From positions 41,349 to 105,348 of the forward strand of contig JBGULQ010000005.1 in NCBI GenBank assembly GCA_045116295.1: a stretch of 64,000 bases of DNA, read 5' to 3'. The translations under genes and the position numbers were made by a program. The notes beneath the pieces are model-generated. The model was not told the origin of the DNA and did no database searches. It worked only from the letters and a program-made list of their open reading frames with translations. How positions within the stretch are numbered: position 1 is the stretch's first letter; the number at the start of each line of letters is the position of its first letter. Source of the DNA: Alphaproteobacteria bacterium (GTDB taxonomy: Bacteria; Pseudomonadota; Alphaproteobacteria; RF32; CAG-239). Shown piece after piece: positions 1 to 64,000 of this stretch.

Positions 1-261
1 ATATTAGAGATTTCGGATGAGGAGAGCGAGGATAATTTTGAGGAAGTTGTTGTTCCGGCAAATAGTTATTTTGTAATGGGCGATAATCGTGATCGCTCGG
101 ATGACAGCCGTATTCATGTCGGTTTTGTTCCTTTTGAAAATTTGGTTGGAAAAGCGAGAGTTTTATTCTTTTCATATGATCCGGACGAAGGTGCATGGTA
201 TAAGCCATGGACTTGGGGAAAGAAAATTCGTTGGAGCAGGTTGTTTAATAAAATTTCGTAG
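1..261 (+). CDS. lepB: signal peptidase I, C-terminal fragment (gene begins upstream of window)
   Basis: Frame 1 is open from nt 1 to the stop at 259-261. The fragment carries the peptidase S26 box motif GDNRDRSDDSR. It is followed by rnc and era as in the conserved lepB-rnc-era cluster. Confidence 0.8.
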   Translation: MLEISDEESEDNFEEVVVPANSYFVMGDNRDRSDDSRIHVGFVPFENLVGKARVLFFSYDPDEGAWYKPWTWGKKIRWSRLFNKIS

Positions 262-275
262 TGCGGTAGAAAGTG

Positions 276-944
276 ATGGAAAAGTTAGAACAAATCATCG
301 GATATTCGTTTAAAAATAAACATTTGCTTGAACAAGCAATTACACATACCAGTATTACCGGTGATTTGGCACAAAATTATGAACGGCTTGAGTTTTTGGG
401 CGACAGAGTACTGGGAGTTTCGGTAGCATCTTTGTTGTACAGACTTTTTCCTGCTGAACCGGAGGGGAGTTTATCGCAGCGTTTTATGGCTTTGGTGTGC
501 AAGGAAACTGTCGCCGAGATTGTGCTGGATATGGGAATAGATGAGTATATCAGAGCAGAAGGTATCAATGTAAGGCACAATGACAATGTTTTGTGTGATG
601 TAGGCGAGGCTATTATCGGGGCTATTTTTCTTGATGCCGGAAGTGTTACTGCTATTGATTTTGTGCAAAAACATTGGAGTGAATTGATAAATACTCATAC
701 CAGACCGCCCAAAGATGCAAAAACATCATTGCAAGAATTTGCTCACGGAAACGGTTGGCAAACTCCGTCTTATGTTGAAGTAGGACGAGAAGGAAGCGAA
801 CATAACCCGCAGTTTTTTATGAAAGTTATAATTGATAAACATGGTGAAGCTGTAGGGCAGGGACATAATAAAAAAATGGCGGAGCAAGACGCAGCAAAAA
901 AACTGTTGCGTGAATTTGGGGTGCAAAATGGTAGAAAAAACTGA
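276..944 (+). CDS. rnc: ribonuclease III
   Basis: 223-aa ORF carrying the RNase III signature ERLEFLGDRVLG and a C-terminal dsRBD. The track start at 273 is GTG; an ATG follows at 276. Confidence 0.95.
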   Translation: MEKLEQIIGYSFKNKHLLEQAITHTSITGDLAQNYERLEFLGDRVLGVSVASLLYRLFPAEPEGSLSQRFMALVCKETVAEIVLDMGIDEYIRAEGINVRHNDNVLCDVGEAIIGAIFLDAGSVTAIDFVQKHWSELINTHTRPPKDAKTSLQEFAHGNGWQTPSYVEVGREGSEHNPQFFMKVIIDKHGEAVGQGHNKKMAEQDAAKKLLREFGVQNGRKN

Positions 945-1842
945 TACAGAGGCTACGAGATGTGGTTTTGTAACCTTGCTAGGTGCTCCAAATGCCGGAA
1001 AGTCGACCATTACTAATGATTTTGCCGGATCAAAGGTGTCAATTGTCAGTCCTAAAGCCCAGACGACTCGTACAACAATCAAAGGAATTGGGATTTTTGA
1101 GAATACCCAGATAATTTTTCAGGATACACCCGGAATTTTTAAGCCCAAGAGAAGGCTCGATCGCTCTATGGTGGCTTCTGCTTGGGGAGGCGCCAAAGAC
1201 GGGGATATTTTGGTGTTGGTGGTTGATGCCAAGCGTGGTTTTGATGCTGAGACCAAAGCGATAATTGAAGAACTAAATAAACAAACACGGCCTACGGTGT
1301 TGGTTTTAAATAAAATTGATATGGTCGCAAAAAATAAGTTGTTGTCATTGGCGGCAGAGATAAATGATGCAGGAAAGTTTGTTGAGACCTTTATGATTTC
1401 AGCAACGACCAGAGAAAACATTGATGAATTTTATAAATATCTGGCTGACAATTTGCCCTTATCACCATGGTATTATCCTGAAGAGCAAATGTCGGATATG
1501 CCGCTGAAGTTGTTGGCGGCTGAGGTTGTACGAGAAAAATTGTTTTTGATGCTACAACAAGAGATTCCGTATGCTTTGACAGTTGAGCCTGAACTATGGC
1601 AACGTCGTGATGACGATTCTGTACGCGCAGAAATGACCATTTATGTTGAGCGAGAGGGGCAAAAGAAAATTATTGTTGGTCAGGGCGGAAAAATGATTAA
1701 AAAAATCGGTGAGAAAGCCCGTCACGAGCTTGAGGAGATGTTGGAATGCCGTATCCATTTGTTTTTGTACGTAAAAGTGCGTGAAAATTGGGGTGATGAT
1801 CCGGCAAGATACAGTGATTGGGGCTTAAATTATAACGTATAA
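928..1842 (+). CDS. era: GTPase Era
   Basis: The P-loop GAPNAGKST, the G-domain motifs DTPG and NKID, and a C-terminal KH domain are present. It overlaps the rnc stop by 17 nt. The track's alternative start is GTG at 910. Confidence 0.9.
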   Translation: MVEKTDTEATRCGFVTLLGAPNAGKSTITNDFAGSKVSIVSPKAQTTRTTIKGIGIFENTQIIFQDTPGIFKPKRRLDRSMVASAWGGAKDGDILVLVVDAKRGFDAETKAIIEELNKQTRPTVLVLNKIDMVAKNKLLSLAAEINDAGKFVETFMISATTRENIDEFYKYLADNLPLSPWYYPEEQMSDMPLKLLAAEVVREKLFLMLQQEIPYALTVEPELWQRRDDDSVRAEMTIYVEREGQKKIIVGQGGKMIKKIGEKARHELEEMLECRIHLFLYVKVRENWGDDPARYSDWGLNYNV

Positions 1843-1849
1843 TTGCGTC

Positions 1850-1878
1850 TTGACAAAAATTGATTTTTAATATATAAA
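1850..1878 (+). promoter_or_regulatory. predicted sigma70-type promoter (TTGACA-N17-TATAAA)
   Basis: A consensus -35 TTGACA lies at 1850-1855 and a near-consensus -10 TATAAA at 1873-1878. It sits directly after the era stop and faces a small ORF that is followed by a terminator. Confidence 0.45.
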
Positions 1879-1925
1879 GATATCCTGATTTTTAATTATT
1901 AATCTAATAATTTTAGTGTTTTCTT

Positions 1926-2129
1926 ATGGTACCTGCAACGATTGTAGACTTAAAAGTGTTGAAGGATGGAAGAATCCATGTTACCGCGGATCTTGAGTCT
2001 GGTGCCCGGGTGCATTTTTTTATGCCGGAGAAATTATCGGTTGCTATTGACCCGAGCGTTTTGAAGACGCCATCTACTGAAATCTCAGAACCACATAACT
2101 TCCACTTCCACAGAGGAAGAAAGTGGTAA
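1926..2129 (+). CDS. hypothetical small protein (67 aa), or a transcribed small RNA unit
   Basis: The ORF sits between a strong predicted promoter and an intrinsic terminator. It has no clear SD and no recognisable domain. Confidence 0.3.
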   Translation: MVPATIVDLKVLKDGRIHVTADLESGARVHFFMPEKLSVAIDPSVLKTPSTEISEPHNFHFHRGRKW

Positions 2130-2149
2130 GTTATTTTGTGCGATTTATC

Positions 2150-2188
2150 GAAGGCCTCCAACTAAAAATGGAGGTCTTTGATTTTTTA
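2150..2188 (+). terminator. rho-independent terminator hairpin plus T-run
   Basis: A GGCCTCCA ... TGGAGGTC stem is followed by TTTGATTTTTT. Confidence 0.55.
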
Positions 2189-2357
2189 AATATTGAAGAT
2201 GCCTTGACCTCGGACAGCTGTCCTCGGAGGCATGACAAGTTGTTTGTTGTTATAAAAAAACAAAACAGTCATCCCTATTGTTCGACTTGTCGAAAAATTC
2301 AAGGGATCTTCCTTATTTTTTCTTGTTGATATGCATACGACGGCAGTTACCGTGCTC

Positions 2358-2372
2358 ACCATAAACGATGGT
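2358..2372. promoter_or_regulatory. palindromic operator-like site ACCATAAACGATGGT (copy 1)
   Basis: This is a 5-5-5 palindrome. Its reverse-complement copy lies at 2482-2496, 124 bp away centre to centre. Confidence 0.4.
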
Positions 2373-2472
2373 TTGTGGTGAGCAGTATAAAGCCCAATTT
2401 TGATGACCACGTTAATACACTAACACATTGAAAATATTATGTTTACCTTTGCGGTAAGAGGGTAAAAAATTG

Positions 2473-2501
2473 TTGATTTAAACCATCGTTTATGGTAAAA
2501 T
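2473..2501 (+). promoter_or_regulatory. predicted sigma70-type promoter (TTGATT-N17-TAAAAT) upstream of the secreted-protein gene
   Basis: The -35 and -10 hexamers have 17-nt spacing and lie about 80 nt upstream of the ORF at 2585. Confidence 0.4.
2482..2496. promoter_or_regulatory. palindromic operator-like site ACCATCGTTTATGGT (copy 2), overlapping the promoter spacer and -10
   Basis: It is the exact reverse complement of the site at 2358-2372. It lies inside the predicted promoter at 2473-2501. Confidence 0.4.
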
Positions 2502-2584
2502 ATAAACATAAGTATTAATAGCAATATTAATACTTGCGCATTGCCGTATAATGCGATTTAACAATTATTTTTAGGAGAATGGCC

Positions 2585-2899
2585 ATGAAAAAAATATTGT
2601 TAATCTTAGCATTGGCATTAGTATATAGCTTTAATGCCAATGCACAGTTCGAGAAATATATAGGTGATAAAATATCTAAGGATCCTACTCCTGTTCCATC
2701 ACACTCTGGTGGATCAGACAATGGAATTGTAGCAAATCTTGAATCTTCAGAGCCTTGTGTTACCTATACAGCAGAGCAGGCATTAGACGCTACAACAGAT
2801 GGCAACAATAATACTTTTGCTGCTGTATACTCAACCAACGCAACACGCAATTGTAATGGTAACAGACATACACAGCCAGAGGCACCACTTTGTAAATAA
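2585..2899 (+). CDS. small secreted protein (104 aa, Thr/Asn-rich, 4 Cys), unknown function
   Basis: An AGGAGA site lies 6 nt before the second ATG at 2585. The N-terminus MKKILLILALALVYSFNANA is a signal peptide. A terminator follows. The track's earlier ATG at 2579 abuts the SD. Confidence 0.6.
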   Translation: MKKILLILALALVYSFNANAQFEKYIGDKISKDPTPVPSHSGGSDNGIVANLESSEPCVTYTAEQALDATTDGNNNTFAAVYSTNATRNCNGNRHTQPEAPLCK

Positions 2900-2925
2900 T
2901 CCAAAAATGATTATTTCATTTAGCA

Positions 2926-2957
2926 AAAAGCCTCCCAAACAAGGAGGCTTTTTTTAA
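2926..2957. terminator. bidirectional rho-independent terminator between convergent genes
   Basis: An AAGCCTCC ... GGAGGCTT stem is followed by TTTTTTT. Confidence 0.65.
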
Positions 2958-2966
2958 CATAAAATC

Positions 2967-3602
2967 TTATAATCTCTTATCCGAACTATGACAATAATCA
3001 GATATCGGACAGTTTTTACAATCCGGCCTCTGAGCTTTGCAAATATATCGACCGAACAAAACCAACCAATGATTAGCATACATCAAATATTTATCCGGCA
3101 AGACCTTCAATAAATCATTTTCTACATCAAGCGGAGTTTTCCCATCGCTGAAATCAAGCCGATGTGCAATTCTGAACACATGAGTATCAACTGCCATCGT
3201 TGGCTGATTATACCATACATTTCTTAACACATTTGCAGTTTTACGCCCAACACCTGCCAACGATTCCAAATCTTTTTGTGAACTTGGTACTTCACCGCCG
3301 AATTTTTCAACCAAACTCTGGCTCATACTCATAATGCTTTTAGCCTTGTTATTAAACAAACCTATGGTTTTTATATATTCTTTTAGTCCATCAACTCCCA
3401 AATCAAGCATTTTTTGCGGTGTATCTGCCACCTTAAACAATTCCTTTGTCGCCTTATTAACACCTTTATCAGTGCTTTGTGCCGACAGTATAATTGCCAC
3501 CAAAAGTGTATACGCATTTGTATACTCAAGCTCACTTTTCGGGGCCGGATTCGCATCAGCAAAAATCTGCATAATTTCCAAAATTTCAGATTTTTTTCTC
3601 AT
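2967..3602 (-). CDS. nth: endonuclease III (DNA glycosylase/AP lyase)
   Basis: An HhH-GPD fold and the C-terminal 4Fe-4S loop CKAQRPDCKNCPISDYC are present. The AGGAGGAG SD lies 7 nt before the ATG at 3602. Its ATGA overlaps the tsaD stop. Confidence 0.9.
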   Translation of the reverse strand: MRKKSEILEIMQIFADANPAPKSELEYTNAYTLLVAIILSAQSTDKGVNKATKELFKVADTPQKMLDLGVDGLKEYIKTIGLFNNKAKSIMSMSQSLVEKFGGEVPSSQKDLESLAGVGRKTANVLRNVWYNQPTMAVDTHVFRIAHRLDFSDGKTPLDVENDLLKVLPDKYLMYANHWLVLFGRYICKAQRPDCKNCPISDYCHSSDKRL

Positions 3603-4672
3603 GCTTTTACTCCTCCTGCTCCGGCAGCTTTTGGTGCATTTGCATCCAAAGGCCACCTTGGTCTTGGCTTAAAATCCAGGCCATCAACATATCCTTTTTG
3701 AAAACGCTCCAACCCAGCCCAAGCAATCATCACACCGTTATCCGTACAAAGTCTGACTGGTGGTGCCGCAAAAATCAACCCTTTATTGCTGGCCAATTCT
3801 TCAAGTTTTGCACGCAAATATAAATTTGCCGCAACGCCGCCGGCAACAACAACGTGCTTTCCATTAGGATAATTTTTCTTAAAATAATCAGCCGCTAAAA
3901 GCAATTTATCCAACAAACACTCACAAGCTGTTTTTTGGAAACACGCGCAAATATCCGCAACATCTTTTCGTGGTAAAACAGTTTCATCAATATCACCGTT
4001 TCCGTACGATTCGATAATTTTTCTTACTGCTGTTTTAAGCCCCGAAAAAGATAAATTCAAATCACCTGATCCGCGCAACGGATGTGGCAAACTAAAACGA
4101 TTTTCATCACCTATTGCCGCCATTTTTTCAATCATCGGACCACCCGGATACCCGAGTTTTAGCATTTTTGCTACTTTATCAAAAGCCTCACCGGCAGCAT
4201 CATCAATTGTTGTGCCAAGTCTTTCATAATCTCCGGCAGTTTTTACCACCAAAATTTGACAATGCCCACCTGATACCAACAGCAATAAATAAGGATATTC
4301 AACATCATTTGTCAGTCGTGAAACCAGCGCATGACCTTCTAAATGATTGACCGCAACAAACGGTTTATTTAATGCCAAAGACAACGCTTTTGCCGCCATT
4401 ACACCAACAACAACTCCGCCTATCAGCCCCGGTCCAGAAGCTGCTGCGACAGCATCAATATCTTTTGGTTTTATTTTTGCCCTATTAAACGCCTGTTCAA
4501 TAATATCATCTATATGATCAAGATGTGAACGCGCAGCAATTTCCGGCACAACCCCGCCAAAAACCTTGTGTTCTTCTTGCGACAACACAACATCTGATAA
4601 AATCTCTTTTTTATCATTCACTATTGCTGCTGCTGTTTCATCACAACTACTCTCAATACCTAAAACTATCAT
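3599..4672 (-). CDS. tsaD: tRNA N6-threonylcarbamoyladenosine synthase TsaD (Gcp/Kae1)
   Basis: N-terminus MIVLGIESSCDETAAAIV; metal-binding HxxGH motif (LEGHAL); about 357 aa. Confidence 0.95.
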   Translation of the reverse strand: MIVLGIESSCDETAAAIVNDKKEILSDVVLSQEEHKVFGGVVPEIAARSHLDHIDDIIEQAFNRAKIKPKDIDAVAAASGPGLIGGVVVGVMAAKALSLALNKPFVAVNHLEGHALVSRLTNDVEYPYLLLLVSGGHCQILVVKTAGDYERLGTTIDDAAGEAFDKVAKMLKLGYPGGPMIEKMAAIGDENRFSLPHPLRGSGDLNLSFSGLKTAVRKIIESYGNGDIDETVLPRKDVADICACFQKTACECLLDKLLLAADYFKKNYPNGKHVVVAGGVAANLYLRAKLEELASNKGLIFAAPPVRLCTDNGVMIAWAGLERFQKGYVDGLDFKPRPRWPLDANAPKAAGAGGVKA

Positions 4673-4751
4673 CTTTCATTCTTTTGATAAAATTTTAACC
4701 ATTATTGGCCTAATATAAATCAATAAAAATTTTTTTACAAAGGAAATAACG

Positions 4752-5711
4752 ATGGTAAAAAATAAATCGTCTTTTCTTGCCAAGACCGGCAAAATTTCTC
4801 TGTTTGTTTTTAGAACATTTGAAACAATTGTTTTTCTATCAGTTATCGGCTTAGCTATATTTATCTGGCAAAAACCTCAATATTTGCACAAACTGATAAA
4901 AACCGGCGACAACAATTTATCATCAATCAACGCTGCAAAAATTGATGAAATAAGCAACAAACTTGAAACTCTAACTCTCATCACCAAAAGTGACGCCGAA
5001 AAATCAGATTTATTGCAACAAAAATTCGAGCATTTTGATAAAGCAAAAGTAAATAGCGAAGAAATCATTTATCTCAACAATCAAATAAGTTCTCTCAACG
5101 AACAAATAAATTCCGTTCGTAACTCTACAAAAAAACTGTCGCAAACATCAAACAGTGGAGCTTTGCTCCTCACATCTGCAATGCTGATTCGCGACAATGT
5201 TTTACGCGGCATAGATTGCAAAAATGAATCTGAAGGTATGAAAATCTTAGCGCAAAACATTGATAATCTCACTCAAGATATTGATTTTGTGACCTCTCAC
5301 TGCAATCTGAATTTTGTTTCAAATAAAACTCTTGTTGCTAATTTTGATACTATTTATAAAAAAATTGAAAACAGCATGAAACCCGAAGAAGCACAAAACT
5401 GGAAGCAACGCCTTTCTGCAAAATTAGGAGAATATGTGCAAATTTCAAACCACAATCAACAACCTGATAACTCATATAATCCACTGCAACAACTACAGCC
5501 TATTAAAAGCCTCGTCGATAACGGCGACTTGTTAAAAGCAGCGCAACAACTATCTGCTCCAGAATATCAAAATATTATGACAGACAACGACATAATGAAC
5601 TGGGTCAATCAAGTTAAAAATCAAGCAGATTTTCATAAATCACTATCCAATATAATCAATGCATCATTATTAATAATGAAGGTAGAAGATGCCCAAAACA
5701 CAGCTGAATAA
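4752..5711 (+). CDS. membrane-anchored coiled-coil protein, HemX/alpha-Mic60-like (hypothesis)
   Basis: An AAGGA SD precedes the start. One N-terminal TM helix is followed by a long coiled-coil region. It diverges from tsaD, where alphaproteobacteria usually carry hemC-hemD-hemX(mic60). Confidence 0.5.
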   Translation: MVKNKSSFLAKTGKISLFVFRTFETIVFLSVIGLAIFIWQKPQYLHKLIKTGDNNLSSINAAKIDEISNKLETLTLITKSDAEKSDLLQQKFEHFDKAKVNSEEIIYLNNQISSLNEQINSVRNSTKKLSQTSNSGALLLTSAMLIRDNVLRGIDCKNESEGMKILAQNIDNLTQDIDFVTSHCNLNFVSNKTLVANFDTIYKKIENSMKPEEAQNWKQRLSAKLGEYVQISNHNQQPDNSYNPLQQLQPIKSLVDNGDLLKAAQQLSAPEYQNIMTDNDIMNWVNQVKNQADFHKSLSNIINASLLIMKVEDAQNTAE

Positions 5712-7089
5712 TATTTGGAATAAATATTACCAAAAAGCACCGGAAACACTTTTAAAAATATCAAAAATTAACCGTGTTGCCTGCGCGTTTAACAGTTGTA
5801 TAGATTCTGTTGTAAAATTATCCGGCAAAGAATTCGGAAAACTTTTTTTGCAACAAAAATCTTCATTAAAAGAATTAAGAAACATTGTTCATTATTCTGT
5901 AAATTCTCCTCTTGATATACTCCGCGGAATTTTTCGTTGCTTCACTAGCGGAATAGCTGAGGAATGGGTTGCAGATAAACCTGAAATGTTCGATTGGATG
6001 CTCAACAACTTAGGCACAAAAAAAATACAAGTAGGAGGTCAAGGCGGAATTATCGCAAACACCTTGTCCCTTACCGATATCAAACAAATAATTGTTCACA
6101 GTAACGCCTTGAGCAAGTTACAGGCAAGTATGTTCTTTGATCGCAAAAACTTACTGTCTTTTGATGCTAAAGGATCACTAAAACAAGCATCAAAAATTGA
6201 TCGTGATAAAATCTCATCAATTCACTGGATTGTTGAGTTTGATAAAGGTGATAAAATAACTCTGGAAGGACAAGAATTTATATGTCCTAAATCCAATCGT
6301 TTTATAATCACCTATGATCCTCCTTTGTTCAATTTTGTAATTGATAAAAATTTTATTGATTATACCAACAACAATAAATTTGATTATTTTATCCTCTCCG
6401 GATATCAAGCATTAAGCTCAAAAAATAACGCTCTCGCACACATTAAAAACAGTGTTAAAATTATTGATGATTGGAAAAAACAAAGTCCGCAAGCAATTGT
6501 TCATCTCGAAATCGCCTCAACTCAGGATAAAAAAGTTCTTAAAAATATTACACATTATATCATTCCAAACATTGACTCTATGGGAGTAAATGAGCGTGAA
6601 ACAATGGATGTTTTAGAAGCTCTAAACCAAAAAAGATTACTCGAAAAATGCAAACAAAATCCAACTTCATCAAACCTGTTTGATGCAATACTAAAAATAA
6701 AAACAAAACTTAAATGTCCGCGCATTCAACTGCATATGTTCGGACTATATGTTACAATACAAAACAAAAATTATCCTCTTTCTCCGACCAAGAACCGTAA
6801 CGGCATGATTTTAGCCGCAACAGCTGCTGCCAGCAAAGCATCACACGGACAACTCTCCCAACCTGATGATATTTTAAAATCATATGGTATGAGTGTATCC
6901 GATATTGGTATAAAAGAGCTGAAAAACCTTAGTTCTCATCTAAAAAAAGAAGAACTTTTATCAAAAGGAATTTGTGAATACAAAGGTTTTAATATTATAG
7001 CTGTTCCGACAATTTTAATTGATCAACCGAGAACATTGGTTGGCATGGGAGATACAATATCATCATTTTCCCTCATCGGTGCCTGTTGA
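5689..7089 (+). CDS. ADP-dependent sugar kinase family protein (ADP-GK/ADP-PFK, ribokinase-like superfamily)
   Basis: The protein aligns along its whole length to Pyrococcus ADP-glucokinase from memory. Shared motifs include GGQGGIIAN (vs GGQAGIMAN), IIVHSNALSKLQASMFFD (vs VIVHVPQLSRLQANLFLD), and the C-terminal catalytic motif TLVGMGDTISSFSLIG (vs TVGIGDTISSSAFIG). It overlaps the upstream ORF by 23 nt. Confidence 0.8.
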   Translation: MPKTQLNNIWNKYYQKAPETLLKISKINRVACAFNSCIDSVVKLSGKEFGKLFLQQKSSLKELRNIVHYSVNSPLDILRGIFRCFTSGIAEEWVADKPEMFDWMLNNLGTKKIQVGGQGGIIANTLSLTDIKQIIVHSNALSKLQASMFFDRKNLLSFDAKGSLKQASKIDRDKISSIHWIVEFDKGDKITLEGQEFICPKSNRFIITYDPPLFNFVIDKNFIDYTNNNKFDYFILSGYQALSSKNNALAHIKNSVKIIDDWKKQSPQAIVHLEIASTQDKKVLKNITHYIIPNIDSMGVNERETMDVLEALNQKRLLEKCKQNPTSSNLFDAILKIKTKLKCPRIQLHMFGLYVTIQNKNYPLSPTKNRNGMILAATAAASKASHGQLSQPDDILKSYGMSVSDIGIKELKNLSSHLKKEELLSKGICEYKGFNIIAVPTILIDQPRTLVGMGDTISSFSLIGAC

Positions 7090-7785
7090 TTCGTCAGACA
7101 ACCAAATTGAGCCTTTAACTTTTGTTTCTAAAAATTCACGATGATTTTTTTCTTCTTCTTCACTGATTGGAAAAACTCTCGCCTCGTGAAATACCCTGTC
7201 TCCGGAAAAATTTACAGTAGAATTATTATCTGCTTTTGTTTGATTAGATTCGCCAAGCATAGACGGCTCATCACCACCCAATAATTCCAAATAAACTTTT
7301 GCCAACAAATCAGCATCGAGTAATGCTCCATGCAATGTACGATTACTATTATCAACACCAAAACGCTTACATAACGCATCAAGATTATTTTTTGCGCCTG
7401 GGAACATTTTTCGTGCTATTTCCAGAGTATCTATAACCCTGTCAAAATCATAACCTTCTCGCCCTATTTTTTTGAGCTCATAATTTATAAAATTCATATC
7501 GAATTGTGCATTATGCGCCACCAAAATACCATCATCACCGACAAAATCTATAAAGTCTTGTGCAACATCGGCAAACACCGGAAAATCTTTTAAGAATTCT
7601 TCGGTTAACCCGTGTACGGCAACCACTTCCTCGGGAACATCTCTTTCCGGATTTATGTATTGATGATAAGTTTTTCCCGTAGGTAAATGATTGATCAACT
7701 CAACCGCACCTATTTCAACCAGCCTATCACCTTTATCCGGTGAAAGCCCTGTAGTTTCAGTATCAAAAACAATTTCTCTAACCAT
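7063..7785 (-). CDS. dnaQ: DNA polymerase III epsilon subunit (3'-5' exonuclease)
   Basis: The Exo I motif FDTETTG and the DEDDh family H motif (HGALLDA) are present. It lies next to coaE as in alphaproteobacteria. Confidence 0.9.
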   Translation of the reverse strand: MVREIVFDTETTGLSPDKGDRLVEIGAVELINHLPTGKTYHQYINPERDVPEEVVAVHGLTEEFLKDFPVFADVAQDFIDFVGDDGILVAHNAQFDMNFINYELKKIGREGYDFDRVIDTLEIARKMFPGAKNNLDALCKRFGVDNSNRTLHGALLDADLLAKVYLELLGGDEPSMLGESNQTKADNNSTVNFSGDRVFHEARVFPISEEEEKNHREFLETKVKGSIWLSDESTGTDEGK

Positions 7786-7788
7786 AGT

Positions 7789-8373
7789 CTAATAGCCTTT
7801 TACATAGTCAATCATAGTTATAACATCAAGTTTGAGCAAATTGAGTGATTTATCGGTATTAATAACAATATCGGCTTTTTTCTTTTTCATTTCATTACTC
7901 ATCTGAACATTATTTATTTTATCAAAATCTTCAGCTTTTACATTATCTCTTTTCATTACTCTTTTCTTTTGTATTTCATAATCAACATCAGCCACCACTA
8001 CAAAATCACAAAATTTATCCAACTTCATCTCGTATAATAAAGCCACATCAATAAAAAAGCAGTCATTATACTTACTGTTTTTCTTTATCACATATTTCAA
8101 ATATTTCCGCAAAAACGGATGTGTTAATCCTTCAAGTTTTTTCAACTGCTTACTATCATTAAAAACTATATTTCGCAGTTTGCGTTTATCAACACACCCA
8201 TTTTCGACCACACTTGGAAAAACTTCTTCCACTTGCGCAATAAAAGATTTTTGAAAATACATTCTGCGTACCCATGCATCGACATCAAAAACAGTATATC
8301 CCTGCTCTCTTACAATCTTTGCAATAGTAGTTTTTCCGCAGCCTATAGAACCGGTAATTGCAATCAGTTTCAT
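7789..8373 (-). CDS. coaE: dephospho-CoA kinase
   Basis: The N-terminal P-loop reads ITGSIGCGKTT. 194 aa. Confidence 0.9.
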   Translation of the reverse strand: MKLIAITGSIGCGKTTIAKIVREQGYTVFDVDAWVRRMYFQKSFIAQVEEVFPSVVENGCVDKRKLRNIVFNDSKQLKKLEGLTHPFLRKYLKYVIKKNSKYNDCFFIDVALLYEMKLDKFCDFVVVADVDYEIQKKRVMKRDNVKAEDFDKINNVQMSNEMKKKKADIVINTDKSLNLLKLDVITMIDYVKGY

Positions 8374-8865
8374 GACAAAAATTCCAAGTTATAAACATCC
8401 GTTGTGTATAAAATTGCTCACTCTCATCAAAAGCAAGATTTTATCCAGACAATTGATACAAAGTCACTCAAGATAATAACAAGTTGATAAGTTTTGTAAA
8501 CATATTTGCAATATCTTAATAACTACAAAATAAACTTTTTACAAAACAAAACTGTTTACAAATTTTTATCTCACCCACAATACGAGTCCCTGAAAATTCT
8601 TTAAAATCATAAACTGAATGATAACATCATTATCAACATCTGCATAACTCAGTGCATAAAAAATAATCCCCAAAATTCACGGTTATCTACAAAACACAAA
8701 AACATTTTAAAATATATTATTTGGTCAAATCATCCTGTTGATAAAAAGAGCCATAAACAAACATTGACTTTTTTTCAAAATCGACATATAAACAATACGT
8801 ATTAACTAATACTTCTTATATAAATTTCCAACCCAATCCTAATTTATTTTTCCAAACAGGTACAC

Positions 8866-10119
8866 ATGCATTTAAAAGAATTGAAAGAAAAATCACCGGC
8901 TCAATTGCTTGAACAAGCAGAAGCTTTAGGTATAGAAGACGCATCATCAATGCGCAAACAAGATTTAATGTTTTCTATTTTGAAAAAAGTCGCATCTGAC
9001 GACAATATCATTTATGGAGACGGAACTATTGAAGTAATGCAAGATGGTTTTGGTTTTTTACGTTCTGCTCAATCCAACTATCTTGCCGGTCCAGATGATA
9101 TTTATGTATCTCCTGCTCAAGTCAAAAAATTTGGTCTTCGCACCGGTGATACTATTGAAGGTGAAATTAGAGCTCCGAAAGAAAATGAGCGTTATTTTGC
9201 GCTGACAAAAATCAATCGTATTAATTTTGATGATCCCGAAAAATCCAAATTACGTATAAATTTTGATAATTTAACACCTTTATACCCTACTGAAAAACTT
9301 GATTTTGACGTTATATGCGGTGATAAAGATTACACAACAAGAATAATTGACTTAATATCTCCGCAAGGCAAAGGTCAGCGCGGATTGATTGTTGCCCCTC
9401 CCCGAACTGGTAAAACCGTTATGTTGCAAAATATTGCTCATGCTATTTCTACCAATCACCCTGAAATTTATCTTATGGTTTTGTTGATTGATGAACGCCC
9501 AGAAGAGGTTACAGATATGACCCGTTCGGTTAAAGGTGAAGTTATATCATCAACTTTTGATGAACCGGCGACACGCCACGTTCAAGTTGCTGAAATGGTT
9601 ATTGAAAAAGCTAAACGATTAGTTGAAAACAAAAAAGATGTCGTTATTTTGCTTGATTCTATTACTCGTTTAGGTCGTGCATATAATACGGTTATTCCTT
9701 CATCAGGCAAAGTTTTAACCGGTGGTGTAGATGCAAACGCTTTACAACGTCCAAAGCGTATTTTGGGTGCAGCACGTAATGTTGAAGAAGGTGGTTCTTT
9801 AACAATTATTGCTACCGCTTTGATTGATACCGGATCTCGTATGGATGAAGTTATTTTTGAAGAATTCAAAGGAACAGGTAATTCCGAAATTATCTTGGAT
9901 CGCAAACTAACCGACAAACGTTTGTTCCCGACAATAGATATTACCCGCTCCGGTACCCGTAAAGAAGAATTGCTTGTTGATAAAGCAACATTAACCAAAA
10001 TGTGGGTTCTGCGTCGTGTCTTGATGCAAATGGGTATGACCGACGGTATGGAATTTTTGCTTGATAAACTAAAACAAAGCAAAGACAACAAAGACTTCTT
10101 TAATAATATGAATTCTTAA
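8866..10119 (+). CDS. rho: transcription termination factor Rho
   Basis: An N-terminal OB/RNA-binding domain, Walker A PPRTGKT, and the Q/R loops are present. 417 aa, with a 490-bp leader upstream. Confidence 0.97.
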
Positions 10120-10124
10120 AATTA

Positions 10125-10165
10125 ACCCCCTTATCCAAAAAAGATAAGGGGTTTTCTTTATTTTG
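10125..10165 (+). terminator. rho-independent terminator after rho
   Basis: A CCCCCTTATC ... GATAAGGGG stem is followed by TTTTCTTTATTTT. Confidence 0.7.
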
Positions 10166-10826
10166 AAAAATCAATTAAAAATCTTTCTACATCTCTCATT
10201 TTAAAAAATATATTTTTAACTCCTAATTTTTTGACTTTTTCAATATATTTATTGTTATTATTCATTTCACATCCCAAAAAAGCCACAACCGTCATTCCGG
10301 CTTTTAATCCGGCAGTCATACCTGCAATAGAATCCTCTATCACCACACAATTTTCAGGTTTTACCCCCATTTTTTGAGCTGCCAGTAAAAATAAATCTGG
10401 TTCCGGCTTGCCTTTTTTAACCAGATCAGCAGTAAAAAGACAATCATTAGGAATATATTTTTCAAGTTTTGCTGATTTTATTTTGAGTATTGTTTTTGAT
10501 AAAACACCGCCGGTTGCTACACATTGTAACAATGACTTATTTTTTAATATTTTAACTATACCATATACAGGTCTAATTCCGCCGTTTAATTTTTCCACAT
10601 CGATTTTTATAGCTTCTGCCCAGAAGTCATCACTTGTTATAATTCCGAGCTTATCAAGATTTTCTCGTTTGGTTTTATCGCTCATTCCGCCGCAATATTG
10701 ATTTATGGTATCAAAATCCCAGTTTAGAGAAAAATATTTATTGAGCATATCAAGTCTTGTTTCAAGCCACAATTTTTCCGTGTCGGCAATAACGCCATCA
10801 AAATCCCAAATAATTAGTTTTTTCAT
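10158..10826 (-). CDS. HAD-IA family hydrolase (beta-phosphoglucomutase/phosphatase-like)
   Basis: The start MKKLIIWDFDGVIADTE gives HAD motif I DxDG. A GGAG SD lies 7 nt upstream of the ATG at 10826. The HAD motifs S/T, K and DD follow. The track's longer alternative start is at 10895. Confidence 0.8.
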   Translation of the reverse strand: MKKLIIWDFDGVIADTEKLWLETRLDMLNKYFSLNWDFDTINQYCGGMSDKTKRENLDKLGIITSDDFWAEAIKIDVEKLNGGIRPVYGIVKILKNKSLLQCVATGGVLSKTILKIKSAKLEKYIPNDCLFTADLVKKGKPEPDLFLLAAQKMGVKPENCVVIEDSIAGMTAGLKAGMTVVAFLGCEMNNNNKYIEKVKKLGVKNIFFKMRDVERFLIDFSK

Positions 10827-11017
10827 TTTTACTCCACCAAAAATTGAATCCGTCAGAAGCCCGTACAGAGGAATTTTGATTATTTTATGATACAAGTATT
10901 AAGAATAAATAAAAATACTCTCCAGAGTCAAAAAAACGCCTTTTTTACCATCATATAAAAAATCAAACAATAATCCCCTCACCGTCAAAAGTGAGGGGAT
11001 TATTGTAAAATTAGTCG

Positions 11018-11725
11018 CTACCTTGTACTCTTTATTTCATATAAAAAATCTTTCTTCAGTCCTACAGATACTATATCATGATTGACAAATCTGTATTTTA
11101 TGGAATCGCCAGCACTAACATAAAGGAGCCCGTCTGAAAACGTCAATTTTTTTCCTCCCTCAATGTAAAAAGTATATATACCATTCTTAACAACCAGCTT
11201 TTCACCTCCATATGTATAAACATATTGGGTACCAGACGCGTTTTTATTACACTCCACTTTATTAATTTTGTGAAAAGGCTGCTCATAGAAATTATTTACT
11301 TCTTTTTGATAGACAGTTTCTGCATCATAAAATATAATAGCAACATAACACAAAAACACTACACAAACAAATAAACCGGCAGCAATTTGATCTTTATCAT
11401 TTATAGTATTGCTAAACCCTGTTACAGGCACCACAGGTACCATTAGAATATTTATAAAGAACCAATGCCATACCACAGAAATAAATAATATTGCCAATAC
11501 TTGCCAGAACCCGATGCCAAACAACAACAAAGATATAAAAAATATATCAAATGTCGTTGTTATTAACACTAATTTTTCTACGGGTAAAGTCGCTTTAAAT
11601 AGTGTGCAGGAGTTTGGCAAAATAGTTGTTAATGCTACAAACGCAGCAGCAACAAAACTTATTACCAACATGTAAAAATGCGGATAAACGCCATCAAACA
11701 ACCCTACTTTCGTACAGTAAAACAT
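11018..11725 (-). CDS. hypothetical integral membrane protein (about 4 TM plus a C-terminal soluble domain)
   Basis: Hydrophobic helices are followed by a beta-rich C-terminal domain. The track start at 11737 is TTG and the first ATG is at 11725. No clear SD is present, so the start is uncertain. Confidence 0.55.
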   Translation of the reverse strand: MFYCTKVGLFDGVYPHFYMLVISFVAAAFVALTTILPNSCTLFKATLPVEKLVLITTTFDIFFISLLLFGIGFWQVLAILFISVVWHWFFINILMVPVVPVTGFSNTINDKDQIAAGLFVCVVFLCYVAIIFYDAETVYQKEVNNFYEQPFHKINKVECNKNASGTQYVYTYGGEKLVVKNGIYTFYIEGGKKLTFSDGLLYVSAGDSIKYRFVNHDIVSVGLKKDFLYEIKSTR

Positions 11726-11953
11726 TACGATAGTCAAACAACAGCGAGAACTGTGCTAATTGATTTGAGCACAAACGATTTTTTAATGTAATCCATAATG
11801 ATATCATTTTTAATAAATTAATAATTTTTATTTATCATCAAGATAGCATAAAAATATAACCAAGTCAAATATTTTGTCAAATTTTGTAATTTAATCTTGC
11901 ATAAAAAATCAAACGGTTTATAAATATTTTCATTGATAAAAAGGAATTTTAAT

Positions 11954-13294
11954 ATGGACAATAAAACCATTTATGCCCTATCAACCGTTTTTGGAAAATC
12001 AGGCATTGCCACCGTTCGCATTTCCGGAAAAAACGCTCTTGAGGTCTTAAAAAAACTTTCTGATATTGACACAAAAAACGTTATTCCGAGACATGCTTAT
12101 TTTTCAAAACTCCACGGAGTTGATAATATCCCGCTTGACCATGCTGTTGTCATATATTTTCAAGCTCCGTATTCTTTTACCGGAGAAGATATTGTTGAAA
12201 TAAGCTCGCACGGCTCAAAAGCTGTAATATCATCTCTTTTATCCAACTTATCACAAATTGACGGTTTTCGCCTTGCTGAAGCCGGAGAATTTTCAAAACG
12301 CGCATTTTATAATAACAAAATTGATTTGACTGAGGCTGAAGGATTGGCCGACCTGATTGATGCAGAAACATCTGAACAGCAAAAATATGCTTTACGCCAA
12401 ATGGATGGTGAACTCAAAAATTTATACGATGGCTGGCGCTCAGAACTTGTTAATGTTTTATCTCATCTTGAGGCTTATATTGATTTTCCTGATGAAGAAT
12501 TGCCCGAAAACATTGTTTTAAACCTTGAAAACACTGTATTTAAAGTCAAAGAATCAATCAAAACACATCTTTCACAAAGCAATTATGGTGAAAGACTAAA
12601 AGACGGGTTTAGAGTTGTAATTATCGGTGAACCGAATTCCGGAAAATCGAGTTTGCTTAATACACTTGCCAACCGTGAGGCTGTAATTGTATCTGACATC
12701 GCCGGCACAACCCGCGATGCTATAGATATTCATATGGATATAAATGGTTATCCGGTTGTATTTACTGACACAGCCGGACTGAGAAATACAACAGAAACTA
12801 TTGAGAAAAAAGGCATAGAAATAGCTTATGAAAAAGCTAAAGATGCAGATCTTATACTTGCAATGGTTGATGGAAAAAATCCTAATTTCGACCAATTTAA
12901 TGATATTGCTTCAACCTGCTCCAAAAAAATTATATATGTTATAAATAAGTCTGATTTGCTTAATGAGAAACAGTGTTCTGAATACAAAAAATCCGGATTC
13001 ATTGTTATTTCAGCCAAACATAAAAACGGAATTGAAGATCTTATTTCCGCTATTAATGAACGTATATCTTCAGAGTTTACTCAAAATTCTTCTGCTTTAA
13101 TTACAAGACAGCGTTATAGAGAGGTTTTGAACGATGTATTTAAAAATCTTAATGACTTTAATCTTAATAAATCCATAGAGTTAGCCGCCGAAGATATTCG
13201 TCTTGCTGCCAGAAGCATTGGCAAAATCACCGGACATATTGAGGTTGATGAAATTCTTGATAAGATTTTCGGGAGTTTTTGTATTGGAAAATAA
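11954..13294 (+). CDS. mnmE: tRNA modification GTPase MnmE
   Basis: An AAGGA SD precedes the start. The G-domain motif GEPNSGKSSL and the C-terminal CIGK motif are present. 446 aa from the ATG at 11954. Confidence 0.95.
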   Translation: MDNKTIYALSTVFGKSGIATVRISGKNALEVLKKLSDIDTKNVIPRHAYFSKLHGVDNIPLDHAVVIYFQAPYSFTGEDIVEISSHGSKAVISSLLSNLSQIDGFRLAEAGEFSKRAFYNNKIDLTEAEGLADLIDAETSEQQKYALRQMDGELKNLYDGWRSELVNVLSHLEAYIDFPDEELPENIVLNLENTVFKVKESIKTHLSQSNYGERLKDGFRVVIIGEPNSGKSSLLNTLANREAVIVSDIAGTTRDAIDIHMDINGYPVVFTDTAGLRNTTETIEKKGIEIAYEKAKDADLILAMVDGKNPNFDQFNDIASTCSKKIIYVINKSDLLNEKQCSEYKKSGFIVISAKHKNGIEDLISAINERISSEFTQNSSALITRQRYREVLNDVFKNLNDFNLNKSIELAAEDIRLAARSIGKITGHIEVDEILDKIFGSFCIGK

Positions 13295-13302
13295 CACTGT
13301 AT

Positions 13303-13875
13303 TTAAAGCCTGTAAATATATACATTCTTAAACAAAAGCTTTTTCCCGGTCTTAATTTCCTCTACAAGTGGCAAATTTGGAATCTTAAATGTGTTGGAAA
13401 AAATAATCTGAGACTTTTTATTGTCATGCAGTACTTTTTCTCCAAATTTTTTCATTAACGGATCCATCAAAAAACAAGTGATAATATCGGCTTCTCCAAA
13501 GTCACAATCAAACATATTATTACAAATAAATTTGATATTTTTAAGTTTTCTTGCCCTCATGCGACATATAAAACACGCAAATTTATTCCACTCGATTCCG
13601 ACAAAGTTATGATTCTTATATTTCTTAGCAAGGCTCAACAACAATGTTCCTGTACCGCAACCCGGATCAAGCACAGTCATTGGATTTTTGCTGCTATTGA
13701 GTATTGATCCGACTTTTTCAATAATAATTTTCTTTTCTTTTCCAAAACTTGGAATATATGGCGGACATTCACGATATTCCTTGCTGATAAACAGTTTGAT
13801 AATAACAACCCACATCCATAAAACAGCGGCCATAATTATCAAATTTATCACCGTAGCAATATAAAAAGTAAACAT
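13303..13875 (-). CDS. class I SAM-dependent methyltransferase with N-terminal TM anchor
   Basis: Motif I reads VLDPGCGTGTLL. One N-terminal TM helix is present. A GGAGA SD lies 6 nt before the ATG at 13875. The track's longer start is at 13920. Confidence 0.7.
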   Translation of the reverse strand: MFTFYIATVINLIIMAAVLWMWVVIIKLFISKEYRECPPYIPSFGKEKKIIIEKVGSILNSSKNPMTVLDPGCGTGTLLLSLAKKYKNHNFVGIEWNKFACFICRMRARKLKNIKFICNNMFDCDFGEADIITCFLMDPLMKKFGEKVLHDNKKSQIIFSNTFKIPNLPLVEEIKTGKKLLFKNVYIYRL

Positions 13876-13998
13876 ATTTTTCTCCATATAGTTGTCTATG
13901 TTCCATAATAAACGCCGCATCTATAAAAAAAGGTTAATTTTTACCTTGCCAAACGTGCAAAACTATAATAAACCAATGTAATTCATTGAGGTGTATAA

Positions 13999-15837
13999 AT
14001 GCAGAAACATTATGATGTCATAGTAGTCGGCGGCGGACATGCCGGCTGTGAAGCATGCGCAGCATCGGCTCGCATGGGAGCTAAGACTCTGCTTATTACA
14101 CACAAAAAGTCTACCATTGGTGAAATGTCATGCAACCCTGCAATCGGCGGACTTGGTAAGGGGCATTTTGTACGTGAAATAGACGCTCTTGATGGCTTAA
14201 TGGGGCGCGTTATTGATAAAGCCGGAATACAGTTCAGAATGCTTAATATGTCAAAAGGACCTGCAGTCCGCGGACCGCGTGCTCAAGCAGATCGTGATTT
14301 GTATCGCAAATATATGCTTGAGGCACTTAACGCGCAACAAAATCTTGAAATAATGGAAGCAGCAGTTGAGGGACTGTTGTTTAACAATCATAATGTCAAT
14401 GGCGTAAAACTTTCTGATGGTACAGAAATATTGTCTTCATCTGTTATCTTAACTACCGGAACTTTTTTAAATGGTGTTATGTTTATTGGTCACGAAACTA
14501 CTGTTGGCGGAAGAGTTAACGATGTTTCATGTGCTGGTATAACACCGTATTTAAAGTCTATGGGTATTAAAGTTGGACGCTTAAAAACTGGTACGCCTGC
14601 TCGCTTGAACGCTGATTCAATAAACTGGGATATACTCGATGTTCAGTCAGGAGACAATCCGCCTCAACCATTTTCATATTTAACCAAAGAAATCACAAAT
14701 CCCCAGATAAACTGCTATATAACTCACACCAACGAAAAAACTCATAAGATAATTCGTGATAATTTTGAAAAATGCGCCCTTTTTTCCGGATTAATTAAAG
14801 GCGTCGGTCCAAGATATTGTCCCAGTATTGAGGATAAACTGGTAAAATTTGCAGATCGAACCAGTCACCAAATTTTCCTTGAACCCGAAGGTTTAAATAG
14901 CAAAGTTGTTTATCCGAATGGACTTTCAACCTCGCTTCCTGCAGATGTTCAGGATGAATTTTTGCATACCATAAAAGGACTGGAAAATGTAGAAATAATA
15001 CGATATGCCTATGCAATTGAATATGATTATGTCGATCCGCAAGAACTTGATCATTGCCTGCAGGTTAAAAAAATACCAAATCTTTATCTTGCCGGCCAAA
15101 TCAATGGAACAACCGGTTATGAAGAAGCCGCAGCACAGGGAATATTGGCGGGTATAAACGCCGCTCTCAACGCCACCGACAAAGGCAATGAGTTTACTAT
15201 TGATCGCAGTCAGGCATATATTGGTGTTATGGTTGATGATCTCATAACCAAGGGTGTTGACGAGCCATATCGTATGTTTACATCGCGTTCTGAATATCGC
15301 TTATATCTTCGTGCTGACAATGCTGATGCCCGACTAACGGAAGCCGGCTATAAAATTGGTTGTGTTGGTCAATATCGTTATGATGTATTCAAAACCAAAC
15401 AAGAACAAATTTCAAGGCTCAGAGCAATGGTTGACGAATTATCTATACGACCTCTTGATATGGAAAAATACGGCATCAAAAAAGATTCGCGCCGCACGGC
15501 TTTCAATTTAATGTCTTATGAAGATGTTTCACGTGAAACAATTTTAAAGATATGGCCACAACTGGCTGATTTTAAACCCGAAATTTACGAAGCTGTCGAA
15601 ATAGAGGCAAGATATTCCGGCTACATAAAAAGACAAATGGCAGATATTGAAGTATTTAAAAAAGATGAACAGCTAAAAATTCGTGATGATATAGACTATA
15701 GCAAAATAGGCGGATTATCCAACGAAATGGTGATAAAACTTAGTCGAGTTCGCCCCTCAACTATTGGTGAAGCATCGCGAATTTCCGGAGTAACACCAGC
15801 GGCAATAATGGCAATATTGGGATACATGAAAAAATGA
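13999..15837 (+). CDS. mnmG: tRNA uridine 5-carboxymethylaminomethyl modification enzyme MnmG (GidA)
   Basis: The FAD-binding N-terminus [13 protein letters not shown] is present. 612 aa. Confidence 0.97.
15525..15540. promoter_or_regulatory. parS centromere site TGTTTCACGTGAAACA (inside mnmG coding)
   Basis: This is a perfect 16-bp match to the canonical parS palindrome. It encodes DVSRET. Confidence 0.85.
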
Positions 15838-16484
15838 ATAATTTAGCAGAGCAAATTATTGACAACAAAGGATACCCGAGCAAAGAGCAAGCGCTTAAAA
15901 TATGGGAGGGCGGAATAGTTTACCGCCTTTCGCGCCCATACGGCTTTACATTTGAAAACGAATATCGCTTTCACACCATGGGCGTTGCTTCCGCTGCGGA
16001 AAAAATCGCTCGCTATATTCCTTCCATGGATCCCGAAAAAGCCTTTGTTCTCGGATTATTGCATGATTATGGCAAAAGAATTAACGAGCGCATAGAAGGG
16101 AGATTTCATGGGCAAGAAGGTTATGAGCAAATGCTTAAAGCCGGTTATCCTGATGTTGCAAAAGTTTGCTTAACTCATACATTTGCAAAACCGGATTTTC
16201 CTGACGAAGAATATTCATATCCGCAGGAATGGAAAGATTGGGCTCGTAATATACTAAAGAATATAACATATGACGATTATGACTATTTAATTTGTCTTTG
16301 CGATAAATTTTTTGAAGGGCTTTCAATAGTTTCAATTTCAAATCGTGTAAAGGGTATTGTTAACCGCTATCGCCTCAGTAAGATAGAAGAAAATTACCTG
16401 CTTGCAGAGTCAATGCAGCTTAAAGATTATTTTGATAAAAAGACCGGTCAAGATATATATAAAATTTTGGATATAGAGGACTAA
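15834..16484 (+). CDS. HD-domain phosphohydrolase (small, 216 aa)
   Basis: The H ... HD ... H ... D metal-ligand pattern is present (HTMGV, LLHDYGK). The start ATGA overlaps the mnmG stop. Confidence 0.8.
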
Positions 16485-16485
16485 A

Positions 16486-17316
16486 ATGCAACTGTTCAGC
16501 TATCATACTCATACAAATTTTTCAGACGGCAAAAACAGTATTAAAGAAATGATTGAGCAAGCCGTTTCTTTAGGTTGGAAAGAGCTTGGAATCAGCGATC
16601 ATTTAATAGTCCATAAAAATATTCCTAACAGTCAATCATGGCCAAGATGGAAAAAAGAGCCAAATATATATTACTGGGACTTTAATAGTATATATGAAAA
16701 ATTTGCTCGTCACATTGAAGAAATACGCAAAATATCTGCAAATTTCCCCATAAAGGTGAGGGTAGGTGCCGAGGTCGATTTTTTCACTTACGATGGTTGG
16801 CTTGATGAATTTACAAAACTCCGTGAAAAGCTGGACTTTGACTATTGTATTTCCGGCAATCATTATTTATTCTTAGATGATGCCGGTGAAAATATCATTG
16901 AATTCAAAGATTCTGAACTCCTACCATTAGATAAACAAATAAATATGATTAGGCAACATTTCAAAATTATATGTCGAGCCGCCAGCAGTGGTTTGTTCGA
17001 TTTTATTGCTCATATAGATTATATCAGAAAAATGCCAATTTATAACACAACCGACTTTAGTAACGAAAAAGCAGAATTAATAAAAACACTTGCCGCACAT
17101 AATGTTGCTACCGAAATCAGCACTAAAGGTCTCAGAAAAAGTGATTATTTTTATCCTGACAGCGATATGCTGAAAAACGCAATTAAAAACAATGTCAAAA
17201 TAGTTATAAGTGATGATGCGCACCGCACAAACGAACTAGGATATAGATTTGACTATGCTGAAGATACTCTTCGCCAATACGATTGCACTTCGCGATGGAA
17301 TTTTGTTGAGAAATAG
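16486..17316 (+). CDS. PHP-family phosphoesterase, HisJ/HisK-type histidinol-phosphatase-like
   Basis: Motifs line up with B. subtilis HisJ from memory: YHTHTNFSDG, RVGAEVDF, IAHIDY, STKGLRK and ISDDAHR. It starts 1 nt after the HD gene stop. Confidence 0.8.
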   Translation: MQLFSYHTHTNFSDGKNSIKEMIEQAVSLGWKELGISDHLIVHKNIPNSQSWPRWKKEPNIYYWDFNSIYEKFARHIEEIRKISANFPIKVRVGAEVDFFTYDGWLDEFTKLREKLDFDYCISGNHYLFLDDAGENIIEFKDSELLPLDKQINMIRQHFKIICRAASSGLFDFIAHIDYIRKMPIYNTTDFSNEKAELIKTLAAHNVATEISTKGLRKSDYFYPDSDMLKNAIKNNVKIVISDDAHRTNELGYRFDYAEDTLRQYDCTSRWNFVEK

Positions 17317-17483
17317 ATTCCGCTTTGTTTTGTATGTTACTGTTTTCTTTTAATAATTTATTGAGTTGTTAATTTTTTGATTCATTGTGTTTTGGTAATG
17401 GCTTGAATTAGTGCCATATTTTTATGTGTTTATAAGTCGTTTTTTTATTTTTAAAAAATGATTTTAAAATATATAAAAAGAGT

Positions 17484-18116
17484 ATGAATAATTTTTGCGA
17501 AAAATATAATGTTTCACGTGAAACATATTTAAAACTTGACCGCTACTGCCAATCATTAACAGAGTGGCAAGAGAAATTTAACCTCATAAGCAAAAACACA
17601 TTAAATGATATTTGGAATCGCCATATAGAAGATTCGGCGCAAATTTTTGAGCACATTCCATCAAAAGCAAAAAAACTTCTCGATATTGGAAGTGGAGCAG
17701 GATTTCCCGGAATGGTGATAGCTATTATAGCATCTGAAAAAACACCGTATTTAAATATTACTCTCGTTGACAGTATACATAAAAAAACACTGTATTTAAA
17801 CCACGTCAAAGAACTAAACAACCTTTCAAATGTTGAAATTTTAAACGATAGGGCTGAAAACATCACTGGCTCTAAGTTTGATGTTATAACTGCACGTGCC
17901 GTAACTGCTCTTACGGAACTGCTAAAATATTCCCACCCGCTGCTCTCAAAAAACGGCGTGTGTATATTCCTCAAAGGTCGCAGTTATAAAGATGAAATAT
18001 TTACAGCAAGACAAAACTGGAATTTTGACTGCAAGGAAATCAACAGCCAAACATCAGACGAAGGAAAGATTTTAATTATCAGCAATATTGCAAAAAAAGG
18101 AGAAAAAAATGCCTAG
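17484..18116 (+). CDS. rsmG: 16S rRNA (guanine527-N7)-methyltransferase RsmG (GidB)
   Basis: The SAM motif LDIGSGAGFPG is present. 210 aa. It follows mnmG as in the gidAB cluster. Confidence 0.9.
   Translation: MNNFCEKYNVSRETYLKLDRYCQSLTEWQEKFNLISKNTLNDIWNRHIEDSAQIFEHIPSKAKKLLDIGSGAGFPGMVIAIIASEKTPYLNITLVDSIHKKTLYLNHVKELNNLSNVEILNDRAENITGSKFDVITARAVTALTELLKYSHPLLSKNGVCIFLKGRSYKDEIFTARQNWNFDCKEINSQTSDEGKILIISNIAKKGEKNA
17510..17525. promoter_or_regulatory. parS centromere site TGTTTCACGTGAAACA (inside the rsmG 5' end)
   Basis: This is a perfect 16-bp parS. It encodes NVSRET at rsmG codons 9-14. Confidence 0.85.
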
Positions 18117-18888
18117 AATAATTGCGATTGCCAACCGCAAAGGCGGAGTTGGAAAAACCACAACCACGGTCAATGTTGCCACAGCAATGGCTGCCACAGG
18201 CAAAAAGGTATTGGTCATTGATCTTGATCCGCAGTGCAACGCCACTACGTCGCTTGGGTTTGATAAACACAACAATGTTGTATCTTCATACGATGTTATT
18301 ATCGGAGAACGCAGTTTAAACGAGGCTGTTGTCTGGACTGAAATTCCAAATTTTTCTCTCATTCCATCGTCACCCGATCTCGCCGGAGCAGAAGTTGAAC
18401 TTATTGACAGAGAACGTCGTGAATTTTTTCTCCGCGATGCACTGAACAAAACCATTGGTAATTACGATTACGTTCTCATCGATTGTCCGCCGTCGCTTAG
18501 CTTAGTAACAATCAATGCTCTTGTTGCCGCAGATGCGGTTGTTGTCCCTCTGCAGTGTGAATATCTTGCACTTGAAGGCATGAGTGATTTAATCAGCAAC
18601 ATTAATTTAATTAAAAAACATTTTAACCCGAAACTTGAGTTACAAGGGGTTGTGCTAACAATGTATGATGGTCGCAATAATTTGACGCAGATGGTTGAAG
18701 AAGATGTTCGCGGATATTTCGGCAAAAAAGTATACAAGACCGTTATTCCGCGGAATGTCCGTGTTTCTGAGGCTCCATCACACGGAAAACCTGTATTATT
18801 ATATGATTTTAAATGTCCTGGCTCACAAGCATACATAAGTTTGGCCGGAGAAATGTTAAAAAGAGAAAAGGAATTATTGGCATGCTAG
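18109..18888 (+). CDS. parA: chromosome partitioning ATPase ParA
   Basis: A GGAGA SD precedes the start. The deviant Walker A reads ANRKGGVGKTTT. Confidence 0.95.
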   Translation: MPRIIAIANRKGGVGKTTTTVNVATAMAATGKKVLVIDLDPQCNATTSLGFDKHNNVVSSYDVIIGERSLNEAVVWTEIPNFSLIPSSPDLAGAEVELIDRERREFFLRDALNKTIGNYDYVLIDCPPSLSLVTINALVAADAVVVPLQCEYLALEGMSDLISNINLIKKHFNPKLELQGVVLTMYDGRNNLTQMVEEDVRGYFGKKVYKTVIPRNVRVSEAPSHGKPVLLYDFKCPGSQAYISLAGEMLKREKELLAC

Positions 18889-19778
18889 AAGATAACAAAA
18901 GAAAAAGTTTAGGTCGTGGGCTTGGTGCTTTACTTGGTGAAGATGCATTTTTACTGACAGAAGAAACACCTATAGTTGAAAATACACCAAAAGACGGCAT
19001 TAAAAAGGTTTCTGTAAAACTTTTATATGCAAGCAAATATCAACCTCGCTCTGAATTTAATCAAGAAGCACTTGATGCCTTGACGGTATCAATAAAAGAA
19101 AAAGGTGTCTTGCAACCGCTGTTGGTTCGTGCAAAAAACAACGGAAAATACGAAATCATCGCCGGTGAGCGACGTTTTAGAGCGGCATGCCAAGCCGGAC
19201 TGACAGAAATTCCGGTTATAGTAAAAGAAATGGCTGACAAGGAAGTTCTTGAAGTTGCGTTGGTTGAAAATCTTCTGCGTGAAAATTTGTCTGCCATTGA
19301 AGAGGCCGAAGGACTGCAACGCCTAATTAACGAATTTTCTCATACTCAGGAAGCTCTTTCTAACGTGATTGGAAAATCACGTAGTTATATAGCTAACACT
19401 TTGCGCTTACTTTCGCTTCCATCTTCAGTTCAGCAGATGATTCGTGATAACAAATTAACCGCAGGTCATGCCCGTCCGTTGATTGGTTTGGAAAATGCCG
19501 AAGCCATAGCCGAAAAAATTGTTGCTAAAGGGCTAAGCGTACGTGAAGTTGAGCAGCTTGTTCAAAAGGGCAAAGAAGGCAAAACTAAAGTCACCAAAAA
19601 AACAAATTCAGATACTGCAGATATTGAAAAAATGCTCCGTCGTGATTTAGGACTGAAAGTAAAAATCTCAACAGCATCAAACGGCAGTGGTAAAATTGTT
19701 CTTTCTTATGCAGATTTAGCAGAACTCGACCGCATATTGGATATACTGAATAACAGCAAAAAAAGTCAAAATGCTTAA
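18882..19778 (+). CDS. parB: chromosome partitioning protein ParB
   Basis: An ATGCTAG overlap joins it to the parA stop. The ParB box GERRFRA and an HTH are present. Confidence 0.95.
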   Translation: MLEDNKRKSLGRGLGALLGEDAFLLTEETPIVENTPKDGIKKVSVKLLYASKYQPRSEFNQEALDALTVSIKEKGVLQPLLVRAKNNGKYEIIAGERRFRAACQAGLTEIPVIVKEMADKEVLEVALVENLLRENLSAIEEAEGLQRLINEFSHTQEALSNVIGKSRSYIANTLRLLSLPSSVQQMIRDNKLTAGHARPLIGLENAEAIAEKIVAKGLSVREVEQLVQKGKEGKTKVTKKTNSDTADIEKMLRRDLGLKVKISTASNGSGKIVLSYADLAELDRILDILNNSKKSQNA

Positions 19779-19854
19779 AATCTTCAAAAAGTAATAATAT
19801 TTTTACTCTCAACGTCTAACATATGTTCATACTCGACACATAAGAGGGGAAGAA

Positions 19855-20874
19855 ATGTTATTCTTAAAAAAGGTTTTTCTCGGCTTAGCTGCAATATGTT
19901 TGATAATTATTGGCGGTAGCGGAACTCAAAGCACAAATCTTTTGACGCAAGGTGGCGGAATAGTAGGTATAGCTGCCGGATTGGTCGCCTTGTACATTTT
20001 TGGAAAACTTGTATGGAAAGCCATGGGGTGCCTTCCGTCTATATTGTTGCTGGCGGCATTTTGCGTGTTTGTTCTCTACGCAATAGGTGCCTTTAATGGT
20101 GGTGTCGAAAATGTTGTTCCTAACCTACAAAGATTTATCGGTATAGGAAACTCTTCTTCTGCCGAAGATGACCATGAAATAATACAACTTGAAGATGAAG
20201 ATCCTGATGTAAGCATAAGTGAAAATTTTGAAGAAATAAACATTAACAACACCCAATCTGATGAAGCCAAGCAAACCAAACAACCTGAGCTGGAAACAAA
20301 TCAAAACAGCAACGGAATAACCGAATTAATAAAAGGATTTTTTGCCGGAAACAAATCCGAAGCCAGTGATAGCTTTAATCCTAAAGATTATCCCATGATT
20401 TACGGTCAAGTTGCAGTTGTCAGCGGTGATACCATTGTTCTAAACGGCAGATATGTGCGTCTATATGGCATAGATGCCCCGGAAATAAACCAAAAATGCG
20501 CTAACTCACAAGGGAAAAAATATGCTTGTGGCATTGAGGCTGCCAATTGGCTAAAAGAGTGGATACAAGACTATGAGGTTGAATGCAACGTTCTCAAGCA
20601 AAACAATCGCGGAAACATGGTGGCTGTTTGTTCCCTTGGTGAGTATGATATAGGAGCAGCGCTTGTGGCATCAGGCTGGGCAATAACCTTACCTAACAAC
20701 GACGTATACATTCCATATGAACAACAAGCACAAAAAATGCGCCGAGGAATGTGGCAAGGGAGTTTTTATAAACCTTGGGATTGGGTAAAAATGCAGTCTG
20801 TAACTCCAAAACTCAAAATTATCAAACGTAAGAAAAAGTCTAAAAAAACAAACCGTTTATGGGATTTTTTGTAA
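19855..20874 (+). CDS. membrane-anchored thermonuclease (SNase-like) family protein
   Basis: Three N-terminal TM helices and an acidic linker precede the SNase core VSGDTIVLNGRYVRLYGIDAPE. The C-terminal tail is basic. Confidence 0.8.
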   Translation: MLFLKKVFLGLAAICLIIIGGSGTQSTNLLTQGGGIVGIAAGLVALYIFGKLVWKAMGCLPSILLLAAFCVFVLYAIGAFNGGVENVVPNLQRFIGIGNSSSAEDDHEIIQLEDEDPDVSISENFEEININNTQSDEAKQTKQPELETNQNSNGITELIKGFFAGNKSEASDSFNPKDYPMIYGQVAVVSGDTIVLNGRYVRLYGIDAPEINQKCANSQGKKYACGIEAANWLKEWIQDYEVECNVLKQNNRGNMVAVCSLGEYDIGAALVASGWAITLPNNDVYIPYEQQAQKMRRGMWQGSFYKPWDWVKMQSVTPKLKIIKRKKKSKKTNRLWDFL

Positions 20875-21333
20875 ATGAATGATATAGAATTTATATGCGC
20901 TACCGAACAAGATACTGCAGATGTCGGTAAAAAACTTGCCGGCATTGCTCGCAAGGGCGACGTGTTTGCCCTTTTTGGCACACTGGGAATGGGCAAAAGT
21001 GTATTATCACGCGCTTTTGTTCAATCACTTACTGGTGCTGAAGAAGTTCCAAGTCCGACCTTTACTTTGGTACAAACGTACGAAACAGCAAACTTTGATA
21101 TATACCACTTCGATCTCTACCGCATAAAGTCACCGGAAGAAATATTTGAACTTGGTGCTGAAGAAGCCATTTATGAAGGCGTTTGCCTGATTGAATGGCC
21201 GGAAAAGATGGGAGCATATTTGCCTAACAATGCATTTCATGTTCGCATAACTCCGTTTGCCAGCGGTAGAAAAATAACCATAGAAACCAAAGATGTTAAC
21301 AAACAAAAGAGGCTTGAAACTCTTGTCGATTGA
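20875..21333 (+). CDS. tsaE: tRNA threonylcarbamoyladenosine biosynthesis protein TsaE (YjeE)
   Basis: P-loop GTLGMGKS; about 150 aa; typical YjeE size. Confidence 0.85.
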   Translation: MNDIEFICATEQDTADVGKKLAGIARKGDVFALFGTLGMGKSVLSRAFVQSLTGAEEVPSPTFTLVQTYETANFDIYHFDLYRIKSPEEIFELGAEEAIYEGVCLIEWPEKMGAYLPNNAFHVRITPFASGRKITIETKDVNKQKRLETLVD

Positions 21334-21748
21334 GAACATTCATACCACAGCGGTTGCTATTGATGGGACTGCTGTTTTGTTAATAGGAGCTCCGGGGAGT
21401 GGAAAATCAGATTTAGCTCTGCGCTTAATTATGAACAAAAGCGCAGTACTGATTGCCGACGACCGTGCGGATATTTCTGTATCTAACAATTCCTTAAAAG
21501 TATCCTGTCCAAAAAGCATAAGAGGATTGTTGGAAGTTAGGGGAGTTGGTATTTGTAAATTTCCATATTTGACATCTGCAAAAGTAAAATTGGCTGTTAA
21601 ACTGGTTCCGTCGTTATCAGATGTGGAACGTATACCCGAGCCAAAGACGGCAAATTTTTTAGGTATAGAAATTCCGCAAATAGAATTATACCCGTTTGAG
21701 GCATCTGCTCCCGATAAAATACTCGCAGCTTGTTACCAAAATCGATAG
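21293..21748 (+). CDS. hprK: HPr kinase/phosphorylase, short alphaproteobacterial form (C-terminal domain only)
   Basis: The Walker A GAPGSGKS and the LIADD motif are present. 151 aa. It overlaps tsaE by 41 nt if the ATG at 21293 is used. Confidence 0.8.
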   Translation: MLTNKRGLKLLSIENIHTTAVAIDGTAVLLIGAPGSGKSDLALRLIMNKSAVLIADDRADISVSNNSLKVSCPKSIRGLLEVRGVGICKFPYLTSAKVKLAVKLVPSLSDVERIPEPKTANFLGIEIPQIELYPFEASAPDKILAACYQNR

Positions 21749-21811
21749 AACTGTTGCATTTTCCACCCTGTTAATTTATTATTCGGCTATGATTTTATAA
21801 GGAATAACCGA

Positions 21812-22600
21812 ATGAAAAAACACATAGAAAATTTCTTACGTACCCTAGGTAAACCACTTGTCGGCTTCATTTCTCGCCTTGGTGAACTGTCATTATTTAT
21901 TACCAGAGCTCTATATAACTGTGTAACTCCGCCTTTTTATCCCAAACTTTTGCTTCGCCAAATGATTGATATCGGCTTTTATTCCCTGCCGGTTGTCGCT
22001 TTGACGACAGTTTTTGCCGGCATGGTAATTGCCCTGCAAACCAATGCAGGTTTTTCGAGTTATGGAGCAGAGAGCGCTGTTGCCACAGTTGTTCTTATCG
22101 CCGTCACACGTGAACTTGCTCCGGTGTTTTCAGGCTTGATGGTAGCAGGACGCATTGGTGCAGCAATGGCGGCAGAAATTGGTACTATGCGTGTCACTGA
22201 GCAAATTGATGCCTTGTCAACACTTTCAACAAACCCGTTCAAATATTTAGTTACTCCTCGCCTGCTGGCCGGAATTTTAGTTTTGCCGCTCTTAGTATTA
22301 ATTGGTGATGTCATCGGAATTTTCGGCGGTTATACAATCGCCATTTATCAGCTTGAATATAATGCCGCCAACTATATCAACACCACCATAAACGAGCTGG
22401 CATTGATAGATGTTACCACCGGTCTTATAAAAGGTGCCGTTTTCGGTTTTATAATCGCTTTAATGGGGTGTTACAATGGTTATAAATCAAAAGGCGGAGC
22501 CCAAGGTGTAGGAAATGCTACGACCAATGCTGTGGTTTCTTCATCAATCCTTATTTTGATTTTCAATTATATAATCACCGGTATGATTTTTACGGATTAG
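21812..22600 (+). CDS. mlaE: MlaE-family ABC transporter permease
   Basis: The MlaE signature TRELAPVFSGLMVAGRIGAAMAAEIGTMRVTEQIDAL is present in a polytopic membrane protein. Confidence 0.85.
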   Translation: MKKHIENFLRTLGKPLVGFISRLGELSLFITRALYNCVTPPFYPKLLLRQMIDIGFYSLPVVALTTVFAGMVIALQTNAGFSSYGAESAVATVVLIAVTRELAPVFSGLMVAGRIGAAMAAEIGTMRVTEQIDALSTLSTNPFKYLVTPRLLAGILVLPLLVLIGDVIGIFGGYTIAIYQLEYNAANYINTTINELALIDVTTGLIKGAVFGFIIALMGCYNGYKSKGGAQGVGNATTNAVVSSSILILIFNYIITGMIFTD

Positions 22601-22609
22601 GAGTAAAAT

Positions 22610-23380
22610 ATGGCAAACAATAAACCTGAAATAGAAATCAAAAATCTGCATAAATCATTTGGTCACAAGGTGGTTTTAGACGGAGTTGATTTAGAAATAA
22701 ATGAGGGAGAGTCTCTGGTCGTAATCGGTGGCTCCGGTACCGGCAAATCGGTTCTGATCAAATGCATTCAAGGACTGATTGAACCAGATGAAGGCTCAAT
22801 CAAAATCAACGGAAAAGAAACTGTCGGAATTGACCGTAAAGAAGCCGAAAAGCTTTATTCCAAAATGGGCATGTTGTTTCAGGGCGGAGCTTTGTTTGAC
22901 AGCTTGAGCGTTTGGGAAAATGTTGCTTTTGGCCTGATAGAAAATCAAAAACTTCCGCGTAAAAAAGCCAAAGAAAAAGCCATAAAATACTTGCATCAAG
23001 TTGGGCTTAGTGCTGATGTAGCAGATCTTTCTCCGTCAGAACTTTCCGGCGGTATGCAAAAACGTGTTGGTTTGGCCCGTGCAATTGCTACCAAGCCGGA
23101 AATCATCTTTTTTGACGAACCTACAACCGGACTTGATCCTATAATGGCCGACGTAATCAATGATTTGATAATTGATTCGGTCAAAAAAATTGGTGCCAGC
23201 GCCCTTACTATCACTCATGATATGGCATCAGCCCGCAAAATTGCCGACCGAATTGCTATGCTTTATCAGGGCAAAATCATCTGGCAGGGAACCGTAAAAG
23301 AACTTGAAAAAACTGATAATCCATATGTTTTACAATTTGTACATGGCAATTCACAAGGTCCTATAAAGGTTGAAATTTAG
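22610..23380 (+). CDS. mlaF: MlaF-type ABC transporter ATP-binding protein
   Basis: An AGGAG SD precedes the start. Walker A GGSGTGKS, the signature LSGGMQKRV, and Walker B are present. Confidence 0.85.
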   Translation: MANNKPEIEIKNLHKSFGHKVVLDGVDLEINEGESLVVIGGSGTGKSVLIKCIQGLIEPDEGSIKINGKETVGIDRKEAEKLYSKMGMLFQGGALFDSLSVWENVAFGLIENQKLPRKKAKEKAIKYLHQVGLSADVADLSPSELSGGMQKRVGLARAIATKPEIIFFDEPTTGLDPIMADVINDLIIDSVKKIGASALTITHDMASARKIADRIAMLYQGKIIWQGTVKELEKTDNPYVLQFVHGNSQGPIKVEI

Positions 23381-23388
23381 GAGTAAAC

Positions 23389-24762
23389 ATGGCTAAAAAA
23401 TCATCTGTTCAATATGTGTGCCAAAACTGCGGTTCTGCCTATCCCAAATGGCAGGGAAAATGTGATTCCTGTGGTGAATGGAATACCATAATAGAAGAGC
23501 AGGTCGGCGGCGAAGGTTTTTCAAACTTCCACCCCAAACACAAAGGCAAAATGATAGATTTTGTTTCTTTGAGCGGAACATCACAAAATATTGAACGTAT
23601 TTCAACCGGCATAAAAGAACTTGATCGTGTCAGCGGCGGTGGTTTGGTTGCCGGATCGGTGATTTTGGTTGGCGGCGACCCCGGTATCGGAAAATCAACC
23701 CTTTTGCTACAGGCTTGTGCAAGCATCGCCTCATCGCCTACCCACCCTGAATGCTATTACATATCAGGAGAAGAAGCCTTAGATCAGGTTCGTATCCGCG
23801 CCAAACGTTTGGAACTTGAACAATCTCCGGTCAACCTTGCCTCAGCAACAGATGTTAAAGATATTGTTGACACGCTTGAAAAAACAAATGCCAAAATAGT
23901 GGTTATTGATTCAATCCAAACCATGTATCTTGAAGAGGCTGAATCAACCCCGGGAAGCGTTTCGCAAGTGCGTGCCTGTGCCTATGAACTCATCAAAATT
24001 GCCAAGCGCAAAGGTTTTGTTTTGTTCTTGGTTGGTCACGTAACCAAACAAGGCTCAATAGCCGGACCGCGTGTTTTGGAACATATGGTTGATACAGTCT
24101 TGTATTTTGAAGGCGAACGCGGACACCAATTCCGTATTTTGCGTGCGGTCAAAAACCGTTATGGCGCAACTGACGAAATCGGTGTTTTTGAAATGCAAGA
24201 CAAAGGTTTGGTTGAGGTCGAAAACCCCTCAGCTCTGTTCTTAGCAGAACGCCAAGGAAACATATCCGGCTCTTGCGTTTTTGCCGGTATTGAAGGCTCA
24301 AGACCGGTTTTGGTAGAAATTCAGGCGCTGGTTAGCCAAACCGGTTATGCCAGCCCCAAAAGAGCGGTGGTCGGATGGGATTCCGGACGCTTGGCTATGG
24401 TGTTGGCAGTATTGGAAGCCCGTGGCGGACTAAACCTAAGCAGTCAAGATGTTTACTTAAACATTGCCGGCGGTCTAAAAATCTCCGAACCTGCTGCAGA
24501 TTTAGCCGTTGCAATGGCAATTATTTCATCATTAACCAACCGCCCGCTTCCGGCAGATATGGTAATCTTTGGTGAAATCGGCTTATCCGGTGAGGTTCGT
24601 GCTGTGAGTCAGCCCAATTTGCGCCTTAAAGAGGCAAGCAAACTCGGGTTTAAGAGTGCTATCGTGCCATCACAATACAAAAATGATAAAAAACTGTCTG
24701 CCAAAGATATTTCTCTTCACGAAATAGGCAATGTTCAAAAACTTATTAATTGGTTTAATTAA
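23389..24762 (+). CDS. radA: DNA repair protein RadA (Sms)
   Basis: The N-terminal C4 zinc finger CQNCGSAYPKWQGKCDSCGEW, RecA-like Walker A GDPGIGKST, the KNRYG motif, and a Lon-like C-terminus are present. Confidence 0.95.
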   Translation: MAKKSSVQYVCQNCGSAYPKWQGKCDSCGEWNTIIEEQVGGEGFSNFHPKHKGKMIDFVSLSGTSQNIERISTGIKELDRVSGGGLVAGSVILVGGDPGIGKSTLLLQACASIASSPTHPECYYISGEEALDQVRIRAKRLELEQSPVNLASATDVKDIVDTLEKTNAKIVVIDSIQTMYLEEAESTPGSVSQVRACAYELIKIAKRKGFVLFLVGHVTKQGSIAGPRVLEHMVDTVLYFEGERGHQFRILRAVKNRYGATDEIGVFEMQDKGLVEVENPSALFLAERQGNISGSCVFAGIEGSRPVLVEIQALVSQTGYASPKRAVVGWDSGRLAMVLAVLEARGGLNLSSQDVYLNIAGGLKISEPAADLAVAMAIISSLTNRPLPADMVIFGEIGLSGEVRAVSQPNLRLKEASKLGFKSAIVPSQYKNDKKLSAKDISLHEIGNVQKLINWFN

Positions 24763-24776
24763 GGAATTTTAGAAAA

Positions 24777-25499
24777 ATGAATAATTTGGACGTATGTATA
24801 CTGGTCATTGTTGCGGTTTCTGCTCTCATTGCAGTAAACAGGGGATTAATAAAAGAGGTTTTATCAATCATAGGCTGGGTTTTATCGGTTGTTGTAGTAG
24901 TTTTTGTGTTGCCGATAGCAGAACCTTTGGCACAAGCTTATATAGAAGATAAGATGATAGCAAAAGCAATATCTTCTGCACTGATTTTTATAATTTTTAT
25001 GATAGTTTGGATAATTTTAACCTCTGCGATTGTTGATAAAATTCGTGCCAGCAAACTTAGTTCGCTTGACCGCATACTCGGGCTTTTTTTCGGCGTCGTA
25101 AGAGCATGTATTTTAGTAATTCTGTTCAATATTATGGTCGGATGGATAATCCCTGCTGATGAGCAACCGGAAGTATTCAAAGAGTCAAAATATTTCCAAC
25201 TGGCCGGCAGCTTTGCTGAACCTATAGAGAAACTCCTGCCCAAAGACATAATATCTAAAGATATTGAAAAAGAAGATCAAGAAAAGAAAGATCAGAAAAA
25301 AGAACAAAAGGATAAAAAAGAAGCAAAAGAACAAAAAGTAATCTCCGAAGACATGGATAAGCTTTTTGACAAACTTGTTCAGCCAAAAGTTGAAAAGAAA
25401 AGCGACAAGGATAATGCTTCTAAAGAAAAAAATTCTGACGGCTATAATAAATCAGAACAAAACAGTCTTGACCGCTTGATAGAAATGAATGTTGAATAA
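24777..25499 (+). CDS. cvpA: CvpA-family membrane protein with K/E-rich C-terminal tail
   Basis: The N-terminal TM helices are typical of CvpA, and the radA-cvpA pairing is conserved. Confidence 0.8.
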   Translation: MNNLDVCILVIVAVSALIAVNRGLIKEVLSIIGWVLSVVVVVFVLPIAEPLAQAYIEDKMIAKAISSALIFIIFMIVWIILTSAIVDKIRASKLSSLDRILGLFFGVVRACILVILFNIMVGWIIPADEQPEVFKESKYFQLAGSFAEPIEKLLPKDIISKDIEKEDQEKKDQKKEQKDKKEAKEQKVISEDMDKLFDKLVQPKVEKKSDKDNASKEKNSDGYNKSEQNSLDRLIEMNVE

Positions 25500-25518
25500 T
25501 TTAATTTCATAATTTAAA

Positions 25519-25558
25519 AACAGAACAGCACCTTTTTAGGGGTGCTGTTCTGTTTTTT
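25519..25558. terminator. bidirectional rho-independent terminator
   Basis: A CAGAACAGCACC ... GGTGCTGTTCTG stem is followed by TTTTTT. It sits between convergent genes. Confidence 0.75.
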
Positions 25559-25568
25559 GGATTAGAGA

Positions 25569-26217
25569 TTACAACAGTTCGTAGATTGTTGTACGTCTGA
25601 GTTTTGAGACATTGACTTTCATTCCGGGTTTTGCCTCATACCAGAATCCGTCTTGCGTTACAAGTATGGAGGCATGGCTGCCATCGGTGAAAGTAACGTT
25701 AGCGACAGTGTATGTTCCTCCCTGAAAACTTCCCGAGACAGAGCCTTTGGCTTTGCCACCACCACCACCGCCTAAAAGACTGACAAAGGCAAAGAATGAA
25801 TTGTAACCAAAGCTTCCGTTAATAGAACCGCTATATGCTCCTTTGATTTCACGGATGACGACATTTTTGATTACCACCTGAATAATTGCCGGTGTGATAG
25901 ATGAGGTCTCCTTGTTTGAGACGTCTGCCATCAGTCAAATTGGTCTTGATATCTCCATATGACGTTGCTTTGTACAACATACAAGGAGACCCATAATGAT
26001 TGCCTACAGGACATAGGCTGGTTCCATCAGAAAGAATTACTTTGGCGAATTCTTTTTTCTTGCATGGTACTGAAGTACTAGGTCGAAAAAGACGAGTTTT
26101 ACTGTGATCCGCCACACAGATTTTTCTGTAGGTCACATCCTCTACCGTGAGGAATTCTTGCGCACCGACTTCAAGAGAGAAAATCAAAGCAATCAATAAA
26201 ATAATAAACTTTTTCAT
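25569..26217 (-). pseudogene. secreted Gly-rich protein of unknown function, frameshifted (two overlapping ORFs of 122 and 120 aa)
   Basis: The upstream ORF has a signal peptide MKKFIILLIALIFSLEVGA. The two reading frames overlap over 25849-25931. Removing one base of the T5 run at 25864-25868 (A5 in gene sense) fuses them: ...YSGGNQNVVIREIKG... Confidence 0.6.
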
Positions 26218-26297
26218 AATGTAAAGATTTTAAATAATTGGAAAAAAATAAAATAACAAGACAAAAATACCACGCTTTTGTCAATCTGTCAACAAAA

Positions 26298-26328
26298 AAT
26301 AACACCACAAAAAAACCGGCGTTTTTAC
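26298..26328 (-). terminator. rho-independent terminator downstream of gyrB
   Basis: A CCGGCG ... CGCCGG stem is followed by a T-run on the minus strand. Confidence 0.7.
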
Positions 26329-26355
26329 GCCGGTTTTGTGCTCCTAAAAGCTTTA

Positions 26356-28839
<2,484 letters not shown>

Positions 28840-28939
28840 TTAAACTCTCATCACTATACATCATTTTGAAAAAAAACATAGCAAAAACTCACAAAAATTA
28901 ACCATTTTGTGTATATTTTTACTGGTGTTTGGCGGGTTT

Positions 28940-31684
28940 TTAGTGAGCATCACGCCAATTATTGCCGATTCCCACTTCAGCAGTAAACTTTACGTCATAA
29001 TTTACCGCACTTTCCATGGTTTGCTTTAGCAGTTTAGCAACAATTTCAACCTCATCTTCCGGCGCTTCAACTACCATTTCATCGTGGACTTGTAACAAAA
29101 TTTTTGACTTAAAATTACCTTCAATCAACGCATTATGCATATTATTCATAGCTCGTTTCATAATATCAGCAGCACCACCCTGCAAAGGTGCATTCATTGC
29201 AGCTCTTTCCGCAAACGACGCAATTCGTTGATTTTTATCATTAATTCCGGCAATCGTGCATTTTCTGCCGAAGGGCGTAACCACATATCCGTGTTTGTGC
29301 GCAAAATCTATGCTTTTTTCCATAAAAACCTTTATCTCAGGCATTTTTTCAAAATAAGCATCTATATACTGTTTTGCTTCTGCCGGTGAAACCCCGATTT
29401 GCTTTGACAATCCGTATTGTGAAATACCGTAAATAACCCCGAAATTAATCGCTTTTGCGTGACGCCTGATTACCGGTGTAACTTCTTCCTTTTTCAACCC
29501 GAAAACACGCATTGCTGTTGCCGTATGCACATCAATTTCATTTGCAAAAGCTTCTTTTAAGGCTTTTACATCAGCCAAAACCGCAAGCAGCCGCAATTCC
29601 ACTTGCGAATAGTCGGCAGATATCAGTTTGTGCTTTGGTGCAGCGACAAAACATTGTCTTATCTTTTGCCCGTCATCACTGCGAATGGGAATATTTTGCA
29701 AATTCGGATTATTTGAAGACAACCGTCCGGTATTAACATTGGTCTGATCATAGGTTGTATGAATGCGGTTGTTTTTATCCAACTGCTGGAGCAGGGTGTC
29801 TGTATAAGTTGTTTTAAGCTTATTGATAGAGCGCCACTCCAAAATCTTTGCCGGTAAAGGGTGCTCTTCTGCCAGTTGTTCCAAAACATCTGCACCGGTT
29901 TGAAAATTTCCGCTGCTATGTTTTTTTGACTGCAGACCGAGCTTGTTGTATAAAATCTCGCCGATTTGTTTTGGTGAACCGATATTAAATGTTTCGCCGG
30001 CAATAGAAAAAATTTCTTGTTCAATATCCTGTTGGCGTTTTTCCAGTTGTTTACTAAAATCGGAAAGCTGTGCAACATTTACCGTTACTCCATTTTTTTC
30101 CATCTCAAACAAAGTTGCAACCAGCGGGCGATCAAAATGCTCATAGATGGTTACCATATGTTCATTTAACAATCGTTGCCTCAAGATGCCGCAAAGCCTA
30201 AAAACAAAATCAACTTGCTCACACATATAGTCGCATAATACGTTCTCATCGGCATTATCTGGATTAATTCGCTGTTTTCCCACCCCAAAAACTTCATCAA
30301 AGCTTTTTCCTTTAATATCCAGAAACAATTCCGATAAGGTACCTATGTCGTGGCTGTGGCTTGAAGAGTCCAAAACATAAGACATAACTTCAATATCATC
30401 ATAAGGAAAAATCCGGCACATATCACCACTTAACATATCCAAAAAATGCATATCAAGTTTGATATTGTGTCCGATTTTTAAAATCGATTGAGAGTTTAAT
30501 ATCGGCAATAAACAGTCAAAAACTTTTTTTGCACTCATTCCGTGTTTTTTACTTGTTGTCGTACTAAACAAATCAAATGTTTGATTTTGTTGCTCTTTTT
30601 CTAAGGGAATATAAGCCGCTTTCCCGCTATCAATTGCCAACGCTATACCTAAAGGGACATCAAAAACCGGATTATTTCCTGTTGCCAAAACTTTTATTGC
30701 CAGCATCTGACTGTTCAGATTTTTCAGCCACAATACTAAATCCGCTTCATTGTCAATTAAGCGATAATCGGTCTTAATTTCAGGAGTTGCCGCTTCTGTA
30801 ACAACACCGGCTTTTTTGCATTGCTCTTCAACCCATTTTGCCAACCGCAATTTAAGGCTGTTAAAACCATATTTCTCAACAAAATTTTGTACCACCGCCA
30901 AATCCGGACAATGAAATTTATAATAAGTCACCGGATTTTCTACCGGAACGTTGCTTTTCAGAGTAACTAATTCCAGCGATATTTTGGCATTTTCTATGTT
31001 TGCCAATAACGTTTCCCGCCTTTTGTTCTGCTTTATCTCGCCGGCATGAGCCAAAACCTCATCAAGTGAGCCGAAAGTATTCACCAGTTCTGCCGCAGTC
31101 TTGGGACCAATCCCCGGCACTCCCGGAATATTATCAATACTATCTCCCGAAAGTGCTTGCACATCAACAACTTTTTCCGGATAGACTCCAAATTTTTCTT
31201 TAACATCATCAGGGGTAAAAAACTTGTCTTTCATCGGATCATAAAACATAACCCCCGGACGAATTAACTGCATCAAATCCTTATCGGCCGAAACCACAAT
31301 AACTTCCATACCGGCATCTAGTGCTTGTTTTGCATAAGTTGCAATCAAGTCGTCAGCTTCATATCCCTCAATTTCAAGATGATTTAGATTAAGCACGTCA
31401 ACTGTTTCACGAATAATCGGAAATTGCGGAATTAATTCTTCCGGAGGTTCGGCTCTATTTGCCTTATAATCGGGAAAAATATCATTACGAAAATTTTTTC
31501 TTTTGGCATCAAATAACACCAAATTGTACTTGCAATCAAATTTGGCTGACAGCTTCATAAACATATTGGTAAAACCATACACGGCATTAACCGGAGTGCC
31601 GTCCGGAGCCGTCATCGGCGGCAGTCCGTAAAACGCTCTGAAAATATAGCCCGAACCATCGACTAAACATATTTTTTCAGCCAT
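28940..31684 (-). CDS. polA: DNA polymerase I
   Basis: It has 914 aa with a 5'-3' exonuclease domain, a 3'-5' exonuclease domain, and a polymerase domain (motif A DYSQVELR, motif C HDE). Confidence 0.97.
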   Translation of the reverse strand: MAEKICLVDGSGYIFRAFYGLPPMTAPDGTPVNAVYGFTNMFMKLSAKFDCKYNLVLFDAKRKNFRNDIFPDYKANRAEPPEELIPQFPIIRETVDVLNLNHLEIEGYEADDLIATYAKQALDAGMEVIVVSADKDLMQLIRPGVMFYDPMKDKFFTPDDVKEKFGVYPEKVVDVQALSGDSIDNIPGVPGIGPKTAAELVNTFGSLDEVLAHAGEIKQNKRRETLLANIENAKISLELVTLKSNVPVENPVTYYKFHCPDLAVVQNFVEKYGFNSLKLRLAKWVEEQCKKAGVVTEAATPEIKTDYRLIDNEADLVLWLKNLNSQMLAIKVLATGNNPVFDVPLGIALAIDSGKAAYIPLEKEQQNQTFDLFSTTTSKKHGMSAKKVFDCLLPILNSQSILKIGHNIKLDMHFLDMLSGDMCRIFPYDDIEVMSYVLDSSSHSHDIGTLSELFLDIKGKSFDEVFGVGKQRINPDNADENVLCDYMCEQVDFVFRLCGILRQRLLNEHMVTIYEHFDRPLVATLFEMEKNGVTVNVAQLSDFSKQLEKRQQDIEQEIFSIAGETFNIGSPKQIGEILYNKLGLQSKKHSSGNFQTGADVLEQLAEEHPLPAKILEWRSINKLKTTYTDTLLQQLDKNNRIHTTYDQTNVNTGRLSSNNPNLQNIPIRSDDGQKIRQCFVAAPKHKLISADYSQVELRLLAVLADVKALKEAFANEIDVHTATAMRVFGLKKEEVTPVIRRHAKAINFGVIYGISQYGLSKQIGVSPAEAKQYIDAYFEKMPEIKVFMEKSIDFAHKHGYVVTPFGRKCTIAGINDKNQRIASFAERAAMNAPLQGGAADIMKRAMNNMHNALIEGNFKSKILLQVHDEMVVEAPEDEVEIVAKLLKQTMESAVNYDVKFTAEVGIGNNWRDAH

Positions 31685-31760
31685 TGCAAATCTCCTTGAT
31701 ACAACCTGCTATAATATAATTTACAAATGCTTTTTAGCCAAGAATTATTATTAAGTTTTT

Positions 31761-32117
31761 CTATCTCCGCCAAGCATCAGCTATATGCTTAAAACTCATT
31801 TTTGAACTTACCAAAAAAGCATCAAATCTGATATCAAAATCACTAAATTGCGGGTGGTTTTTAACAAAGTTTTCCGCTGCCTTCCAGATTCGCTGTTGCT
31901 GTTGTGGCAAAATTGCATAAGCTGCACCATCAATGCTTGAGCGCTTTTTAACCTCAACAAACACCAACAAATTATTTTTTGCCACAATCAAATCAATTTC
32001 ACCGGCGCCGGTTCTTCTGCCGGTAACGTAGTTGCGCGCAACAACCCTAAAACCATGCAGCAAAAAATATACAGCCGCAAGTATCTCCGCAATTTTTCCG
32101 CTAACTCTGCTGTTCAT
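31761..32117 (-). CDS. yraN: YraN-family (UPF0102) endonuclease
   Basis: The core GEIDLIVAKNNLLVFVEVKKRS is present. It overlaps the rsmI end, as in the rsmI-yraN arrangement. Confidence 0.85.
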   Translation of the reverse strand: MNSRVSGKIAEILAAVYFLLHGFRVVARNYVTGRRTGAGEIDLIVAKNNLLVFVEVKKRSSIDGAAYAILPQQQQRIWKAAENFVKNHPQFSDFDIRFDAFLVSSKMSFKHIADAWRR

Positions 32118-32943
32118 TTTTTATTTTTACCGCCAGTTTATATACATCATTTTTATTGAGTTTATATTCGGTAACAACCTCTTTTACGGCCGTTTTTAAT
32201 AGCATGTTTTTCATTTTACTCCGCAAAATTTTCTCAACATCAACAGTCGGAGCGAGATTTTCAGTCGGCGGAGCAACCATAAAAACAATTTCTCCCTTTG
32301 GTGGATTTTTTTCAAAATAAGCTATTACATCATCAGCCGTTCCGGTTTTACATTCCTCATGAATTTTGGTGATTTCCCTTGCTACTGCAAAATCTCGATT
32401 CGCAAAAATTTTTTTAGCAACACCAAGTGTTTTTAGTAATCTTGGAGCCGTTTCATAAAACACCAATGTCGTATCAATTCCCGCCAATTCTTCAAACAAA
32501 TCTTCACGTGCCTTATCTTTATTAGGTATAAAACCTGCAAACATAAAACGATTAGTCGGCAACCCTGACATCTGTAATGCGCAAATTATTGCGCAACACC
32601 CCGGCACCACTGCAAACGGAGTATTTTGTTCATGACACTGCTTTATCAGTTTGTACCCCGGATCTGAAATCAATGGCGAACCGGCATCACTCACTTGCAC
32701 CACACATAAACCCTGATTGACCAAATCAATAACCTCCTGAGATTTTTCCTGTTCGTTATGGTCATGCAGGGTAATAAATTTTTTGCCGCTAAAACCTATG
32801 TTAAGCAACCCGAGTAATTTTTTTGTTACTCTTGTATCTTCACAAGCAATTACATCTGCATCGCTTAACAATGTTTTTGCTCGTTCGGAAATATCTGATA
32901 GGTTTCCGATAGGTGTTGCAACAATATACAATCCGCTAGTCAT
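32101..32943 (-). CDS. rsmI: 16S rRNA (cytidine1402-2'-O)-methyltransferase RsmI
   Basis: The N-terminal tetrapyrrole-methylase-fold region LYIVATPIGNLSDISERA ... ACEDTRVT is present. Confidence 0.9.
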   Translation of the reverse strand: MTSGLYIVATPIGNLSDISERAKTLLSDADVIACEDTRVTKKLLGLLNIGFSGKKFITLHDHNEQEKSQEVIDLVNQGLCVVQVSDAGSPLISDPGYKLIKQCHEQNTPFAVVPGCCAIICALQMSGLPTNRFMFAGFIPNKDKAREDLFEELAGIDTTLVFYETAPRLLKTLGVAKKIFANRDFAVAREITKIHEECKTGTADDVIAYFEKNPPKGEIVFMVAPPTENLAPTVDVEKILRSKMKNMLLKTAVKEVVTEYKLNKNDVYKLAVKIKNEQQS

Positions 32944-33009
32944 TTCTTTGCTTTACAATCCATGTTTTTTAATTTAAATTACAATCATTGTTTTATATTT
33001 TAGGATAAA

Positions 33010-34311
33010 ATGCAAGTGTTTAAAAAGATACATATTTTGGCATTAGCCTTATTAGTTGCCTCCTGCCGCTCGCCGATGGTAACTTCCACAAGTCATTTTT
33101 CTGATAACAACACTCAAGTCAGTGAAGATGTTTTTTCTGCAAAATCAAACTTTAGAGTCGGTGTTTTGCTCCCGCTCAGCGGGGAGGCATCTAGTGTAGG
33201 GCAGGGGCTAAAAAACGCAACAATGCTTGCACTTGAAGACATAAATAATCCAAATCTTATATTGCAATTTTATGATACCAAGAGCACTCCCGAAGGGGCT
33301 CGTATTGCAGTTGAAAACGCTATTAATCAGCGAGTAAAAATGATTGTCGGACCTTTGATGTCAAGCGAGGTTGAAGCCATATCTTATCAAACCCGCAAAC
33401 ACGATATACCTGTGGTTGCTTTTTCTACTAATGAAGCGGTACTCCAGCCTCAGGTTTATACCATCGGCCTGCTCATAGACGAACAGGTAAGTCGCATAAT
33501 CTCGTACGCGTCACAAAAAGGACGTAGCCGCTACGCGCTTCTCTTGCCTGACAATCCTACTGGAATTGCGGTTGCAAAATCTGCAGCTAAAGCTGCAAAA
33601 AGACATGGTGGCACTGTATCAAGGATAGCTTTTTATCCACCAAATACAACAGATTTCTCAAACATCGCCGGCAAACTTAGCAACGGCAAAGAAACAGGCT
33701 TTGATGCAATAATTATTCCTGAATCCGGCAATAGTCTCAAATCAGCTACAGCAATGTTAGGTTACTATGATGTTTTTTATCCAGATGTAATGTTTTTGGG
33801 AACATCTGTATGGGAAAACACAAGTTTGAACAAAGAAACCACACTTAACAAAGCTGTATATCCGGTTTTATCGCGTAGCCACAGCTCTTATTTTAACAAA
33901 AAATACCAATCAACTTATGGCAATTATCCCAACAGCCTTTTTGCATTAGCATACGATGCGGTCGCACTAGCATCTGCAATTGCCAAACGCAATCCTTCTA
34001 ATATAGATGAGGCAATAACCAGTCCAGATGGATTCATCGGTATTAATGGAGCTTTCAGAATTTTTGCCAATGGTAAAAATCAACACAGCCTTGACATAAT
34101 GCAAATAACACCATCCTCGGATGTTGTGGTGGATTCCGCTCAACACAAATTTGTTTCAGGCCCTGAATATTCTGATGATATGGATATTGCATCTATGTAT
34201 GATGGAAATTCTCCTTTGATATTTGGCAAAAACCAACAAGATGCAGAGGTCCAAATTTTTGGTCGCGCTCTCAACGGATACGCCTCGACGGATTCAATAT
34301 ATCAATATTAG
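33010..34311 (+). CDS. LpoA-like lipoprotein with periplasmic binding-protein (type I) fold
   Basis: The lipobox LLVASC is present. It diverges from rsmI, as lpoA (yraM) does. A PBP1-fold amino-acid-binding-like domain is present. Confidence 0.65.
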   Translation: MQVFKKIHILALALLVASCRSPMVTSTSHFSDNNTQVSEDVFSAKSNFRVGVLLPLSGEASSVGQGLKNATMLALEDINNPNLILQFYDTKSTPEGARIAVENAINQRVKMIVGPLMSSEVEAISYQTRKHDIPVVAFSTNEAVLQPQVYTIGLLIDEQVSRIISYASQKGRSRYALLLPDNPTGIAVAKSAAKAAKRHGGTVSRIAFYPPNTTDFSNIAGKLSNGKETGFDAIIIPESGNSLKSATAMLGYYDVFYPDVMFLGTSVWENTSLNKETTLNKAVYPVLSRSHSSYFNKKYQSTYGNYPNSLFALAYDAVALASAIAKRNPSNIDEAITSPDGFIGINGAFRIFANGKNQHSLDIMQITPSSDVVVDSAQHKFVSGPEYSDDMDIASMYDGNSPLIFGKNQQDAEVQIFGRALNGYASTDSIYQY

Positions 34312-34371
34312 TTGGATATGGCAGATTTTTTACTTGAAATTAATAACAAAATCTGCCCTTATGTGAATAAA

Positions 34372-34470
34372 TGCTATGGAGGGCATCGGGTCAAGCGTTC
34401 GCCAACCCGGTCAGGTTCGGAAGAAAGCAGCCGTAACGAACCAGCCTGAGGTCGGTGTTCCTCCGCCTTT
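34372..34470 (+). ncRNA. ffs: signal recognition particle RNA (4.5S, small SRP RNA)
   Basis: The conserved domain IV GGUCAGGUUCGGAAGAAAGCAGCC matches the GUCAGGUCCGGAAGGAAGCAGC consensus and carries the GGAA tetraloop. It lies immediately upstream of dnaX, as in the ffs-dnaX-ybaB-recR cluster. The ends are approximate. Confidence 0.7.
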
Positions 34471-34488
34471 TTATAAACAGAGCGAATT

Positions 34489-36165
34489 ATGGCAGAAGAA
34501 GAAAAACAAGATAACTACGTAGTTTTAGCACGAAAATATCGTCCGCAGAATTTTGAAGATTTACTCGGGCAAGACGCTTTGGTACAAACTCTGACCAACG
34601 CCATAAAATCAAATCGCTTGCACCATGCATACATTTTAACCGGAATTCGTGGCGTAGGCAAGACCACCACTGCCCGTCTGATTGCTAAAGCCCTTAACTG
34701 CATTGGCCCTGATGGCAAAGGTGGACCGACAACGCATCCCTGCGATGTTTGTGAAAACTGTAAATCAATCGCCGCCGGTCGCAATATTGACGTTTTAGAG
34801 TTGGATGCTGCATCACGTACCGGTGTTGATGATATCCGCGATATTTTGGACGGTGTTCGTTACAAACCGACAAACTGCCGATACAAAATATACATCATCG
34901 ATGAAGTTCATATGTTGTCAAAAAACGCCTTCAATGCCTTGCTCAAAACTCTTGAAGAGCCGCCGGCACATGTCAAATTCATCTTTGCTACAACCGAGAT
35001 TCGCAAAGTTCCGATCACTGTCCTTTCTCGTTGTCAACGATTCGATTTACAACGTTTGCAAATTGACGACCTTATGAAGTTGTTCAACAAAATTGTTGCT
35101 GCCGAAAACCTCAAAGCTGATGAAGAAGCTCTGCATATGATTGCTTCTGCCGCAGATGGTTCGGCTCGTGACGGTTTATCATTGCTGGATCAAGCAATTT
35201 CGCTCGGCAGCGGCAAGGTTCGCACAGACATTGTTAAAGAAATGCTCGGCATGGCCGACCGTGGTCAGGCATTTGAAATTTTTGATAATCTCATTAACGG
35301 CAATATGAACGACCTGCTCAAAAAACTCCAAGATGTATATAAAAATGGCGCAAATCCGACAGCAATACTTAATGACCTTATAAACATAACTCATACATTA
35401 ACCAAAGTTTTGCTTATACCGGCATTCTTAAACGACGAAAAAATTTCTGAAACCGAACGTGAATTTTTCAAAAACACTGCAGCAAAAGCCAACGTAGCAC
35501 TATTGTCCAGAGTTTGGCAGATGTTGATAAAAGGTTTAAATGAAGTGCAAAACGCTCCCGTGCCGATAGATGCGCTTGAGATGGTTTTGATACGTATAGC
35601 TTATTCAGCCAACCTACCAACTCCGGCAGAACTGCTTGAGAGCGTAAAAAAAAAATCTAGCCTAAACGCTGCAGATACTCAAGGTTATCGACCATCGCGT
35701 CCACAAATTGAAGTACGGACACCTAAAAATGCACAACAGACATCGTTTGATAAAATAACGGATTTCATCCGTTACCTTGAAGATAACAAACAACCACGTT
35801 TGGCATATACACTGAAAAACGACGTTGAGGTAGTCGATTTTAGCGATGGTGTCATGCGTTTTAAGGCCACAGACCATATTTCTGCAGACACGGTGCTTAC
35901 CATTGACAGATTTTTGGAGAATTCGACTGGCAAAAAATGGAAGACGGAACTGGTTCCCGGCGAAGTCATTTTAAGTATTGCCAACATTGAAAATGCTCAA
36001 AAAGAAGCTGATCGTAAAAACGTTGCTGACAATCCTTTGGTCAAGGCTATTCTTGATGAATTCAGAGGAGCAAAAATAGAAACATTGACACGAAAAATTA
36101 TTACAGACGATGAAGGAAACTTTGAAGATAATAATGAAGAATTTAATGGGGAGGATTTTAACTGA
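34489..36165 (+). CDS. dnaX: DNA polymerase III subunit tau (gamma/tau)
   Basis: An AAA+ Walker A GIRGVGKTT and the zinc module CDVCENC are present. 558 aa. Confidence 0.95.
   Translation: MAEEEKQDNYVVLARKYRPQNFEDLLGQDALVQTLTNAIKSNRLHHAYILTGIRGVGKTTTARLIAKALNCIGPDGKGGPTTHPCDVCENCKSIAAGRNIDVLELDAASRTGVDDIRDILDGVRYKPTNCRYKIYIIDEVHMLSKNAFNALLKTLEEPPAHVKFIFATTEIRKVPITVLSRCQRFDLQRLQIDDLMKLFNKIVAAENLKADEEALHMIASAADGSARDGLSLLDQAISLGSGKVRTDIVKEMLGMADRGQAFEIFDNLINGNMNDLLKKLQDVYKNGANPTAILNDLINITHTLTKVLLIPAFLNDEKISETEREFFKNTAAKANVALLSRVWQMLIKGLNEVQNAPVPIDALEMVLIRIAYSANLPTPAELLESVKKKSSLNAADTQGYRPSRPQIEVRTPKNAQQTSFDKITDFIRYLEDNKQPRLAYTLKNDVEVVDFSDGVMRFKATDHISADTVLTIDRFLENSTGKKWKTELVPGEVILSIANIENAQKEADRKNVADNPLVKAILDEFRGAKIETLTRKIITDDEGNFEDNNEEFNGEDFN
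35646..35655 (+). other. A10 homopolymer inside dnaX (candidate slippage site for the gamma subunit)
   Basis: The run covers codons 386-389 (V-KKK). The -1 frame reads ATC TAG (one codon, then stop). The +1 frame reads AAT CTA GCC TAA (three codons, then stop). Confidence 0.5.
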
Positions 36166-36485
36166 TGATGAATATGCAAAGCCTGATGAAACAAGCACAA
36201 ATGATGCAAAAAAAGATGAATGAAGCCCAAGAAAAATTGGCGCAAAGTGAAGTTACCGGCGTTAGTGGCGGTGGTATGGTAAAAGTTACCATTACCGGAA
36301 AAATGGCAACCAAAAAAGTTGAAATAGACAAGTCTTTATTAAATCCGGAAGAGTCTGACATTCTTGAAGACTTGATTGTAGCGGCCTGCAATGATGCACA
36401 AAACAAAGCCGAAAACATGATGAATGAGGGCTTAAAAGATGTTACCGGCGGCTTGAATCTTGGCGGTTTAAAACTTCCTTTCTAA
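36165..36485 (+). CDS. ybaB: nucleoid-associated protein YbaB/EbfC
   Basis: It has 106 aa, a TGATG overlap with the dnaX stop, and a typical YbaB sequence. Confidence 0.9.
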   Translation: MMNMQSLMKQAQMMQKKMNEAQEKLAQSEVTGVSGGGMVKVTITGKMATKKVEIDKSLLNPEESDILEDLIVAACNDAQNKAENMMNEGLKDVTGGLNLGGLKLPF

Positions 36486-37090
36486 TGGTGATAACCATGG
36501 CAGGTCAAGATATCGAAAAATTGATAAAGCTAATGTCAAAATTGCCGTCACTTGGCACCAGATCGGCACGCAGAATAGTTTTGCACCTCATCAAAAAAAG
36601 AGATACGGCATTGCTCCCGCTGATTGATGCAATGCAGGGCGTTGCAAACAACATCAAAACCTGTGAAATATGTGGCAACTTCGATACATCTTCTCCTTGC
36701 TCGATATGTTCTTCTGAAAAAAGAGAAAAAAATATTATTTGTGTTGTTCAAGACGTAGCCGACTTATGGGCAATGGAACGCACAGGTTTTTATCATGGGC
36801 AATATCATGTTTTGGGCGGTGTTTTATCAGCACTTGACGGAGTTGCACCTGAGGACTTAAACATAGATTCGCTTTTTACCCGCTTGGAAGAAGAACCGAT
36901 ATCAGAAATTGTTTTAGCACTTCCGGCCACCATTGATGGTCAAATTACCTCGCACTTTTTGGTATCAAAATTAAAAAACAGCAACGTTAAAATCACCACA
37001 CTAGCACAAGGAATTCCGGTTGGTGCAGAGCTTGACTATATGGACGAAGGTACAATCCAACTGGCATTAAACTCACGCAAAGAAATGTAA
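36485..37090 (+). CDS. recR: recombination protein RecR
   Basis: The HhH motif, the C4 zinc finger CEICGNFDTSSPCSICSS, and a Toprim domain are present. The start is ATG at 36485 (TAATG overlap) or 36497. Confidence 0.9.
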   Translation: MVITMAGQDIEKLIKLMSKLPSLGTRSARRIVLHLIKKRDTALLPLIDAMQGVANNIKTCEICGNFDTSSPCSICSSEKREKNIICVVQDVADLWAMERTGFYHGQYHVLGGVLSALDGVAPEDLNIDSLFTRLEEEPISEIVLALPATIDGQITSHFLVSKLKNSNVKITTLAQGIPVGAELDYMDEGTIQLALNSRKEM

Positions 37091-37091
37091 G

Positions 37092-38843
37092 TTACTCGAT
37101 TCCCATAAAGCCTGAAACCTGCATATTATAAAGTTTTGCATAAACACCGTTTTTATTGATCAACTCCTCATGTGTCCCGTCTTCAACAATTTTTCCCTTT
37201 TGAAAGACAAGGATTCTATCCATCTCGCGCAAGGTGGACAGACGGTGAGCAATCGCCAAAACCGTTTTTCCTTTCATAAGTGTCTGTAAAGACTTCTGAA
37301 TATGCAACTCACTCTGACTGTCAAGAGCAGAAGTTGCTTCATCAAATACCAATATCGGAGAATTTTTCAAAATTGCTCTGGCTATAGCGATTCGTTGCCG
37401 CTCGCCGCCGGATAACACGATTCCCCGATCGCCGACTTTAGTTTGATACTTTTTTGCAAATTTATTTATAAATATATCTGCATATGCTTTTTTAGCCGCC
37501 GTAAAAACCTGCCTGTCGCTGGCTTTAATGTTACCATATCGAATATTTTCCATCAACGTTCGATTAAACAAGCACACATCTTGAGGTATAACAGATATAT
37601 TGCGGTGCAGGGATATTTGTGAAACTTTTCGAATATCATAATTATTTATTTTTATACTGCCTGACAATACGTCATAATATCTGCTGATAAGTTTGATAAA
37701 AGTTGATTTTCCGGAACCGGATAACCCGACCAACCCTACTTTTTCGCCGGATTTTATGTTAATACACAGATTGTCGAACAAAACATCGCGGTTAGGATAG
37801 GCAAAAGTAACATTTTCAAAACTTATTGTTGCTTTTCGCACATGTAAATCAATAGCGTTTTTACAATCAATTATCTCCGGATCGACAGCAAGAGTTTCAA
37901 GGGCCGAAGATATATTGCCAAACATTTTTGAAACATTGTTATATGCCCAAGACATATTAAAGACGGTATATGACACATTCATGAAAACACCGTTTACAAA
38001 AATAAACTGTGTTGCATTTATTGAGCCAATTTTTAGCAGATAGATTGAGAAAAAAATAAACACGACCATTGAGACATTACTGACCAACAGTTGAGCAATT
38101 CGAACACAACCCATTACATTTTTTTCAGTAGTTTCCGCTTTCCGCAGCTGCCGTAAGGATTTTAACAAATTAAACCGTTCAAAGCTGAAATTTGCAAAAC
38201 TTTTTATTTCGCTATAATTAGAAATTGCATCAACCACCATACCGTTTGCAATGCTGCTCAAACGACCGGTTTCCTTGCCCCAAAATCGTCGGATTTTGCC
38301 AAGTTTTATACTAATTGCGGTCACGCCCCCGATCCATACAATTACAAACAAAGTGTAATATAAACTAACGCATGACAAGACAACAAAAGTTGCCGCCAGT
38401 CGAAACAACATATGCATAATTTCAAAACAAAAATTTATAAAATCTGTTGTACTGACAGCCAAAATATTTACTTTGTGGGAGATATTGCCGGTCATCTCAT
38501 TTGCAAAATATGCCATCGATTGTTTGTTAACATACTCAAAAGTATCGCGTACAACCATGGTTTTAATCTTGGGCAAAAACTTGGCAAGTACAAACATTGA
38601 GCTATCAGAAATTATAACCGTTGCAAACATTATTACCGTAAGAACGCCGGCATAAAAAATAATGTCACTCCAATACGATTCGCTAATATTTTGTCCGGCA
38701 ACAATGTTGTATATCTTTGCCAATATATACGGTTCGGCAACTTCTGAAACCTGACGCACGATTACACAAAAGGCAAGCAACAAAAAAGCTAATTTAAAAA
38801 TTTTTAGGTATTTCCAAACAAAAGCAAAAGCAGTCTTTTCCAT
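37092..38843 (-). CDS. ABC transporter, fused permease/ATP-binding exporter (MsbA-like)
   Basis: Six N-terminal TM helices are present. The NBD carries Walker A GLSGSGKST, the signature LSGGERQR, and Walker B. Confidence 0.9.
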   Translation of the reverse strand: MEKTAFAFVWKYLKIFKLAFLLLAFCVIVRQVSEVAEPYILAKIYNIVAGQNISESYWSDIIFYAGVLTVIMFATVIISDSSMFVLAKFLPKIKTMVVRDTFEYVNKQSMAYFANEMTGNISHKVNILAVSTTDFINFCFEIMHMLFRLAATFVVLSCVSLYYTLFVIVWIGGVTAISIKLGKIRRFWGKETGRLSSIANGMVVDAISNYSEIKSFANFSFERFNLLKSLRQLRKAETTEKNVMGCVRIAQLLVSNVSMVVFIFFSIYLLKIGSINATQFIFVNGVFMNVSYTVFNMSWAYNNVSKMFGNISSALETLAVDPEIIDCKNAIDLHVRKATISFENVTFAYPNRDVLFDNLCINIKSGEKVGLVGLSGSGKSTFIKLISRYYDVLSGSIKINNYDIRKVSQISLHRNISVIPQDVCLFNRTLMENIRYGNIKASDRQVFTAAKKAYADIFINKFAKKYQTKVGDRGIVLSGGERQRIAIARAILKNSPILVFDEATSALDSQSELHIQKSLQTLMKGKTVLAIAHRLSTLREMDRILVFQKGKIVEDGTHEELINKNGVYAKLYNMQVSGFMGIE

Positions 38844-38923
38844 TTTTTTAACTCAAAATTGACAGTTTAGAGATATTATATTATCATCTTTTTTAAGATA
38901 AGTTTAATTAGAGGGAACCTAAC

Positions 38924-39349
38924 ATGGAAACACAGTATTACACAGTTATTGAAAAACAGGACTTTTTTGAGATTATTGAAAATAAATACGGAGAGCTCGC
39001 TATTTTTATAGATGCACGAGAAGGCTCTCCCGTAAACCCGATTCTTGAATTTGACGGCAAAAAAACCGCACTTTTAAAACGAGATGGCAGACTTGCTGTA
39101 AGACTTGATAACATAGATGACGAAACCAAAGGCCCGCTTGCTGAGGCAGAATTTGTTATGATTGTTGAATTACAAGGCAAGACCGTTGAACGCGTATACG
39201 CGGTGCAAGTTGATAATGTTGAAGAGATTGTTTTCAAAGGTCGCCAAACACGAGCAGATGAGCTTGTTCTCGCCAAAAGCAAAGAAGATGTTATCAAAAG
39301 CTTTGGTGCTGTTCGCAGTTGGACCGGCGGTAGCTCAGAAAAGAAATAA
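38924..39349 (+). CDS. hypothetical protein (141 aa)
   Basis: The ORF sits immediately upstream of the EIIA-HPr genes. It has no recognisable motif. Confidence 0.55.
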   Translation: METQYYTVIEKQDFFEIIENKYGELAIFIDAREGSPVNPILEFDGKKTALLKRDGRLAVRLDNIDDETKGPLAEAEFVMIVELQGKTVERVYAVQVDNVEEIVFKGRQTRADELVLAKSKEDVIKSFGAVRSWTGGSSEKK

Positions 39350-39360
39350 AGGCAGAAGTA

Positions 39361-39759
39361 ATGCTTGGTTTAGTTTTAGTTACACATGGCAATTTGGCCA
39401 AAGAATTTGTGTCGGCAATGCAACATGTTGTTGGCAAACAAGAACAAATAGAAACAGTTTGCATAGGCCCTGATGACAATATGGAAGAACGCCGCGGAGA
39501 AATACTGAGTAAAGTAGAAAAAGTAAACAGTGGCGAAGGAACAATAGTTCTTACAGACCTTTTCGGCGGAACCCCTTCCAACCTCGCCATCTCAATTATG
39601 GATAAAGCAAATGTTGAAATCTTGGCCGGTGTAAACTTGCCGATGCTTATAAAAATCGCCTCTCTCCGCAAAGAAAAAAATCTTAAGGATACTGTTTTAG
39701 GTGGACAAGAAGCCGGCAAAAAATATATCAATATAGCCTCTCAACTGCTTGGTGAATAA
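39361..39759 (+). CDS. PTS EIIA, mannose/fructose family (regulatory alphaproteobacterial EIIA-Man)
   Basis: The N-terminal LVLVTHGNLAKEF carries the phosphorylatable His. 132 aa. Confidence 0.85.
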   Translation: MLGLVLVTHGNLAKEFVSAMQHVVGKQEQIETVCIGPDDNMEERRGEILSKVEKVNSGEGTIVLTDLFGGTPSNLAISIMDKANVEILAGVNLPMLIKIASLRKEKNLKDTVLGGQEAGKKYINIASQLLGE

Positions 39760-40030
39760 AATGAGCATAACCAAGGAACTTGAGATAAAAAATCGCAAAG
39801 GATTGCATGCCCGTGCAGCCGCAGCCTTTGTAAAGGTTGCAGAAAATTTTGCCGCAGAGATTAAGGTAGAAAGAATTGGCCAAACAGTCAGCGGCTGTTC
39901 CATCATGGGGCTTATGATGCTCGCCGCCGCCCAAGGTACAACCATAAAAGTATCTGCCGATGGTCCCGATGAACAAAAAGCAATAAAAGCCATAGCCGAA
40001 CTTGTCGACAATAAGTTTGGCGAAGACTAG
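39749..40030 (+). CDS. ptsH: phosphocarrier protein HPr
   Basis: The GLHARAAA active-site His15 region is present. 93 aa. It overlaps the EIIA stop. Confidence 0.9.
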   Translation: MVNKMSITKELEIKNRKGLHARAAAAFVKVAENFAAEIKVERIGQTVSGCSIMGLMMLAAAQGTTIKVSADGPDEQKAIKAIAELVDNKFGED

Positions 40031-40112
40031 TCAAAAGATTTACTATCATTGAAAAAAACAAAAAGTAACCTATATCCATTTTGGATTTAGGTTATTTTTT
40101 TAGGAGTAAAAC

Positions 40113-40223
40113 ATGAGTACATGCAGTGAAACAAAGAAACCTACTAAGGATACCAACACCCAATCAACCGCAAAACCAGAAAGCAAGGAACAAGGATGCG
40201 GGTGTGGAAACAAAAATAAATAA
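40113..40223 (+). CDS. unannotated small peptide (36 aa, MSTCSETKKPTKDTNTQSTAKPESKEQGCGCGNKNK)
   Basis: A TAGGAGTAAAAC sequence (AGGAG SD) lies 8 nt before the ATG. The same SD context occurs upstream of mlaF and radA. A strong hairpin terminator follows at once. The ORF is absent from the track because it is under 60 aa. Confidence 0.45.
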   Translation: MSTCSETKKPTKDTNTQSTAKPESKEQGCGCGNKNK

Positions 40224-40228
40224 TCAAA

Positions 40229-40256
40229 TAAAACCTCTCGAAAGAGAGGTTTTTTG
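40229..40256. terminator. bidirectional rho-independent terminator
   Basis: An AAACCTCTC-GAAA-GAGAGGTTT stem-loop is followed by TTTT. It serves the small peptide gene and the convergent minus-strand gene. Confidence 0.7.
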
Positions 40257-40257
40257 A

Positions 40258-41007
40258 TTATTTGAAAGCATCAACCCCGATTCTTCCGATTAATGGCAAT
40301 TTTATTGCCGGTCGATTCCAATCAATTCCAAAATTCAACCCTAATAATCCTATTTCGATTCCCTCAATCTTTCCTATTTCAAAAGACAATATTCCCCATA
40401 AAGAAAACTTGTAACCGGTGCCACTCGCTGTCGGTACTAAAAATGTTTTTGAACCGATATAATCCTTACCGATAGCCGTAGGCGGAAGTTCTATCGTAAG
40501 CTCGGGAACATTCCTGATAATGTACTCTACAAAAGTATTGCTATTTGGTCCCGGCCACAATGTGTATGTTGTCTTATACGGATAGCTTTTAACGGCGGCC
40601 TCAATTTTGGGAATAGCAAGTTCTGCCTTTTCTCCAATCAAGCTCTGCAACAATTGAGGTTTTCTTCCGTACCAATATCTGTCCGGTAAATCCGGATGTG
40701 CATAGACAGCGGTTTTTTCATAAAACATATTCCAACCGGTAACCTGATATACCGTATAATGATCATCTCCTTTTTTCTTTACAGCCACCCAAGGATGTAC
40801 AGCAAAATAGCCACGCCAATTATAGACCCTTGCGGTATAAACCTGAACCACAGCCTCATCAGTATCTTCAACTTTTGGAGCAATACCTGCACTACTGCGG
40901 TTTGCGGTTTGCCAGTTAACATAATTAAATATCATATCGTACATTAAAAATACGCATATGCCTATAATTGTCAGCCAAATCATGTTTTTTTTACTAACTT
41001 TTTTCAT
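40258..41007 (-). CDS. conserved hypothetical membrane-anchored protein (DUF3750-like, low confidence)
   Basis: It has an N-terminal TM helix and 249 aa. It sits downstream of recF and overlaps it by 4 nt. Confidence 0.65.
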   Translation of the reverse strand: MKKVSKKNMIWLTIIGICVFLMYDMIFNYVNWQTANRSSAGIAPKVEDTDEAVVQVYTARVYNWRGYFAVHPWVAVKKKGDDHYTVYQVTGWNMFYEKTAVYAHPDLPDRYWYGRKPQLLQSLIGEKAELAIPKIEAAVKSYPYKTTYTLWPGPNSNTFVEYIIRNVPELTIELPPTAIGKDYIGSKTFLVPTASGTGYKFSLWGILSFEIGKIEGIEIGLLGLNFGIDWNRPAIKLPLIGRIGVDAFK

Positions 41008-42224
41008 ACCTGCGTAACCATATTATTTTTAATTTCGAAAAAATCCGCCTCCTTGCTTAAAGAAGTAAAAATATCTCGGTTTGTAGAAGTAATCCATGCC
41101 TGAAGCCCGAGATTTTTTATCTTGTCGAGCAATGCTTCGCGCTTTATATCATCGAGATGTGCCGCAATCTCATCAAGCAGCAAAACAGGAGCAAAACCCT
41201 GATACAAAATCTGGCATTTTGTTTGAGCCAAAATAATGCTTATCAGCAGAGATTTTTGCTCGCCGGTTGAACAAAGCTCTGCCGGCATATGCTTGCGCTT
41301 ATATGTAACCTTAAAATCCGTGCGATTTACTCCGTCAACATTATCGTTATACAAAACATTTCGTCGCTCGTTTTTTAGCTTATTAATATAAAAATCTTCG
41401 ACATCAACCGCCGGCATCTTATCAAGCATTTTTTCAATTACGCCGTCGAGTTCCACAATCACATTAGGAAAAACATCATCAGGCTCATTCTCAATAAAAC
41501 TATTCAGACGTGCAATTTGCTCTCGGCGTGCCGCAGCTATTGCCACACCGATGGCTGCCATATTTTCTTCGATTCCCTCCAACCATGCATTGTCTGCGCG
41601 CCCATTGGTGCTTTTAATCAATTGGTACCATTGTTTATAGAGATGCTCAAAATTTGCCGTTCTCTTAGCGTGTTCATTATCAAATGCAAAAACCAAACGA
41701 TCCAAAAAACTCCTACGTGGCTGTGATCCTCCTCTGAATAATCTATCCATTTGCGGAGTAAGCCATATTGCGGAGAGATAATGCCCCAACTCGCCTTGAG
41801 ATGGTGCTTTTTGCCCATCTATTTTTACGATTCTTTTGTTATAACCGCCGACATCATCATCTTCTTCTGATCTTGGAGTATTTTCGACAGCGGTGCCTAT
41901 TTCAAAATCTTCGCCGTTTTTATATACAGTAGCCGATACTGCCCAAGAACTGTTTGACGGCGCATAATCATTACCAACGACTGCAGGGGTAAATCTCCTG
42001 ATGTCCGTCAATCTTGCCCCTCTTAAACCTCTTCCCGGTGTTAAAAAGGATACTGCTTCTAATATATTTGTTTTTCCGCTTCCGTTTTCACCGGTAATAA
42101 TTATCGGGCGCAGGGTCGTATTCAGTCGCAAAAAAGCATAGTTCCTAAAGTCAGTTAAAGTCAGGCGTGTCACACCTGACTTTTTGCTGGTAACTGTCTG
42201 TATGTTTTGCGCTAAGCTGTCCAC
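41004..42224 (-). CDS. recF: DNA replication and repair protein RecF
   Basis: Walker A GENGSGKTN and the signature motif are present. It follows dnaN. Confidence 0.9.
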   Translation of the reverse strand: MDSLAQNIQTVTSKKSGVTRLTLTDFRNYAFLRLNTTLRPIIITGENGSGKTNILEAVSFLTPGRGLRGARLTDIRRFTPAVVGNDYAPSNSSWAVSATVYKNGEDFEIGTAVENTPRSEEDDDVGGYNKRIVKIDGQKAPSQGELGHYLSAIWLTPQMDRLFRGGSQPRRSFLDRLVFAFDNEHAKRTANFEHLYKQWYQLIKSTNGRADNAWLEGIEENMAAIGVAIAAARREQIARLNSFIENEPDDVFPNVIVELDGVIEKMLDKMPAVDVEDFYINKLKNERRNVLYNDNVDGVNRTDFKVTYKRKHMPAELCSTGEQKSLLISIILAQTKCQILYQGFAPVLLLDEIAAHLDDIKREALLDKIKNLGLQAWITSTNRDIFTSLSKEADFFEIKNNMVTQV

Positions 42225-43343
42225 TTATACCCTCATCGGCATCAATACATAGATAGCACTGGAATCAGAAGTGTCGTGAATAATTGAGGGAGAAGATGCA
42301 TCAGAAAAACTGATTTGAACCGCTTCGCCTTTAATCTCAGATAAAATATCCAATAAATAACGGAAATTGTAGCCAATCTCAAGAGATTCATTGTCATATT
42401 TTGCATCTAACTCTTCCGATGCTGATCCCAAATCAGGACTTGCGGTTGTAATAACAACTTTTCCCGTCTCAGTAATCATCTTAATAGCGCGTGTTCTTTC
42501 TGCAACAACCGAAACACGGTCAACGGCATTAGCCAACTCTTTTACCTGAACTTCAAGCAATTTATCTGTATCCGTCGGAATAACCCGCTCATAATCCGGA
42601 TAAGTTCCATCAATCAGTTTTGATGTAAGAGTAACTTCTTCAAGCGTAAAACGAACTTTGTTATCTGACAATGCTACAGAAATATTTTCGGCTTTTGTAT
42701 CGTCAAGCAACTTACGGACTTCGCTTACGGTTTTTCTCGGAATAATAACGCCGGCAATTTTCTCGGCACCGGCCGGTAACGGAGATTCTACACAAGCCAA
42801 ACGATGTCCGTCGGTGGCAACAACGCGCAATACTTTAGTTGCTCCTTCGCTTTTTGCATGGACATAAAGTCCGTTCAAATAATATCTTGTTTCTTCTGTT
42901 GATACGGCAAACTGTGTGCGATCAATAACGTCTTTAAGTTCTTCTCTTGCCATGCTGAAATTGATCGGCAACTTATCTCCGGAAATAACCGGAAAATCTT
43001 CAACACCGATAGTAGAAAGCGCAAATTTTGAACGTCCTGAAGCAATGGTTAACTGCCCTTTGTCATCAGGAAAAGTCAACTCAACCTCTGATCCGTCTGA
43101 CAGCTTACGAACAATGTCATACAGCATATGAGCCGGAGCGGTGGTGGCTCCTGTTTCGGCAATTTTAGCATCAACAATCTCAGTAATTTCCGTATCCATA
43201 TCGGTTGCCTTAAAGCTTATGCCGTCACCTAGAGCTTCAATACGTACATTTGACAATACCGGAATGGTATTGCGTTTTTCAACAATACTTTGAATATGAC
43301 TCAAAGTTTTTAATAAAATAGCGCGTTCAATAACAAATTTCAT
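42225..43343 (-). CDS. dnaN: DNA polymerase III beta subunit (sliding clamp)
   Basis: It has 372 aa and a three-domain clamp. It abuts the recF start. Confidence 0.95.
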   Translation of the reverse strand: MKFVIERAILLKTLSHIQSIVEKRNTIPVLSNVRIEALGDGISFKATDMDTEITEIVDAKIAETGATTAPAHMLYDIVRKLSDGSEVELTFPDDKGQLTIASGRSKFALSTIGVEDFPVISGDKLPINFSMAREELKDVIDRTQFAVSTEETRYYLNGLYVHAKSEGATKVLRVVATDGHRLACVESPLPAGAEKIAGVIIPRKTVSEVRKLLDDTKAENISVALSDNKVRFTLEEVTLTSKLIDGTYPDYERVIPTDTDKLLEVQVKELANAVDRVSVVAERTRAIKMITETGKVVITTASPDLGSASEELDAKYDNESLEIGYNFRYLLDILSEIKGEAVQISFSDASSPSIIHDTSDSSAIYVLMPMRV

Positions 43344-43461
43344 AGCATTATTCCGAAAAAATTAAACTCTGGGTAGATTCCTACCCTCTGCAATAATATC
43401 ACAAGATATTGCTTTCAAAACTTAAAAGAGTAAATATTCAACAGCTTTTTTGCAGATTCGC

Positions 43462-43872
43462 TTACAATTTGTATTTGTTCAAAAAATTACAAATCGGCAA
43501 AAACAAATTATCCGGCAACTTATCTTTTGGAAACCATCGCCACTCTGCACATTTATCAGGCTCTTTAACCACCGGCTCTCCTAAAAAATAAACTGTCTTT
43601 AATATGGCAGTAACATAGTGTTTTCCGCTTTCTTTGAAAAAGTCATTCGTAACTCCGCAGACCGACAAATCCTGCTTGTTCAGTATCAAACCTGTTTCTT
43701 CTGCGGTTTCACGCACGCCCGCCTCTTCAAAACTTTCACCATATTCAAGATGTCCGCCCGGCGGGCACCAGGTTCCTTCTCCATGCTTAGATTTTCTCAG
43801 CCCCAGTAATATCTCGTTCTTGTTGTTATAAATCAGAACGCCGACACCGACTTTTACAATTTTTTCTTCCAT
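43462..43872 (-). CDS. NUDIX hydrolase
   Basis: Nudix box GGHLEYGESFEEAGVRETAEETG. 136 aa. Confidence 0.85.
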   Translation of the reverse strand: MEEKIVKVGVGVLIYNNKNEILLGLRKSKHGEGTWCPPGGHLEYGESFEEAGVRETAEETGLILNKQDLSVCGVTNDFFKESGKHYVTAILKTVYFLGEPVVKEPDKCAEWRWFPKDKLPDNLFLPICNFLNKYKL

Positions 43873-43919
43873 AAAATCCCTTACGAAAAAAGCCGGAACA
43901 AGTCCGGCTTTATTTTTTG

Positions 43920-45368
43920 TTATGCCTCTAAAGACCGACGTAAAACCTCAACGCTCTCAGCAACGCTCGAATCTTCTTTTATAAGTTCCTCAACCTTGCG
44001 TACCGCATGCATAACCGTTGTGTGATCGCGGTCAAATTTACGACCGATTTCCGGCAATGAACGCAGAGTTAAAAGCTTGGCCAAATACATGGCGATTTGA
44101 CGAGGCCTTGCAACCGTTCTTGCTCTACGGGAAGACTGCATCTCTTTGACCGATATGTTAAAGTGTTCTGCAACTTTTTTCTGAATTTCATCAATAGTTG
44201 TTCTGCGGTCATAAGAACGCAACATGTCTTTCAAAACATCTTGTGTGTTCTCCAGAGTTATTTCTTTGCCCGGCAATAATTGTGTATGGGCAATAATACG
44301 GCGCAAGGCTCCTTCCAACTCACGAATGTTTGACGTAATCTTTTGAGCCAAAAATTCAGCAACCTTTTGTGGCAATTCGCAATTCAGCTGTTTAGCTTTT
44401 GCCTGCAAAATACCAATTCTCAAGTCAAAATCTGTCGGATGAATATCTGCAACCAAACCGCAACCCAAACGAGAGCGCAGGCGGGTTTCGATTCCCTCTA
44501 AATCAGATGGCGATTTGTCTGCTGAAATAATTATCTGACGACCTTCTTCAATCAATGAATTGAAGGTATAGAAAAACTCCTCTTGTGTGGTATCTTTTCC
44601 ACCCATAAATTGAACATCATCAACCATCAGTACATCAACGGATCTGAATTGTTCCTTAAAAGCGGCAGTATCTTTGTAGCGCAAAGCTCTAACAAATTTA
44701 TACATAAATTTTTCGGCAGAAAGATAAACAATGTTTTTATTCGGATTTCTTTGCTTAATTCTCCAAGCAATTGCGTGCATAAGGTGGGTTTTACCCAAAC
44801 CTACACCGGAGTATAAAAACAGCGGATTAAACGGAATGTCATCGGATTCTGCCACCTTTTTTGCAGCAGCATAAGCAAATTCATTGGTCTTGCCGACAAC
44901 AAAATTTTCAAAAGTATACTGAGGGTTGAGCGGCACGGACAGAGACTGGTTAGCGTCAGAAACATATCCTGCTTCCGAAGAAATATTGCCGATACCGGAT
45001 TGATATATATTTTGCGGTGCCGGACTTGATGAAATTTTCTTTAATAAAGATCTGCAAGTAGAGTTATGAACGCCGGTTGCAATACCCTCATCTGCAGCTT
45101 GAACGATAAAATTAATGCTTTTAATGTTTGGATTCTTTTTCCCCCAAATTTTATGGATTCTGTCAGAATAATTTGTGATCACCCAGTTGCGCATAAAACG
45201 TGTCGGCACACTTATATTCATGACACCGCTGGAAAAAGAGCTGACACTCAATGGCTTTAGCCAACTGTCAAAAGCTTTTTCTCCGACTTCTTGTTTTAAT
45301 TGTGAGCAAATTTGTCCCCATTCGTTTTGGACAGCTTCGTTATTGTTTGTAGCTGCTTCGCTAACCAT
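43920..45368 (-). CDS. dnaA: chromosomal replication initiator DnaA
   Basis: An AAA+ module with GVGLGKTHL and a C-terminal DNA-binding domain are present. 482 aa. Confidence 0.97.
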   Translation of the reverse strand: MVSEAATNNNEAVQNEWGQICSQLKQEVGEKAFDSWLKPLSVSSFSSGVMNISVPTRFMRNWVITNYSDRIHKIWGKKNPNIKSINFIVQAADEGIATGVHNSTCRSLLKKISSSPAPQNIYQSGIGNISSEAGYVSDANQSLSVPLNPQYTFENFVVGKTNEFAYAAAKKVAESDDIPFNPLFLYSGVGLGKTHLMHAIAWRIKQRNPNKNIVYLSAEKFMYKFVRALRYKDTAAFKEQFRSVDVLMVDDVQFMGGKDTTQEEFFYTFNSLIEEGRQIIISADKSPSDLEGIETRLRSRLGCGLVADIHPTDFDLRIGILQAKAKQLNCELPQKVAEFLAQKITSNIRELEGALRRIIAHTQLLPGKEITLENTQDVLKDMLRSYDRRTTIDEIQKKVAEHFNISVKEMQSSRRARTVARPRQIAMYLAKLLTLRSLPEIGRKFDRDHTTVMHAVRKVEELIKEDSSVAESVEVLRRSLEA

Positions 45369-45679
45369 TATCTTTGCATCCTCATAAGTAATAGGTTAAA
45401 CAATATTTCATAGTCGATGAAATTTTGTGACCGGTAATCAAAAAACATTTCTTTTTTTAATGATTCTGATTTTCGGATTCTTTGAGATTCTATTTATATA
45501 CAAACAGCGTTTACATATTAGAACTCAAAGCTTTCATCGATTTGATGGTCAAATCATAAAAGGTTAAAAAATAAAAAACAACAGAACAATTACAGAACAT
45601 TGCAATTAAATTTCTTGACAGGCTTTTTATACTGAGTCGCCCAGATTCTCTAGTGTTTAGGATACAAAAAGACAAAAAA

Positions 45680-45715
45680 CCACACCCTCGATTCTACGCA
45701 GAGGGGTGATTTTTT
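45680..45715. terminator. bidirectional rho-independent terminator downstream of rpsT
   Basis: A CACCCTC ... GAGGGGTG stem is flanked by T-runs on both strands. Confidence 0.7.
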
Positions 45716-45736
45716 GCCAATAGATTTTTATTAAAA

Positions 45737-45997
45737 TTAAAGAGCTTTAATTTTAGCAGACAAGCGAGAAATAGTTCTTGAAACAGTGTTACGATGCATA
45801 ACACCTTTATTAACAGCTTTCATCAATTCAGATTCTGCTGTAATGAAAGCAGTCTGAGCCAAAGCCTTGTCTTTAGCAACAACAGCTGCTTCAACTTTTT
45901 TAACAAAAGTGCGAACTCTGCTTCTGCGAGCGCCGTTAATCATACTGCGCTTATTATTTCTTCTAATTCTTGTTTTTGCCGATTTATGGTTGGCCAT
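45737..45997 (-). CDS. rpsT: 30S ribosomal protein S20
   Basis: It has 86 aa with an [14 protein letters not shown]-type N-terminus. It lies upstream of dnaA, as in Rhizobiales. Confidence 0.95.
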
Positions 45998-46107
45998 TTT
46001 TCTTTATTCCTTAAAATTAAGTTAATTCAAAAATTTTCTGATATGCTTTATAAACTCTTATATGGCTTTAAGTCAACACAATTTTTTTCAAAAAATGTTT
46101 TTTAAAA

Positions 46108-46857
46108 CTATTTTTCCAGCATTTTTTCAAGGTTAAGTTTATATTCATCGGATTCGAGTGCTGTTTTGTATACTTGCTTTTCAATATCCAATCCTTCTTC
46201 CAAAATTGTGTTTCCCACAGCGGTTTTGACTAGTTCTTTTGATGTAAGCAAAGCATTTTCAGGCATAGAAGCTATTATTCCGGCTTCTTTCATGGTCTCA
46301 TCGTGCAAATACATTAACGGGATAATCCTGCTTACCAATCCGATTCTATCTGCTTCTGCTGCCCCCATTGCGCGTCCCGATAAAATCATCTCCATTGCTT
46401 TTGCTTTGCCAACGGCCTTTGTCAGTCGCTGTGTTGCGCCAAATCCCGGCACTGTGCCCAAGCACAAATCTGGTACGGCAAAATATGTATTATCCGAACA
46501 AAATATCATATCGCATGCCAAAGCCAATTCAAAACCGATTCCCACGGCATAACCGCTGATTTCTGCAATCAAAGGTTTTTTTACTTCAGATATTTTATCA
46601 AAATCATCAAGCATACTTTCAAGCATACTGGTGTTGACCGTTTTTACAAATTCCGTTGCATTAATTCCGGATGAAAAATTTTTTTCAGATCCTCGCAGCA
46701 CAATTACTCTTACATCGTCATCAGCATCCAGCATCGAAATTTTTGTAGCCAAAGTTTCCAATACGTTTTCATTAATGGTGTTCAAACCGTTATGGCTTGA
46801 CATTGTAACCAAGCCAATCTGATTTTGTTTTTCAACAAATACGTCTGTCGTACTCAT
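46108..46857 (-). CDS. enoyl-CoA hydratase/isomerase (crotonase) family protein
   Basis: A crotonase fold and the oxyanion-hole region GYAVGIGFELALACD are present. 249 aa. Confidence 0.85.
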   Translation of the reverse strand: MSTTDVFVEKQNQIGLVTMSSHNGLNTINENVLETLATKISMLDADDDVRVIVLRGSEKNFSSGINATEFVKTVNTSMLESMLDDFDKISEVKKPLIAEISGYAVGIGFELALACDMIFCSDNTYFAVPDLCLGTVPGFGATQRLTKAVGKAKAMEMILSGRAMGAAEADRIGLVSRIIPLMYLHDETMKEAGIIASMPENALLTSKELVKTAVGNTILEEGLDIEKQVYKTALESDEYKLNLEKMLEK

Positions 46858-46860
46858 ATC

Positions 46861-47223
46861 TTAATCCTTACTTTTCAGAGTTACTCTGACCAAAAGCGGT
46901 CTGTTTTTTTCCAGTACTATATCCAAAACTTCCATATCACGCTCAAAATGTAAAGAGGTTTCTTTTTTGCCAACAAATTTCCATCCTAATTGTGGTAATG
47001 TGTTTTGATAAAAATCATTAATTTTGCTAAACTTAATTTTTTGAGAACTTATATATGCCTCATCAAAACGGCTTTCATCGTTTCCAAAAGAAATATTTGC
47101 ACTATGAATTTGTTTTACTCCTTCCGGTAGCGGAATATCATCCATGCCCTCAATGAACTCTCCTCCCAACGCCGGAGATGATAACAATAACAACGTAATG
47201 CATATTATGTTAAATATTTTCAT
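46861..47223 (-). CDS. small secreted hypothetical protein (120 aa)
   Basis: The signal peptide MKIFNIICITLLLLSSPALG is present. It is packed tightly between mutM and the crotonase gene. Confidence 0.55.
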   Translation of the reverse strand: MKIFNIICITLLLLSSPALGGEFIEGMDDIPLPEGVKQIHSANISFGNDESRFDEAYISSQKIKFSKINDFYQNTLPQLGWKFVGKKETSLHFERDMEVLDIVLEKNRPLLVRVTLKSKD

Positions 47224-47229
47224 TTTTCC

Positions 47230-48069
47230 TCACTTTTGCAAAGTTGGACAATAAAAAGTTGATCGTCCGGATTGAACTATTTTATGGATTCCTCCGGTTT
47301 TCTTAAAATTGCAAGTGCAATTCGGGCAACGTTCACCGGTTTTGTTATACACGCAATGCAGATTCTGAAAATATCCCAAACTCCCGTCAGGTTTGTGATA
47401 GTCTCTCAATGTTGAGCCGCCGTTTTCAATAGCTTTCTGCAAAATTGTTCTGGTATTATCAATAATGTTTTTGCACTCACTCACTGAAATCATGTTTGCC
47501 GAACGCAAGGGAGAAATTCGTGATGCATACAAAATTTCCGAAGCATAAATATTCCCGATTCCATTAATAATTTCTTGGTTTAACAGTGCGGTTTTAATTG
47601 GAATTTTCTTTCCTTGCAAATGTTCAAACAAATATTCCTTGTTCAAAGTTTTATCAAAGGGGTCTTTACCCATGTTTTTCAGCCCTCTGAAACTTGATAT
47701 TTCAGCCGTTGGACAGTATGTAAACAGACCAAACCGTCGAGGATCATTATATACCAAATATCCCGCGGTGGTCTGCAAAATAATGTGGTCATGTTTTTCC
47801 AAAATATCAGGCTTTACCTTAAAAGTCTTGATTCTTCCGCTCATGCCCAAATGCCATATTACGGATATTTTGTTATCAAAGTTAATAACTATATATTTGC
47901 CGATACGACTATAGCCGACAATCTTTGCTCCGACTAATCTGGATTCGATATCTTCAGGCACAATCTCACGAAACCGCCTGTTTCGAACTTCCAAGCTCAA
48001 AACTTTTGCCCTACCGATAAAGGCGGCGATACCGTTTTTGACTGTTTCTACCTCTGGCAATTCAGGCAT
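47230..48069 (-). CDS. mutM: formamidopyrimidine-DNA glycosylase
   Basis: The N-terminal catalytic MPELPEVE and a C-terminal zinc finger are present. Confidence 0.95.
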   Translation of the reverse strand: MPELPEVETVKNGIAAFIGRAKVLSLEVRNRRFREIVPEDIESRLVGAKIVGYSRIGKYIVINFDNKISVIWHLGMSGRIKTFKVKPDILEKHDHIILQTTAGYLVYNDPRRFGLFTYCPTAEISSFRGLKNMGKDPFDKTLNKEYLFEHLQGKKIPIKTALLNQEIINGIGNIYASEILYASRISPLRSANMISVSECKNIIDNTRTILQKAIENGGSTLRDYHKPDGSLGYFQNLHCVYNKTGERCPNCTCNFKKTGGIHKIVQSGRSTFYCPTLQK

Positions 48070-48139
48070 ATTTTATCCCTTCTTAAACTGACATTCAGTA
48101 TAAAAGGTTAAGACATTTTTGCAAACACTTATTTGCTGA

Positions 48140-48436
48140 TTATTGAATTGTTGTTACTATCTCGTTTATAAAAGATTTGCTACCGATTCCATGCCGTCTG
48201 GTTTTTATATCTCCGAGCGACGATTTATTATAAAAATATAGCATGATAAAGAGTCGGGTGTAGTACGTAAGCCCGAGCCCGCAGTGATTACTGTTTTCCA
48301 TAACTTCCAAAAAGTCGTTTCTGGATATTTGTTCGCACGAGCAGATCAAATCTAACAATTGCCACTCTTTTGAGCACAATCTCATGCTCGTTCGTCTGTT
48401 ATTGATAAATAAAACCTTATTTAACAGTTTGGTCAT
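48140..48436 (-). CDS. hypothetical protein (98 aa)
   Basis: The ORF is the only evidence. It diverges from the J-domain gene. It may be spurious. Confidence 0.35.
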   Translation of the reverse strand: MTKLLNKVLFINNRRTSMRLCSKEWQLLDLICSCEQISRNDFLEVMENSNHCGLGLTYYTRLFIMLYFYNKSSLGDIKTRRHGIGSKSFINEIVTTIQ

Positions 48437-48537
48437 TTTTCTGCCCTTACAACAAATGCTATTGCTATTATCATTCTACAATAGTATATTAAAACGATAT
48501 ATTAATACAACTAAAAAAAGAAAAAAAATAACAGCAA

Positions 48538-49083
48538 ATGCTAAAACGTGTAAAAAATATTAGAAGCAAATACTACAATCCGCAACGAGAAGACAGCGAA
48601 TGTAAGTGCGATTTTCCCGGCTGTAACAAGCCTGGAGAATTTCGTGCTCCCAAAGATCGTTCTCTTAAAGAATATTATTGGTTTTGTCTTGAACACGTGC
48701 AAGCATATAATGCAAAGTGGAATTATTATGATGGTGATTTTGATGAAGAAGCCGATAAAAAAACAAAATCACGAATGCATTTCGGACGTTTTAAATCTCG
48801 CGTAAAATATCAGTTCGGATATGATTTTAAGGATGAATTTGAATTCTTTAATACATATTCCGACGACTATCATCCACGAGCCGGATATTCATCATCGCAT
48901 AACGAATTTTTACAAATTATGGAGATATCTGAAGAGGAACTTTCTTTGCCGCTGCTAAAAAAACAATACAAAAAATTGGTAAAAAAATATCACCCCGATG
49001 TGAACCACGAAGACAAAGATGCAGAAGAGAAATTCAAACGCCTGACAATAGCGTACCAAACACTCCTTAAAGCACTTTCTTAG
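48538..49083 (+). CDS. J-domain protein (C-terminal DnaJ domain, N-terminal Cys-rich region)
   Basis: The C-terminus carries KKYHPD ... the J domain. The N-terminal CxC ... C ... C ... H cluster is present. Confidence 0.8.
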   Translation: MLKRVKNIRSKYYNPQREDSECKCDFPGCNKPGEFRAPKDRSLKEYYWFCLEHVQAYNAKWNYYDGDFDEEADKKTKSRMHFGRFKSRVKYQFGYDFKDEFEFFNTYSDDYHPRAGYSSSHNEFLQIMEISEEELSLPLLKKQYKKLVKKYHPDVNHEDKDAEEKFKRLTIAYQTLLKALS

Positions 49084-49604
49084 CCGCGCCTTCTTCGCAG
49101 TAAAATCCTGATTACTCCGCTTCCGCCATCTTTTTGTTGAGGATGATCAATAGCCAAAATAAGCGGCCTGATTTCCGGTAGATTAAGCCACTGGGGGACG
49201 CGCTCCTTAAGCACTCCTCGTGTCTTAAAAAGCTCGCTTTCATTTTCAACATGTAGACCTTTTCCGGTAATGATTGCTACACACCTTTTGCCGGATATAT
49301 AAGCATTTTTTATAAAATTTATAACTCTTTCAAAAGCAATATTTTCTGTACAGCCATGAAGATCAAGCTCATCCTCAATCTTAAAACTACCGCTTCTAAA
49401 TCTTTTTGCCGTATTTGCATCAATATTTGCTGTTTTTCCAAACTCCAGCTCACCAAGAGCATCACCGCTATACACTTTACCTGCAGAAATCTTTGGAGTT
49501 ACAACTAATTTTTTGGCTTTCCTGCTCGTATCGCGCGCATCTTTTTTTAGCGGAACCACGCTTTGTACCAATTCATTCCACGATTCGCCATCGTCAGATA
49601 CCAT
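49080..49604 (-). CDS. Smr (MutS2-related) domain protein
   Basis: The Smr core LDLHGCTENIAFERVINFI ... ITGKG is present. Confidence 0.8.
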   Translation of the reverse strand: MVSDDGESWNELVQSVVPLKKDARDTSRKAKKLVVTPKISAGKVYSGDALGELEFGKTANIDANTAKRFRSGSFKIEDELDLHGCTENIAFERVINFIKNAYISGKRCVAIITGKGLHVENESELFKTRGVLKERVPQWLNLPEIRPLILAIDHPQQKDGGSGVIRILLRRRRG

Positions 49605-50769
49605 CGCGCTGTCCTTTAGGCAATAATATAAAATATTTTCCGCTCGAGTTCATGCTGCCGGCCTGTGCAAGTACGTCATCTCCGCCGCTTCCCCAAAAAT
49701 AATCAGCTCTCACAACCCCCTTAATGGCACTGCCTATATCCTGCGCCAATACCAATTTATTAATTGAAGAACCATTCGGAGATTTTGTTGACAGCCACAT
49801 CATACTTCCCAGTGGAATAACATCACGGTCAACGGCGATACTTCTACCCCCTTGCAAAGGCACACCAAAAGCCCCAAGAGGTCCTGATTCCTTTATAATC
49901 CTATGGAATATATATCGTTTGTTTTGCTGCATATATTCTTTTGCCTTTTGAGGGTGTGTGTTCAACCATTTTTTTATCTCAATCATATTGGCTTTTCCTG
50001 CAGGCAGTTCTTTATTTTGCAGTAATATACTGCCGATTCCTCTAAACGGAAAGCCATTATTATCAGCGTATCCTACACGTACTTTTTCGCCGTTATCCAT
50101 GTTGGCAACAGCCGATCCTTGAATTTGCATAACATGTATGTCGACCAAATTGTCTGCCCACATCAAAACCGGAGCCGAAACACCGCTGTCTTCAATATAT
50201 CCGCGCTCATAATAGGGTACCATCTTTTTATTGTTTACACGACCGACCAAACGGCGATTAGGCAAAGACTTGTCAAAATCCTGAAGATTAATTTCTACAA
50301 AATCATTCGGCACCCCGTATACCGGATAAACATACTTACCATGCTTACGAAAAGAGGCATTTATTTGCGATTCGTAATATGACGTAAATTTTCCGTTTGC
50401 ATCACCGTCATTTAGAACTAAGAACGGTTGAAAATTATTTTCAATAAACTTTCTTAAATCACTATCAGAAACAAACTTTTCATTCTCAAATTTATGGCAT
50501 ATTTTCTTATATAGTTTGGTATCAACCTTAATAATACTGTTGCCAAGCCAATCTGCTTTTATTTTTTCGATTCGATGGCAGTTGGCAACAATACTTTCAC
50601 GCATTTCCAGAATATTATCATTGCGCCAACCATCAAGTTCATCAAAAGCCGCCGTTTGTAATTCCGGCTTCATTCCCGATACAGCAGATGGCAGCACCGG
50701 TTTATGCTCTTTTTTTTGCGGACAAGCCGTCAGCAAAAGTGTAATAAGTAGAACAGCTAGTTTTTTCAT
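49594..50769 (-). CDS. mltA: membrane-bound lytic murein transglycosylase A (lipoprotein)
   Basis: The lipobox LLTAC, an MltA domain and a 3D domain are present. The ATG at 50769 forms an ATGA overlap with the tim44-like stop. The track's longer start is at 50793. Confidence 0.9.
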   Translation of the reverse strand: MKKLAVLLITLLLTACPQKKEHKPVLPSAVSGMKPELQTAAFDELDGWRNDNILEMRESIVANCHRIEKIKADWLGNSIIKVDTKLYKKICHKFENEKFVSDSDLRKFIENNFQPFLVLNDGDANGKFTSYYESQINASFRKHGKYVYPVYGVPNDFVEINLQDFDKSLPNRRLVGRVNNKKMVPYYERGYIEDSGVSAPVLMWADNLVDIHVMQIQGSAVANMDNGEKVRVGYADNNGFPFRGIGSILLQNKELPAGKANMIEIKKWLNTHPQKAKEYMQQNKRYIFHRIIKESGPLGAFGVPLQGGRSIAVDRDVIPLGSMMWLSTKSPNGSSINKLVLAQDIGSAIKGVVRADYFWGSGGDDVLAQAGSMNSSGKYFILLPKGQRDGI

Positions 50770-51419
50770 TTTTTTGTAGACACCAAAAGCCAATTAGGAT
50801 TGCTAGAATTAATGTTTTTCTCAAATGTCCAAACATCGGTGATTGATTGGATAAAGTTTTCATCTCCTTCAACAATTTCGCCCTTAGCATCTTTTAACAC
50901 GTTTGCCTGCTCGCTTACAAATTTTACCGAAATCTGCGCTTTATTTTTTTCATCTATTTTTGCATTTGTAATTTCAACTGAATTGAAACCGACAAAATCG
51001 GTTTCAGCACTGATTCCGTCAACTTTTCGCTGATTAACTATCTCCTCAAATTTTTTGAGCAAATTTTTGCCGACGAGAGTTTTGAGCATTGCCAAATCAC
51101 CTTTGGCAAAAGAAGTAACAATTATTTCAAAGGCCTTTTTTGCCCCTCTCAAAAACATATCTTTGTTAAAATGAGGAATTTGTCTCAATGCTTTTTCGAC
51201 ATCGCTCATCTCCGCGGTGGATTCGGCATTAAGTTCGCCCCCATCCAAAGGCTGTTTTTGAGCGTTTTTTAGATTTTCTTTTACCAAAATATCAAAAATT
51301 TTTGCGGCACTTTCCTGACTTATGGGGTGTGTTTCAGTCGGCTTTGTTCCTAAAACGCTCCACAATTTTTGAAAAATAACCGCGATTACAACCAATAAAA
51401 TTATAATATCAAAAGCCAT
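50766..51419 (-). CDS. Tim44-like domain protein
   Basis: An N-terminal TM helix and a C-terminal Tim44-like (NTF2-fold) domain are present. It diverges from secB, as in Rhizobiales. Confidence 0.8.
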   Translation of the reverse strand: MAFDIIILLVVIAVIFQKLWSVLGTKPTETHPISQESAAKIFDILVKENLKNAQKQPLDGGELNAESTAEMSDVEKALRQIPHFNKDMFLRGAKKAFEIIVTSFAKGDLAMLKTLVGKNLLKKFEEIVNQRKVDGISAETDFVGFNSVEITNAKIDEKNKAQISVKFVSEQANVLKDAKGEIVEGDENFIQSITDVWTFEKNINSSNPNWLLVSTKK

Positions 51420-51552
51420 AGTTTCCTCTTTTTACAAATAAAACAATGCCTATAATATAGCTAAAATGTTAATATTATCAACCTATTTGTTTGACCTGTA
51501 AAAAATATTTATTATACTCGATACAAACAATAAAGATATAAGGAGAATATAT

Positions 51553-52002
51553 ATGGAAGAACAATCTGCAAAACCGGCAGTATTAATTCACGGGCAATAC
51601 ATCAAAGATTTATCTTTGGAAATTCCTCATGCTCCCGAGATTTTCACCGAGATGAAAACCGCCCCTAAAATGGATGTACACATTGATGTAAAAACCGATC
51701 CCAAAGGCAACGGAATGTATACATCGCAACTTGACATTTCAATGACCGGCAAAGTTGAAGAAAAAACCCTTTTTATTCTTGAGCTCTCATATTCAGCCCT
51801 TGCAGAGGTTAACGTTCCCGAAGAACATCTGGAGCCTGTTTTAATGGTTGAGTTGCCGCGTTTGATTTTTCCGTTTGCACGCAACATCATAACACAGTGC
51901 CTTACAGAAGGTGGTTTACCGCCGTTTATGCTCAGCCCGATAGATTTCGGAGCCATGTACATGGCACGCAAACAAGCAGAAAACACTAAAAAAGACGCAT
52001 AA
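51553..52002 (+). CDS. secB: protein-export chaperone SecB
   Basis: It has 149 aa with a typical SecB sequence. Confidence 0.9.
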   Translation: MEEQSAKPAVLIHGQYIKDLSLEIPHAPEIFTEMKTAPKMDVHIDVKTDPKGNGMYTSQLDISMTGKVEEKTLFILELSYSALAEVNVPEEHLEPVLMVELPRLIFPFARNIITQCLTEGGLPPFMLSPIDFGAMYMARKQAENTKKDA

Positions 52003-52017
52003 ACTTTTCACACAAAA

Positions 52018-52051
52018 AACACCCGCTTATTGCGGGTGTTTTTATTTTTTC
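52018..52051. terminator. bidirectional rho-independent terminator
   Basis: An ACACCCGC-TTAT-TGCGGGTGT stem-loop is followed by TTTTATTTTTT. Confidence 0.75.
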
Positions 52052-52803
52052 TTTCGATGAGTAATCTGCGGTGTATTTTGATGATTGTTTTCAATATGCT
52101 TTTGAGATCCTATCTGTAAATTATCTTCCTGACTTAGCAACGAATTTATAATATCCATTGGATTCTTGCCCTGCATCAATTGTTGTTTTGCAACTTCGGT
52201 TGCTACAGATTGGACCACTGCATTGCGAAAAGCATTTTGTGCCTCAATTTTGCTTTGCTCAGCTATCTTATTTTCTTTTTCGGTAAATTTACGGTGAAAG
52301 CGCGCAAATTCATACAGAGGATCACCGCCACGCTGATATGTATCCAAACCGGTTAATCTGGTCTTTTCGTCAACCAATGCCTTAATACCGCCACACTCAT
52401 TATCTCTATACAATTTCCAATCTTCAATAATTTCCCAATATATTGCATCTGCCACATTAAACGGATCGAGTGCTCCGAAATTAATTTCCTTAACATTGTT
52501 TGCATGATTATAAATAGTAATGTTTTTTTCAAAAAACTCTTTGTTCTCGCGGATTTTTCTTCTTGGATTGGTCAAAGCCTGACATAGGCAGATAGCAACC
52601 AATGCAAGCTTAAACTCTTCACTGCTTTTATATATAATTTTTAACGGATCGCGCATAACCTCAGGTGTTTGCAAAACCAAATTTACGCAATAGTCATTAA
52701 GGTTTTGCAAAGCATCCATCTGTTGTGGATGCAGCTCCACGCTGGACACAATGGTGCAGCTCATCGCCTGATCAATCAAACTTTGAATGTTGTTCTGATC
52801 CAT
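52042..52803 (-). CDS. hypothetical protein (253 aa), translationally coupled to rppH
   Basis: Its start ATG abuts the rppH stop (TAAATG). It has no signal peptide and no recognised motif. Confidence 0.6.
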   Translation of the reverse strand: MDQNNIQSLIDQAMSCTIVSSVELHPQQMDALQNLNDYCVNLVLQTPEVMRDPLKIIYKSSEEFKLALVAICLCQALTNPRRKIRENKEFFEKNITIYNHANNVKEINFGALDPFNVADAIYWEIIEDWKLYRDNECGGIKALVDEKTRLTGLDTYQRGGDPLYEFARFHRKFTEKENKIAEQSKIEAQNAFRNAVVQSVATEVAKQQLMQGKNPMDIINSLLSQEDNLQIGSQKHIENNHQNTPQITHRKKK

Positions 52804-53262
52804 TTACATTTCCTTCTTTAAATATGGTCGAAATGTCTCAACCATTTTCAAATATACCTCTTTCTTAAATTTTACAATTTTTTTAGCAGTTTCGTCAATA
52901 TCAATCCATGTCCAGTTTCTAAATTCGGGTTCATGCGTGTTTAAATTAATTTCAGATTCCTCTCCCTTAAAACGGAACAAGACCCAATTCATGGCTTGAC
53001 CTTTTTTATTGAAACGTGCGGCAATATCGGGAGGAAAATCATATTTCAGCGGTGTATCAATTTGAGCAACAAACTCAACAGAAGTTACGGAAGTTTCTTC
53101 CTCAAGCTCTCTTTTCGCCGCCTCTATAATCGATTCCCCTTCCTCGATTCCGCCTTGAGGGAATTGCCATTGTCCTCTCAAATCTTTTCGCTCGCACCAC
53201 AGCACAAAGTTTTGACGATTACATAGCACAATCCCCACATTTCGACGATATAAATCAGCCAT
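52804..53262 (-). CDS. rppH: RNA pyrophosphohydrolase (NUDIX; IalA/NudH type)
   Basis: The Nudix box GGIEEGESIIEAAKRELEEETS is present. It lies downstream of ctpA, as in Rhizobiales. Confidence 0.9.
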   Translation of the reverse strand: MADLYRRNVGIVLCNRQNFVLWCERKDLRGQWQFPQGGIEEGESIIEAAKRELEEETSVTSVEFVAQIDTPLKYDFPPDIAARFNKKGQAMNWVLFRFKGEESEINLNTHEPEFRNWTWIDIDETAKKIVKFKKEVYLKMVETFRPYLKKEM

Positions 53263-53271
53263 ACCATCTGC

Positions 53272-54570
53272 CTACTGTTTGTTATAAATGCTTAATGCTC
53301 TTATTGTATCGACAGCTCTCAACAGCTGATAATCTTTTTTCAAGTCCTCATCTTCGGTCAAATCTTTTTGACCATCCTTTTGAGCATTGTCTGCATTTTC
53401 ATTTTTCAAAGCGTTTTTCAGCTCTGCTTCACTTATGGTTAATCCATCGGTATTCAGTTCTTCGACTTTTGCAGGTTTAACTTCAATATCCGGCTCAATG
53501 CCTTTTGCCTGAATAGAACGTCCCGAAGGAGTATAGTAGCGCGCGGTGGTTAAACGGATTGCCCCATATTTTCCAAAAGGAATAACGCTCTGTACCGAAC
53601 CTTTACCAAAAGACTTTTCACCCAAAATAACTGCACGTTTATGATCTTGTAACGCACCGGCCACAATTTCTGAAGCGGAAGCAGAACCATCATTTATCAT
53701 AACCACAATAGGCAATCCGTTTACAATATCACCTTCCGTGGCGTTATATTTTAGTGAGTCTTCCTCGTTGCGAGCGCGCGTAGAAACTATCTCTCCTTCA
53801 TTTAAGAATAAATCTGAGATTGCCACAGCTTGATCTAATAGCCCGCCTGGATTGTTACGCACATCCAAAATTACACCCTTAATACCATTTTTTGTTTTCT
53901 TTTGCATTTTTGCAATTTCTTTTTCAATGGTTTTATCAGCCTCCTCACTGAATGACGAAATTCTGACATATGCAATATCTTTTGCTTTAATTCCGGTTTT
54001 TATGGATTGAATTTTTATTTCCTCGCGTTTCAAAACTACATCAAACGGCTTTTCACTGTTTCTACGAATGGTCAGCTTAATTTTTGTTCCCGGTTTACCG
54101 CGCATTTTATCAACCGCCTCGTTCAGCGACATTCCGATAACCGGAGTTCCGTCAAGCGAAATAATATAATCCCCCGGTTTCAAACCGGCTCTGAATGCAG
54201 GTGTATCATCAATTGGCGATACCACTTTTACAACACCGTTTTCCATGGTCACTTCAATTCCCAAACCACCGAATTTGCCCTGAGTTTGCTCATTTAAATA
54301 CTTAAAACTTTTAGCGTCCAAAAAACTCGAATGCGGGTCCAAAGAAGACAGCATTCCGTTCATTGCTGATTCCAATAACTGTTGGTCACTTACTTCTTCT
54401 ACATATGACACCTTGGTTCTTTCCATAACCTCGCCAAAAAGATTGAGCATCTCATAAGTATCAAAATTTTCTTCTTTTGATTTTGCGGCTTGTTTGTCTG
54501 CAGCTGTGACACATCCGGATGCTATCAACAGACTGAAAGTTAAAGTAGAAATCATGAGTTTTTTTAACAT
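53272..54570 (-). CDS. ctpA: carboxy-terminal processing protease (S41)
   Basis: A PDZ domain and the S41 catalytic domain are present. 432 aa, with a signal peptide. Confidence 0.95.
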   Translation of the reverse strand: MLKKLMISTLTFSLLIASGCVTAADKQAAKSKEENFDTYEMLNLFGEVMERTKVSYVEEVSDQQLLESAMNGMLSSLDPHSSFLDAKSFKYLNEQTQGKFGGLGIEVTMENGVVKVVSPIDDTPAFRAGLKPGDYIISLDGTPVIGMSLNEAVDKMRGKPGTKIKLTIRRNSEKPFDVVLKREEIKIQSIKTGIKAKDIAYVRISSFSEEADKTIEKEIAKMQKKTKNGIKGVILDVRNNPGGLLDQAVAISDLFLNEGEIVSTRARNEEDSLKYNATEGDIVNGLPIVVMINDGSASASEIVAGALQDHKRAVILGEKSFGKGSVQSVIPFGKYGAIRLTTARYYTPSGRSIQAKGIEPDIEVKPAKVEELNTDGLTISEAELKNALKNENADNAQKDGQKDLTEDEDLKKDYQLLRAVDTIRALSIYNKQ

Positions 54571-54593
54571 TGTTATATTCCTGTACTAAAAGT

Positions 54594-55844
54594 TTAATTT
54601 GCAATCCACGCCAATGGGTCTATCGGCTTGTTGTTTTTTCGCAGTTCAATGTATAGATGTGTGTCATTACTTTTTGGCATTTGACCAACCGGTTCACCTG
54701 CCAACAGCATTTGCCCGACATCACAATCAATACTTTCCATTCCGGCCAACAAAGACATATATCCGTCTCCGTGTTCAATAATAATTAATTTTCCATATCC
54801 ACGGAACGGCCCTGCAAAAATCACCGATCCGTCATATGGTGAAATAACTTGCGCCTGAGAACGCGTTTTTATAGAAATACCCTTCGAGGTCACACCTTTT
54901 GATGTTTCTTCACCATAAGAAACAACAATCGGACCTCTTGCCGGCATTGGCAATCTTCCTTTGGCTTTAGCAAAGTTTTTAGCCGTATTCTTCATAAAGC
55001 TTTCAGAAGGTGCTGGAGCCGTTTCAACAGGCTCTGTTGTCGCTATACCCTGTTCTCTGCGACGTGCTTCTTGCTCTGCACGCTCTTTTGCCTCTTTTTC
55101 GCGTCGCAATCTTTCAGCTTTTTCGCGAGCTAACCTTTCACGCTCCAATTTATCCAATAATTCCTTAACATCTTTTGCTTGTTCGGCCAAGTGCTTAATT
55201 TTTTGCTTTGTTTCCTCTGACTGTGTTTGCAAGTTTTTCTGAACAGCCGATTTTTGTGCCATCAATTTTCGCATTTGTGCGTGTTCTTTTTCTAAAGACG
55301 ATTTGCTTGCGGCTATTTTAACAAGTTGAGCTTCAATATTTTTTTTCTTATCTGATATATCATTCAGTTTCATGCGAATTTTTTCAGCTTCTTCAGATAG
55401 ATAGGCACTCGTTTCCCGCAACAGCATTGCACTTCGTATAATATCAACCGGTGACAAAGGTTGCACAAACAACGATTCGGTAGGTTTTAAAGCCAAATTC
55501 TGTAAAGCATATAATGTTTGTATCAAATTTTTATCTTCGGTTGTAAAATTTGCTTCTGCAATTTTCAAATCTTCTTGCAATTGCAACAAATCTTTTTCCA
55601 GAGCTGATGTCTTGTCCTCAATGTTTTGAATTTGCTTTGCCTTTGTGACCATTGTTTTGCTAATTTGTGACAACTCACGTTCGACTTTTTTGCTTTCTTG
55701 TTGCAATAATTTTTGCTTCGTATTTTGCTGTTGAACCTGTTTTTGTACGTTTTCCAAATCCTGCTTAGATACAGTTTTTGCCACAGCACTGTTCGACAAC
55801 AGTGCCATGGCAAAAAGACATATAAACAAGGCTCCTTTTTTCAC
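54594..55844 (-). CDS. murein hydrolase activator, EnvC-like (coiled-coil plus degenerate M23 domain)
   Basis: A signal peptide, a long coiled coil, and a C-terminal LytM/M23 domain are present. Confidence 0.85.
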   Translation of the reverse strand: MKKGALFICLFAMALLSNSAVAKTVSKQDLENVQKQVQQQNTKQKLLQQESKKVERELSQISKTMVTKAKQIQNIEDKTSALEKDLLQLQEDLKIAEANFTTEDKNLIQTLYALQNLALKPTESLFVQPLSPVDIIRSAMLLRETSAYLSEEAEKIRMKLNDISDKKKNIEAQLVKIAASKSSLEKEHAQMRKLMAQKSAVQKNLQTQSEETKQKIKHLAEQAKDVKELLDKLERERLAREKAERLRREKEAKERAEQEARRREQGIATTEPVETAPAPSESFMKNTAKNFAKAKGRLPMPARGPIVVSYGEETSKGVTSKGISIKTRSQAQVISPYDGSVIFAGPFRGYGKLIIIEHGDGYMSLLAGMESIDCDVGQMLLAGEPVGQMPKSNDTHLYIELRKNNKPIDPLAWIAN

Positions 55845-55853
55845 AATGCAATC

Positions 55854-57389
55854 CTATTCTTTGACCAACAAAGATTTTCCGGTCATTTCTTTTGGTTGTT
55901 CGATTCCCAACAAATCAAGCAAAGTTGGTGCAATATCTGCCAACTTTCCTTTTTGCAGTGCGGTTATATTTTTGGGCGCATTAATCAACACTGCCTGCAC
56001 ATCACCGACAGTATGAGCTGTATATGGCTGACCGGTAATTTCATCGACCATTTTTTCAGCATTTCCATGGTCGGCAGTTACCAAAATTACACCGTCAACC
56101 TTTTTAATTGCCTCAACAACTCGTCCCAAACATTCGTCAACTGCGGCAACAGCCTTTAATGCAGCTTCCATAATTCCGGTATGTCCGACCATATCACCAT
56201 TGGCAAAGTTGCAAATAATTACATCAAATTTTTGATTTTCAATGGCATCTACCAAATTGTCCGTAACTTCATAGACAGACATTTCCGGTTTTAAATCATA
56301 AGTTGCTACTTTGGGACTTGGAATCAAAATTCTCGATTCTCCGTCAAACTCTTTTTCCTCACCACCATTAAAAAAGAATGTTACGTGAGCATATTTTTCG
56401 GTTTCGGCAATACGCAACTGTGTCAAACCGTGCTTTGCAATAACATCGCCAAAGATGTTTACCAATGCTTCCGGAGGATACATAGTCTCCATAAAGCGAT
56501 TATGATCAACCGAATATTCGGTCATGCCGACGGCCATAGACAGATTAATGGTTTTCTTTCTTTCAAATCCTACAAAAGTTTTATCAGCCAACGCGTACAA
56601 AATTTCTCTGGCTCTGTCGGCACGGAAATTTGCCATCAAAACGGCATCACCGTCTTCCATACCTGCATAATTGCCGATTACACACGGAACTACAAACTCA
56701 TCGCTCACCTTGTCAGCATAAGAAGATTTTATTGCTTCATCAGCAGTATTAAATCTTTTGCCGTCGGCGATGACAAGATTGTTATAGGCTTTTTCTACCC
56801 TATCCCAACGTTTATCTCTGTCCATTGCATAAAAACGACCAGAGAGTGTGGCAATTTTTACCGAGCTTAATCCTTCGATATCTTTTTCAAAGTCTGCCAA
56901 AAAATCAACAGCCGATTCCGGAGGCGTATCGCGACCATCCAAAAAGGCGTGAACATCTGTTTTAATGCCGTTTTTATTTAAAATCTTTGCCAAGGCAACA
57001 ATATGCGCTTGCGATGAGTGCACGCCGCCCGGCGACATCAAACCCATCAAATGACAAGTTTTTCCGTTGTTTTTAAGAGCCGCAATCAGTTTACATAATA
57101 CGGGATTTTTCTCAATACTGCCGTCTTTGATAGCCATATCAATCTTTGGCAAATCTTGCATAACTACACGACCGGCTCCCAGATTGGTATGACCCACTTC
57201 TGAGTTCCCCATTTGTCCTTCCGGCAATCCAACGGCAAGACCTGATGTTTGTATTAAATTGTGCGGATATTTTTTCAAATACTCGTGCCAGTTAGGAGTA
57301 TGCCCTTGTTCGATAGCATTGTCCGGAGTAATTTTTTCACGATAGCCCCAGCCGTCAAGAATTAACAGCATTACAGGTTTCTGTTTCAT
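55854..57389 (-). CDS. gpmI: 2,3-bisphosphoglycerate-independent phosphoglycerate mutase
   Basis: It has 511 aa with a typical iPGM sequence along its length. Confidence 0.95.
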   Translation of the reverse strand: MKQKPVMLLILDGWGYREKITPDNAIEQGHTPNWHEYLKKYPHNLIQTSGLAVGLPEGQMGNSEVGHTNLGAGRVVMQDLPKIDMAIKDGSIEKNPVLCKLIAALKNNGKTCHLMGLMSPGGVHSSQAHIVALAKILNKNGIKTDVHAFLDGRDTPPESAVDFLADFEKDIEGLSSVKIATLSGRFYAMDRDKRWDRVEKAYNNLVIADGKRFNTADEAIKSSYADKVSDEFVVPCVIGNYAGMEDGDAVLMANFRADRAREILYALADKTFVGFERKKTINLSMAVGMTEYSVDHNRFMETMYPPEALVNIFGDVIAKHGLTQLRIAETEKYAHVTFFFNGGEEKEFDGESRILIPSPKVATYDLKPEMSVYEVTDNLVDAIENQKFDVIICNFANGDMVGHTGIMEAALKAVAAVDECLGRVVEAIKKVDGVILVTADHGNAEKMVDEITGQPYTAHTVGDVQAVLINAPKNITALQKGKLADIAPTLLDLLGIEQPKEMTGKSLLVKE

Positions 57390-57466
57390 TTCTTTTTCCT
57401 TTTTTACGATTCTTTTTGTTCAAGATTATATATAATTGCAGAAAGAATAAAAGTATAAATGTGCGG

Positions 57467-59305
57467 TTATTCAATTTGTTGCATAAGTTCTTTCCATATC
57501 TGCGCAGGCAAGGTTCCTCCCCCCACATTTTTCATTGGAGAATTATTGTCATTTCCCAACCATACAACTGCGGTATATCCTTTTGCAAAGCCGACAAACC
57601 ATGCATCACGATAATCCTGAGATGTTCCGGTTTTTCCGGCGGCAAAGCCTGACAGTTGTGCTCTTTTTCCGGTTCCGGATTCGACTACCTTTTGCAGCAT
57701 ATAGGTGATTTTTTCTACGCTTTCCGGCGAAATGATTCGCTGTTTTTCATCAGCGATTCGCTCATATATTTTATACCCGTCTTTAGAATAAATTTCCGTA
57801 ATTGAATATGGCCAATTAGCATAACCTCCGTTGGCGATGGTTGAATATGCTATTGCCATATCAATTATCTTTACTTCTGAGCTTCCCAAAGCCATTGCCG
57901 AACTGTTCTCAATCGGCGTTGTAATTCCCATTTTATGAGCCAAACTGATAACTTTTCTTTTTGAGATTTTTGAGCTCAAGTCAATTGTTGCCAAATTCAA
58001 AGAGCGCCGAAAAGCATCAGCCAGAGTAACTTCGCCATAATATTTTTTATCATAATTTTCCGGCTTCCATTTTCCTACTGATATTGGCGTATCTTCAATA
58101 ACATCATCAGGTTCAAATCCGCTTTCCAGAGCAGTCAGATAAACAAAAGTCTTGAAGGATGATCCGGGTTGCCGTAATGATTGCGTTGCGCGATTAAATT
58201 GGCTTTTGCTATAATCAACTCCGCCGACCATTGCACGCACGGCACCTCCGTTATCAATTACGACAATTGCGCCGTTAGTCACGTTTTTATCGCGATTCGC
58301 GGCAATTGTTTTTTGCAAAATTTCTTCAGCAGCTTTTTGAATTTTCCCGTCAAGCGTTGTATACACGTTTACATCTGTGTCACGATCACCGATATAGGCG
58401 TTTACTTCACCATAAACCCAATCACCGAAATATTTACCGATTCCAAAACTGTATTTATTATTGCCGATAGGCATTTTCAGAGCTCTTTCTTTTTGCGATA
58501 TCGTTATTTTTTTATTATTAACCATATTTTGCAAAACAACAGTTGCCCTTTCAACAGCTCTTGTTCGATTAGATACCGGATTATATCTGGCCGGAGCTTT
58601 TAACAATCCGGCCAAAATAGCGGCCTCCATCATATTGATATCGCGCGCCGGTTTATGAAAAAATTTTTGCGAAGCAGCCTCGATTCCATAAGTTCCTGCT
58701 CCCATGTATACGCGATTTAGATAAAGTGTTAAAATTTGATCTTTGGTAAAATGTTTTTCTAACCAAAAAGCCATCAACAGTTCTTGAACTTTTCGTTTGA
58801 TACTTTTTTGTGAGCTCAAAAAAAGATTTTTGCTTACTTGCTGCGTAATCGTGCTCGCGCCCTGCACATATCTTTTGTGAATTAGGTTTACCACCATTGC
58901 TCTCGAAAAACCGATAACATCAAACCCAAAATGCGAATAAAAACGCCTGTCTTCCGTTGAAATAACCGCATCAATCACATACTGAGGTAAATCTTTTGCA
59001 TAGACTATATCAGAATAAACACCGCCGTATGATTCGATTTCTTGCCCGTTTTCATTCAAAATAGTTGTTGCCGGCAGTCTTGTGCGCTCAATTGATTTTT
59101 TAATGTCAGGCATTGTCAGCCAACAATAAAAAACATATACGCTCAGCGTTAATACAATTGCCATCAACAAAAACAACAACGGCTTCAACCACCATCTGCG
59201 GTGCTTGTTTTTTTTGCTCTTTGTTTTTTGCGTTGATTTTTTCTTTGATAAAACTTTTTTAGCAGAGCTCTTTTTAGTTGTTTTCTTGGGTGTTTTTTGT
59301 GTCAT
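57467..59305 (-). CDS. class A penicillin-binding protein (transglycosylase/transpeptidase)
   Basis: The GT51 motif EDRRFYSHFGFD and the transpeptidase motifs SSFK, SxN and KTGT are present. It has an N-terminal basic tail and one TM helix. 612 aa. Confidence 0.85.
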   Translation of the reverse strand: MTQKTPKKTTKKSSAKKVLSKKKSTQKTKSKKNKHRRWWLKPLLFLLMAIVLTLSVYVFYCWLTMPDIKKSIERTRLPATTILNENGQEIESYGGVYSDIVYAKDLPQYVIDAVISTEDRRFYSHFGFDVIGFSRAMVVNLIHKRYVQGASTITQQVSKNLFLSSQKSIKRKVQELLMAFWLEKHFTKDQILTLYLNRVYMGAGTYGIEAASQKFFHKPARDINMMEAAILAGLLKAPARYNPVSNRTRAVERATVVLQNMVNNKKITISQKERALKMPIGNNKYSFGIGKYFGDWVYGEVNAYIGDRDTDVNVYTTLDGKIQKAAEEILQKTIAANRDKNVTNGAIVVIDNGGAVRAMVGGVDYSKSQFNRATQSLRQPGSSFKTFVYLTALESGFEPDDVIEDTPISVGKWKPENYDKKYYGEVTLADAFRRSLNLATIDLSSKISKRKVISLAHKMGITTPIENSSAMALGSSEVKIIDMAIAYSTIANGGYANWPYSITEIYSKDGYKIYERIADEKQRIISPESVEKITYMLQKVVESGTGKRAQLSGFAAGKTGTSQDYRDAWFVGFAKGYTAVVWLGNDNNSPMKNVGGGTLPAQIWKELMQQIE

Positions 59306-59356
59306 TTTTACCTCTTGCGATTCGTCGGCAATATAGCAAAAATAGGTTAAAAAAGC

Positions 59357-60016
59357 CTAACCTTTTACACAAACATCAGGGGAGCGCAAATATAATGGCT
59401 TTGGATAATCTAAAGTTTTTTTAATATAACGATTCTCACCGCATCTGGCAATGGCTACAATTGGCGGCAGTTCTTCCATTTTAATGGCGTGCAAACTCAG
59501 TCCGGAAGGCTGATTCAAAAAACGTTCTACGCCGTCACCGGTAAACGAGATTTTATGATTTCTTAGCCGACTTATGATATCATCATATATCAAGGCTTGA
59601 GGATCGCAGATAGGTTTTTTGTTCTGGTCAAAAGCCTGAAAATAAAAATCACTTCGTTTAGTTTCAATAATTACGGCATTGACTTCGGCCAGTTCATCGG
59701 GCTGCATATCTTCAATATATGCCTCAAAAGCCGAAACTCCGGTAAGCCCTATATCAGGCAAAGCCAATCCTAGTGTTCTTGCTGCAGATAGTGATGAGCG
59801 CACACCGGTAAAAGAGCCCGGCCCCGTGCAAACAGTAATCAAATCAACGTTGTCGATCGTCAGCTTATTATCGCTCAAAAGTTTTTGTATTGCCGGCATT
59901 AATGCTTCTGCTTGTCCAAAATCCATCTTCTGCACTGATTTTGCGATTGTAGAACCATCTTTTGTCAGGACAACGGAACAACTCTGTGCGGTGGTATCAA
60001 ATGCTAAATTAATCAT
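59357..60016 (-). CDS. tsaB: tRNA threonylcarbamoyladenosine biosynthesis protein TsaB (YeaZ)
   Basis: The N-terminus INLAFDTTAQSCSVVL is present. It is an inactive Kae1/TsaD paralog. The ATG is at 60016; the track's longer start is at 60031. Confidence 0.85.
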   Translation of the reverse strand: MINLAFDTTAQSCSVVLTKDGSTIAKSVQKMDFGQAEALMPAIQKLLSDNKLTIDNVDLITVCTGPGSFTGVRSSLSAARTLGLALPDIGLTGVSAFEAYIEDMQPDELAEVNAVIIETKRSDFYFQAFDQNKKPICDPQALIYDDIISRLRNHKISFTGDGVERFLNQPSGLSLHAIKMEELPPIVAIARCGENRYIKKTLDYPKPLYLRSPDVCVKG

Positions 60017-60109
60017 CTTTCTGTTTACCAATTTACTTTTATAATTTACTTACAACTTCATTAACTTATATTATATACAACGAAAATAACAATATTTTTT
60101 TGAATACAG

Positions 60110-61795
60110 ATGAGTAAAGAACTGCTTTTGAATATGTTTTATGCGGCACCTGAGTTATGGTATACTCTTTTGGTGCTATTGCTCATGCTAGTCGCAGTTA
60201 TTGTTTTTTTGTACTACAACATATTGAAACTCCGTCGCAAGAACTATTTTATTCAACGTAACGAAGACCGCTATGCCGAAACAATGAATGCGTGCAAAGA
60301 CGGCTATTACATTTTTATCTATCCTGATGATCGCATAAACGATTCGCAGCAGTCAACATCAGAACATTGCTCGCGCCGTTTGGCAGTAATCCTTGATTTG
60401 CCTAACGGGATAAATTCTTCCTTTGGCGAGGTTATGCATCATTTTTACAAAGATGATGCTGAAAAAATTCGTAAATATGTAAATCTGTTGCAAGAAGACG
60501 GAGTATCTTTTGAAAATAAATTTGTGCTTAAATCTGGCAAAACCCTAAATTTAAGCGGGGCGCGGATAAGCGGATCCGACGGAAGTATTTACGGCGATAT
60601 AGTTTGGTTTCGCGACATTAGTGGCGAGGCAACCTATGTTGATAGAATGGTAAAAGAGCAAAGCAAACTAAAAAAACAGCTCATACATCTTGAAGCCTTA
60701 ATTGACAATTTGCCCTATCCTGTATGGCTGAGAAATTCAGATTTAGACCTTGAAATGATCAACAGAAAATATGCAGATTTTGTAGATTGCTTTGACAAGA
60801 GGGCCGTTATTGCCGGCAAAATGGAAATCGATAGCGGTAGTGATGACAGTCAAATCAAGCAGCTTGCCGTTGCAGCACAAAGTGATAATCGTCCGCACAG
60901 TTGCCACATCAGTCGCAATCGCGACGGCCGTCGTTTTTGTTTTGAAGCTATTGAAACACCTTTTCATACCGAAGATAGCCTTGATAAGATTGCAACTGTC
61001 GGTGCCCTTTATAACATCAGCGAACTTGACGAACTCAAGCATAACATAAAAGAAAATCAAAACTCCAACCTCGAGATATTAGGAACACTTGGAACGGCAT
61101 TTGCTGTTTTTGATAACAACTTTAAGCTATCATTTTACAATCAGGCATTTAAAACTCTATGGCGATTTGACGATGAATGGTTGAATACCGGAAGAACATA
61201 TGGCAACTTCTTGGACAATCTGCGTGAACGTCGCCTTCTTCCTGAAGTCCCTGATTATCCTTATTTCAAAAATGAAGAGCAGAAAATGTTCAGCACCATT
61301 ATCGAGCCTAAGGAAGACTTATTGCACCTGCCTGATGGCAGATCTCTGCGGCGCGTTCGAGCGCAGTATCTTAAAGGCGGGCTTGTTTTTGCCTTTGAAG
61401 ATATTTCAGACCGTCTTGCCGCAAGTCGTGAATATAACTCACTCATGAGTGTCCAACAAGAAATACTTAACAACATAGAAGAAGCCGTGCTGATTTTTGG
61501 CGGAAATGGCCGCTTAAAACTTTACAATCAAGCATATGTCGAACTCTGGAATGCACCTGTGAATGAACTTGATAATGAGCCTACATTTAATGATTTGATA
61601 GAGATGCAAAAACCGTTCTTTAGTGACGTTGCCAACTGGCAAGAACTCAAAAAAGACATTGTAAAGCATCTTTTCAGCAACAATACCAAGACTTTCAGCC
61701 TGCGTCGCAATGGCGGTGATACGGTTGAATGTTTTTCAACATTGCTTTCAAATGAGTCAATTATGGTTTTGATGCACAAGCTTGCTGAGGTTTAA
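60110..61795 (+). CDS. membrane-anchored multi-PAS domain protein lacking a kinase core
   Basis: One N-terminal TM helix is followed by 3-4 PAS-like repeats that end in DIS/DIT-type motifs (FRDISGE, YNISELDE, FEDISDRL). No HisKA or HATPase follows. Confidence 0.7.
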   Translation: MSKELLLNMFYAAPELWYTLLVLLLMLVAVIVFLYYNILKLRRKNYFIQRNEDRYAETMNACKDGYYIFIYPDDRINDSQQSTSEHCSRRLAVILDLPNGINSSFGEVMHHFYKDDAEKIRKYVNLLQEDGVSFENKFVLKSGKTLNLSGARISGSDGSIYGDIVWFRDISGEATYVDRMVKEQSKLKKQLIHLEALIDNLPYPVWLRNSDLDLEMINRKYADFVDCFDKRAVIAGKMEIDSGSDDSQIKQLAVAAQSDNRPHSCHISRNRDGRRFCFEAIETPFHTEDSLDKIATVGALYNISELDELKHNIKENQNSNLEILGTLGTAFAVFDNNFKLSFYNQAFKTLWRFDDEWLNTGRTYGNFLDNLRERRLLPEVPDYPYFKNEEQKMFSTIIEPKEDLLHLPDGRSLRRVRAQYLKGGLVFAFEDISDRLAASREYNSLMSVQQEILNNIEEAVLIFGGNGRLKLYNQAYVELWNAPVNELDNEPTFNDLIEMQKPFFSDVANWQELKKDIVKHLFSNNTKTFSLRRNGGDTVECFSTLLSNESIMVLMHKLAEV

Positions 61796-61849
61796 TTATT
61801 TGACAAATGTCTTAATTTTTCTTACACTGTAACAAAACATATTTAGGCA

Positions 61850-62929
61850 TTGGTTATGGACGACGATATTTTTTCTGACCCTAAAAAGGCACAAGATAAC
61901 AAAGAAGATTCCAACATGGATTGGAAAAAAAGCGGCATTGATAAAAATGAGCGTATAACACGAAAGATTGACGCTCAAGAGGCCAATGCATACAATGCTA
62001 ACAAAAGTCGTGATACAAAGCCTAAAATAAAAGCAAGGATTCCCGTTGATGTCCCGAAGGGCTTTAAAAAAATTCGCAAAAAAATCCGCGATGTGTATGA
62101 TGAAGAAGAGGACGATGACGGCGACTATATTTTAGTTCCGGTTTTTGAGGATAGGGAAATTTCCTCTCTTGAGCGCGCTCTCACTCCGCAGGAAAAGAAG
62201 CAGCTTGCACAGATGGAAGCGCAACAGCCTGAAGATATAAACATCCGGCAATCAATTGATCGCGATATCAAACTTCGCCAGGTTGAAACGACACTTAAAA
62301 AAGCGGGTATTGAGGTCGCGCATAAAACCATTGAACAACAACGCACACAAGCAACTAATGTAGACGCTAAAAGTCTGGCAGAAGAGGGGCTTAAAAAACG
62401 CCGCAAGCAAAAAGAAAAACAAACACCTGTCATTAAAAATGATGCCACAGTCAAACCCGCCAAAGAGCTTCCAAAGATCAAAGATCCTGAAACAAAAGAG
62501 ATTCGCAAAGCTTTAATTGATGATGCTGAAAAAGACAAACAGTCAATCCAAAAAAATATTGAACGGAAAGAACAAGAAAAATCAGAAATAAACACTGTTA
62601 CAAAAGAAAAACAAACCAAAATTCAGGAAGCAGAAAAAACTCAAGTAAAAGAAGAACAAACTCCAACCAAAGGACCAGAAAAACAACCGGAAGAACCACA
62701 GCCTGAAAAAGATATCCAGCCTGATAACAGAAAAGATATCCAGCCTGATAACAGTAAACCATCTGCAGAAAAAACTCAAACTTCTGATGAAGAAGCAGTT
62801 CGTCGTCTAATATTGGAAAAAAGCGGCCGCATAACACCGGAACCGGAGCCCGAAGAGAAAAAAGAACAATTAGAAAGAGAAATAGCGCAAAACCAAAGAC
62901 AGCTCAGGCGAGATGACTACAGCAGATAA
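61850..62929 (+). CDS. highly charged K/E/D/Q-rich low-complexity protein (359 aa)
   Basis: The composition is extreme in charged residues with no TM helix or signal peptide. It contains a 2 x 24-bp tandem repeat. Confidence 0.55.
   Translation: MVMDDDIFSDPKKAQDNKEDSNMDWKKSGIDKNERITRKIDAQEANAYNANKSRDTKPKIKARIPVDVPKGFKKIRKKIRDVYDEEEDDDGDYILVPVFEDREISSLERALTPQEKKQLAQMEAQQPEDINIRQSIDRDIKLRQVETTLKKAGIEVAHKTIEQQRTQATNVDAKSLAEEGLKKRRKQKEKQTPVIKNDATVKPAKELPKIKDPETKEIRKALIDDAEKDKQSIQKNIERKEQEKSEINTVTKEKQTKIQEAEKTQVKEEQTPTKGPEKQPEEPQPEKDIQPDNRKDIQPDNSKPSAEKTQTSDEEAVRRLILEKSGRITPEPEPEEKKEQLEREIAQNQRQLRRDDYSR
62707..62754 (+). repeat. 24-bp perfect tandem duplication (AAAAGATATCCAGCCTGATAACAG x2)
   Basis: It encodes KDIQPDNR and KDIQPDNS inside the K/E-rich ORF. 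Confidence 0.9.
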
Positions 62930-63991
62930 CTATAAATATTCGTTTGCCTGATTTGCACTGACTTTTTGGAGCAGATTATCAACGATTGCTTCCATATTTT
63001 CATCTTCTTTTGATTCTATTATATAAACGATTTTTGTTTCTCTCTCAGTAAGAGGAACATTAATGCCCATACCATCATAAAATCTTTGGCTTTTTTGTGC
63101 CATTTCATCAGCATTATGCCGTTTTCCTTGTTCATTATACAGCATTGCCAACATTTTATTTGCATTTGCAATTTGTTGCGTGTAAATTCCCTCATCGGCC
63201 AAATTTATGACATTAGAATATGCCCAAACAGCCTTATCAGTCTTTTCGGTTTGAACATACATATCCCCAATTCTTCCCCACGCGGTAATATTTCGAGGAT
63301 TCAACTCTATAGCCAACTCAAAAGCTGCGGCCGCTAGATCTTTGTTTTCAAACGCGGCTAAAGTGCCGAATATAGTAGCACAGTTTGATGTTTCACACCA
63401 CCTTCGCTCTTTTTCCTCAGGATCCGGAATACGCTTAATTTTTGCAATATTGCTGTCAATCAACGCCTCCAACAAGACCAAAGCCAGCGAGCAATCTCCT
63501 TTTGCAATATGAAAAATTGCGGCATTTTCTTGAGGCAACATTTTATCGGTATCTATTTTTTTGAAACGCTTGTTAAGACACAAATAAATAAAAAACTTAA
63601 TTGCTGTAATCGTTTGGATTATATCATCTTCAGTGTTAAGGTGCTGATTTTTATACATTATTGTCTGAGCTATTTTGGGTTCGTCAACACCTCTCTGCAA
63701 CAAATCAACAATTAACCCTAATAATTTTTCAAGTTTTTGCGGTTTAAGTCGATACTGATAATCACCTGATATTTTAAAATCTACATCAGAGAACGTAGCG
63801 TTCTTATCCCAATCAAAATCGATTTCCTGTGAGTACTTTATATGATTATTATTTACAACTTCGTCATCTTCTGTCGTAACTATTTTACGGTCTAATCGCG
63901 GGTCAATACCGGCCAGTATTTTCTTTTTTGCTCTTCTTTCGTTCCGTGCTGTCCGCAAAACTGTTTTTATGTACCAAACAAAAATTAGCAC
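62930..63991 (-). CDS. TPR-repeat protein
   Basis: TPR-like helices are present (AAAAFELAIELNPRNITAWGRIGDMYVQTEK ...). The ORF runs to within 9 nt of the window end, so the start is uncertain. Confidence 0.65.
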   Translation of the reverse strand: MLIFVWYIKTVLRTARNERRAKKKILAGIDPRLDRKIVTTEDDEVVNNNHIKYSQEIDFDWDKNATFSDVDFKISGDYQYRLKPQKLEKLLGLIVDLLQRGVDEPKIAQTIMYKNQHLNTEDDIIQTITAIKFFIYLCLNKRFKKIDTDKMLPQENAAIFHIAKGDCSLALVLLEALIDSNIAKIKRIPDPEEKERRWCETSNCATIFGTLAAFENKDLAAAAFELAIELNPRNITAWGRIGDMYVQTEKTDKAVWAYSNVINLADEGIYTQQIANANKMLAMLYNEQGKRHNADEMAQKSQRFYDGMGINVPLTERETKIVYIIESKEDENMEAIVDNLLQKVSANQANEYL

Positions 63992-64000
63992 AAAAAACAG

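Follow-up and report, generated by a model that had tools for sequence, protein, structure and literature searches.

An intact member of the mostly archaeal family of ADP-dependent sugar kinases (PF04587) is encoded in the window, meaning the whole 64-kb stretch of DNA that was analysed. The residues at its specificity positions suggest a cytoplasmic enzyme of the ADP-dependent glucokinase (GK) type, EC 2.7.1.147-like, a reading to which we assign a probability of roughly 0.7. The gene and its immediate surroundings are arranged as follows.

3599..4672, minus strand: tsaD, a neighbour of the kinase locus
4752..5711, plus strand: partner gene, encoding a 319-aa clade-restricted protein whose model shows an N-terminal transmembrane helix, then long helices resembling coiled coils and, at the C terminus, a compact helical domain
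5678..5711, plus strand: partner/kinase junction, read from the sequence, with a purine-rich, Shine-Dalgarno-like GAAGGTAGAAG (5678..5688) directly 5' of the kinase ATG (5689), and a 23-nt overlap of the two genes (5689..5711)
5689..7089, plus strand: ADP-dependent sugar kinase gene (PF04587, putatively glucokinase-type), 466 aa, defined by an ORF with an ATG start, Pfam and PDB matches and an AF2 model
7063..7089, spanning both strands: convergent 27-nt overlap between the kinase 3' end and the dnaQ-type exonuclease gene, from ORF coordinates, with the same layout in locus L008
7063..7785, minus strand: dnaQ-type exonuclease gene (Pfam PF00929)
7789..8373, minus strand: coaE, a further neighbour of the kinase locus

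Membership of the family is evident at the level of both sequence and structure. The kinase matched the Pfam model ADP_PFK_GK (PF04587) with 244.6 bits (E=2.2e-72; cutoff 27 bits), a full-length match that covers model positions 2-429 of 430. Its sequence also matched 14 ADP-dependent kinases in the PDB (5.4e-56 to 1e-24), the top one being 6c8z, a Methanosarcinales phosphofructokinase (PFK) ancestor (5.4e-56). The AF2 model (pLDDT 92.6, pTM 0.91) has a two-domain ribokinase-like fold, with a large alpha/beta domain and a small lid domain. Foldseek aligned it to all solved ADP-dependent kinases with TMq values of 0.67-0.86, reaching 0.85-0.86 for P. furiosus GK (1ua4), T. litoralis GK (4b8s), the M. 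jannaschii enzyme (5od2) and AncMsPFK-F6P (6xio), whereas ATP-dependent adenosine kinases and ribokinases reached only 0.21-0.39; the best Foldseek E-value was again that of 6c8z. Hence, with its best HMM and structural matches being ADP-GK/PFK enzymes, and with the Asp of the GxGD motif present, the protein belongs with the ADP-dependent sugar kinases of PF04587 known from archaea and eukaryotes.

The first-pass annotation had reached the same family through a block-by-block resemblance to P. furiosus GK (PfGK). The six blocks it quoted fall at residues 116-127, 134-151, 178-187, 233-242, 345-354 and 449-459, and the PfGK strings it set beside them are accurate, as judged from an HMMER alignment to 1ua4 (E=3.3e-43). 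It had also named two observations that would count against the assignment. The first, a best match to an ATP-dependent ribokinase or PfkB protein, is at odds with the Pfam, PDB and Foldseek results; the second, absence of the catalytic Asp, is at odds with the presence of D455.

Overall similarity does not favour a glucokinase, as the NCBIfam ADP-PFK model TIGR02045 gave the highest score of the three equivalog models (210.8 bits, below its cutoff of 408.1) and 6c8z is the top PDB match. The two ADP-GK models were also missed, with 184 bits against a cutoff of 554 for NF010641 and 179.7 bits against 387 for NF010642, which places the kinase outside the Thermococcales-type equivalog groups and in a separate subfamily.

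The case for a glucokinase is instead made by individual residues, whose invariance was scored over the best 120 of at least 979 homolog clusters. The motifs and specificity positions lie as follows, numbered in the kinase unless AncMsPFK is named.

5791..5805, plus strand: sugar-binding motif NxNxD, here NxCxD (N35-S-C37-I-D39), aligned to AncMsPFK N32/N34/D36 and to NTNID of PfGK
5962..5964, plus strand: E92, the Glu of glucose-using (GK and bifunctional) enzymes (AncMsPFK E90; role from PMC7948494), invariant in 120/120
6034..6042, plus strand: sugar-binding motif GGQ (G116-G117-Q118), aligned to AncMsPFK G114-G115-Q116, with G116 and Q118 invariant in 120/120
6217..6225, plus strand: S177-I-H179, spanning the AncMsPFK K179 and N181 positions, with H179 invariant in 120/120
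6295..6318, plus strand: N203-R204 (catalytic Arg, AncMsPFK R206) through D210 (AncMsPFK R212 position), with N203, R204 and D210 invariant in 120/120
6502..6510, plus strand: HxE motif of the large domain (H272-L-E274), aligned to HLE of PfGK and HVE of AncMsPFK, invariant in 120/120
7042..7053, plus strand: GxGD motif (G452-M-G454-D455), whose Asp is the catalytic base, matching VGIGDTIS in PfGK and D471 in AncMsPFK, with G452, G454 and D455 invariant in 120/120

The HxE motif presumably functions in metal and phosphate binding. One deviation from the motifs is C37, which takes the place of the second Asn in NxNxD. N35 and D39 do not vary among the 120 closest homologs, and position 37 is Asn in 95 and Cys in 25 of them. 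These Cys carriers are, with a single exception (P0050), the 24 closest relatives (P0001-P0024).

Substrate preference was read from four positions, AncMsPFK E90, K179, N181 and R212, at which the kinase carries the signature E-S-H-D (E92, S177, H179, D210). Mutational and comparative work has found K179, N181 and R212 to be conserved only in PFK-specific and bifunctional enzymes, and E90 only in GK-specific and bifunctional ones (PMC7948494). The same study reported a His at the N181 position of T. litoralis GK, an approximately 1000-fold rise in KM for F6P in the K179A mutant, and rises of 200- to 1000-fold for Ala substitutions across K179, N181 and R212 (PMC7948494). The kinase has the Glu and the His of the GK type, neither Lys nor Arg at the K179 and R212 positions, and hence lacks the F6P-phosphate binding set. 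This pattern extends to its relatives: among the 120 closest homologs position 177 holds one of L, S, M, A and P but in no case Lys, position 210 is Asp in every one and never Arg, and most of the clade reads ELHD. The glucose-specific enzymes read ECHD (P. furiosus and P. horikoshii GK) or ELHD (T. litoralis GK), the Mj, AncMT and AncMs enzymes read EKNR, and P. horikoshii PFK (PhPFK) reads AKNR. The likeness of ESHD to ECHD and ELHD makes the kinase most likely an ADP-dependent glucokinase, rather than a PFK. The first-pass description of a hexose or other sugar kinase was therefore right about the ADP-type sugar kinase, and need not be left undecided about the sugar, as the specificity residues point to glucose.

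In the proposed reaction, glucose and ADP would yield glucose-6-phosphate and AMP. The sugar would be bound between the small lid and the large domain through N35, D39, E92, G117-Q118 and H179, while R204 would keep hold of ADP at its terminal phosphate, and the catalytic base would be D455 of GxGD. PFK and bifunctional enzymes bind the phosphate of F6P through two basic residues, which are replaced here, K179 by Ser and R212 by Asp; since these are missing, the kinase should act on a non-phosphorylated hexose. Family-level knowledge points to ADP as the phosphate donor, and the signature, together with gene context in relatives, suggests glucose as the substrate. Physiologically, the enzyme would bring glucose into the glycolysis of a gut or rumen alphaproteobacterium that is uncultured, a role that we infer; the one other glycolytic gene within the 64-kb window is iPGM (55854..57389).

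The relatives of the kinase place it in a discrete bacterial group. The first-pass view that the family is rare in bacteria holds insofar as PF04587 as a whole is a small family, with 601 clusters at 50% identity, but homologs of the kinase by itself fill at least 979 clusters at 90% identity, and the closest among the matches listed are bacterial; almost all of the matches listed are 462-474 aa long. The nearest genomes are alphaproteobacterial MAGs of rumen, yak and human-gut origin, which fits the host-associated setting that had been suggested, and a few members of the bacterial subfamily occur in Myxococcota and Verrucomicrobiota (Opitutales). Neighbour joining with 100 bootstrap replicates gave a subfamily of 19 leaves with a bootstrap of 94, all reading ExHD. 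It was placed with PfGK in the ExHD half of the tree, apart from the KN(R) sequences, although this split between ExHD and KN-type enzymes had a bootstrap of only ~52%. The phylogeny proposed in the first-pass annotation thus delivered a discrete subfamily but not a supported sister group: nodes beyond the subfamily had bootstraps below 10, and hence no claim is made on the donor lineage. Gene context among the relatives concerns the same sugar. On a Myxococcota contig the start of the subfamily kinase lies 4 nt beyond a GH31 alpha-glucosidase gene, and on another contig glucose-6-phosphate isomerase (PGI) and phosphoglucomutase (PGM) genes lie less than 5 kb from the kinase.

Within the alphaproteobacterial lineage the gene is a stable, vertically inherited core gene, widespread among these uncultured gut and rumen bacteria. 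Recent horizontal transfer into the genome was considered and rejected, as synteny is kept down to 49% identity, and the GC content of ~0.33 is within what is found locally (0.30-0.42). Coordinates and Pfam matches agree with the earlier placement of the gene between tsaD and dnaQ/coaE in a housekeeping region, and the overlap with an upstream coiled-coil membrane-protein gene that had been described is exact, that gene encoding an N-terminal hydrophobic helix and long helices. The 23-nt overlap is also present in loci L008 and L012, with a 12-nt gap in L010. Pairing of partner and kinase was seen at 12 of 12 alphaproteobacterial loci, against none of four loci from other bacteria, and so looks lineage-specific. 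The overlap and the Shine-Dalgarno-like sequence are compatible with translational coupling, and the kinase gene would be co-transcribed and is probably translationally coupled with the partner gene. Such coupling carries no information on whether partner and kinase share a function. Promoter and terminator scans of 4400..7400 performed no better than on shuffled sequence, and Rfam and tRNA scans returned nothing near the kinase locus.

The positive-inside rule predicts that the bulk of the partner protein is periplasmic. Profile searches of the PDB and of a 5.8-billion-protein database with the partner gave no match outside its clade, and Mitofilin (PF09731) was detected in 0 of 23 members of the partner family, even at E<=5. 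The architecture of alphaproteobacterial Mic60 (bioRxiv 10.1101/2022.06.14.496148) was used as a yardstick, comprising a transmembrane segment, a coiled coil, a C-terminal helical domain and the hemC-hemD-mic60-orf52 neighbourhood. The partner is predicted to resemble Mic60 in its N-terminal transmembrane helix, central coiled-coil-like helices, C-terminal helical domain and periplasmic bulk, as well as in co-transcription with a downstream gene.

The readings that compete with a glucokinase differ in which of these features they emphasise. Action on another non-phosphorylated sugar (mannose, glucosamine, fructose or 2-deoxy sugars), or as a hexokinase of broad range, in the C37 sub-clade at any rate, is unlikely. 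In its favour, the Cys shared by the kinase and its 24 closest relatives replaces a residue, AncMsPFK N34, that is counted among the sugar-contacting and hinge residues (PMC7948494), and the kinase is only ~28% identical to characterised GKs, below all equivalog cutoffs. Against this, every other glucose-contacting position is as in the characterised glucose-specific enzymes, most of the clade keeps the Asn, and the alpha-glucosidase, PGI and PGM neighbours of relatives all concern glucose or glucose-6-phosphate. We regard it as very doubtful that the kinase is an ADP-dependent PFK, or a bifunctional PFK/GK of the Methanosarcinales/Methanococcales kind, that supplies the PFK step of glycolysis. 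The TIGR02045 score and the two best matches to 6c8z are what such an enzyme would lead one to expect, but that score is about half of its cutoff, and the subfamily stands apart from the KN(R) sequences in the tree. Moreover, K179 is replaced by S/L/M, N181 by His and R212 by Asp, the latter two without exception in the 120 homologs, and these are the positions at which Ala substitution so greatly raises the KM for F6P.

Other alternatives concern what the protein does beyond, or instead of, phosphorylating glucose with ADP. Least probable of all is a protein that has retained the fold while taking its phosphate from ATP or a different donor, or one that persists as a relic without catalysis: the distance of the kinase from the characterised enzymes, in a mesophilic bacterial lineage, is set against the invariance of all catalytic motifs in the 120 closest homologs, and against the model's TM of ~0.86 to ADP-dependent kinases versus at most 0.39 to ATP-dependent relatives. 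As far as we know, the phosphate donors of all PF04587 enzymes characterised so far are nucleoside diphosphates, ADP or others. It is highly improbable that kinase and membrane protein form a functional module, membrane-tethered or engaged in sugar sensing or uptake, with a role outside plain glycolysis; the first-pass suggestion of a non-glycolytic role tied to the membrane protein finds no backing in a pairing limited to the alphaproteobacterial clade or in the predicted periplasmic location of the partner's bulk. A more elaborate and very unlikely scenario would join several of these observations. The kinase and its coupled, clade-restricted partner would constitute a two-protein module of gut and rumen Alphaproteobacteria, in which the partner would either be a strongly diverged envelope protein of the Mic60/HemX type or serve as a periplasmic sensor built on a four-helix bundle, the kinase possibly came from an Asgard-like archaeal donor long ago, and the C37 sub-clade perhaps shifted in sugar specificity. 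Were this true, the kinase would, besides its part in bulk glycolysis, have a role connected with the envelope or with sugar sensing.

On the preferred reading, an ADP-dependent glucokinase, the find is solid but fairly ordinary, as databases already name many bacterial copies. NCBI labels such proteins "ADP-dependent glucokinase/phosphofructokinase", and knowledge of the family is therefore unchanged. What is new is the specificity detail, the ESHD signature that most likely points to a glucokinase. Recent reviews treat ADP-dependent glucokinases as features of hyperthermophilic archaea and animals. The searchable literature yielded no characterised bacterial ADP-GK, and likewise no metabolic description specific to these gut Alphaproteobacteria. 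Metabolic reconstruction of these MAGs would gain a definite assignment of the first glycolytic step, to glucokinase rather than PFK, and a mesophilic bacterial enzyme is on offer for testing specificity rules derived from archaeal and ancestral proteins.

Among known systems, mouse ADPGK has the fold in common with the kinase (TM 0.68), with a weak and partial sequence match (4.6e-08). Outside the bacterial subfamily, the named proteins that come closest are ADP-GK/PFK homologs of Heimdallarchaeota/Heimdallarchaeaceae. One of these, P0180, is 33% identical to the kinase (212 bits) and reads EYHD, and another, P0195, reads EFHD; scores fall from 296 to 212 bits between the bacterial subfamily and these homologs, with the branching order at a bootstrap below 10. 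The ADP-PFK of P. horikoshii (1U2X/3DRW; TIGR02045; EC 2.7.1.146) shares family and fold, but differs at all four specificity positions and has a lower TM of 0.72-0.73. The bifunctional ADP-PFK/GK enzymes (AncMsPFK 6C8Z/6XIO, M. jannaschii 5OD2, AncMT 5K27) have the same fold as the kinase, carry Glu at the E90 position, keep every catalytic motif and include the best overall sequence match, whereas their EKNR contrasts with the ESHD of the kinase, which is without K179, N181 and R212. The Thermococcales GKs (P. furiosus 1UA4, P. horikoshii 1L2L, T. litoralis 1GC5/4B8S; EC 2.7.1.147) share the PF04587 fold, with TM values of 0.85-0.86 for 1ua4 and 4b8s and 0.73 for the open apo 1l2l, as well as the GGQ, NR, HxE and GxGD motifs and the ExHD signature. 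The kinase differs from them in its low identity, its mesophilic bacterial host, the Cys at the second Asn of NxNxD and its separate, well-supported subfamily.

The open reading frame at 5689..7089 is almost certainly a functional kinase of the PF04587 family. It matches Pfam PF04587 (ADP_PFK_GK) over its full length with 244.6 bits, relative to a gathering score of 27, and its sequence matches to 14 distinct PDB entries were all ADP-dependent glucokinases (GKs), phosphofructokinases (PFKs) or reconstructed ancestors, the strongest being to 6c8z (5.4e-56), followed by the P. furiosus GK (3.3e-43). An AlphaFold2 model using 35 homologs as input (pLDDT 92.6, pTM 0.91) resembled the closed-form ADP-dependent kinases 1ua4, 4b8s, 5od2 and 6xio with TM of 0.85-0.86, whereas the next fold class, the ATP-dependent adenosine kinases and ribokinases, reached just 0.21-0.39. 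The GxGD motif, G452-M-G454-D455, is invariant across the best 120 of at least 979 homolog clusters, as are N35, D39, G116, Q118, N203-R204 and H272-x-E274. The first-pass annotation had proposed a PF04587-type kinase, rather than an ATP-dependent PfkB protein, from sequence blocks shared with the P. furiosus GK; this assignment holds, with an ADP-dependent top match and the catalytic Asp of GxGD present as D455. All six sequence blocks it quoted were found in the translation, and its P. furiosus strings agree with the HMMER alignment to PDB 1ua4.

The likely activity is less easily read. The kinase scored 210.8 bits to the NCBIfam ADP-PFK equivalog (cutoff 408.1), and 184 (cutoff 554) and 179.7 (cutoff 387) to the two ADP-GK equivalogs. 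Hence it falls outside every characterised group, and its activity is not decidable from overall similarity; the call was made from specificity residues fixed by experiment in AncMsPFK (PMC7948494). Of these, K179, N181 and R212 are kept only by enzymes that are PFK-specific or bifunctional, with K179 touching the phosphate of fructose-6-phosphate (F6P), and the KM for F6P rising ~1000-fold in K179A and ~200-fold in N181A and R212A (PMC7948494). E90, in turn, is a conserved residue of GK-specific and bifunctional enzymes alone, and the T. litoralis GK has His at position N181 (PMC7948494). In alignments, the kinase has E92, S177, H179 and D210 at E90/K179/N181/R212. Among the best 120 of at least 979 homolog clusters, E92, H179 and D210 never vary, and the residue at position 177 may be L, S, M, A or P but is Lys in none. 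This ESHD combination is like those of the biochemically glucose-specific GKs of P. furiosus and P. horikoshii (both ECHD) and T. litoralis (ELHD), and unlike those of the bifunctional M. jannaschii enzyme, AncMT and AncMsPFK (all EKNR) or the P. horikoshii PFK (AKNR). Hence the kinase bears a glucokinase signature. Motifs, fold and signature are direct observations; ADP as donor, glucose as substrate and the physiological role are inferences, and we put the chance that the enzyme is an ADP-dependent glucokinase in particular at roughly 0.7.

In the most likely reaction, the beta-phosphate of ADP would pass to O6 of glucose, yielding glucose-6-phosphate and AMP. D455 would act as the base and R204 would be positioned on the transferred phosphate, with N35, D39, E92, G117-Q118 and H179 predicted to hold domain closure over the sugar. 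The second Asn of NxNxD is replaced by Cys in the query (C37, codon 5797..5799) and in 25 of the best 120 homologs (of at least 979). With the sole exception of P0050, these carriers belong to the 24 nearest relatives (P0001-P0024); Asn is kept in the other 95 and in all structural references. The substitution could subtly change sugar specificity.

With the kinase as query, a word-indexed search returned 979 or more clusters of homologs (90% identity), and almost all of the best 120 are 462-474 aa long. Several listed homologs carry the NCBI name 'MAG: ADP-dependent glucokinase/phosphofructokinase [Alphaproteobacteria bacterium]'. Close relatives occur in MAGs of uncultured 'Rhodospirillales' or 'Azospirillum sp.' obtained from the rumen, the yak omasum and the human gut; these labels probably denote GTDB's gut order RF32. 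With HMMER, an exhaustive search against 1.84 billion representatives recovered 601 clusters at an E-value of 1e-3 or below, of which 129 were at 1e-30 or below, hence the whole family is small. Within it the query group is discrete, with ~10 full-length representatives at 296-528 bits and the next score at 212 bits, and includes proteins of Myxococcota and of one Opitutales MAG. Neighbour joining of 141 sequences (100 bootstraps) recovered this group as a clade of 19 leaves (support 94), all 19 with the ExHD signature, in the family's ExHD half alongside the P. furiosus GK; the ExHD/KN split had only ~52% bootstrap, and no sister group of the clade was supported. The nearest named relatives past the score gap are the Heimdallarchaeia proteins P0180 and P0195, with GK-type EYHD and EFHD and a branching order that is not supported.

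The kinase gene and other features of the window are as follows:
3599..4672, minus strand, tsaD
4752..5711, plus strand, 319-aa clade-restricted membrane protein (the partner), directly upstream of the kinase in gut/rumen Alphaproteobacteria
5689..7089, plus strand, kinase gene, ATG start, 466 aa
7063..7785, minus strand, dnaQ-type exonuclease gene
7789..8373, minus strand, coaE
10158..10895, minus strand, HAD-superfamily hydrolase (HAD_2), adjoining rho
13999..19778 and 26356..45368, replication-origin region genes
26356..28803, minus strand, gyrB
34375..34470, plus strand, bacterial small SRP RNA (RF00169, 67.4 bits), immediately upstream of dnaX
43920..45368, minus strand, dnaA
55854..57389, minus strand, cofactor-independent phosphoglycerate mutase (iPGM), the sole other gene of glycolysis seen in the window

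The window spans the chromosomal origin region (dnaA, dnaN, recF, gyrB, polA, dnaX, parB, gidA, mnmE and rho), hence the kinase lies within one of the genome's most conserved neighbourhoods. The iPGM gene means that lower glycolysis is encoded at least in part. By its motifs, the HAD_2 hydrolase would be of the beta-phosphoglucomutase or sugar-phosphatase type, and related loci (L008, L010 and L012) each have a counterpart. Besides RF00169, the 64-kb window contained no Rfam matches, and no tRNA genes. At the 3' end of the kinase gene, 27 nt (7063..7089) are shared with the 3' end of the convergent exonuclease gene, leaving no space for an intrinsic terminator between the two; L008 has this arrangement too.

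The first-pass annotation had correctly described the reading frame, its neighbours tsaD, dnaQ-type exonuclease and coaE, and the 23-nt overlap of the partner's end with the kinase start, where the purine-rich GAAGGTAGAAG lies immediately 5' of the ATG. The same overlap occurs in L008 and L012, and a 12-nt gap in L010. Its question of whether close relatives share this locus can be answered: a partner homolog directly precedes the kinase in 12/12 alphaproteobacterial loci examined, at kinase identities of 49-88%. The pair is divergent from nth-tsaD in the three annotated contexts (L008/L009, L010/L011 and L012), and is kept in L010, where a glutamine amidotransferase replaces dnaQ/coaE downstream. 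This retention and the recurring overlap indicate an old operon, inherited vertically, and an overlap of this kind would fit translational coupling.

A kinase role tied to the membrane protein, as initially suggested, found no support: 0/4 loci of subfamily members from other bacteria have a partner homolog, hence the kinase does not depend on it. The partner, in which no known domain was found, combines an N-terminal transmembrane helix with coiled-coil-like helices and, at its C-terminus, a confidently predicted helical domain, and its C156 and C184 are invariant across 21 sequences. Its Lys-rich N-terminus ahead of the helix suggests an N-in orientation with the bulk periplasmic, in which case a cytoplasmic kinase would be unlikely to touch it directly. 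In the order of its elements the partner resembles alphaproteobacterial Mic60, although no homology was detectable between them and the usual Mic60 neighbours hemC/hemD/orf52 are absent around it. Loci of other bacteria instead fit a glucose-phosphorylating enzyme: on a Myxococcota contig (L013 3588..7437) the kinase starts 4 nt past an 802-aa GH31 alpha-glucosidase gene (Gal_mutarotas_2 and Glyco_hydro_31), which looks like an operon freeing glucose and then phosphorylating it, and another non-alphaproteobacterial member has glucose-6-phosphate isomerase and phosphoglucomutase genes within 5 kb.

The ADP-dependent kinase family and its reaction are already well known; bacterial homologs were noted before (PMC7948494) and are covered by NCBI naming. 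In the literature searched, of incomplete coverage, neither a bacterial member with biochemical characterisation nor a publication on the gut-alphaproteobacterial subfamily came to light. New here are the specificity call, the outline of a discrete bacterial subfamily, the evidence of a stable core gene in a widespread gut/rumen lineage and the testing of the partner-gene idea. Set beside the known enzymes, these results should be no surprise to a specialist, and their value is for annotation and enzymology.

Follow-up and report, generated by a model that had tools for sequence, protein, structure and literature searches.

Predicted HD and HisJ-like PHP phosphohydrolases encoded in a variable, mnmG-coupled gene array of uncultured gut Alphaproteobacteria

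Based on the gene coordinates, family profiles, structural models and locus comparisons presented here, we describe in uncultured gut Alphaproteobacteria a variable gene array, encoding predicted HD-domain and HisJ-like PHP phosphohydrolases, that follows mnmG. We read it as a set of independent small-molecule phosphohydrolases tied to mnmG by shared expression, and we give this reading, taken as a whole, an even chance of being correct. The window, i.e. the whole stretch of 64,000 nucleotides that was analysed, also contains dnaA, dnaN, recF and gyrB, and all genes located below lie on its forward strand. Upstream is mnmE (trmE, 453 aa, 11933..13294), identified with the help of relatives' labels; the anchor of the unit is mnmG (gidA, 612 aa, 13999..15837), recognised from the ORF call and from orthologues bearing the Pfam domains GIDA, GIDA_C_1st and SAM_GIDA_C. 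As the preliminary description had it, the 216-aa HD gene (15834..16484) begins at an ATG overlapping the mnmG TGA stop (shared ATGA), and the 276-aa PHP gene (16486..17316) starts 1 nt past the HD TAA; a Shine-Dalgarno-like GAGGA lies within the 3' end of the HD gene. An AT-rich spacer of 167 nt, defined by ORF coordinates (17317..17483), forms the boundary between the array and rsmG (gidB, 210 aa, 17484..18116; orthologues with Pfam GidB), a downstream neighbour outside the coupled unit, and parA (18088-18888) and parB (18813-19778), recognised from relatives' loci, complete the context (18088..19778). The HD and PHP ORFs are real genes, since they have hundreds of homologues, AlphaFold models with a pLDDT of 94.3 (HD, all-helical) and 95.9 (PHP), and invariant metal ligands.

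Flanking genes, order and orientation in the window are those of the canonical origin-proximal mnmE-mnmG-rsmG-parA-parB cluster (E. coli gidA-gidB, Caulobacter), but here between one and five phosphohydrolase genes, translationally coupled to mnmG, intervene, and a spacer sets rsmG apart. Across 29 distinct loci, drawn from an HD-based search that misses array-less relatives and under-samples PHP-only loci, the slot after mnmG holds zero to three HD and zero to two PHP paralogues, for an array size of one to five genes. Array content extends from a lone PHP up to three HDs with a PHP. L085 is PHP-only, and other arrays are HD-only (L015, L020 and L023, with which L010 and L027 are also listed), L027 carries a decayed HD copy, and PHP is absent from the locus in five species and present in two copies in several. 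Seven loci, the window among them, carry a single HD and then a single PHP, with 1-72 nt separating the two. HD-only, PHP-only and two-to-five-paralogue arrays show that HD and PHP are not obligate partners, and the defined HD plus PHP pair proposed from the window does not hold for the lineage. Along the array the order of the paralogue clades is consistent and reads mnmG-[HD2]-[HD3]-HD1-[HD4]-[PHP-B]-[PHP-A]-rsmG, and the window has its minimal HD-1 plus PHP-A version. The array is lineage-wide and ancestral within the group, not a local insertion; the GC content of the HD and PHP genes is like that of their neighbours, and the GC profile gives no sign of recent transfer at these genes. The earlier view of an insertion between mnmG and rsmG is valid relative to other bacteria and fails within the lineage. 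That view was to count as refuted had relatives shown a widespread feature of known function: widespread it is, and the known function amounts to an automated HisJ-family label. All alphaproteobacterial HDs form one clade in the tree, sister to Firmicute copies, and this single clade and the consistent paralogue order suggest a single origin, so that the array probably arose by tandem duplication inside the gut alphaproteobacterial lineage followed by differential loss. MurA-like genes in L009 and L010 score under all MurA cut-offs and were rejected as ordinary murA, and an apparent fusion of the MnmG C-terminus to HD (P0206) is an artefact: the Logan contig it comes from is frameshifted, which breaks mnmG into four ORFs.

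The translational coupling of HD to mnmG noted in the window is real and conserved: in 27 of 30 loci the start of the first array gene and the mnmG stop are at most 20 nt apart, 13 of these with the identical -4 overlap, and intra-array gaps have a median of 0-2 nt. The co-transcription with partition genes that had also been proposed is not supported. Given that a spacer of 65-248 nt (median 134, 27 loci) stands before rsmG in every case, and given that rsmG-parAB lie about 8.6 kb off in L001 with mnmG-HD-PHP still together, the linkage is to mnmG and not to rsmG or parAB. A terminator scan of the 17317-17483 spacer revealed no terminator-like hairpin, and an Rfam scan of the whole window returned SRP RNA only, with nothing near the locus and no family in the spacer. 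A sigma-70-like sequence (TTTACC-18-TATAAT, 13940..13969, forward strand, 10/12 consensus positions), which ends 30 nt 5' of the mnmG start, was the top match of a promoter scan whose total site count is close to the shuffle expectation; by this consensus match it is a candidate promoter of the mnmG-HD-PHP unit. The spacing of the genes suggests that they are co-transcribed, and mnmG, HD and PHP may form one constitutive, origin-proximal and translationally coupled transcription unit. The tie to mnmG would then be one of shared expression, not of shared chemistry.

The PHP protein matches PF02811 (E 6.5e-19; 69.3 bits, cut-off 26.4), which confirms its placement in the PHP superfamily, and the four motifs quoted in its initial characterisation (YHTHTNFSDG, RVGAEVDF, STKGLRK and SDDAH) are all present. 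Its nine metal ligands (H7, H9, D14, H39, E96, H126, H176, D244 and H246) show no variation, either among 29 array PHPs or across a 38-sequence alignment, so the His/Asp set on which the assignment had been made to depend is complete. At the level of fold and subfamily, the models support a HisJ-type protein, as initially proposed. The top fold matches are histidinol-phosphate phosphatases (HolPases), with TM scores of 0.74 (2yxo, 22% identity), 0.70 and 0.68, and the family profile matches 2yxo (T. thermophilus HolPase, E 5e-20) and 3dcp (Listeria HisK, E 3e-16). The solved HisJ/HisK enzymes (T. thermophilus TTHA0331, 2yxo; Listeria HisK, 3dcp; L. lactis HisK, 4gyf) have in common with the window PHP a distorted (beta/alpha)7 PHP fold (TM 0.68-0.74), the nine-residue trinuclear metal set, a similar length, and the GLR and SD(D)AH motifs, yet identity is only 16-22%. 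Taken with a marginal pass of the subfamily-level HisJ family model TIGR01856 (94.5 against 90.2) and with relatives that are labelled histidinol-phosphatase in their sources, these likenesses speak for the PHP protein being the lineage's histidinol-phosphate phosphatase of the HisJ/HisK type, replacing HisN, with HD an unrelated neighbour. We consider this replacement unlikely. The protein falls under both the HisJ equivalog NF005996 (57.7 against 133) and the HisJ subfamily model NF005596 (124.2 against 202), and sister-clade PHP-B copies score 74.4 and 86.0, under the TIGR01856 cut-off. Positions 125, 158, 179, 181 and 214 are clade-specific among array paralogues; where the clade invariably carries N125, H158, Y179, R181 and K214, the two aligned solved HolPases show V/L, Y, L, K/Q and A instead. 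Substrate-recognition residues of HisJ-type enzymes were reportedly defined by Ghodge et al. in 2013 on L. lactis HPP. Genomic context also argues against the replacement, as the solved enzymes' relative in the window sits behind mnmG, inside an expanding hydrolase array and in zero to two locus copies from two deep clades, neither of which is universal at the locus, and no his gene occurs within +/-10 kb in any relative locus with Pfam labels, nor in the 64-kb window. Nearly all matches of a homology search with a PHP-B copy belonged to the same alphaproteobacterial clade, and none was an informative outgroup. Since the PHP protein does pass the HisJ family model, if narrowly, a plain role in histidine biosynthesis is possible, and a histidinol-phosphatase role of PHP is likewise possible. 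HisN is the enzyme of most alphaproteobacterial orders (PMC5516325), as the preliminary description had stated. Within the reading of independent phosphohydrolases, PHP would belong to the HisJ branch as a phosphomonoesterase with a trinuclear metal centre, presumably acting on a small phosphorylated metabolite.

The HD assignment is also correct, with matches to PF01966 (E 8e-10; 39.5 bits, cut-off 22) and to TIGR00277 HDIG (28.8 against 27.6). The putative metal ligands (H47, H77-D78, H92, H115 and D157) are invariant across 46 full-length array HDs, in an alignment of 48 rows when the L027 fragments are counted, and position 82 is clade-specific among array paralogues. Invariant ligands with clade-specific residues beside them, in HD as in PHP, suggest active enzymes with diversified pockets, and both products are predicted to be soluble, catalytically competent metallo-phosphohydrolases of lineage-specific paralogue families. 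HD is a member of a small orphan family without a close solved structure; a search of 1.84 billion representatives yields 147 clusters at E <= 1e-30. Membership of the HDOD group was rejected: the PF08668 score (25.9 against 22.9) comes from a match to model positions 98-133 of 196, the best fold match, 3hc1, has a TM score of 0.42 (E 4e-3), and the catalytic residues are intact, whereas those of HDOD domains are usually degenerate. The nearest families are the HD domain of the DVU_1551 NTP transferase, NadD-HD and YqeK. YqeK, a symmetrical Ap4A hydrolase (8jja, 8wmy, 2ogi), is likewise a stand-alone protein of about 200 aa with the H...HDYxK...H...H...D ligand pattern, and it is the best-named PDB sequence match, but with E 0.006 over 40 residues. 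An identity with YqeK was rejected, because the window HD scores 16.4 on the TIGR00488 equivalog (cut-off 70.15), because the structures 8wmy and 2ogi match its model at a TM score of at most 0.48, and because yqeK belongs to a nadD-yqeK operon whereas the window HD stands behind mnmG. Among NCBIfam models, the HD core is matched best (E 3e-8) by the DVU_1551-family NTP transferase HD and NadD-HD fusions (NF045665, PRK07152), which suggests a nucleotide-handling HD; those proteins carry a nucleotidyltransferase domain, while the window HD stands alone and scores far under their cut-offs (33 against 315). The fusion partners in 20 multidomain HD relatives include GNAT (nine), NUDIX (three), NT5C, DHH-DHHA2 and an AAA_33 kinase, with no signalling or nuclease partner among the 20. 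These partners bear on the substrate only indirectly, and GNAT, the commonest of them, indicates no particular one. Taking the nearest families, the fusion partners and the Nudix genes that in L010 and L018 stand directly 5' of HD genes together, the likeliest role of HD is that of a binuclear-metal hydrolase of a nucleotide or nucleotide-derived cofactor, acting on a phosphoanhydride or phosphomonoester.

An alternative in which HD and PHP act with MnmE-MnmG in tRNA U34 modification, for instance by freeing an amine or amino-alcohol nucleophile from its phosphorylated precursor or by recycling a nucleotide cofactor or by-product, draws on the overlap or near-abutment with mnmG described above, which is kept although MnmG of the window is only 70-79% identical to MnmG in the 30 related loci, on the intact trio in L001, and on the fact that HisJ-type enzymes dephosphorylate an amino-alcohol phosphate. 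The coupling to mnmG is in fact more persistent across a deep lineage than a merely permissive site predicts, and this persistence may reflect a functional tie to MnmEG. MnmEG chemistry as known, however, uses GTP, FAD, NADH, methylene-THF and glycine or ammonium and requires no phosphoester hydrolysis, an array content with a lone PHP at one extreme and three HDs plus PHP at the other is a poor fit to a fixed pathway step, and Firmicute HD relatives are not beside mnmG and have no conserved partner (neighbour clustering, 49 relatives). A direct role of HD or PHP in tRNA modification is unlikely, and this alternative as formulated is decidedly improbable. Its more specific form, in which the HisJ-like phosphatase frees an amino-alcohol or amine for MnmEG at U34 and the paralogues serve different side chains in wobble-uridine modification, is more improbable still; if true, the xm5U pathway would gain a new branch.

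We attach a similarly small probability to an obligate two-step pathway in which HD and PHP process a single substrate, e.g. from a polyphosphorylated or cyclic nucleotide to NMP and on to the nucleoside. Both enzymes are phosphoesterases, and the seven loci with one HD and one PHP fit such a scheme; against it stand the five HD-only arrays and the PHP-only array listed above, the lack of any HD-PHP fusion among the 20 multidomain relatives, and the Firmicute HD relatives without a PHP neighbour. HD and PHP are more readily seen as independent enzymes. Least probable of all, with hardly any claim, is a defence, counter-defence or signalling-nucleotide-degrading locus diversifying under conflict (e.g. 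on toxin-made or immune-signal nucleotides), to which the diversified tandem paralogues with clade-specific residues beside the ligands, the weak fold similarity of HD to PgpH, HD-GYP and small alarmone hydrolases and a SUKH/SMI1 immunity-type domain fused to one relative might point, but for which PADLOC gives just a generic, weak Cas3-HD motif match for HD (E 4e-4, 35 residues) and none for PHP, mobile-element genes, sensors and effectors are absent, the chromosomal position is fixed, the GC is native, and the paralogue clades are old and orthologous between species, with no rapid turnover.

Literature searches on the module, and on how this gut lineage lives metabolically, yielded no usable result and no paper describing an HD/PHP-mnmG module, in line with the earlier statement that the module is undescribed. 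By itself the array behind mnmG reveals no new mechanism; its importance would hinge on a demonstrated link to MnmEG chemistry. Should the reading of independent, expression-coupled phosphohydrolases be true, it would define a small, uncharacterised HD subfamily, as well as two clades of HisJ-like PHPs. The automated label 'histidinol-phosphatase' may over-annotate these clades, which bears on auxotrophy predictions in gut metagenomes. Since ordered paralogues have been differentially lost there, the mnmG slot would also be a clean natural experiment for substrate assignment.

In the window, the ORF map and the sequence place, all on the forward strand, mnmG at 13999-15837, the 216-aa HD ORF from 15834, its ATG sharing bases with the mnmG TGA (ATGA), and the 276-aa PHP ORF at 16486-17316, which starts 1 nt past the HD TAA and has a GAGGA 5 nt upstream of its ATG. 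This agrees exactly with the preliminary description, and every PHP motif quoted there was found in the ORF. Both are real genes, matching PF01966 (E 8e-10) and PF02811 (E 6.5e-19) respectively, with hundreds of homologues each and confident AlphaFold models (pLDDT 94.3 for HD and 95.9 for PHP). Their GC content equals that of their flanks. An AT-rich spacer of 167 nt leads to rsmG (17484-18116, +), followed by parA and parB. Upstream of mnmG lies mnmE (11933-13294, +) and, between the two on the opposite strand, a gene (13303-13920) for a class-I SAM methyltransferase of 205 aa whose N-terminus bears a transmembrane helix and to which domain and family models give no specific family assignment; the gene keeps its position in the loci of the nearest relatives (L001-L008, L084, L087, L088) and it is missing from more distant ones.

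Directly 3' of parB, the gene at 19855-20874 (+) codes for 339 aa, with membrane segments at the N-terminus and a staphylococcal-nuclease domain (PF00565, E 1e-10) at the C-terminus, and keeps its position in L004, L087 and L088; dnaE is found 3' of parB in L085 and L086. The array locus is origin-proximal, since gyrB, polA, dnaX, recR, recF, dnaN and dnaA, read from translations, share the window (26356-45368; dnaA at 43920-45368, -), and L004 shows the same synteny in Pfam-labelled genes. An Rfam scan located the SRP RNA at 34375-34470. Adjoining tsaE, a 151-aa protein (21293-21748, +) consists solely of the HPr kinase C-terminal domain (PF07475, E 1e-17), a reduced form common in alphaproteobacteria. 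The 466-aa product of 5689-7089 (+) matches the ADP-specific phosphofructokinase/glucokinase family over its full length (PF04587, E 2e-72) and is unusual in an alphaproteobacterium, as members of the family come mostly from archaea and eukaryotes.

HD and PHP had been described as inserted between mnmG and rsmG; relatives reveal a lineage feature of variable content. With each GTDB species represented by one genome, an HD profile scan gave 79 loci, a sample in which the HD probe under-represents empty-slot and PHP-only relatives, and the window's eight proteins were placed on them by tblastn. HD lies directly 3' of mnmG in 26 species-level MAGs from guts of human, mouse, ruminant and other animals, titled uncultured Alphaproteobacteria, 'Azospirillum sp.' or Azospirillaceae; this lineage is presumably the GTDB order RF32. 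The HD and PHP homologue lists have contigs in common, and diverged PHP homologues, when looked up, had the same neighbourhood as in the window. Over 29 distinct loci the slot holds the HD-PHP arrangement of the window in seven and HD-PHP-PHP in L004, L005, L006, L008 and L028; its other contents are HD-HD-PHP, HD-HD-HD-PHP (L014, L024), PHP-HD-HD-HD (L021), two or three HD without PHP (L015, L020, L023) or PHP alone (L085); one HD copy in L027 is split and decaying. Neighbour-joining trees resolve about four HD and two PHP clades in a largely fixed order, mnmG-[HD2]-[HD3]-HD1-[HD4]-[PHP-B]-[PHP-A]-rsmG, of which the window retains HD1 and PHP-A. The alphaproteobacterial HDs all fall in a single clade, sister to Firmicute copies, so the duplications occurred inside the lineage. 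The proteins belong to familiar superfamilies, in which they make up new subfamilies; what is new is an ordered, differentially lost array tied to mnmG. In line with the preliminary description, our literature search found no publication mentioning such a module.

Two arrays contain extra genes. L009 (6680-8104) and L010 (3853-5304) each hold a divergent MurA-like enolpyruvyl transferase (474 and 483 aa) that scores 270-282 against TIGR01072 (cut-off 392.7) and falls under every MurA cut-off; neither is probably the housekeeping murA. The L010 array (MAG JAQWBS01) also opens with a Nudix gene (3241-3810) and includes a 441-aa HD::HD fusion (5317-6642); a second Nudix-HD pair of this MAG lies next to tuf (L018, 5344-6633), the Nudix gene being directly upstream of the HD gene in both loci. 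HD::HD fusions recur in the HD relatives P0241 and P0242, a hint at possible hetero-oligomers of neighbouring HD paralogues.

The nine ligands of the trinuclear PHP centre are complete and invariant across all array copies. The closest fold to the PHP model is the Thermus thermophilus histidinol phosphatase (TM 0.74; family profile E 5e-20), followed by the HisK enzymes of Listeria (TM 0.70; E 3e-16) and Lactococcus lactis (TM 0.68), all at 16-22% identity and all outranking PolX PHP domains and YcdX. This HisJ-branch fold would suit the histidinol-phosphate phosphatase (HolPase) of the lineage, a role we nevertheless consider unlikely: PHP clears the broad HisJ family model by a small margin (94.5 vs 90.2) but falls short of the HisJ equivalog (57.7 vs 133) and of PRK07328 (124 vs 202), its copy number is variable and not universal, and the Pfam-labelled loci show no his gene within 10 kb on either side. 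PHP-B copies fall below even the broad cut-off. The ligand-adjacent N125, H158, Y179, R181 and K214 are invariant within PHP-A and differ from the residues of PHP-B and of the two aligned solved HolPases. As had been proposed, most alphaproteobacterial orders use HisN (PMC5516325).

In 27 of 30 loci the first array gene starts at most 20 nt from the mnmG stop, 13 of these with the -4 overlap of the window, and a lone PHP-A gene (L085/L086, 7001-7840) likewise overlaps mnmG by 4 nt. Within the array the median gap is 0 nt; a gap of 65-248 nt (median 134) always precedes rsmG. The strongest promoter-like match of the region falls immediately 5' of mnmG, and in L001 mnmG-HD-PHP remain abutted with rsmG-parAB some 8.6 kb downstream. 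The unit is therefore mnmG plus array, probably co-transcribed as judged from gene spacing; the coupling to mnmG first described stands, and the inclusion of rsmG-parAB does not. So persistent a coupling might reflect a true functional tie to MnmEG, but known MnmEG chemistry and the variable array content make this improbable. That HD and PHP form an obligate two-step pair, as their initial pairing implied, is just as doubtful, being contradicted by the HD-only and PHP-only arrays.

In all 46 full-length HD copies the H...HD...H...H...D ligands of binuclear HD hydrolases are invariant. Foldseek found no close solved relative, the best matches being HDOD, YqeK, PgpH and HD-GYP (TM <=0.48, E >1e-3); by sequence they are the HD of DVU_1551-type NTP transferases, NadD-HD and YqeK. 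HD belongs to a small family (147 representatives at E <= 1e-30 among 1.84 billion), whose relatives beyond the lineage are mostly stand-alone proteins of gut Clostridia with no conserved neighbours. Partner domains in 20 multidomain relatives are GNAT (9), NUDIX (3), NT5C, DHH-DHHA2, AAA_33 kinase, peptidase S51, GDSL, SUKH, AMP-binding and a second HD. The NUDIX, NT5C, DHH-DHHA2 and kinase partners speak for small-molecule phosphates of nucleotides or cofactors as probable substrates, and not for nucleic-acid ends or for second-messenger signalling. With no defence-system match for the array enzymes, a conflict or signalling locus is very improbable.

The reading we favour, at about even confidence, is that HD and PHP are phosphohydrolases that would act independently, constitutively co-expressed with mnmG, the tie to mnmG being one of expression. 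The paralogues may have diverged in specificity, since residues near a conserved catalytic core change from clade to clade. Only a demonstrated link to U34 modification would sharply raise the importance of the array. In practice, the finding warns that 'histidinol-phosphatase' labels in gut MAGs are probably over-annotations, and the array paralogues offer a tractable set for substrate discovery.

Follow-up and report, generated by a model that had tools for sequence, protein, structure and literature searches.

A conserved poly-A run at the tau/gamma boundary of dnaX, a probable transcriptional slippage site in a clade of gut and rumen alphaproteobacteria

The dnaX gene and its A10 run

The window, which is the whole 64,000-nucleotide stretch of DNA that was analysed, carries a dnaX gene on its forward strand, within which the coding sequence of the clamp-loader core is followed immediately by a run of ten A's. 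A scan of the window for tRNAs found none. The features of the gene are as follows:

34489..36165, + strand: dnaX open reading frame in the zero frame, encoding tau (558 aa, 62.3 kDa); from the list of open reading frames and Pfam
34489..35643, + strand: clamp-loader domains I-III, common to tau and the predicted gamma (codons 1-385); from Pfam and the 1jr3_A alignment
35646..35655, + strand: A10 run, the putative slippery site, read as GTA AAA AAA AAA (codons 386-389)
35658..35660, + strand: TAG stop in the frame reached by gaining an A or shifting by -1, after ATC; predicted product ...SVKKKI
35663..35665, + strand: TAA stop in the frame reached by losing an A, gaining two or shifting by +1, after AAT CTA GCC; predicted product ...SVKKNLA
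35656..35751, + strand: hypervariable linker present only in tau (codons 390-421); from protein alignments and the structural model
35752..36081, + strand: C-terminal domain present only in tau and missing from the slipped products; Pfam DUF3646, residues 422-531, E 1.7e-19

The Pfam matches of the protein comprise DNA_pol3_delta2, the ATPase lid, domain III and DUF3646, and residues 9-380 align to the crystal chains of E. coli gamma/tau, including the gamma chain 1jr3_A (E 1e-93). The match to domain III (DNA_pol3_gamma3) ends at residue 385, which corresponds to position 142 of the 143 in the profile, and the A10 run begins one codon further on, at 0.69 of the length of the gene. Sequence conservation in the protein alignments is lost right past the motif [VI]KKKS, and the linker (codons 390-421) is modelled with pLDDT below 50. 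The core of the DUF3646 domain has pLDDT above 90 in the AlphaFold model, and its best fold matches in the PDB are to domain V of E. coli tau, the binder of polymerase alpha (5fku_E and 2aya), with a probability of 0.99, but with weak E-values of 4e-3 and 1e-2, respectively. A sequence search of the 169 tau-only residues against the PDB returned no meaningful match, the fold search alone giving this weak match to domain V. The C-terminus of tau in the window reads ...EEFNGEDFN.

The gain of an A in the transcript, or a -1 shift, is predicted to yield a product of 390 aa (43.2 kDa) ending in SVKKKI, and the loss of an A, or a +1 shift, a product of 391 aa (43.3 kDa) ending in SVKKNLA. An earlier note on this DNA had described the run at codons 386-389 of 558, with immediate stops in both alternative frames, and every detail of the sequence that it gave is confirmed, while its expected sizes of about 62 and about 43 kDa agree with the values computed here.

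Base composition predicts roughly 0.4 A-runs of at least ten per strand per 64 kb, and a single A10 in 64 kb is unremarkable by composition alone, although this one is the sole homopolymer of nine or more in the window. It is the position, conservation and context of the run, rather than composition, that rule out an origin by chance.

The run and its stops in related genomes

A run of A9 to A11 is present at the homologous codon of dnaX in 57 of the 57 clade genomes (the window and 56 related species) and in none of the 23 outgroups, which are alphaproteobacteria from outside the clade, and these counts should be read with the shared ancestry of the clade genomes in mind, given that conservation statistics overstate their independence. 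Twenty-eight of the 57 have A9, 28 have A10 and one has A11, while none has fewer than nine, and this in a clade in which the identity of DnaX is only 55-76%. The earlier note had proposed the conservation of the run in relatives as a check, which is borne out by these lengths.

Eight columns of the run are 100% invariant over the 57 genomes, whereas the majority base at upstream third positions reaches just 28-60%, and the synonymous sites flanking the run are saturated. The codon that precedes the lysines encodes valine, leucine or isoleucine, depending on the genome, with A in the third position in 56 of the 57, even though GTA, TTA and ATA account for only 16-26% of their respective codon families. 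Lysine is exchanged for asparagine within the run area by AAA to AAC changes that retain the A's, and in one genome (L004) the run is displaced by one base, and is an A10 all the same. Judging from these alignments, selection at the run is at work on nucleotides rather than amino acids.

The two stops are maintained with similar constancy. In all 56 related genomes, the frame entered by gaining an A, or by a -1 shift, meets a stop after 0-5 codons, and the one entered by losing an A, or by a +1 shift, after 1-6 codons, as the earlier note had suggested verifying. Both of these close stops are maintained by 19 distinct downstream sequences, against a background chance of 0.14 per site that both frames will stop so near. 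The residue that follows the serine differs among the relatives (S/E/D/N/K), and the codons always preserve T|AG, T|GA or T|AA.

A second run is found in the tau linker of 17 relatives (A10 in 15, A9 in two), 43-73 nt beyond the first, with close stops in both frames, the extra-A stop lying immediately 3' of the run in 12 of the 17. This second run, which is lacking in the dnaX of the window, arose at several places in the tree. Heptamers, which only two of the outgroups have, were considered as an alternative signal, and are unconvincing: in L061, A_AAA_AAG is followed by at least 25 codons free of stops, and in L073 an A8 is followed by a stop after 14 codons.

Runs of this length are, in addition, avoided elsewhere. 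In the other genes of the clade genomes (238 kb), runs of nine were observed once, against 23 expected from codon-shuffled controls, and those of ten or more were never observed, against 14 expected, which amounts to one run of at least nine against about 37 expected. Sense-strand A-runs in the same genes number 41 at a length of eight, against 45 expected, falling to zero at a length of nine (18.6 expected) and zero at ten or more (9.7 expected). The counts thus drop sharply between eight and nine, and nine is also the shortest length kept in dnaX. A sharp drop of this type in the counts of runs is attributed to selection against transcriptional slippage (Baranov et al. 2005), with the caution, by the same authors, that some AT-rich bacteria appear to suppress slippage. 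The avoidance of runs of at least nine could instead reflect instability during DNA replication.

The conservation of the run and the stops across the whole clade supports the proposal of the earlier note that a slippage site lies at the tau/gamma boundary, and the A10 is very probably a programmed slippage site of some kind.

Off-frame alleles and the level of the shift

Public assemblies contain gamma-length open reading frames of dnaX whose C-termini are exactly those predicted for slipped products. The end ...VKKKI (A11) is represented by two proteins, P0130 (935 contigs, 1679 index blocks) and P0128 (256 contigs), and the other slipped ends are ...VKKNLNQVP (A9), ...VKKKNLNQVP (A12) and ...VKKI (A8). 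The A11 allele was verified in the DNA of seven contigs (62-253 kb) that derive from different cohorts of human-gut samples and represent two strain backgrounds. The layout is reversed, with gamma in the zero frame and tau off-frame, in L055, L083-L089 and L090, which have A11, and in L082, which has A9.

The tau part of the A11 strains is out of frame, yet open for 190 codons, and its ratio of nonsynonymous to synonymous changes is 0.44, in comparison with 0.40 in the A10 strains. Tau is the essential form of DnaX in E. coli and, given that the tau part is intact and under purifying selection, the off-frame strains would have to obtain tau by a shift. Alleles of A8, A9, A10, A11 and A12 are found within one species, and they group by strain, although a bias towards such grouping is built into the retrieval of the loci, which was by identical protein sequence. 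Something of a counterweight is that the in-frame A10 form of this species is mostly on short contigs, 72 of the 75 index blocks being shorter than 10 kb. Errors of assembly at the homopolymer are a conceivable source of the off-frame alleles, a reading that is disfavoured by the number of alleles, the long contigs and the clustering by strain. Slippage does happen at the DNA level at this run, as far as can be judged from the A8-A12 alleles in the assemblies.

The favoured explanation, and probably the correct one, is that the A10 is a programmed slippage site at which transcription is the main level of the shift, yielding tau and a gamma-like subunit. During transcription, the growing RNA would slip against the T-run of the template and realign, so that the RNA polymerase would release mRNAs with 9, 10, 11, 12 or more A's. 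An mRNA with ten A's would be translated into full-length tau (558 aa), while one with a number of A's that differs from ten by other than a multiple of three would direct ordinary translation into the TAG at 35658-60 or the TAA at 35663-65. The gamma-like product would consist of domains I-III followed by VKKK(I) or VKK(NLA), and would contain neither the linker nor the polymerase-binding domain at the C-terminus. From sequence comparison, then, we infer the occurrence of slippage, its transcriptional level and the gamma function of the short product.

A shift at the level of translation, which is unlikely as the principal mechanism, would be either a -1 frameshift of the E. coli type on A_AAA_AAA or the sliding of ribosomes along the poly(A), with the same ...VKKKI product. 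All the clade members have the heptamer A_AAA_AAA in phase, at the second run too, the -1 stop is found one codon further on, as in E. coli, and it is documented that ribosomes are able to slide along homopolymeric A, ending at out-of-frame stops. This heptamer is not, however, the efficient A_AAA_AAG form, in comparison with which it is far less shifty in E. coli, and the sliding of E. coli ribosomes requires A11, with little product from A9 or A10.

The search for stimulators of ribosomal frameshifting relied on absolute folding energies and RNAalifold, given that shuffle z-scores are insensitive, the E. coli stimulator itself reaching just z = -1.1 in a 50-nt window. RNAalifold found zero pairs upstream of the run, and the folding energy of the 50 nt downstream is -5.0 kcal/mol in the window and -6.8 kcal/mol on average in the clade, against -19.7 kcal/mol for the E. 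coli element. No Shine-Dalgarno-like element is conserved upstream in the 22 aligned members, in which the 15 nt vary (TTGAGAGC, TTAAACGAC, CTGAAGGAA and others), and the Rfam DnaX element has no match at the run, either at the gathering threshold or up to E 10. Sub-threshold Rfam matches near the run (a snoRNA, bxd and the rimP leader) are considered to be due to chance. The dnaX of the window has, then, neither the Shine-Dalgarno-like sequence nor the stem-loop or Rfam element of the E. coli type.

Two further properties of the site suggest transcriptional rather than ribosomal slippage: the floor of nine A's, which exceeds the seven that a ribosomal heptamer needs, and the equal conservation of two stops, when one would suffice for a -1 shift by the ribosome. 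Similarly, runs of seven or eight are not avoided in the other genes, and the A11 alleles speak against a ribosomal -1 shift, since such a shift cannot restore tau from A11. Some translational shifting at the in-phase A_AAA_AAA is, nevertheless, possible.

It is very improbable that the run is a by-product of a lysine-rich linker in an AT-rich genome, with gamma being produced by proteolysis, or absent, and the off-frame alleles being errors or dying genes. AAA does account for 79% of the lysine codons in these genes, lysines are found near this position in the outgroups as well, and the sole alphaproteobacterium with a described route to gamma, in the literature consulted, uses proteolysis by ClpXP. 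Off-frame stops are also common in AT-rich DNA, a -1 stop falling within five codons with a probability of 0.43. The amino acids vary (K/N, V/L/I) while the A's are constant, however, and a by-product would hardly pass without a single substitution in its eight columns at saturated synonymous sites, be gained a second time at several places in the tree while such runs are purged from other genes, or keep both stops through so many sequence solutions, and nor would purifying selection be expected to persist on the tau part of the A11 strains.

The least probable reading is that of a hypermutable switch in the DNA, in which replication slippage toggles between tau in frame (A10) and gamma in frame (A9, A11), which is in keeping with the range of alleles within one species and the presence of A11 on two strain backgrounds, but would leave a pure off state that should die without phenotypic slippage, if tau is as essential as in E. 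coli, and sits poorly with alleles that are grouped by strain and do not mix freely, so that it supplements slippage at the RNA level and does not replace it.

Transcriptional slippage at the run may go beyond a fixed, Thermus-like site and, tentatively, the run could be read as an inherited dial that sets the ratio of tau to gamma. The product of the zero frame would then be tau or gamma depending on the strain, with RNA-level slippage supplying the missing product, and a second A10 in the linker would increase the share of gamma or yield a second form of it.

Known dnaX systems and the meaning of the run

The earlier note had named three routes to a short DnaX, that is, ribosomal -1 frameshifting at A AAA AAG in E. 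coli, transcriptional slippage at an A-run in Thermus and proteolysis in Caulobacter, all of which are in agreement with the literature. The dnaX of Thermus thermophilus undergoes transcriptional slippage at its A9, with stops in both frames, according to the accounts of Larsen et al. (2000) given in PMC1088944 and PMC5009743. The dnaX of the window is of this type, with a run of at least nine A's past the clamp-loader core, a single, continuous tau reading frame, close stops in both non-zero frames and gamma as the (predicted) short product, and no need for ribosomal stimulators. It differs in its A10, located at 0.69, directly past domain III, in belonging to another phylum and in having relatives with two tandem runs or off-frame alleles. 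Slippage in Thermus is, moreover, established by experiment, whereas we infer it here.

The E. coli site resembles that of the window in its location (about 0.67 of the gene), in the addition of one residue before the -1 stop and in a gamma that consists of domains I-III. It differs in its 7-nt A_AAA_AAG, its upstream Shine-Dalgarno-like sequence and its strong downstream stem-loop, none of which is found here, and in the irrelevance of the other-frame stop, which is conserved in this clade.

A dnaX split into two reading frames, with an A10 and a tau that needs a shift, is known from Chlorobi, Bacteroidetes and Coraliomargarita, in a set that includes no alphaproteobacterium (Antonov et al. 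2013, PMC3711429). The poly-A at the gamma/tau junction is shared with these genes, and in the relatives L055 and L083-L090 the A11 alleles reproduce this reversed layout exactly, but tau is in frame in the window, and the clade has both layouts within one species.

In Caulobacter crescentus, also one of the Alphaproteobacteria, gamma is produced from DnaX by ClpXP (PMC5009743, bioRxiv 2022.11.10.516041). The outcome is similar, tau being accompanied by shorter gamma forms (predicted here), but the process is post-translational in Caulobacter, whereas in this clade the nucleic acid itself carries the signal, and proteolysis of this type could coexist with slippage in the species of the window.

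In Blochmannia, poly(A) frameshifts are tolerated through transcriptional slippage, with dnaX being frameshifted in B. vafer and, by inference, in B. floridanus (PMC3017870). Off-frame alleles in the genome at an A-run of dnaX, with a presumed rescue at the RNA level, are common to both cases, although in Blochmannia, where the genomes are reduced, they lie downstream of the gamma site and are interpreted as the erosion of genes, and here the run is conserved in the clade and lies at the domain boundary. No report of dnaX slippage in the Alphaproteobacteria was found in the literature searched, in which it is known from Thermus and some other phyla.

The A11 alleles, if real, would be natural evidence of a slippage efficient enough to supply an essential tau, and the natural series from A9 to A12 provides ready material for the study of slippage efficiency in paired metagenomes and metatranscriptomes. 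In hundreds of public assemblies, dnaX has been split or truncated by the gene callers, and these genes are better read as recoding than as pseudogenes. Ribosomal frameshifting, transcriptional slippage and proteolysis are the known routes to a short DnaX, and a clade of common, uncultured alphaproteobacteria of the gut and rumen seems to be on the slippage route, unlike Caulobacter with its proteolysis. This apparent use of slippage strengthens the case that gamma itself is selected, and has been reached repeatedly by different means.

The dnaX gene and its A10 run

The dnaX gene lies in an operon of the usual type (SRP RNA-dnaX-ybaB-recR), in a window with a G+C content of 38.4%, and its product was identified as DnaX by Pfam, with the following features.

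34375-34470, + strand: bacterial small SRP RNA (RF00169; Rfam, 67 bits), directly upstream of dnaX
34489-36165, + strand: dnaX ORF, 558 codons
DnaX residues 28-190: DNA_pol3_delta2 (Pfam)
DnaX residues 199-242: ATPase lid (Pfam)
DnaX residues 245-385: domain III (Pfam)
DnaX residues 422-531: DUF3646, the tau C-terminal family (Pfam)
35646-35655, + strand: A10 run, dnaX codons 386-389 (GTA AAA AAA AAA)

The crystallised E. coli gamma/tau core matches residues 9-380 (E about 1e-93), and the A10 run follows directly after domain III. The earlier note had proposed this run as a slippage site at the tau/gamma boundary, and its details of the run and the shifted frames all proved correct when the sequence was re-read. 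An extra A, or a -1 shift, leads to ATC and then TAG (35658-60), with a predicted product of 390 aa (43.2 kDa, C-terminus SVKKKI), while one A fewer, or a +1 shift, leads to AAT CTA GCC and then TAA (35663-65), with a predicted product of 391 aa (43.3 kDa, C-terminus SVKKNLA). The mass of full-length tau is 62.3 kDa. No other homopolymer of at least 9 nt occurs in the 64 kb window, but the mere presence of the run is unremarkable, given that the composition alone leads to the expectation of roughly 0.4 A-runs of at least 10 nt per strand; it is the location and conservation of the run that are remarkable.

The model of the tau C-terminal domain has a core pLDDT of >90, and its top PDB fold matches (5fku_E and 2aya) are to domain V of E. 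coli tau, which binds polymerase alpha. The probability of these matches is 0.99, but weak E-values (4e-3 and 1e-2), together with TM-scores of 0.35-0.46, make the likeness only suggestive.

The SRP RNA is the sole Rfam match within the window, and ARAGORN detected no tRNA or tmRNA genes across the 64 kb. Neighbouring reading frames of the operon overlap, dnaX with ybaB (stop and start in TGATG, 36163-36167) and ybaB with recR (stop and start in TAATG, 36483-36487), an arrangement which suggests translational coupling. Ribosomes ending at the gamma stops would miss ybaB, so slippage might also reduce the output of ybaB and recR.

Conservation of the run and of the out-of-frame stops

The nearest database proteins belong to uncultured Alphaproteobacteria of gut type, with labels such as "Rhodospirillales" and "Azospirillum sp.", and the motif [VI]KKKS occupies the run position in 120 of the 120 best matches (70-99% identity), beyond which similarity is lost entirely. 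A genome scan with one genome per species, in which the relatives were all metagenome assemblies, provided 80 dnaX loci. The run is found at the same codon in the window and in 56/56 loci of a single monophyletic, long-branched clade of gut, rumen, and faecal MAGs, including Candidatus Scatocola, whose DnaX proteins are 55-76% identical to that of the window. With the window included, the run is A9 in 28 genomes, A10 in 28, and A11 in one, and A9 and A10 interchange several times on the tree. No run of at least 9 nt was found in the 23 more distant dnaX loci (44-60% best-segment identity), which include Micavibrio, Sphingomonas, and Niveispirillum.

Two outgroup loci carry in-phase heptamers near the end of domain III, that is, A_AAA_AAG just 5' of it in L061, with no stop in the 25 codons shown, and A8 just before it in L073, with a -1 stop 14 codons on; either of these might represent a precursor of the run or simply a chance occurrence. 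A dnaX locus of this alphaproteobacterial type was also observed in records labelled Lactobacillaceae, Bacteroidaceae, and [Ruminococcus] gnavus (L013, L038, L042), probably owing to mis-binning of the contigs or mislabelling of the MAGs.

At the run, selection acts on the nucleotides. The run is the longest invariant block in an alignment of 22 sequences, and upstream of it the majority base reaches merely 28-60% at third positions. The codon preceding the lysines is GTA in 30 genomes, TTA in 19, and ATA in seven, so that the amino acid varies and the third-position A is constant, despite the rarity of these codons (16%, 26%, and 21% of their families, respectively, in the same genes). In the lone exception (L004, with ATT), the entire A10 is displaced one base rightward. 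The change from A10 to A9 through AAA to AAC replaces Lys with Asn, so that it is not the protein sequence that is being preserved. As AAA represents 79% of the Lys codons in these genes, an AAG would often be expected by chance among two or three Lys codons.

In every one of the 56 in-frame relatives, both alternative frames close rapidly: a stop is met 0-5 codons on in the extra-A frame and 1-6 codons on in the minus-A frame. The probability of such joint closure at other codons of the same genes is 0.14. The two stops are supplied by 19 clearly different downstream sequences. The residue following the Ser may be S, E, D, N, or K, and its codon always keeps the -1 frame closed through T|AG, T|GA, or T|AA. 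The relatedness of the genomes stands in the way of an exact P value, although eight independent lineages alone would give about 1e-7.

A second run is present in the tau linker of 17 relatives, 43-73 nt past the first, in at least four places on the tree (A10 in 15, A9 in two; for example, L015 3720-3729, L006 3699-3708, and L025 3711-3720, with 14 other loci), and is absent from the dnaX of the window. It reads GAA AAA AAA AAT in 14 of the 15 A10 cases, with nearby stops in both alternative frames, that of the extra-A frame being immediately 3' in 12/17. This second run could provide a higher share of gamma, or a second gamma form.

Off-frame alleles in public assemblies

A search of the proteins of public assemblies with the predicted 390-aa gamma sequence recovered gamma-length ORFs with C-termini exactly as predicted for slipped products (P0122, P0124-P0125, P0128-P0150). 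The A11 form, ending in ...VKKKI, includes P0130, on 935 contigs, P0128 (256 contigs), P0129 (111), P0131 (44), and P0122, and the C-termini of A9 (...VKKNLNQVP and ...VKKNLN), A12 (...VKKKNLNQVP, on 25 and 13 contigs), and A8 (...VKKI) were also found. At the DNA level, A11 was confirmed in seven contigs (L083-L089; 62-253 kb), which originate from different human-gut cohorts, A9 in one (L082), and A10 in the species representative and ten other contigs (L091-L100 among the A10 loci). Two further species carry A11 (L055, L090). A11 lies on two separate backgrounds in a tree of the strains built from 3 kb of flanking DNA; the loci had been fetched by exact protein identity, a criterion that favours the grouping of like alleles in the tree.

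These alleles divide dnaX into a gamma-length ORF and an intact, out-of-frame tau part, whose 190 specific codons are open in every case. The nonsynonymous/synonymous ratio of the tau part is the same within the A11 strains (40/90) as within the A10 strains (45/112). In one human-gut species, A11 looks commoner than the in-frame allele (1679 index blocks for P0130 vs 75 for P0082). Most in-frame A10 contigs of this well-sampled species are short, with 72 of 75 index blocks below 10 kb, which could be a sampling effect or the result of assemblies fragmented by mixed strains, and the A11 contigs are mostly 10-200 kb. Tau is the essential form of DnaX in E. coli, and the off-frame strains must therefore make their tau through a shift.

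Mechanism and relation to known systems

Thermus-type transcriptional slippage is the reading of the sequences that is best supported. Slippage at the run would generate mRNAs heterogeneous in their number of A residues, the ordinary translation of which would terminate early in either shifted frame, with a short product that would still contain the clamp-loader core but not the C-terminal domain. Long runs are avoided elsewhere, a result that comes from synonymous-codon resampling of 265 further ORFs (238 kb), taken from the same dnaX loci as above and from the window.

Sense-strand A-runs in the other ORFs
Length 7: 156 observed, 129 expected
Length 8: 41 observed, 45 expected
Length 9: 0 observed, 18.6 ± 3.5 expected
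Length at least 10: 0 observed, 9.7 expected

When A and T runs are pooled, one run of 9 nt was observed vs 23 expected, and none of at least 10 nt vs 14 expected, while the dnaX genes themselves contain 73 runs of at least 9 nt. The counts fall abruptly at length 9, which is also the shortest run retained in dnaX. A sharp drop of this kind is attributed to selection against transcriptional slippage (Baranov et al. 2005), although the instability of long runs at the DNA level could contribute to the same pattern.

A translational contribution to the shift is still compatible with the sequence, in which A_AAA_AAA is in phase, but the known stimulators are missing. No conserved pairing was found by RNAalifold in the 66 nt upstream of the run, no Shine-Dalgarno-like position is conserved there in the alignment, and Rfam produced no match to the DnaX element, even with the E-value relaxed to 10. 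The folding energy of the 50 nt past the run is -5.0 kcal/mol in the window (clade mean -6.8), a weak fold compared with -19.7 for the E. coli element used as a control. The minimum run length of 9 and the conservation of the second stop also argue against ribosomal shifting, as does the fact that sliding in E. coli is robust at A11, with little product at A9 or A10. The A11 alleles stand against it too, given that a -1 ribosomal shift is unable to restore tau from A11.

Poly-A slippage in dnaX has been demonstrated experimentally in Thermus and predicted in Chlorobi, Bacteroidetes, and Coraliomargarita, whereas E. coli and its relatives employ -1 frameshifting, and Caulobacter relies on ClpXP proteolysis. 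Full-text literature searches recovered no report of poly-A dnaX slippage in Alphaproteobacteria, and the clade would therefore be a further case of an established type of mechanism. At slippage levels near 50%, the dnaX product that requires the shift can be exchanged for the other by a change of one base (Atkins et al. 2016), and both states appear to exist within one species of this clade. Two features may differ in degree from what is known, the tandem runs and the switching of a single species between tau-in-frame and gamma-in-frame alleles.
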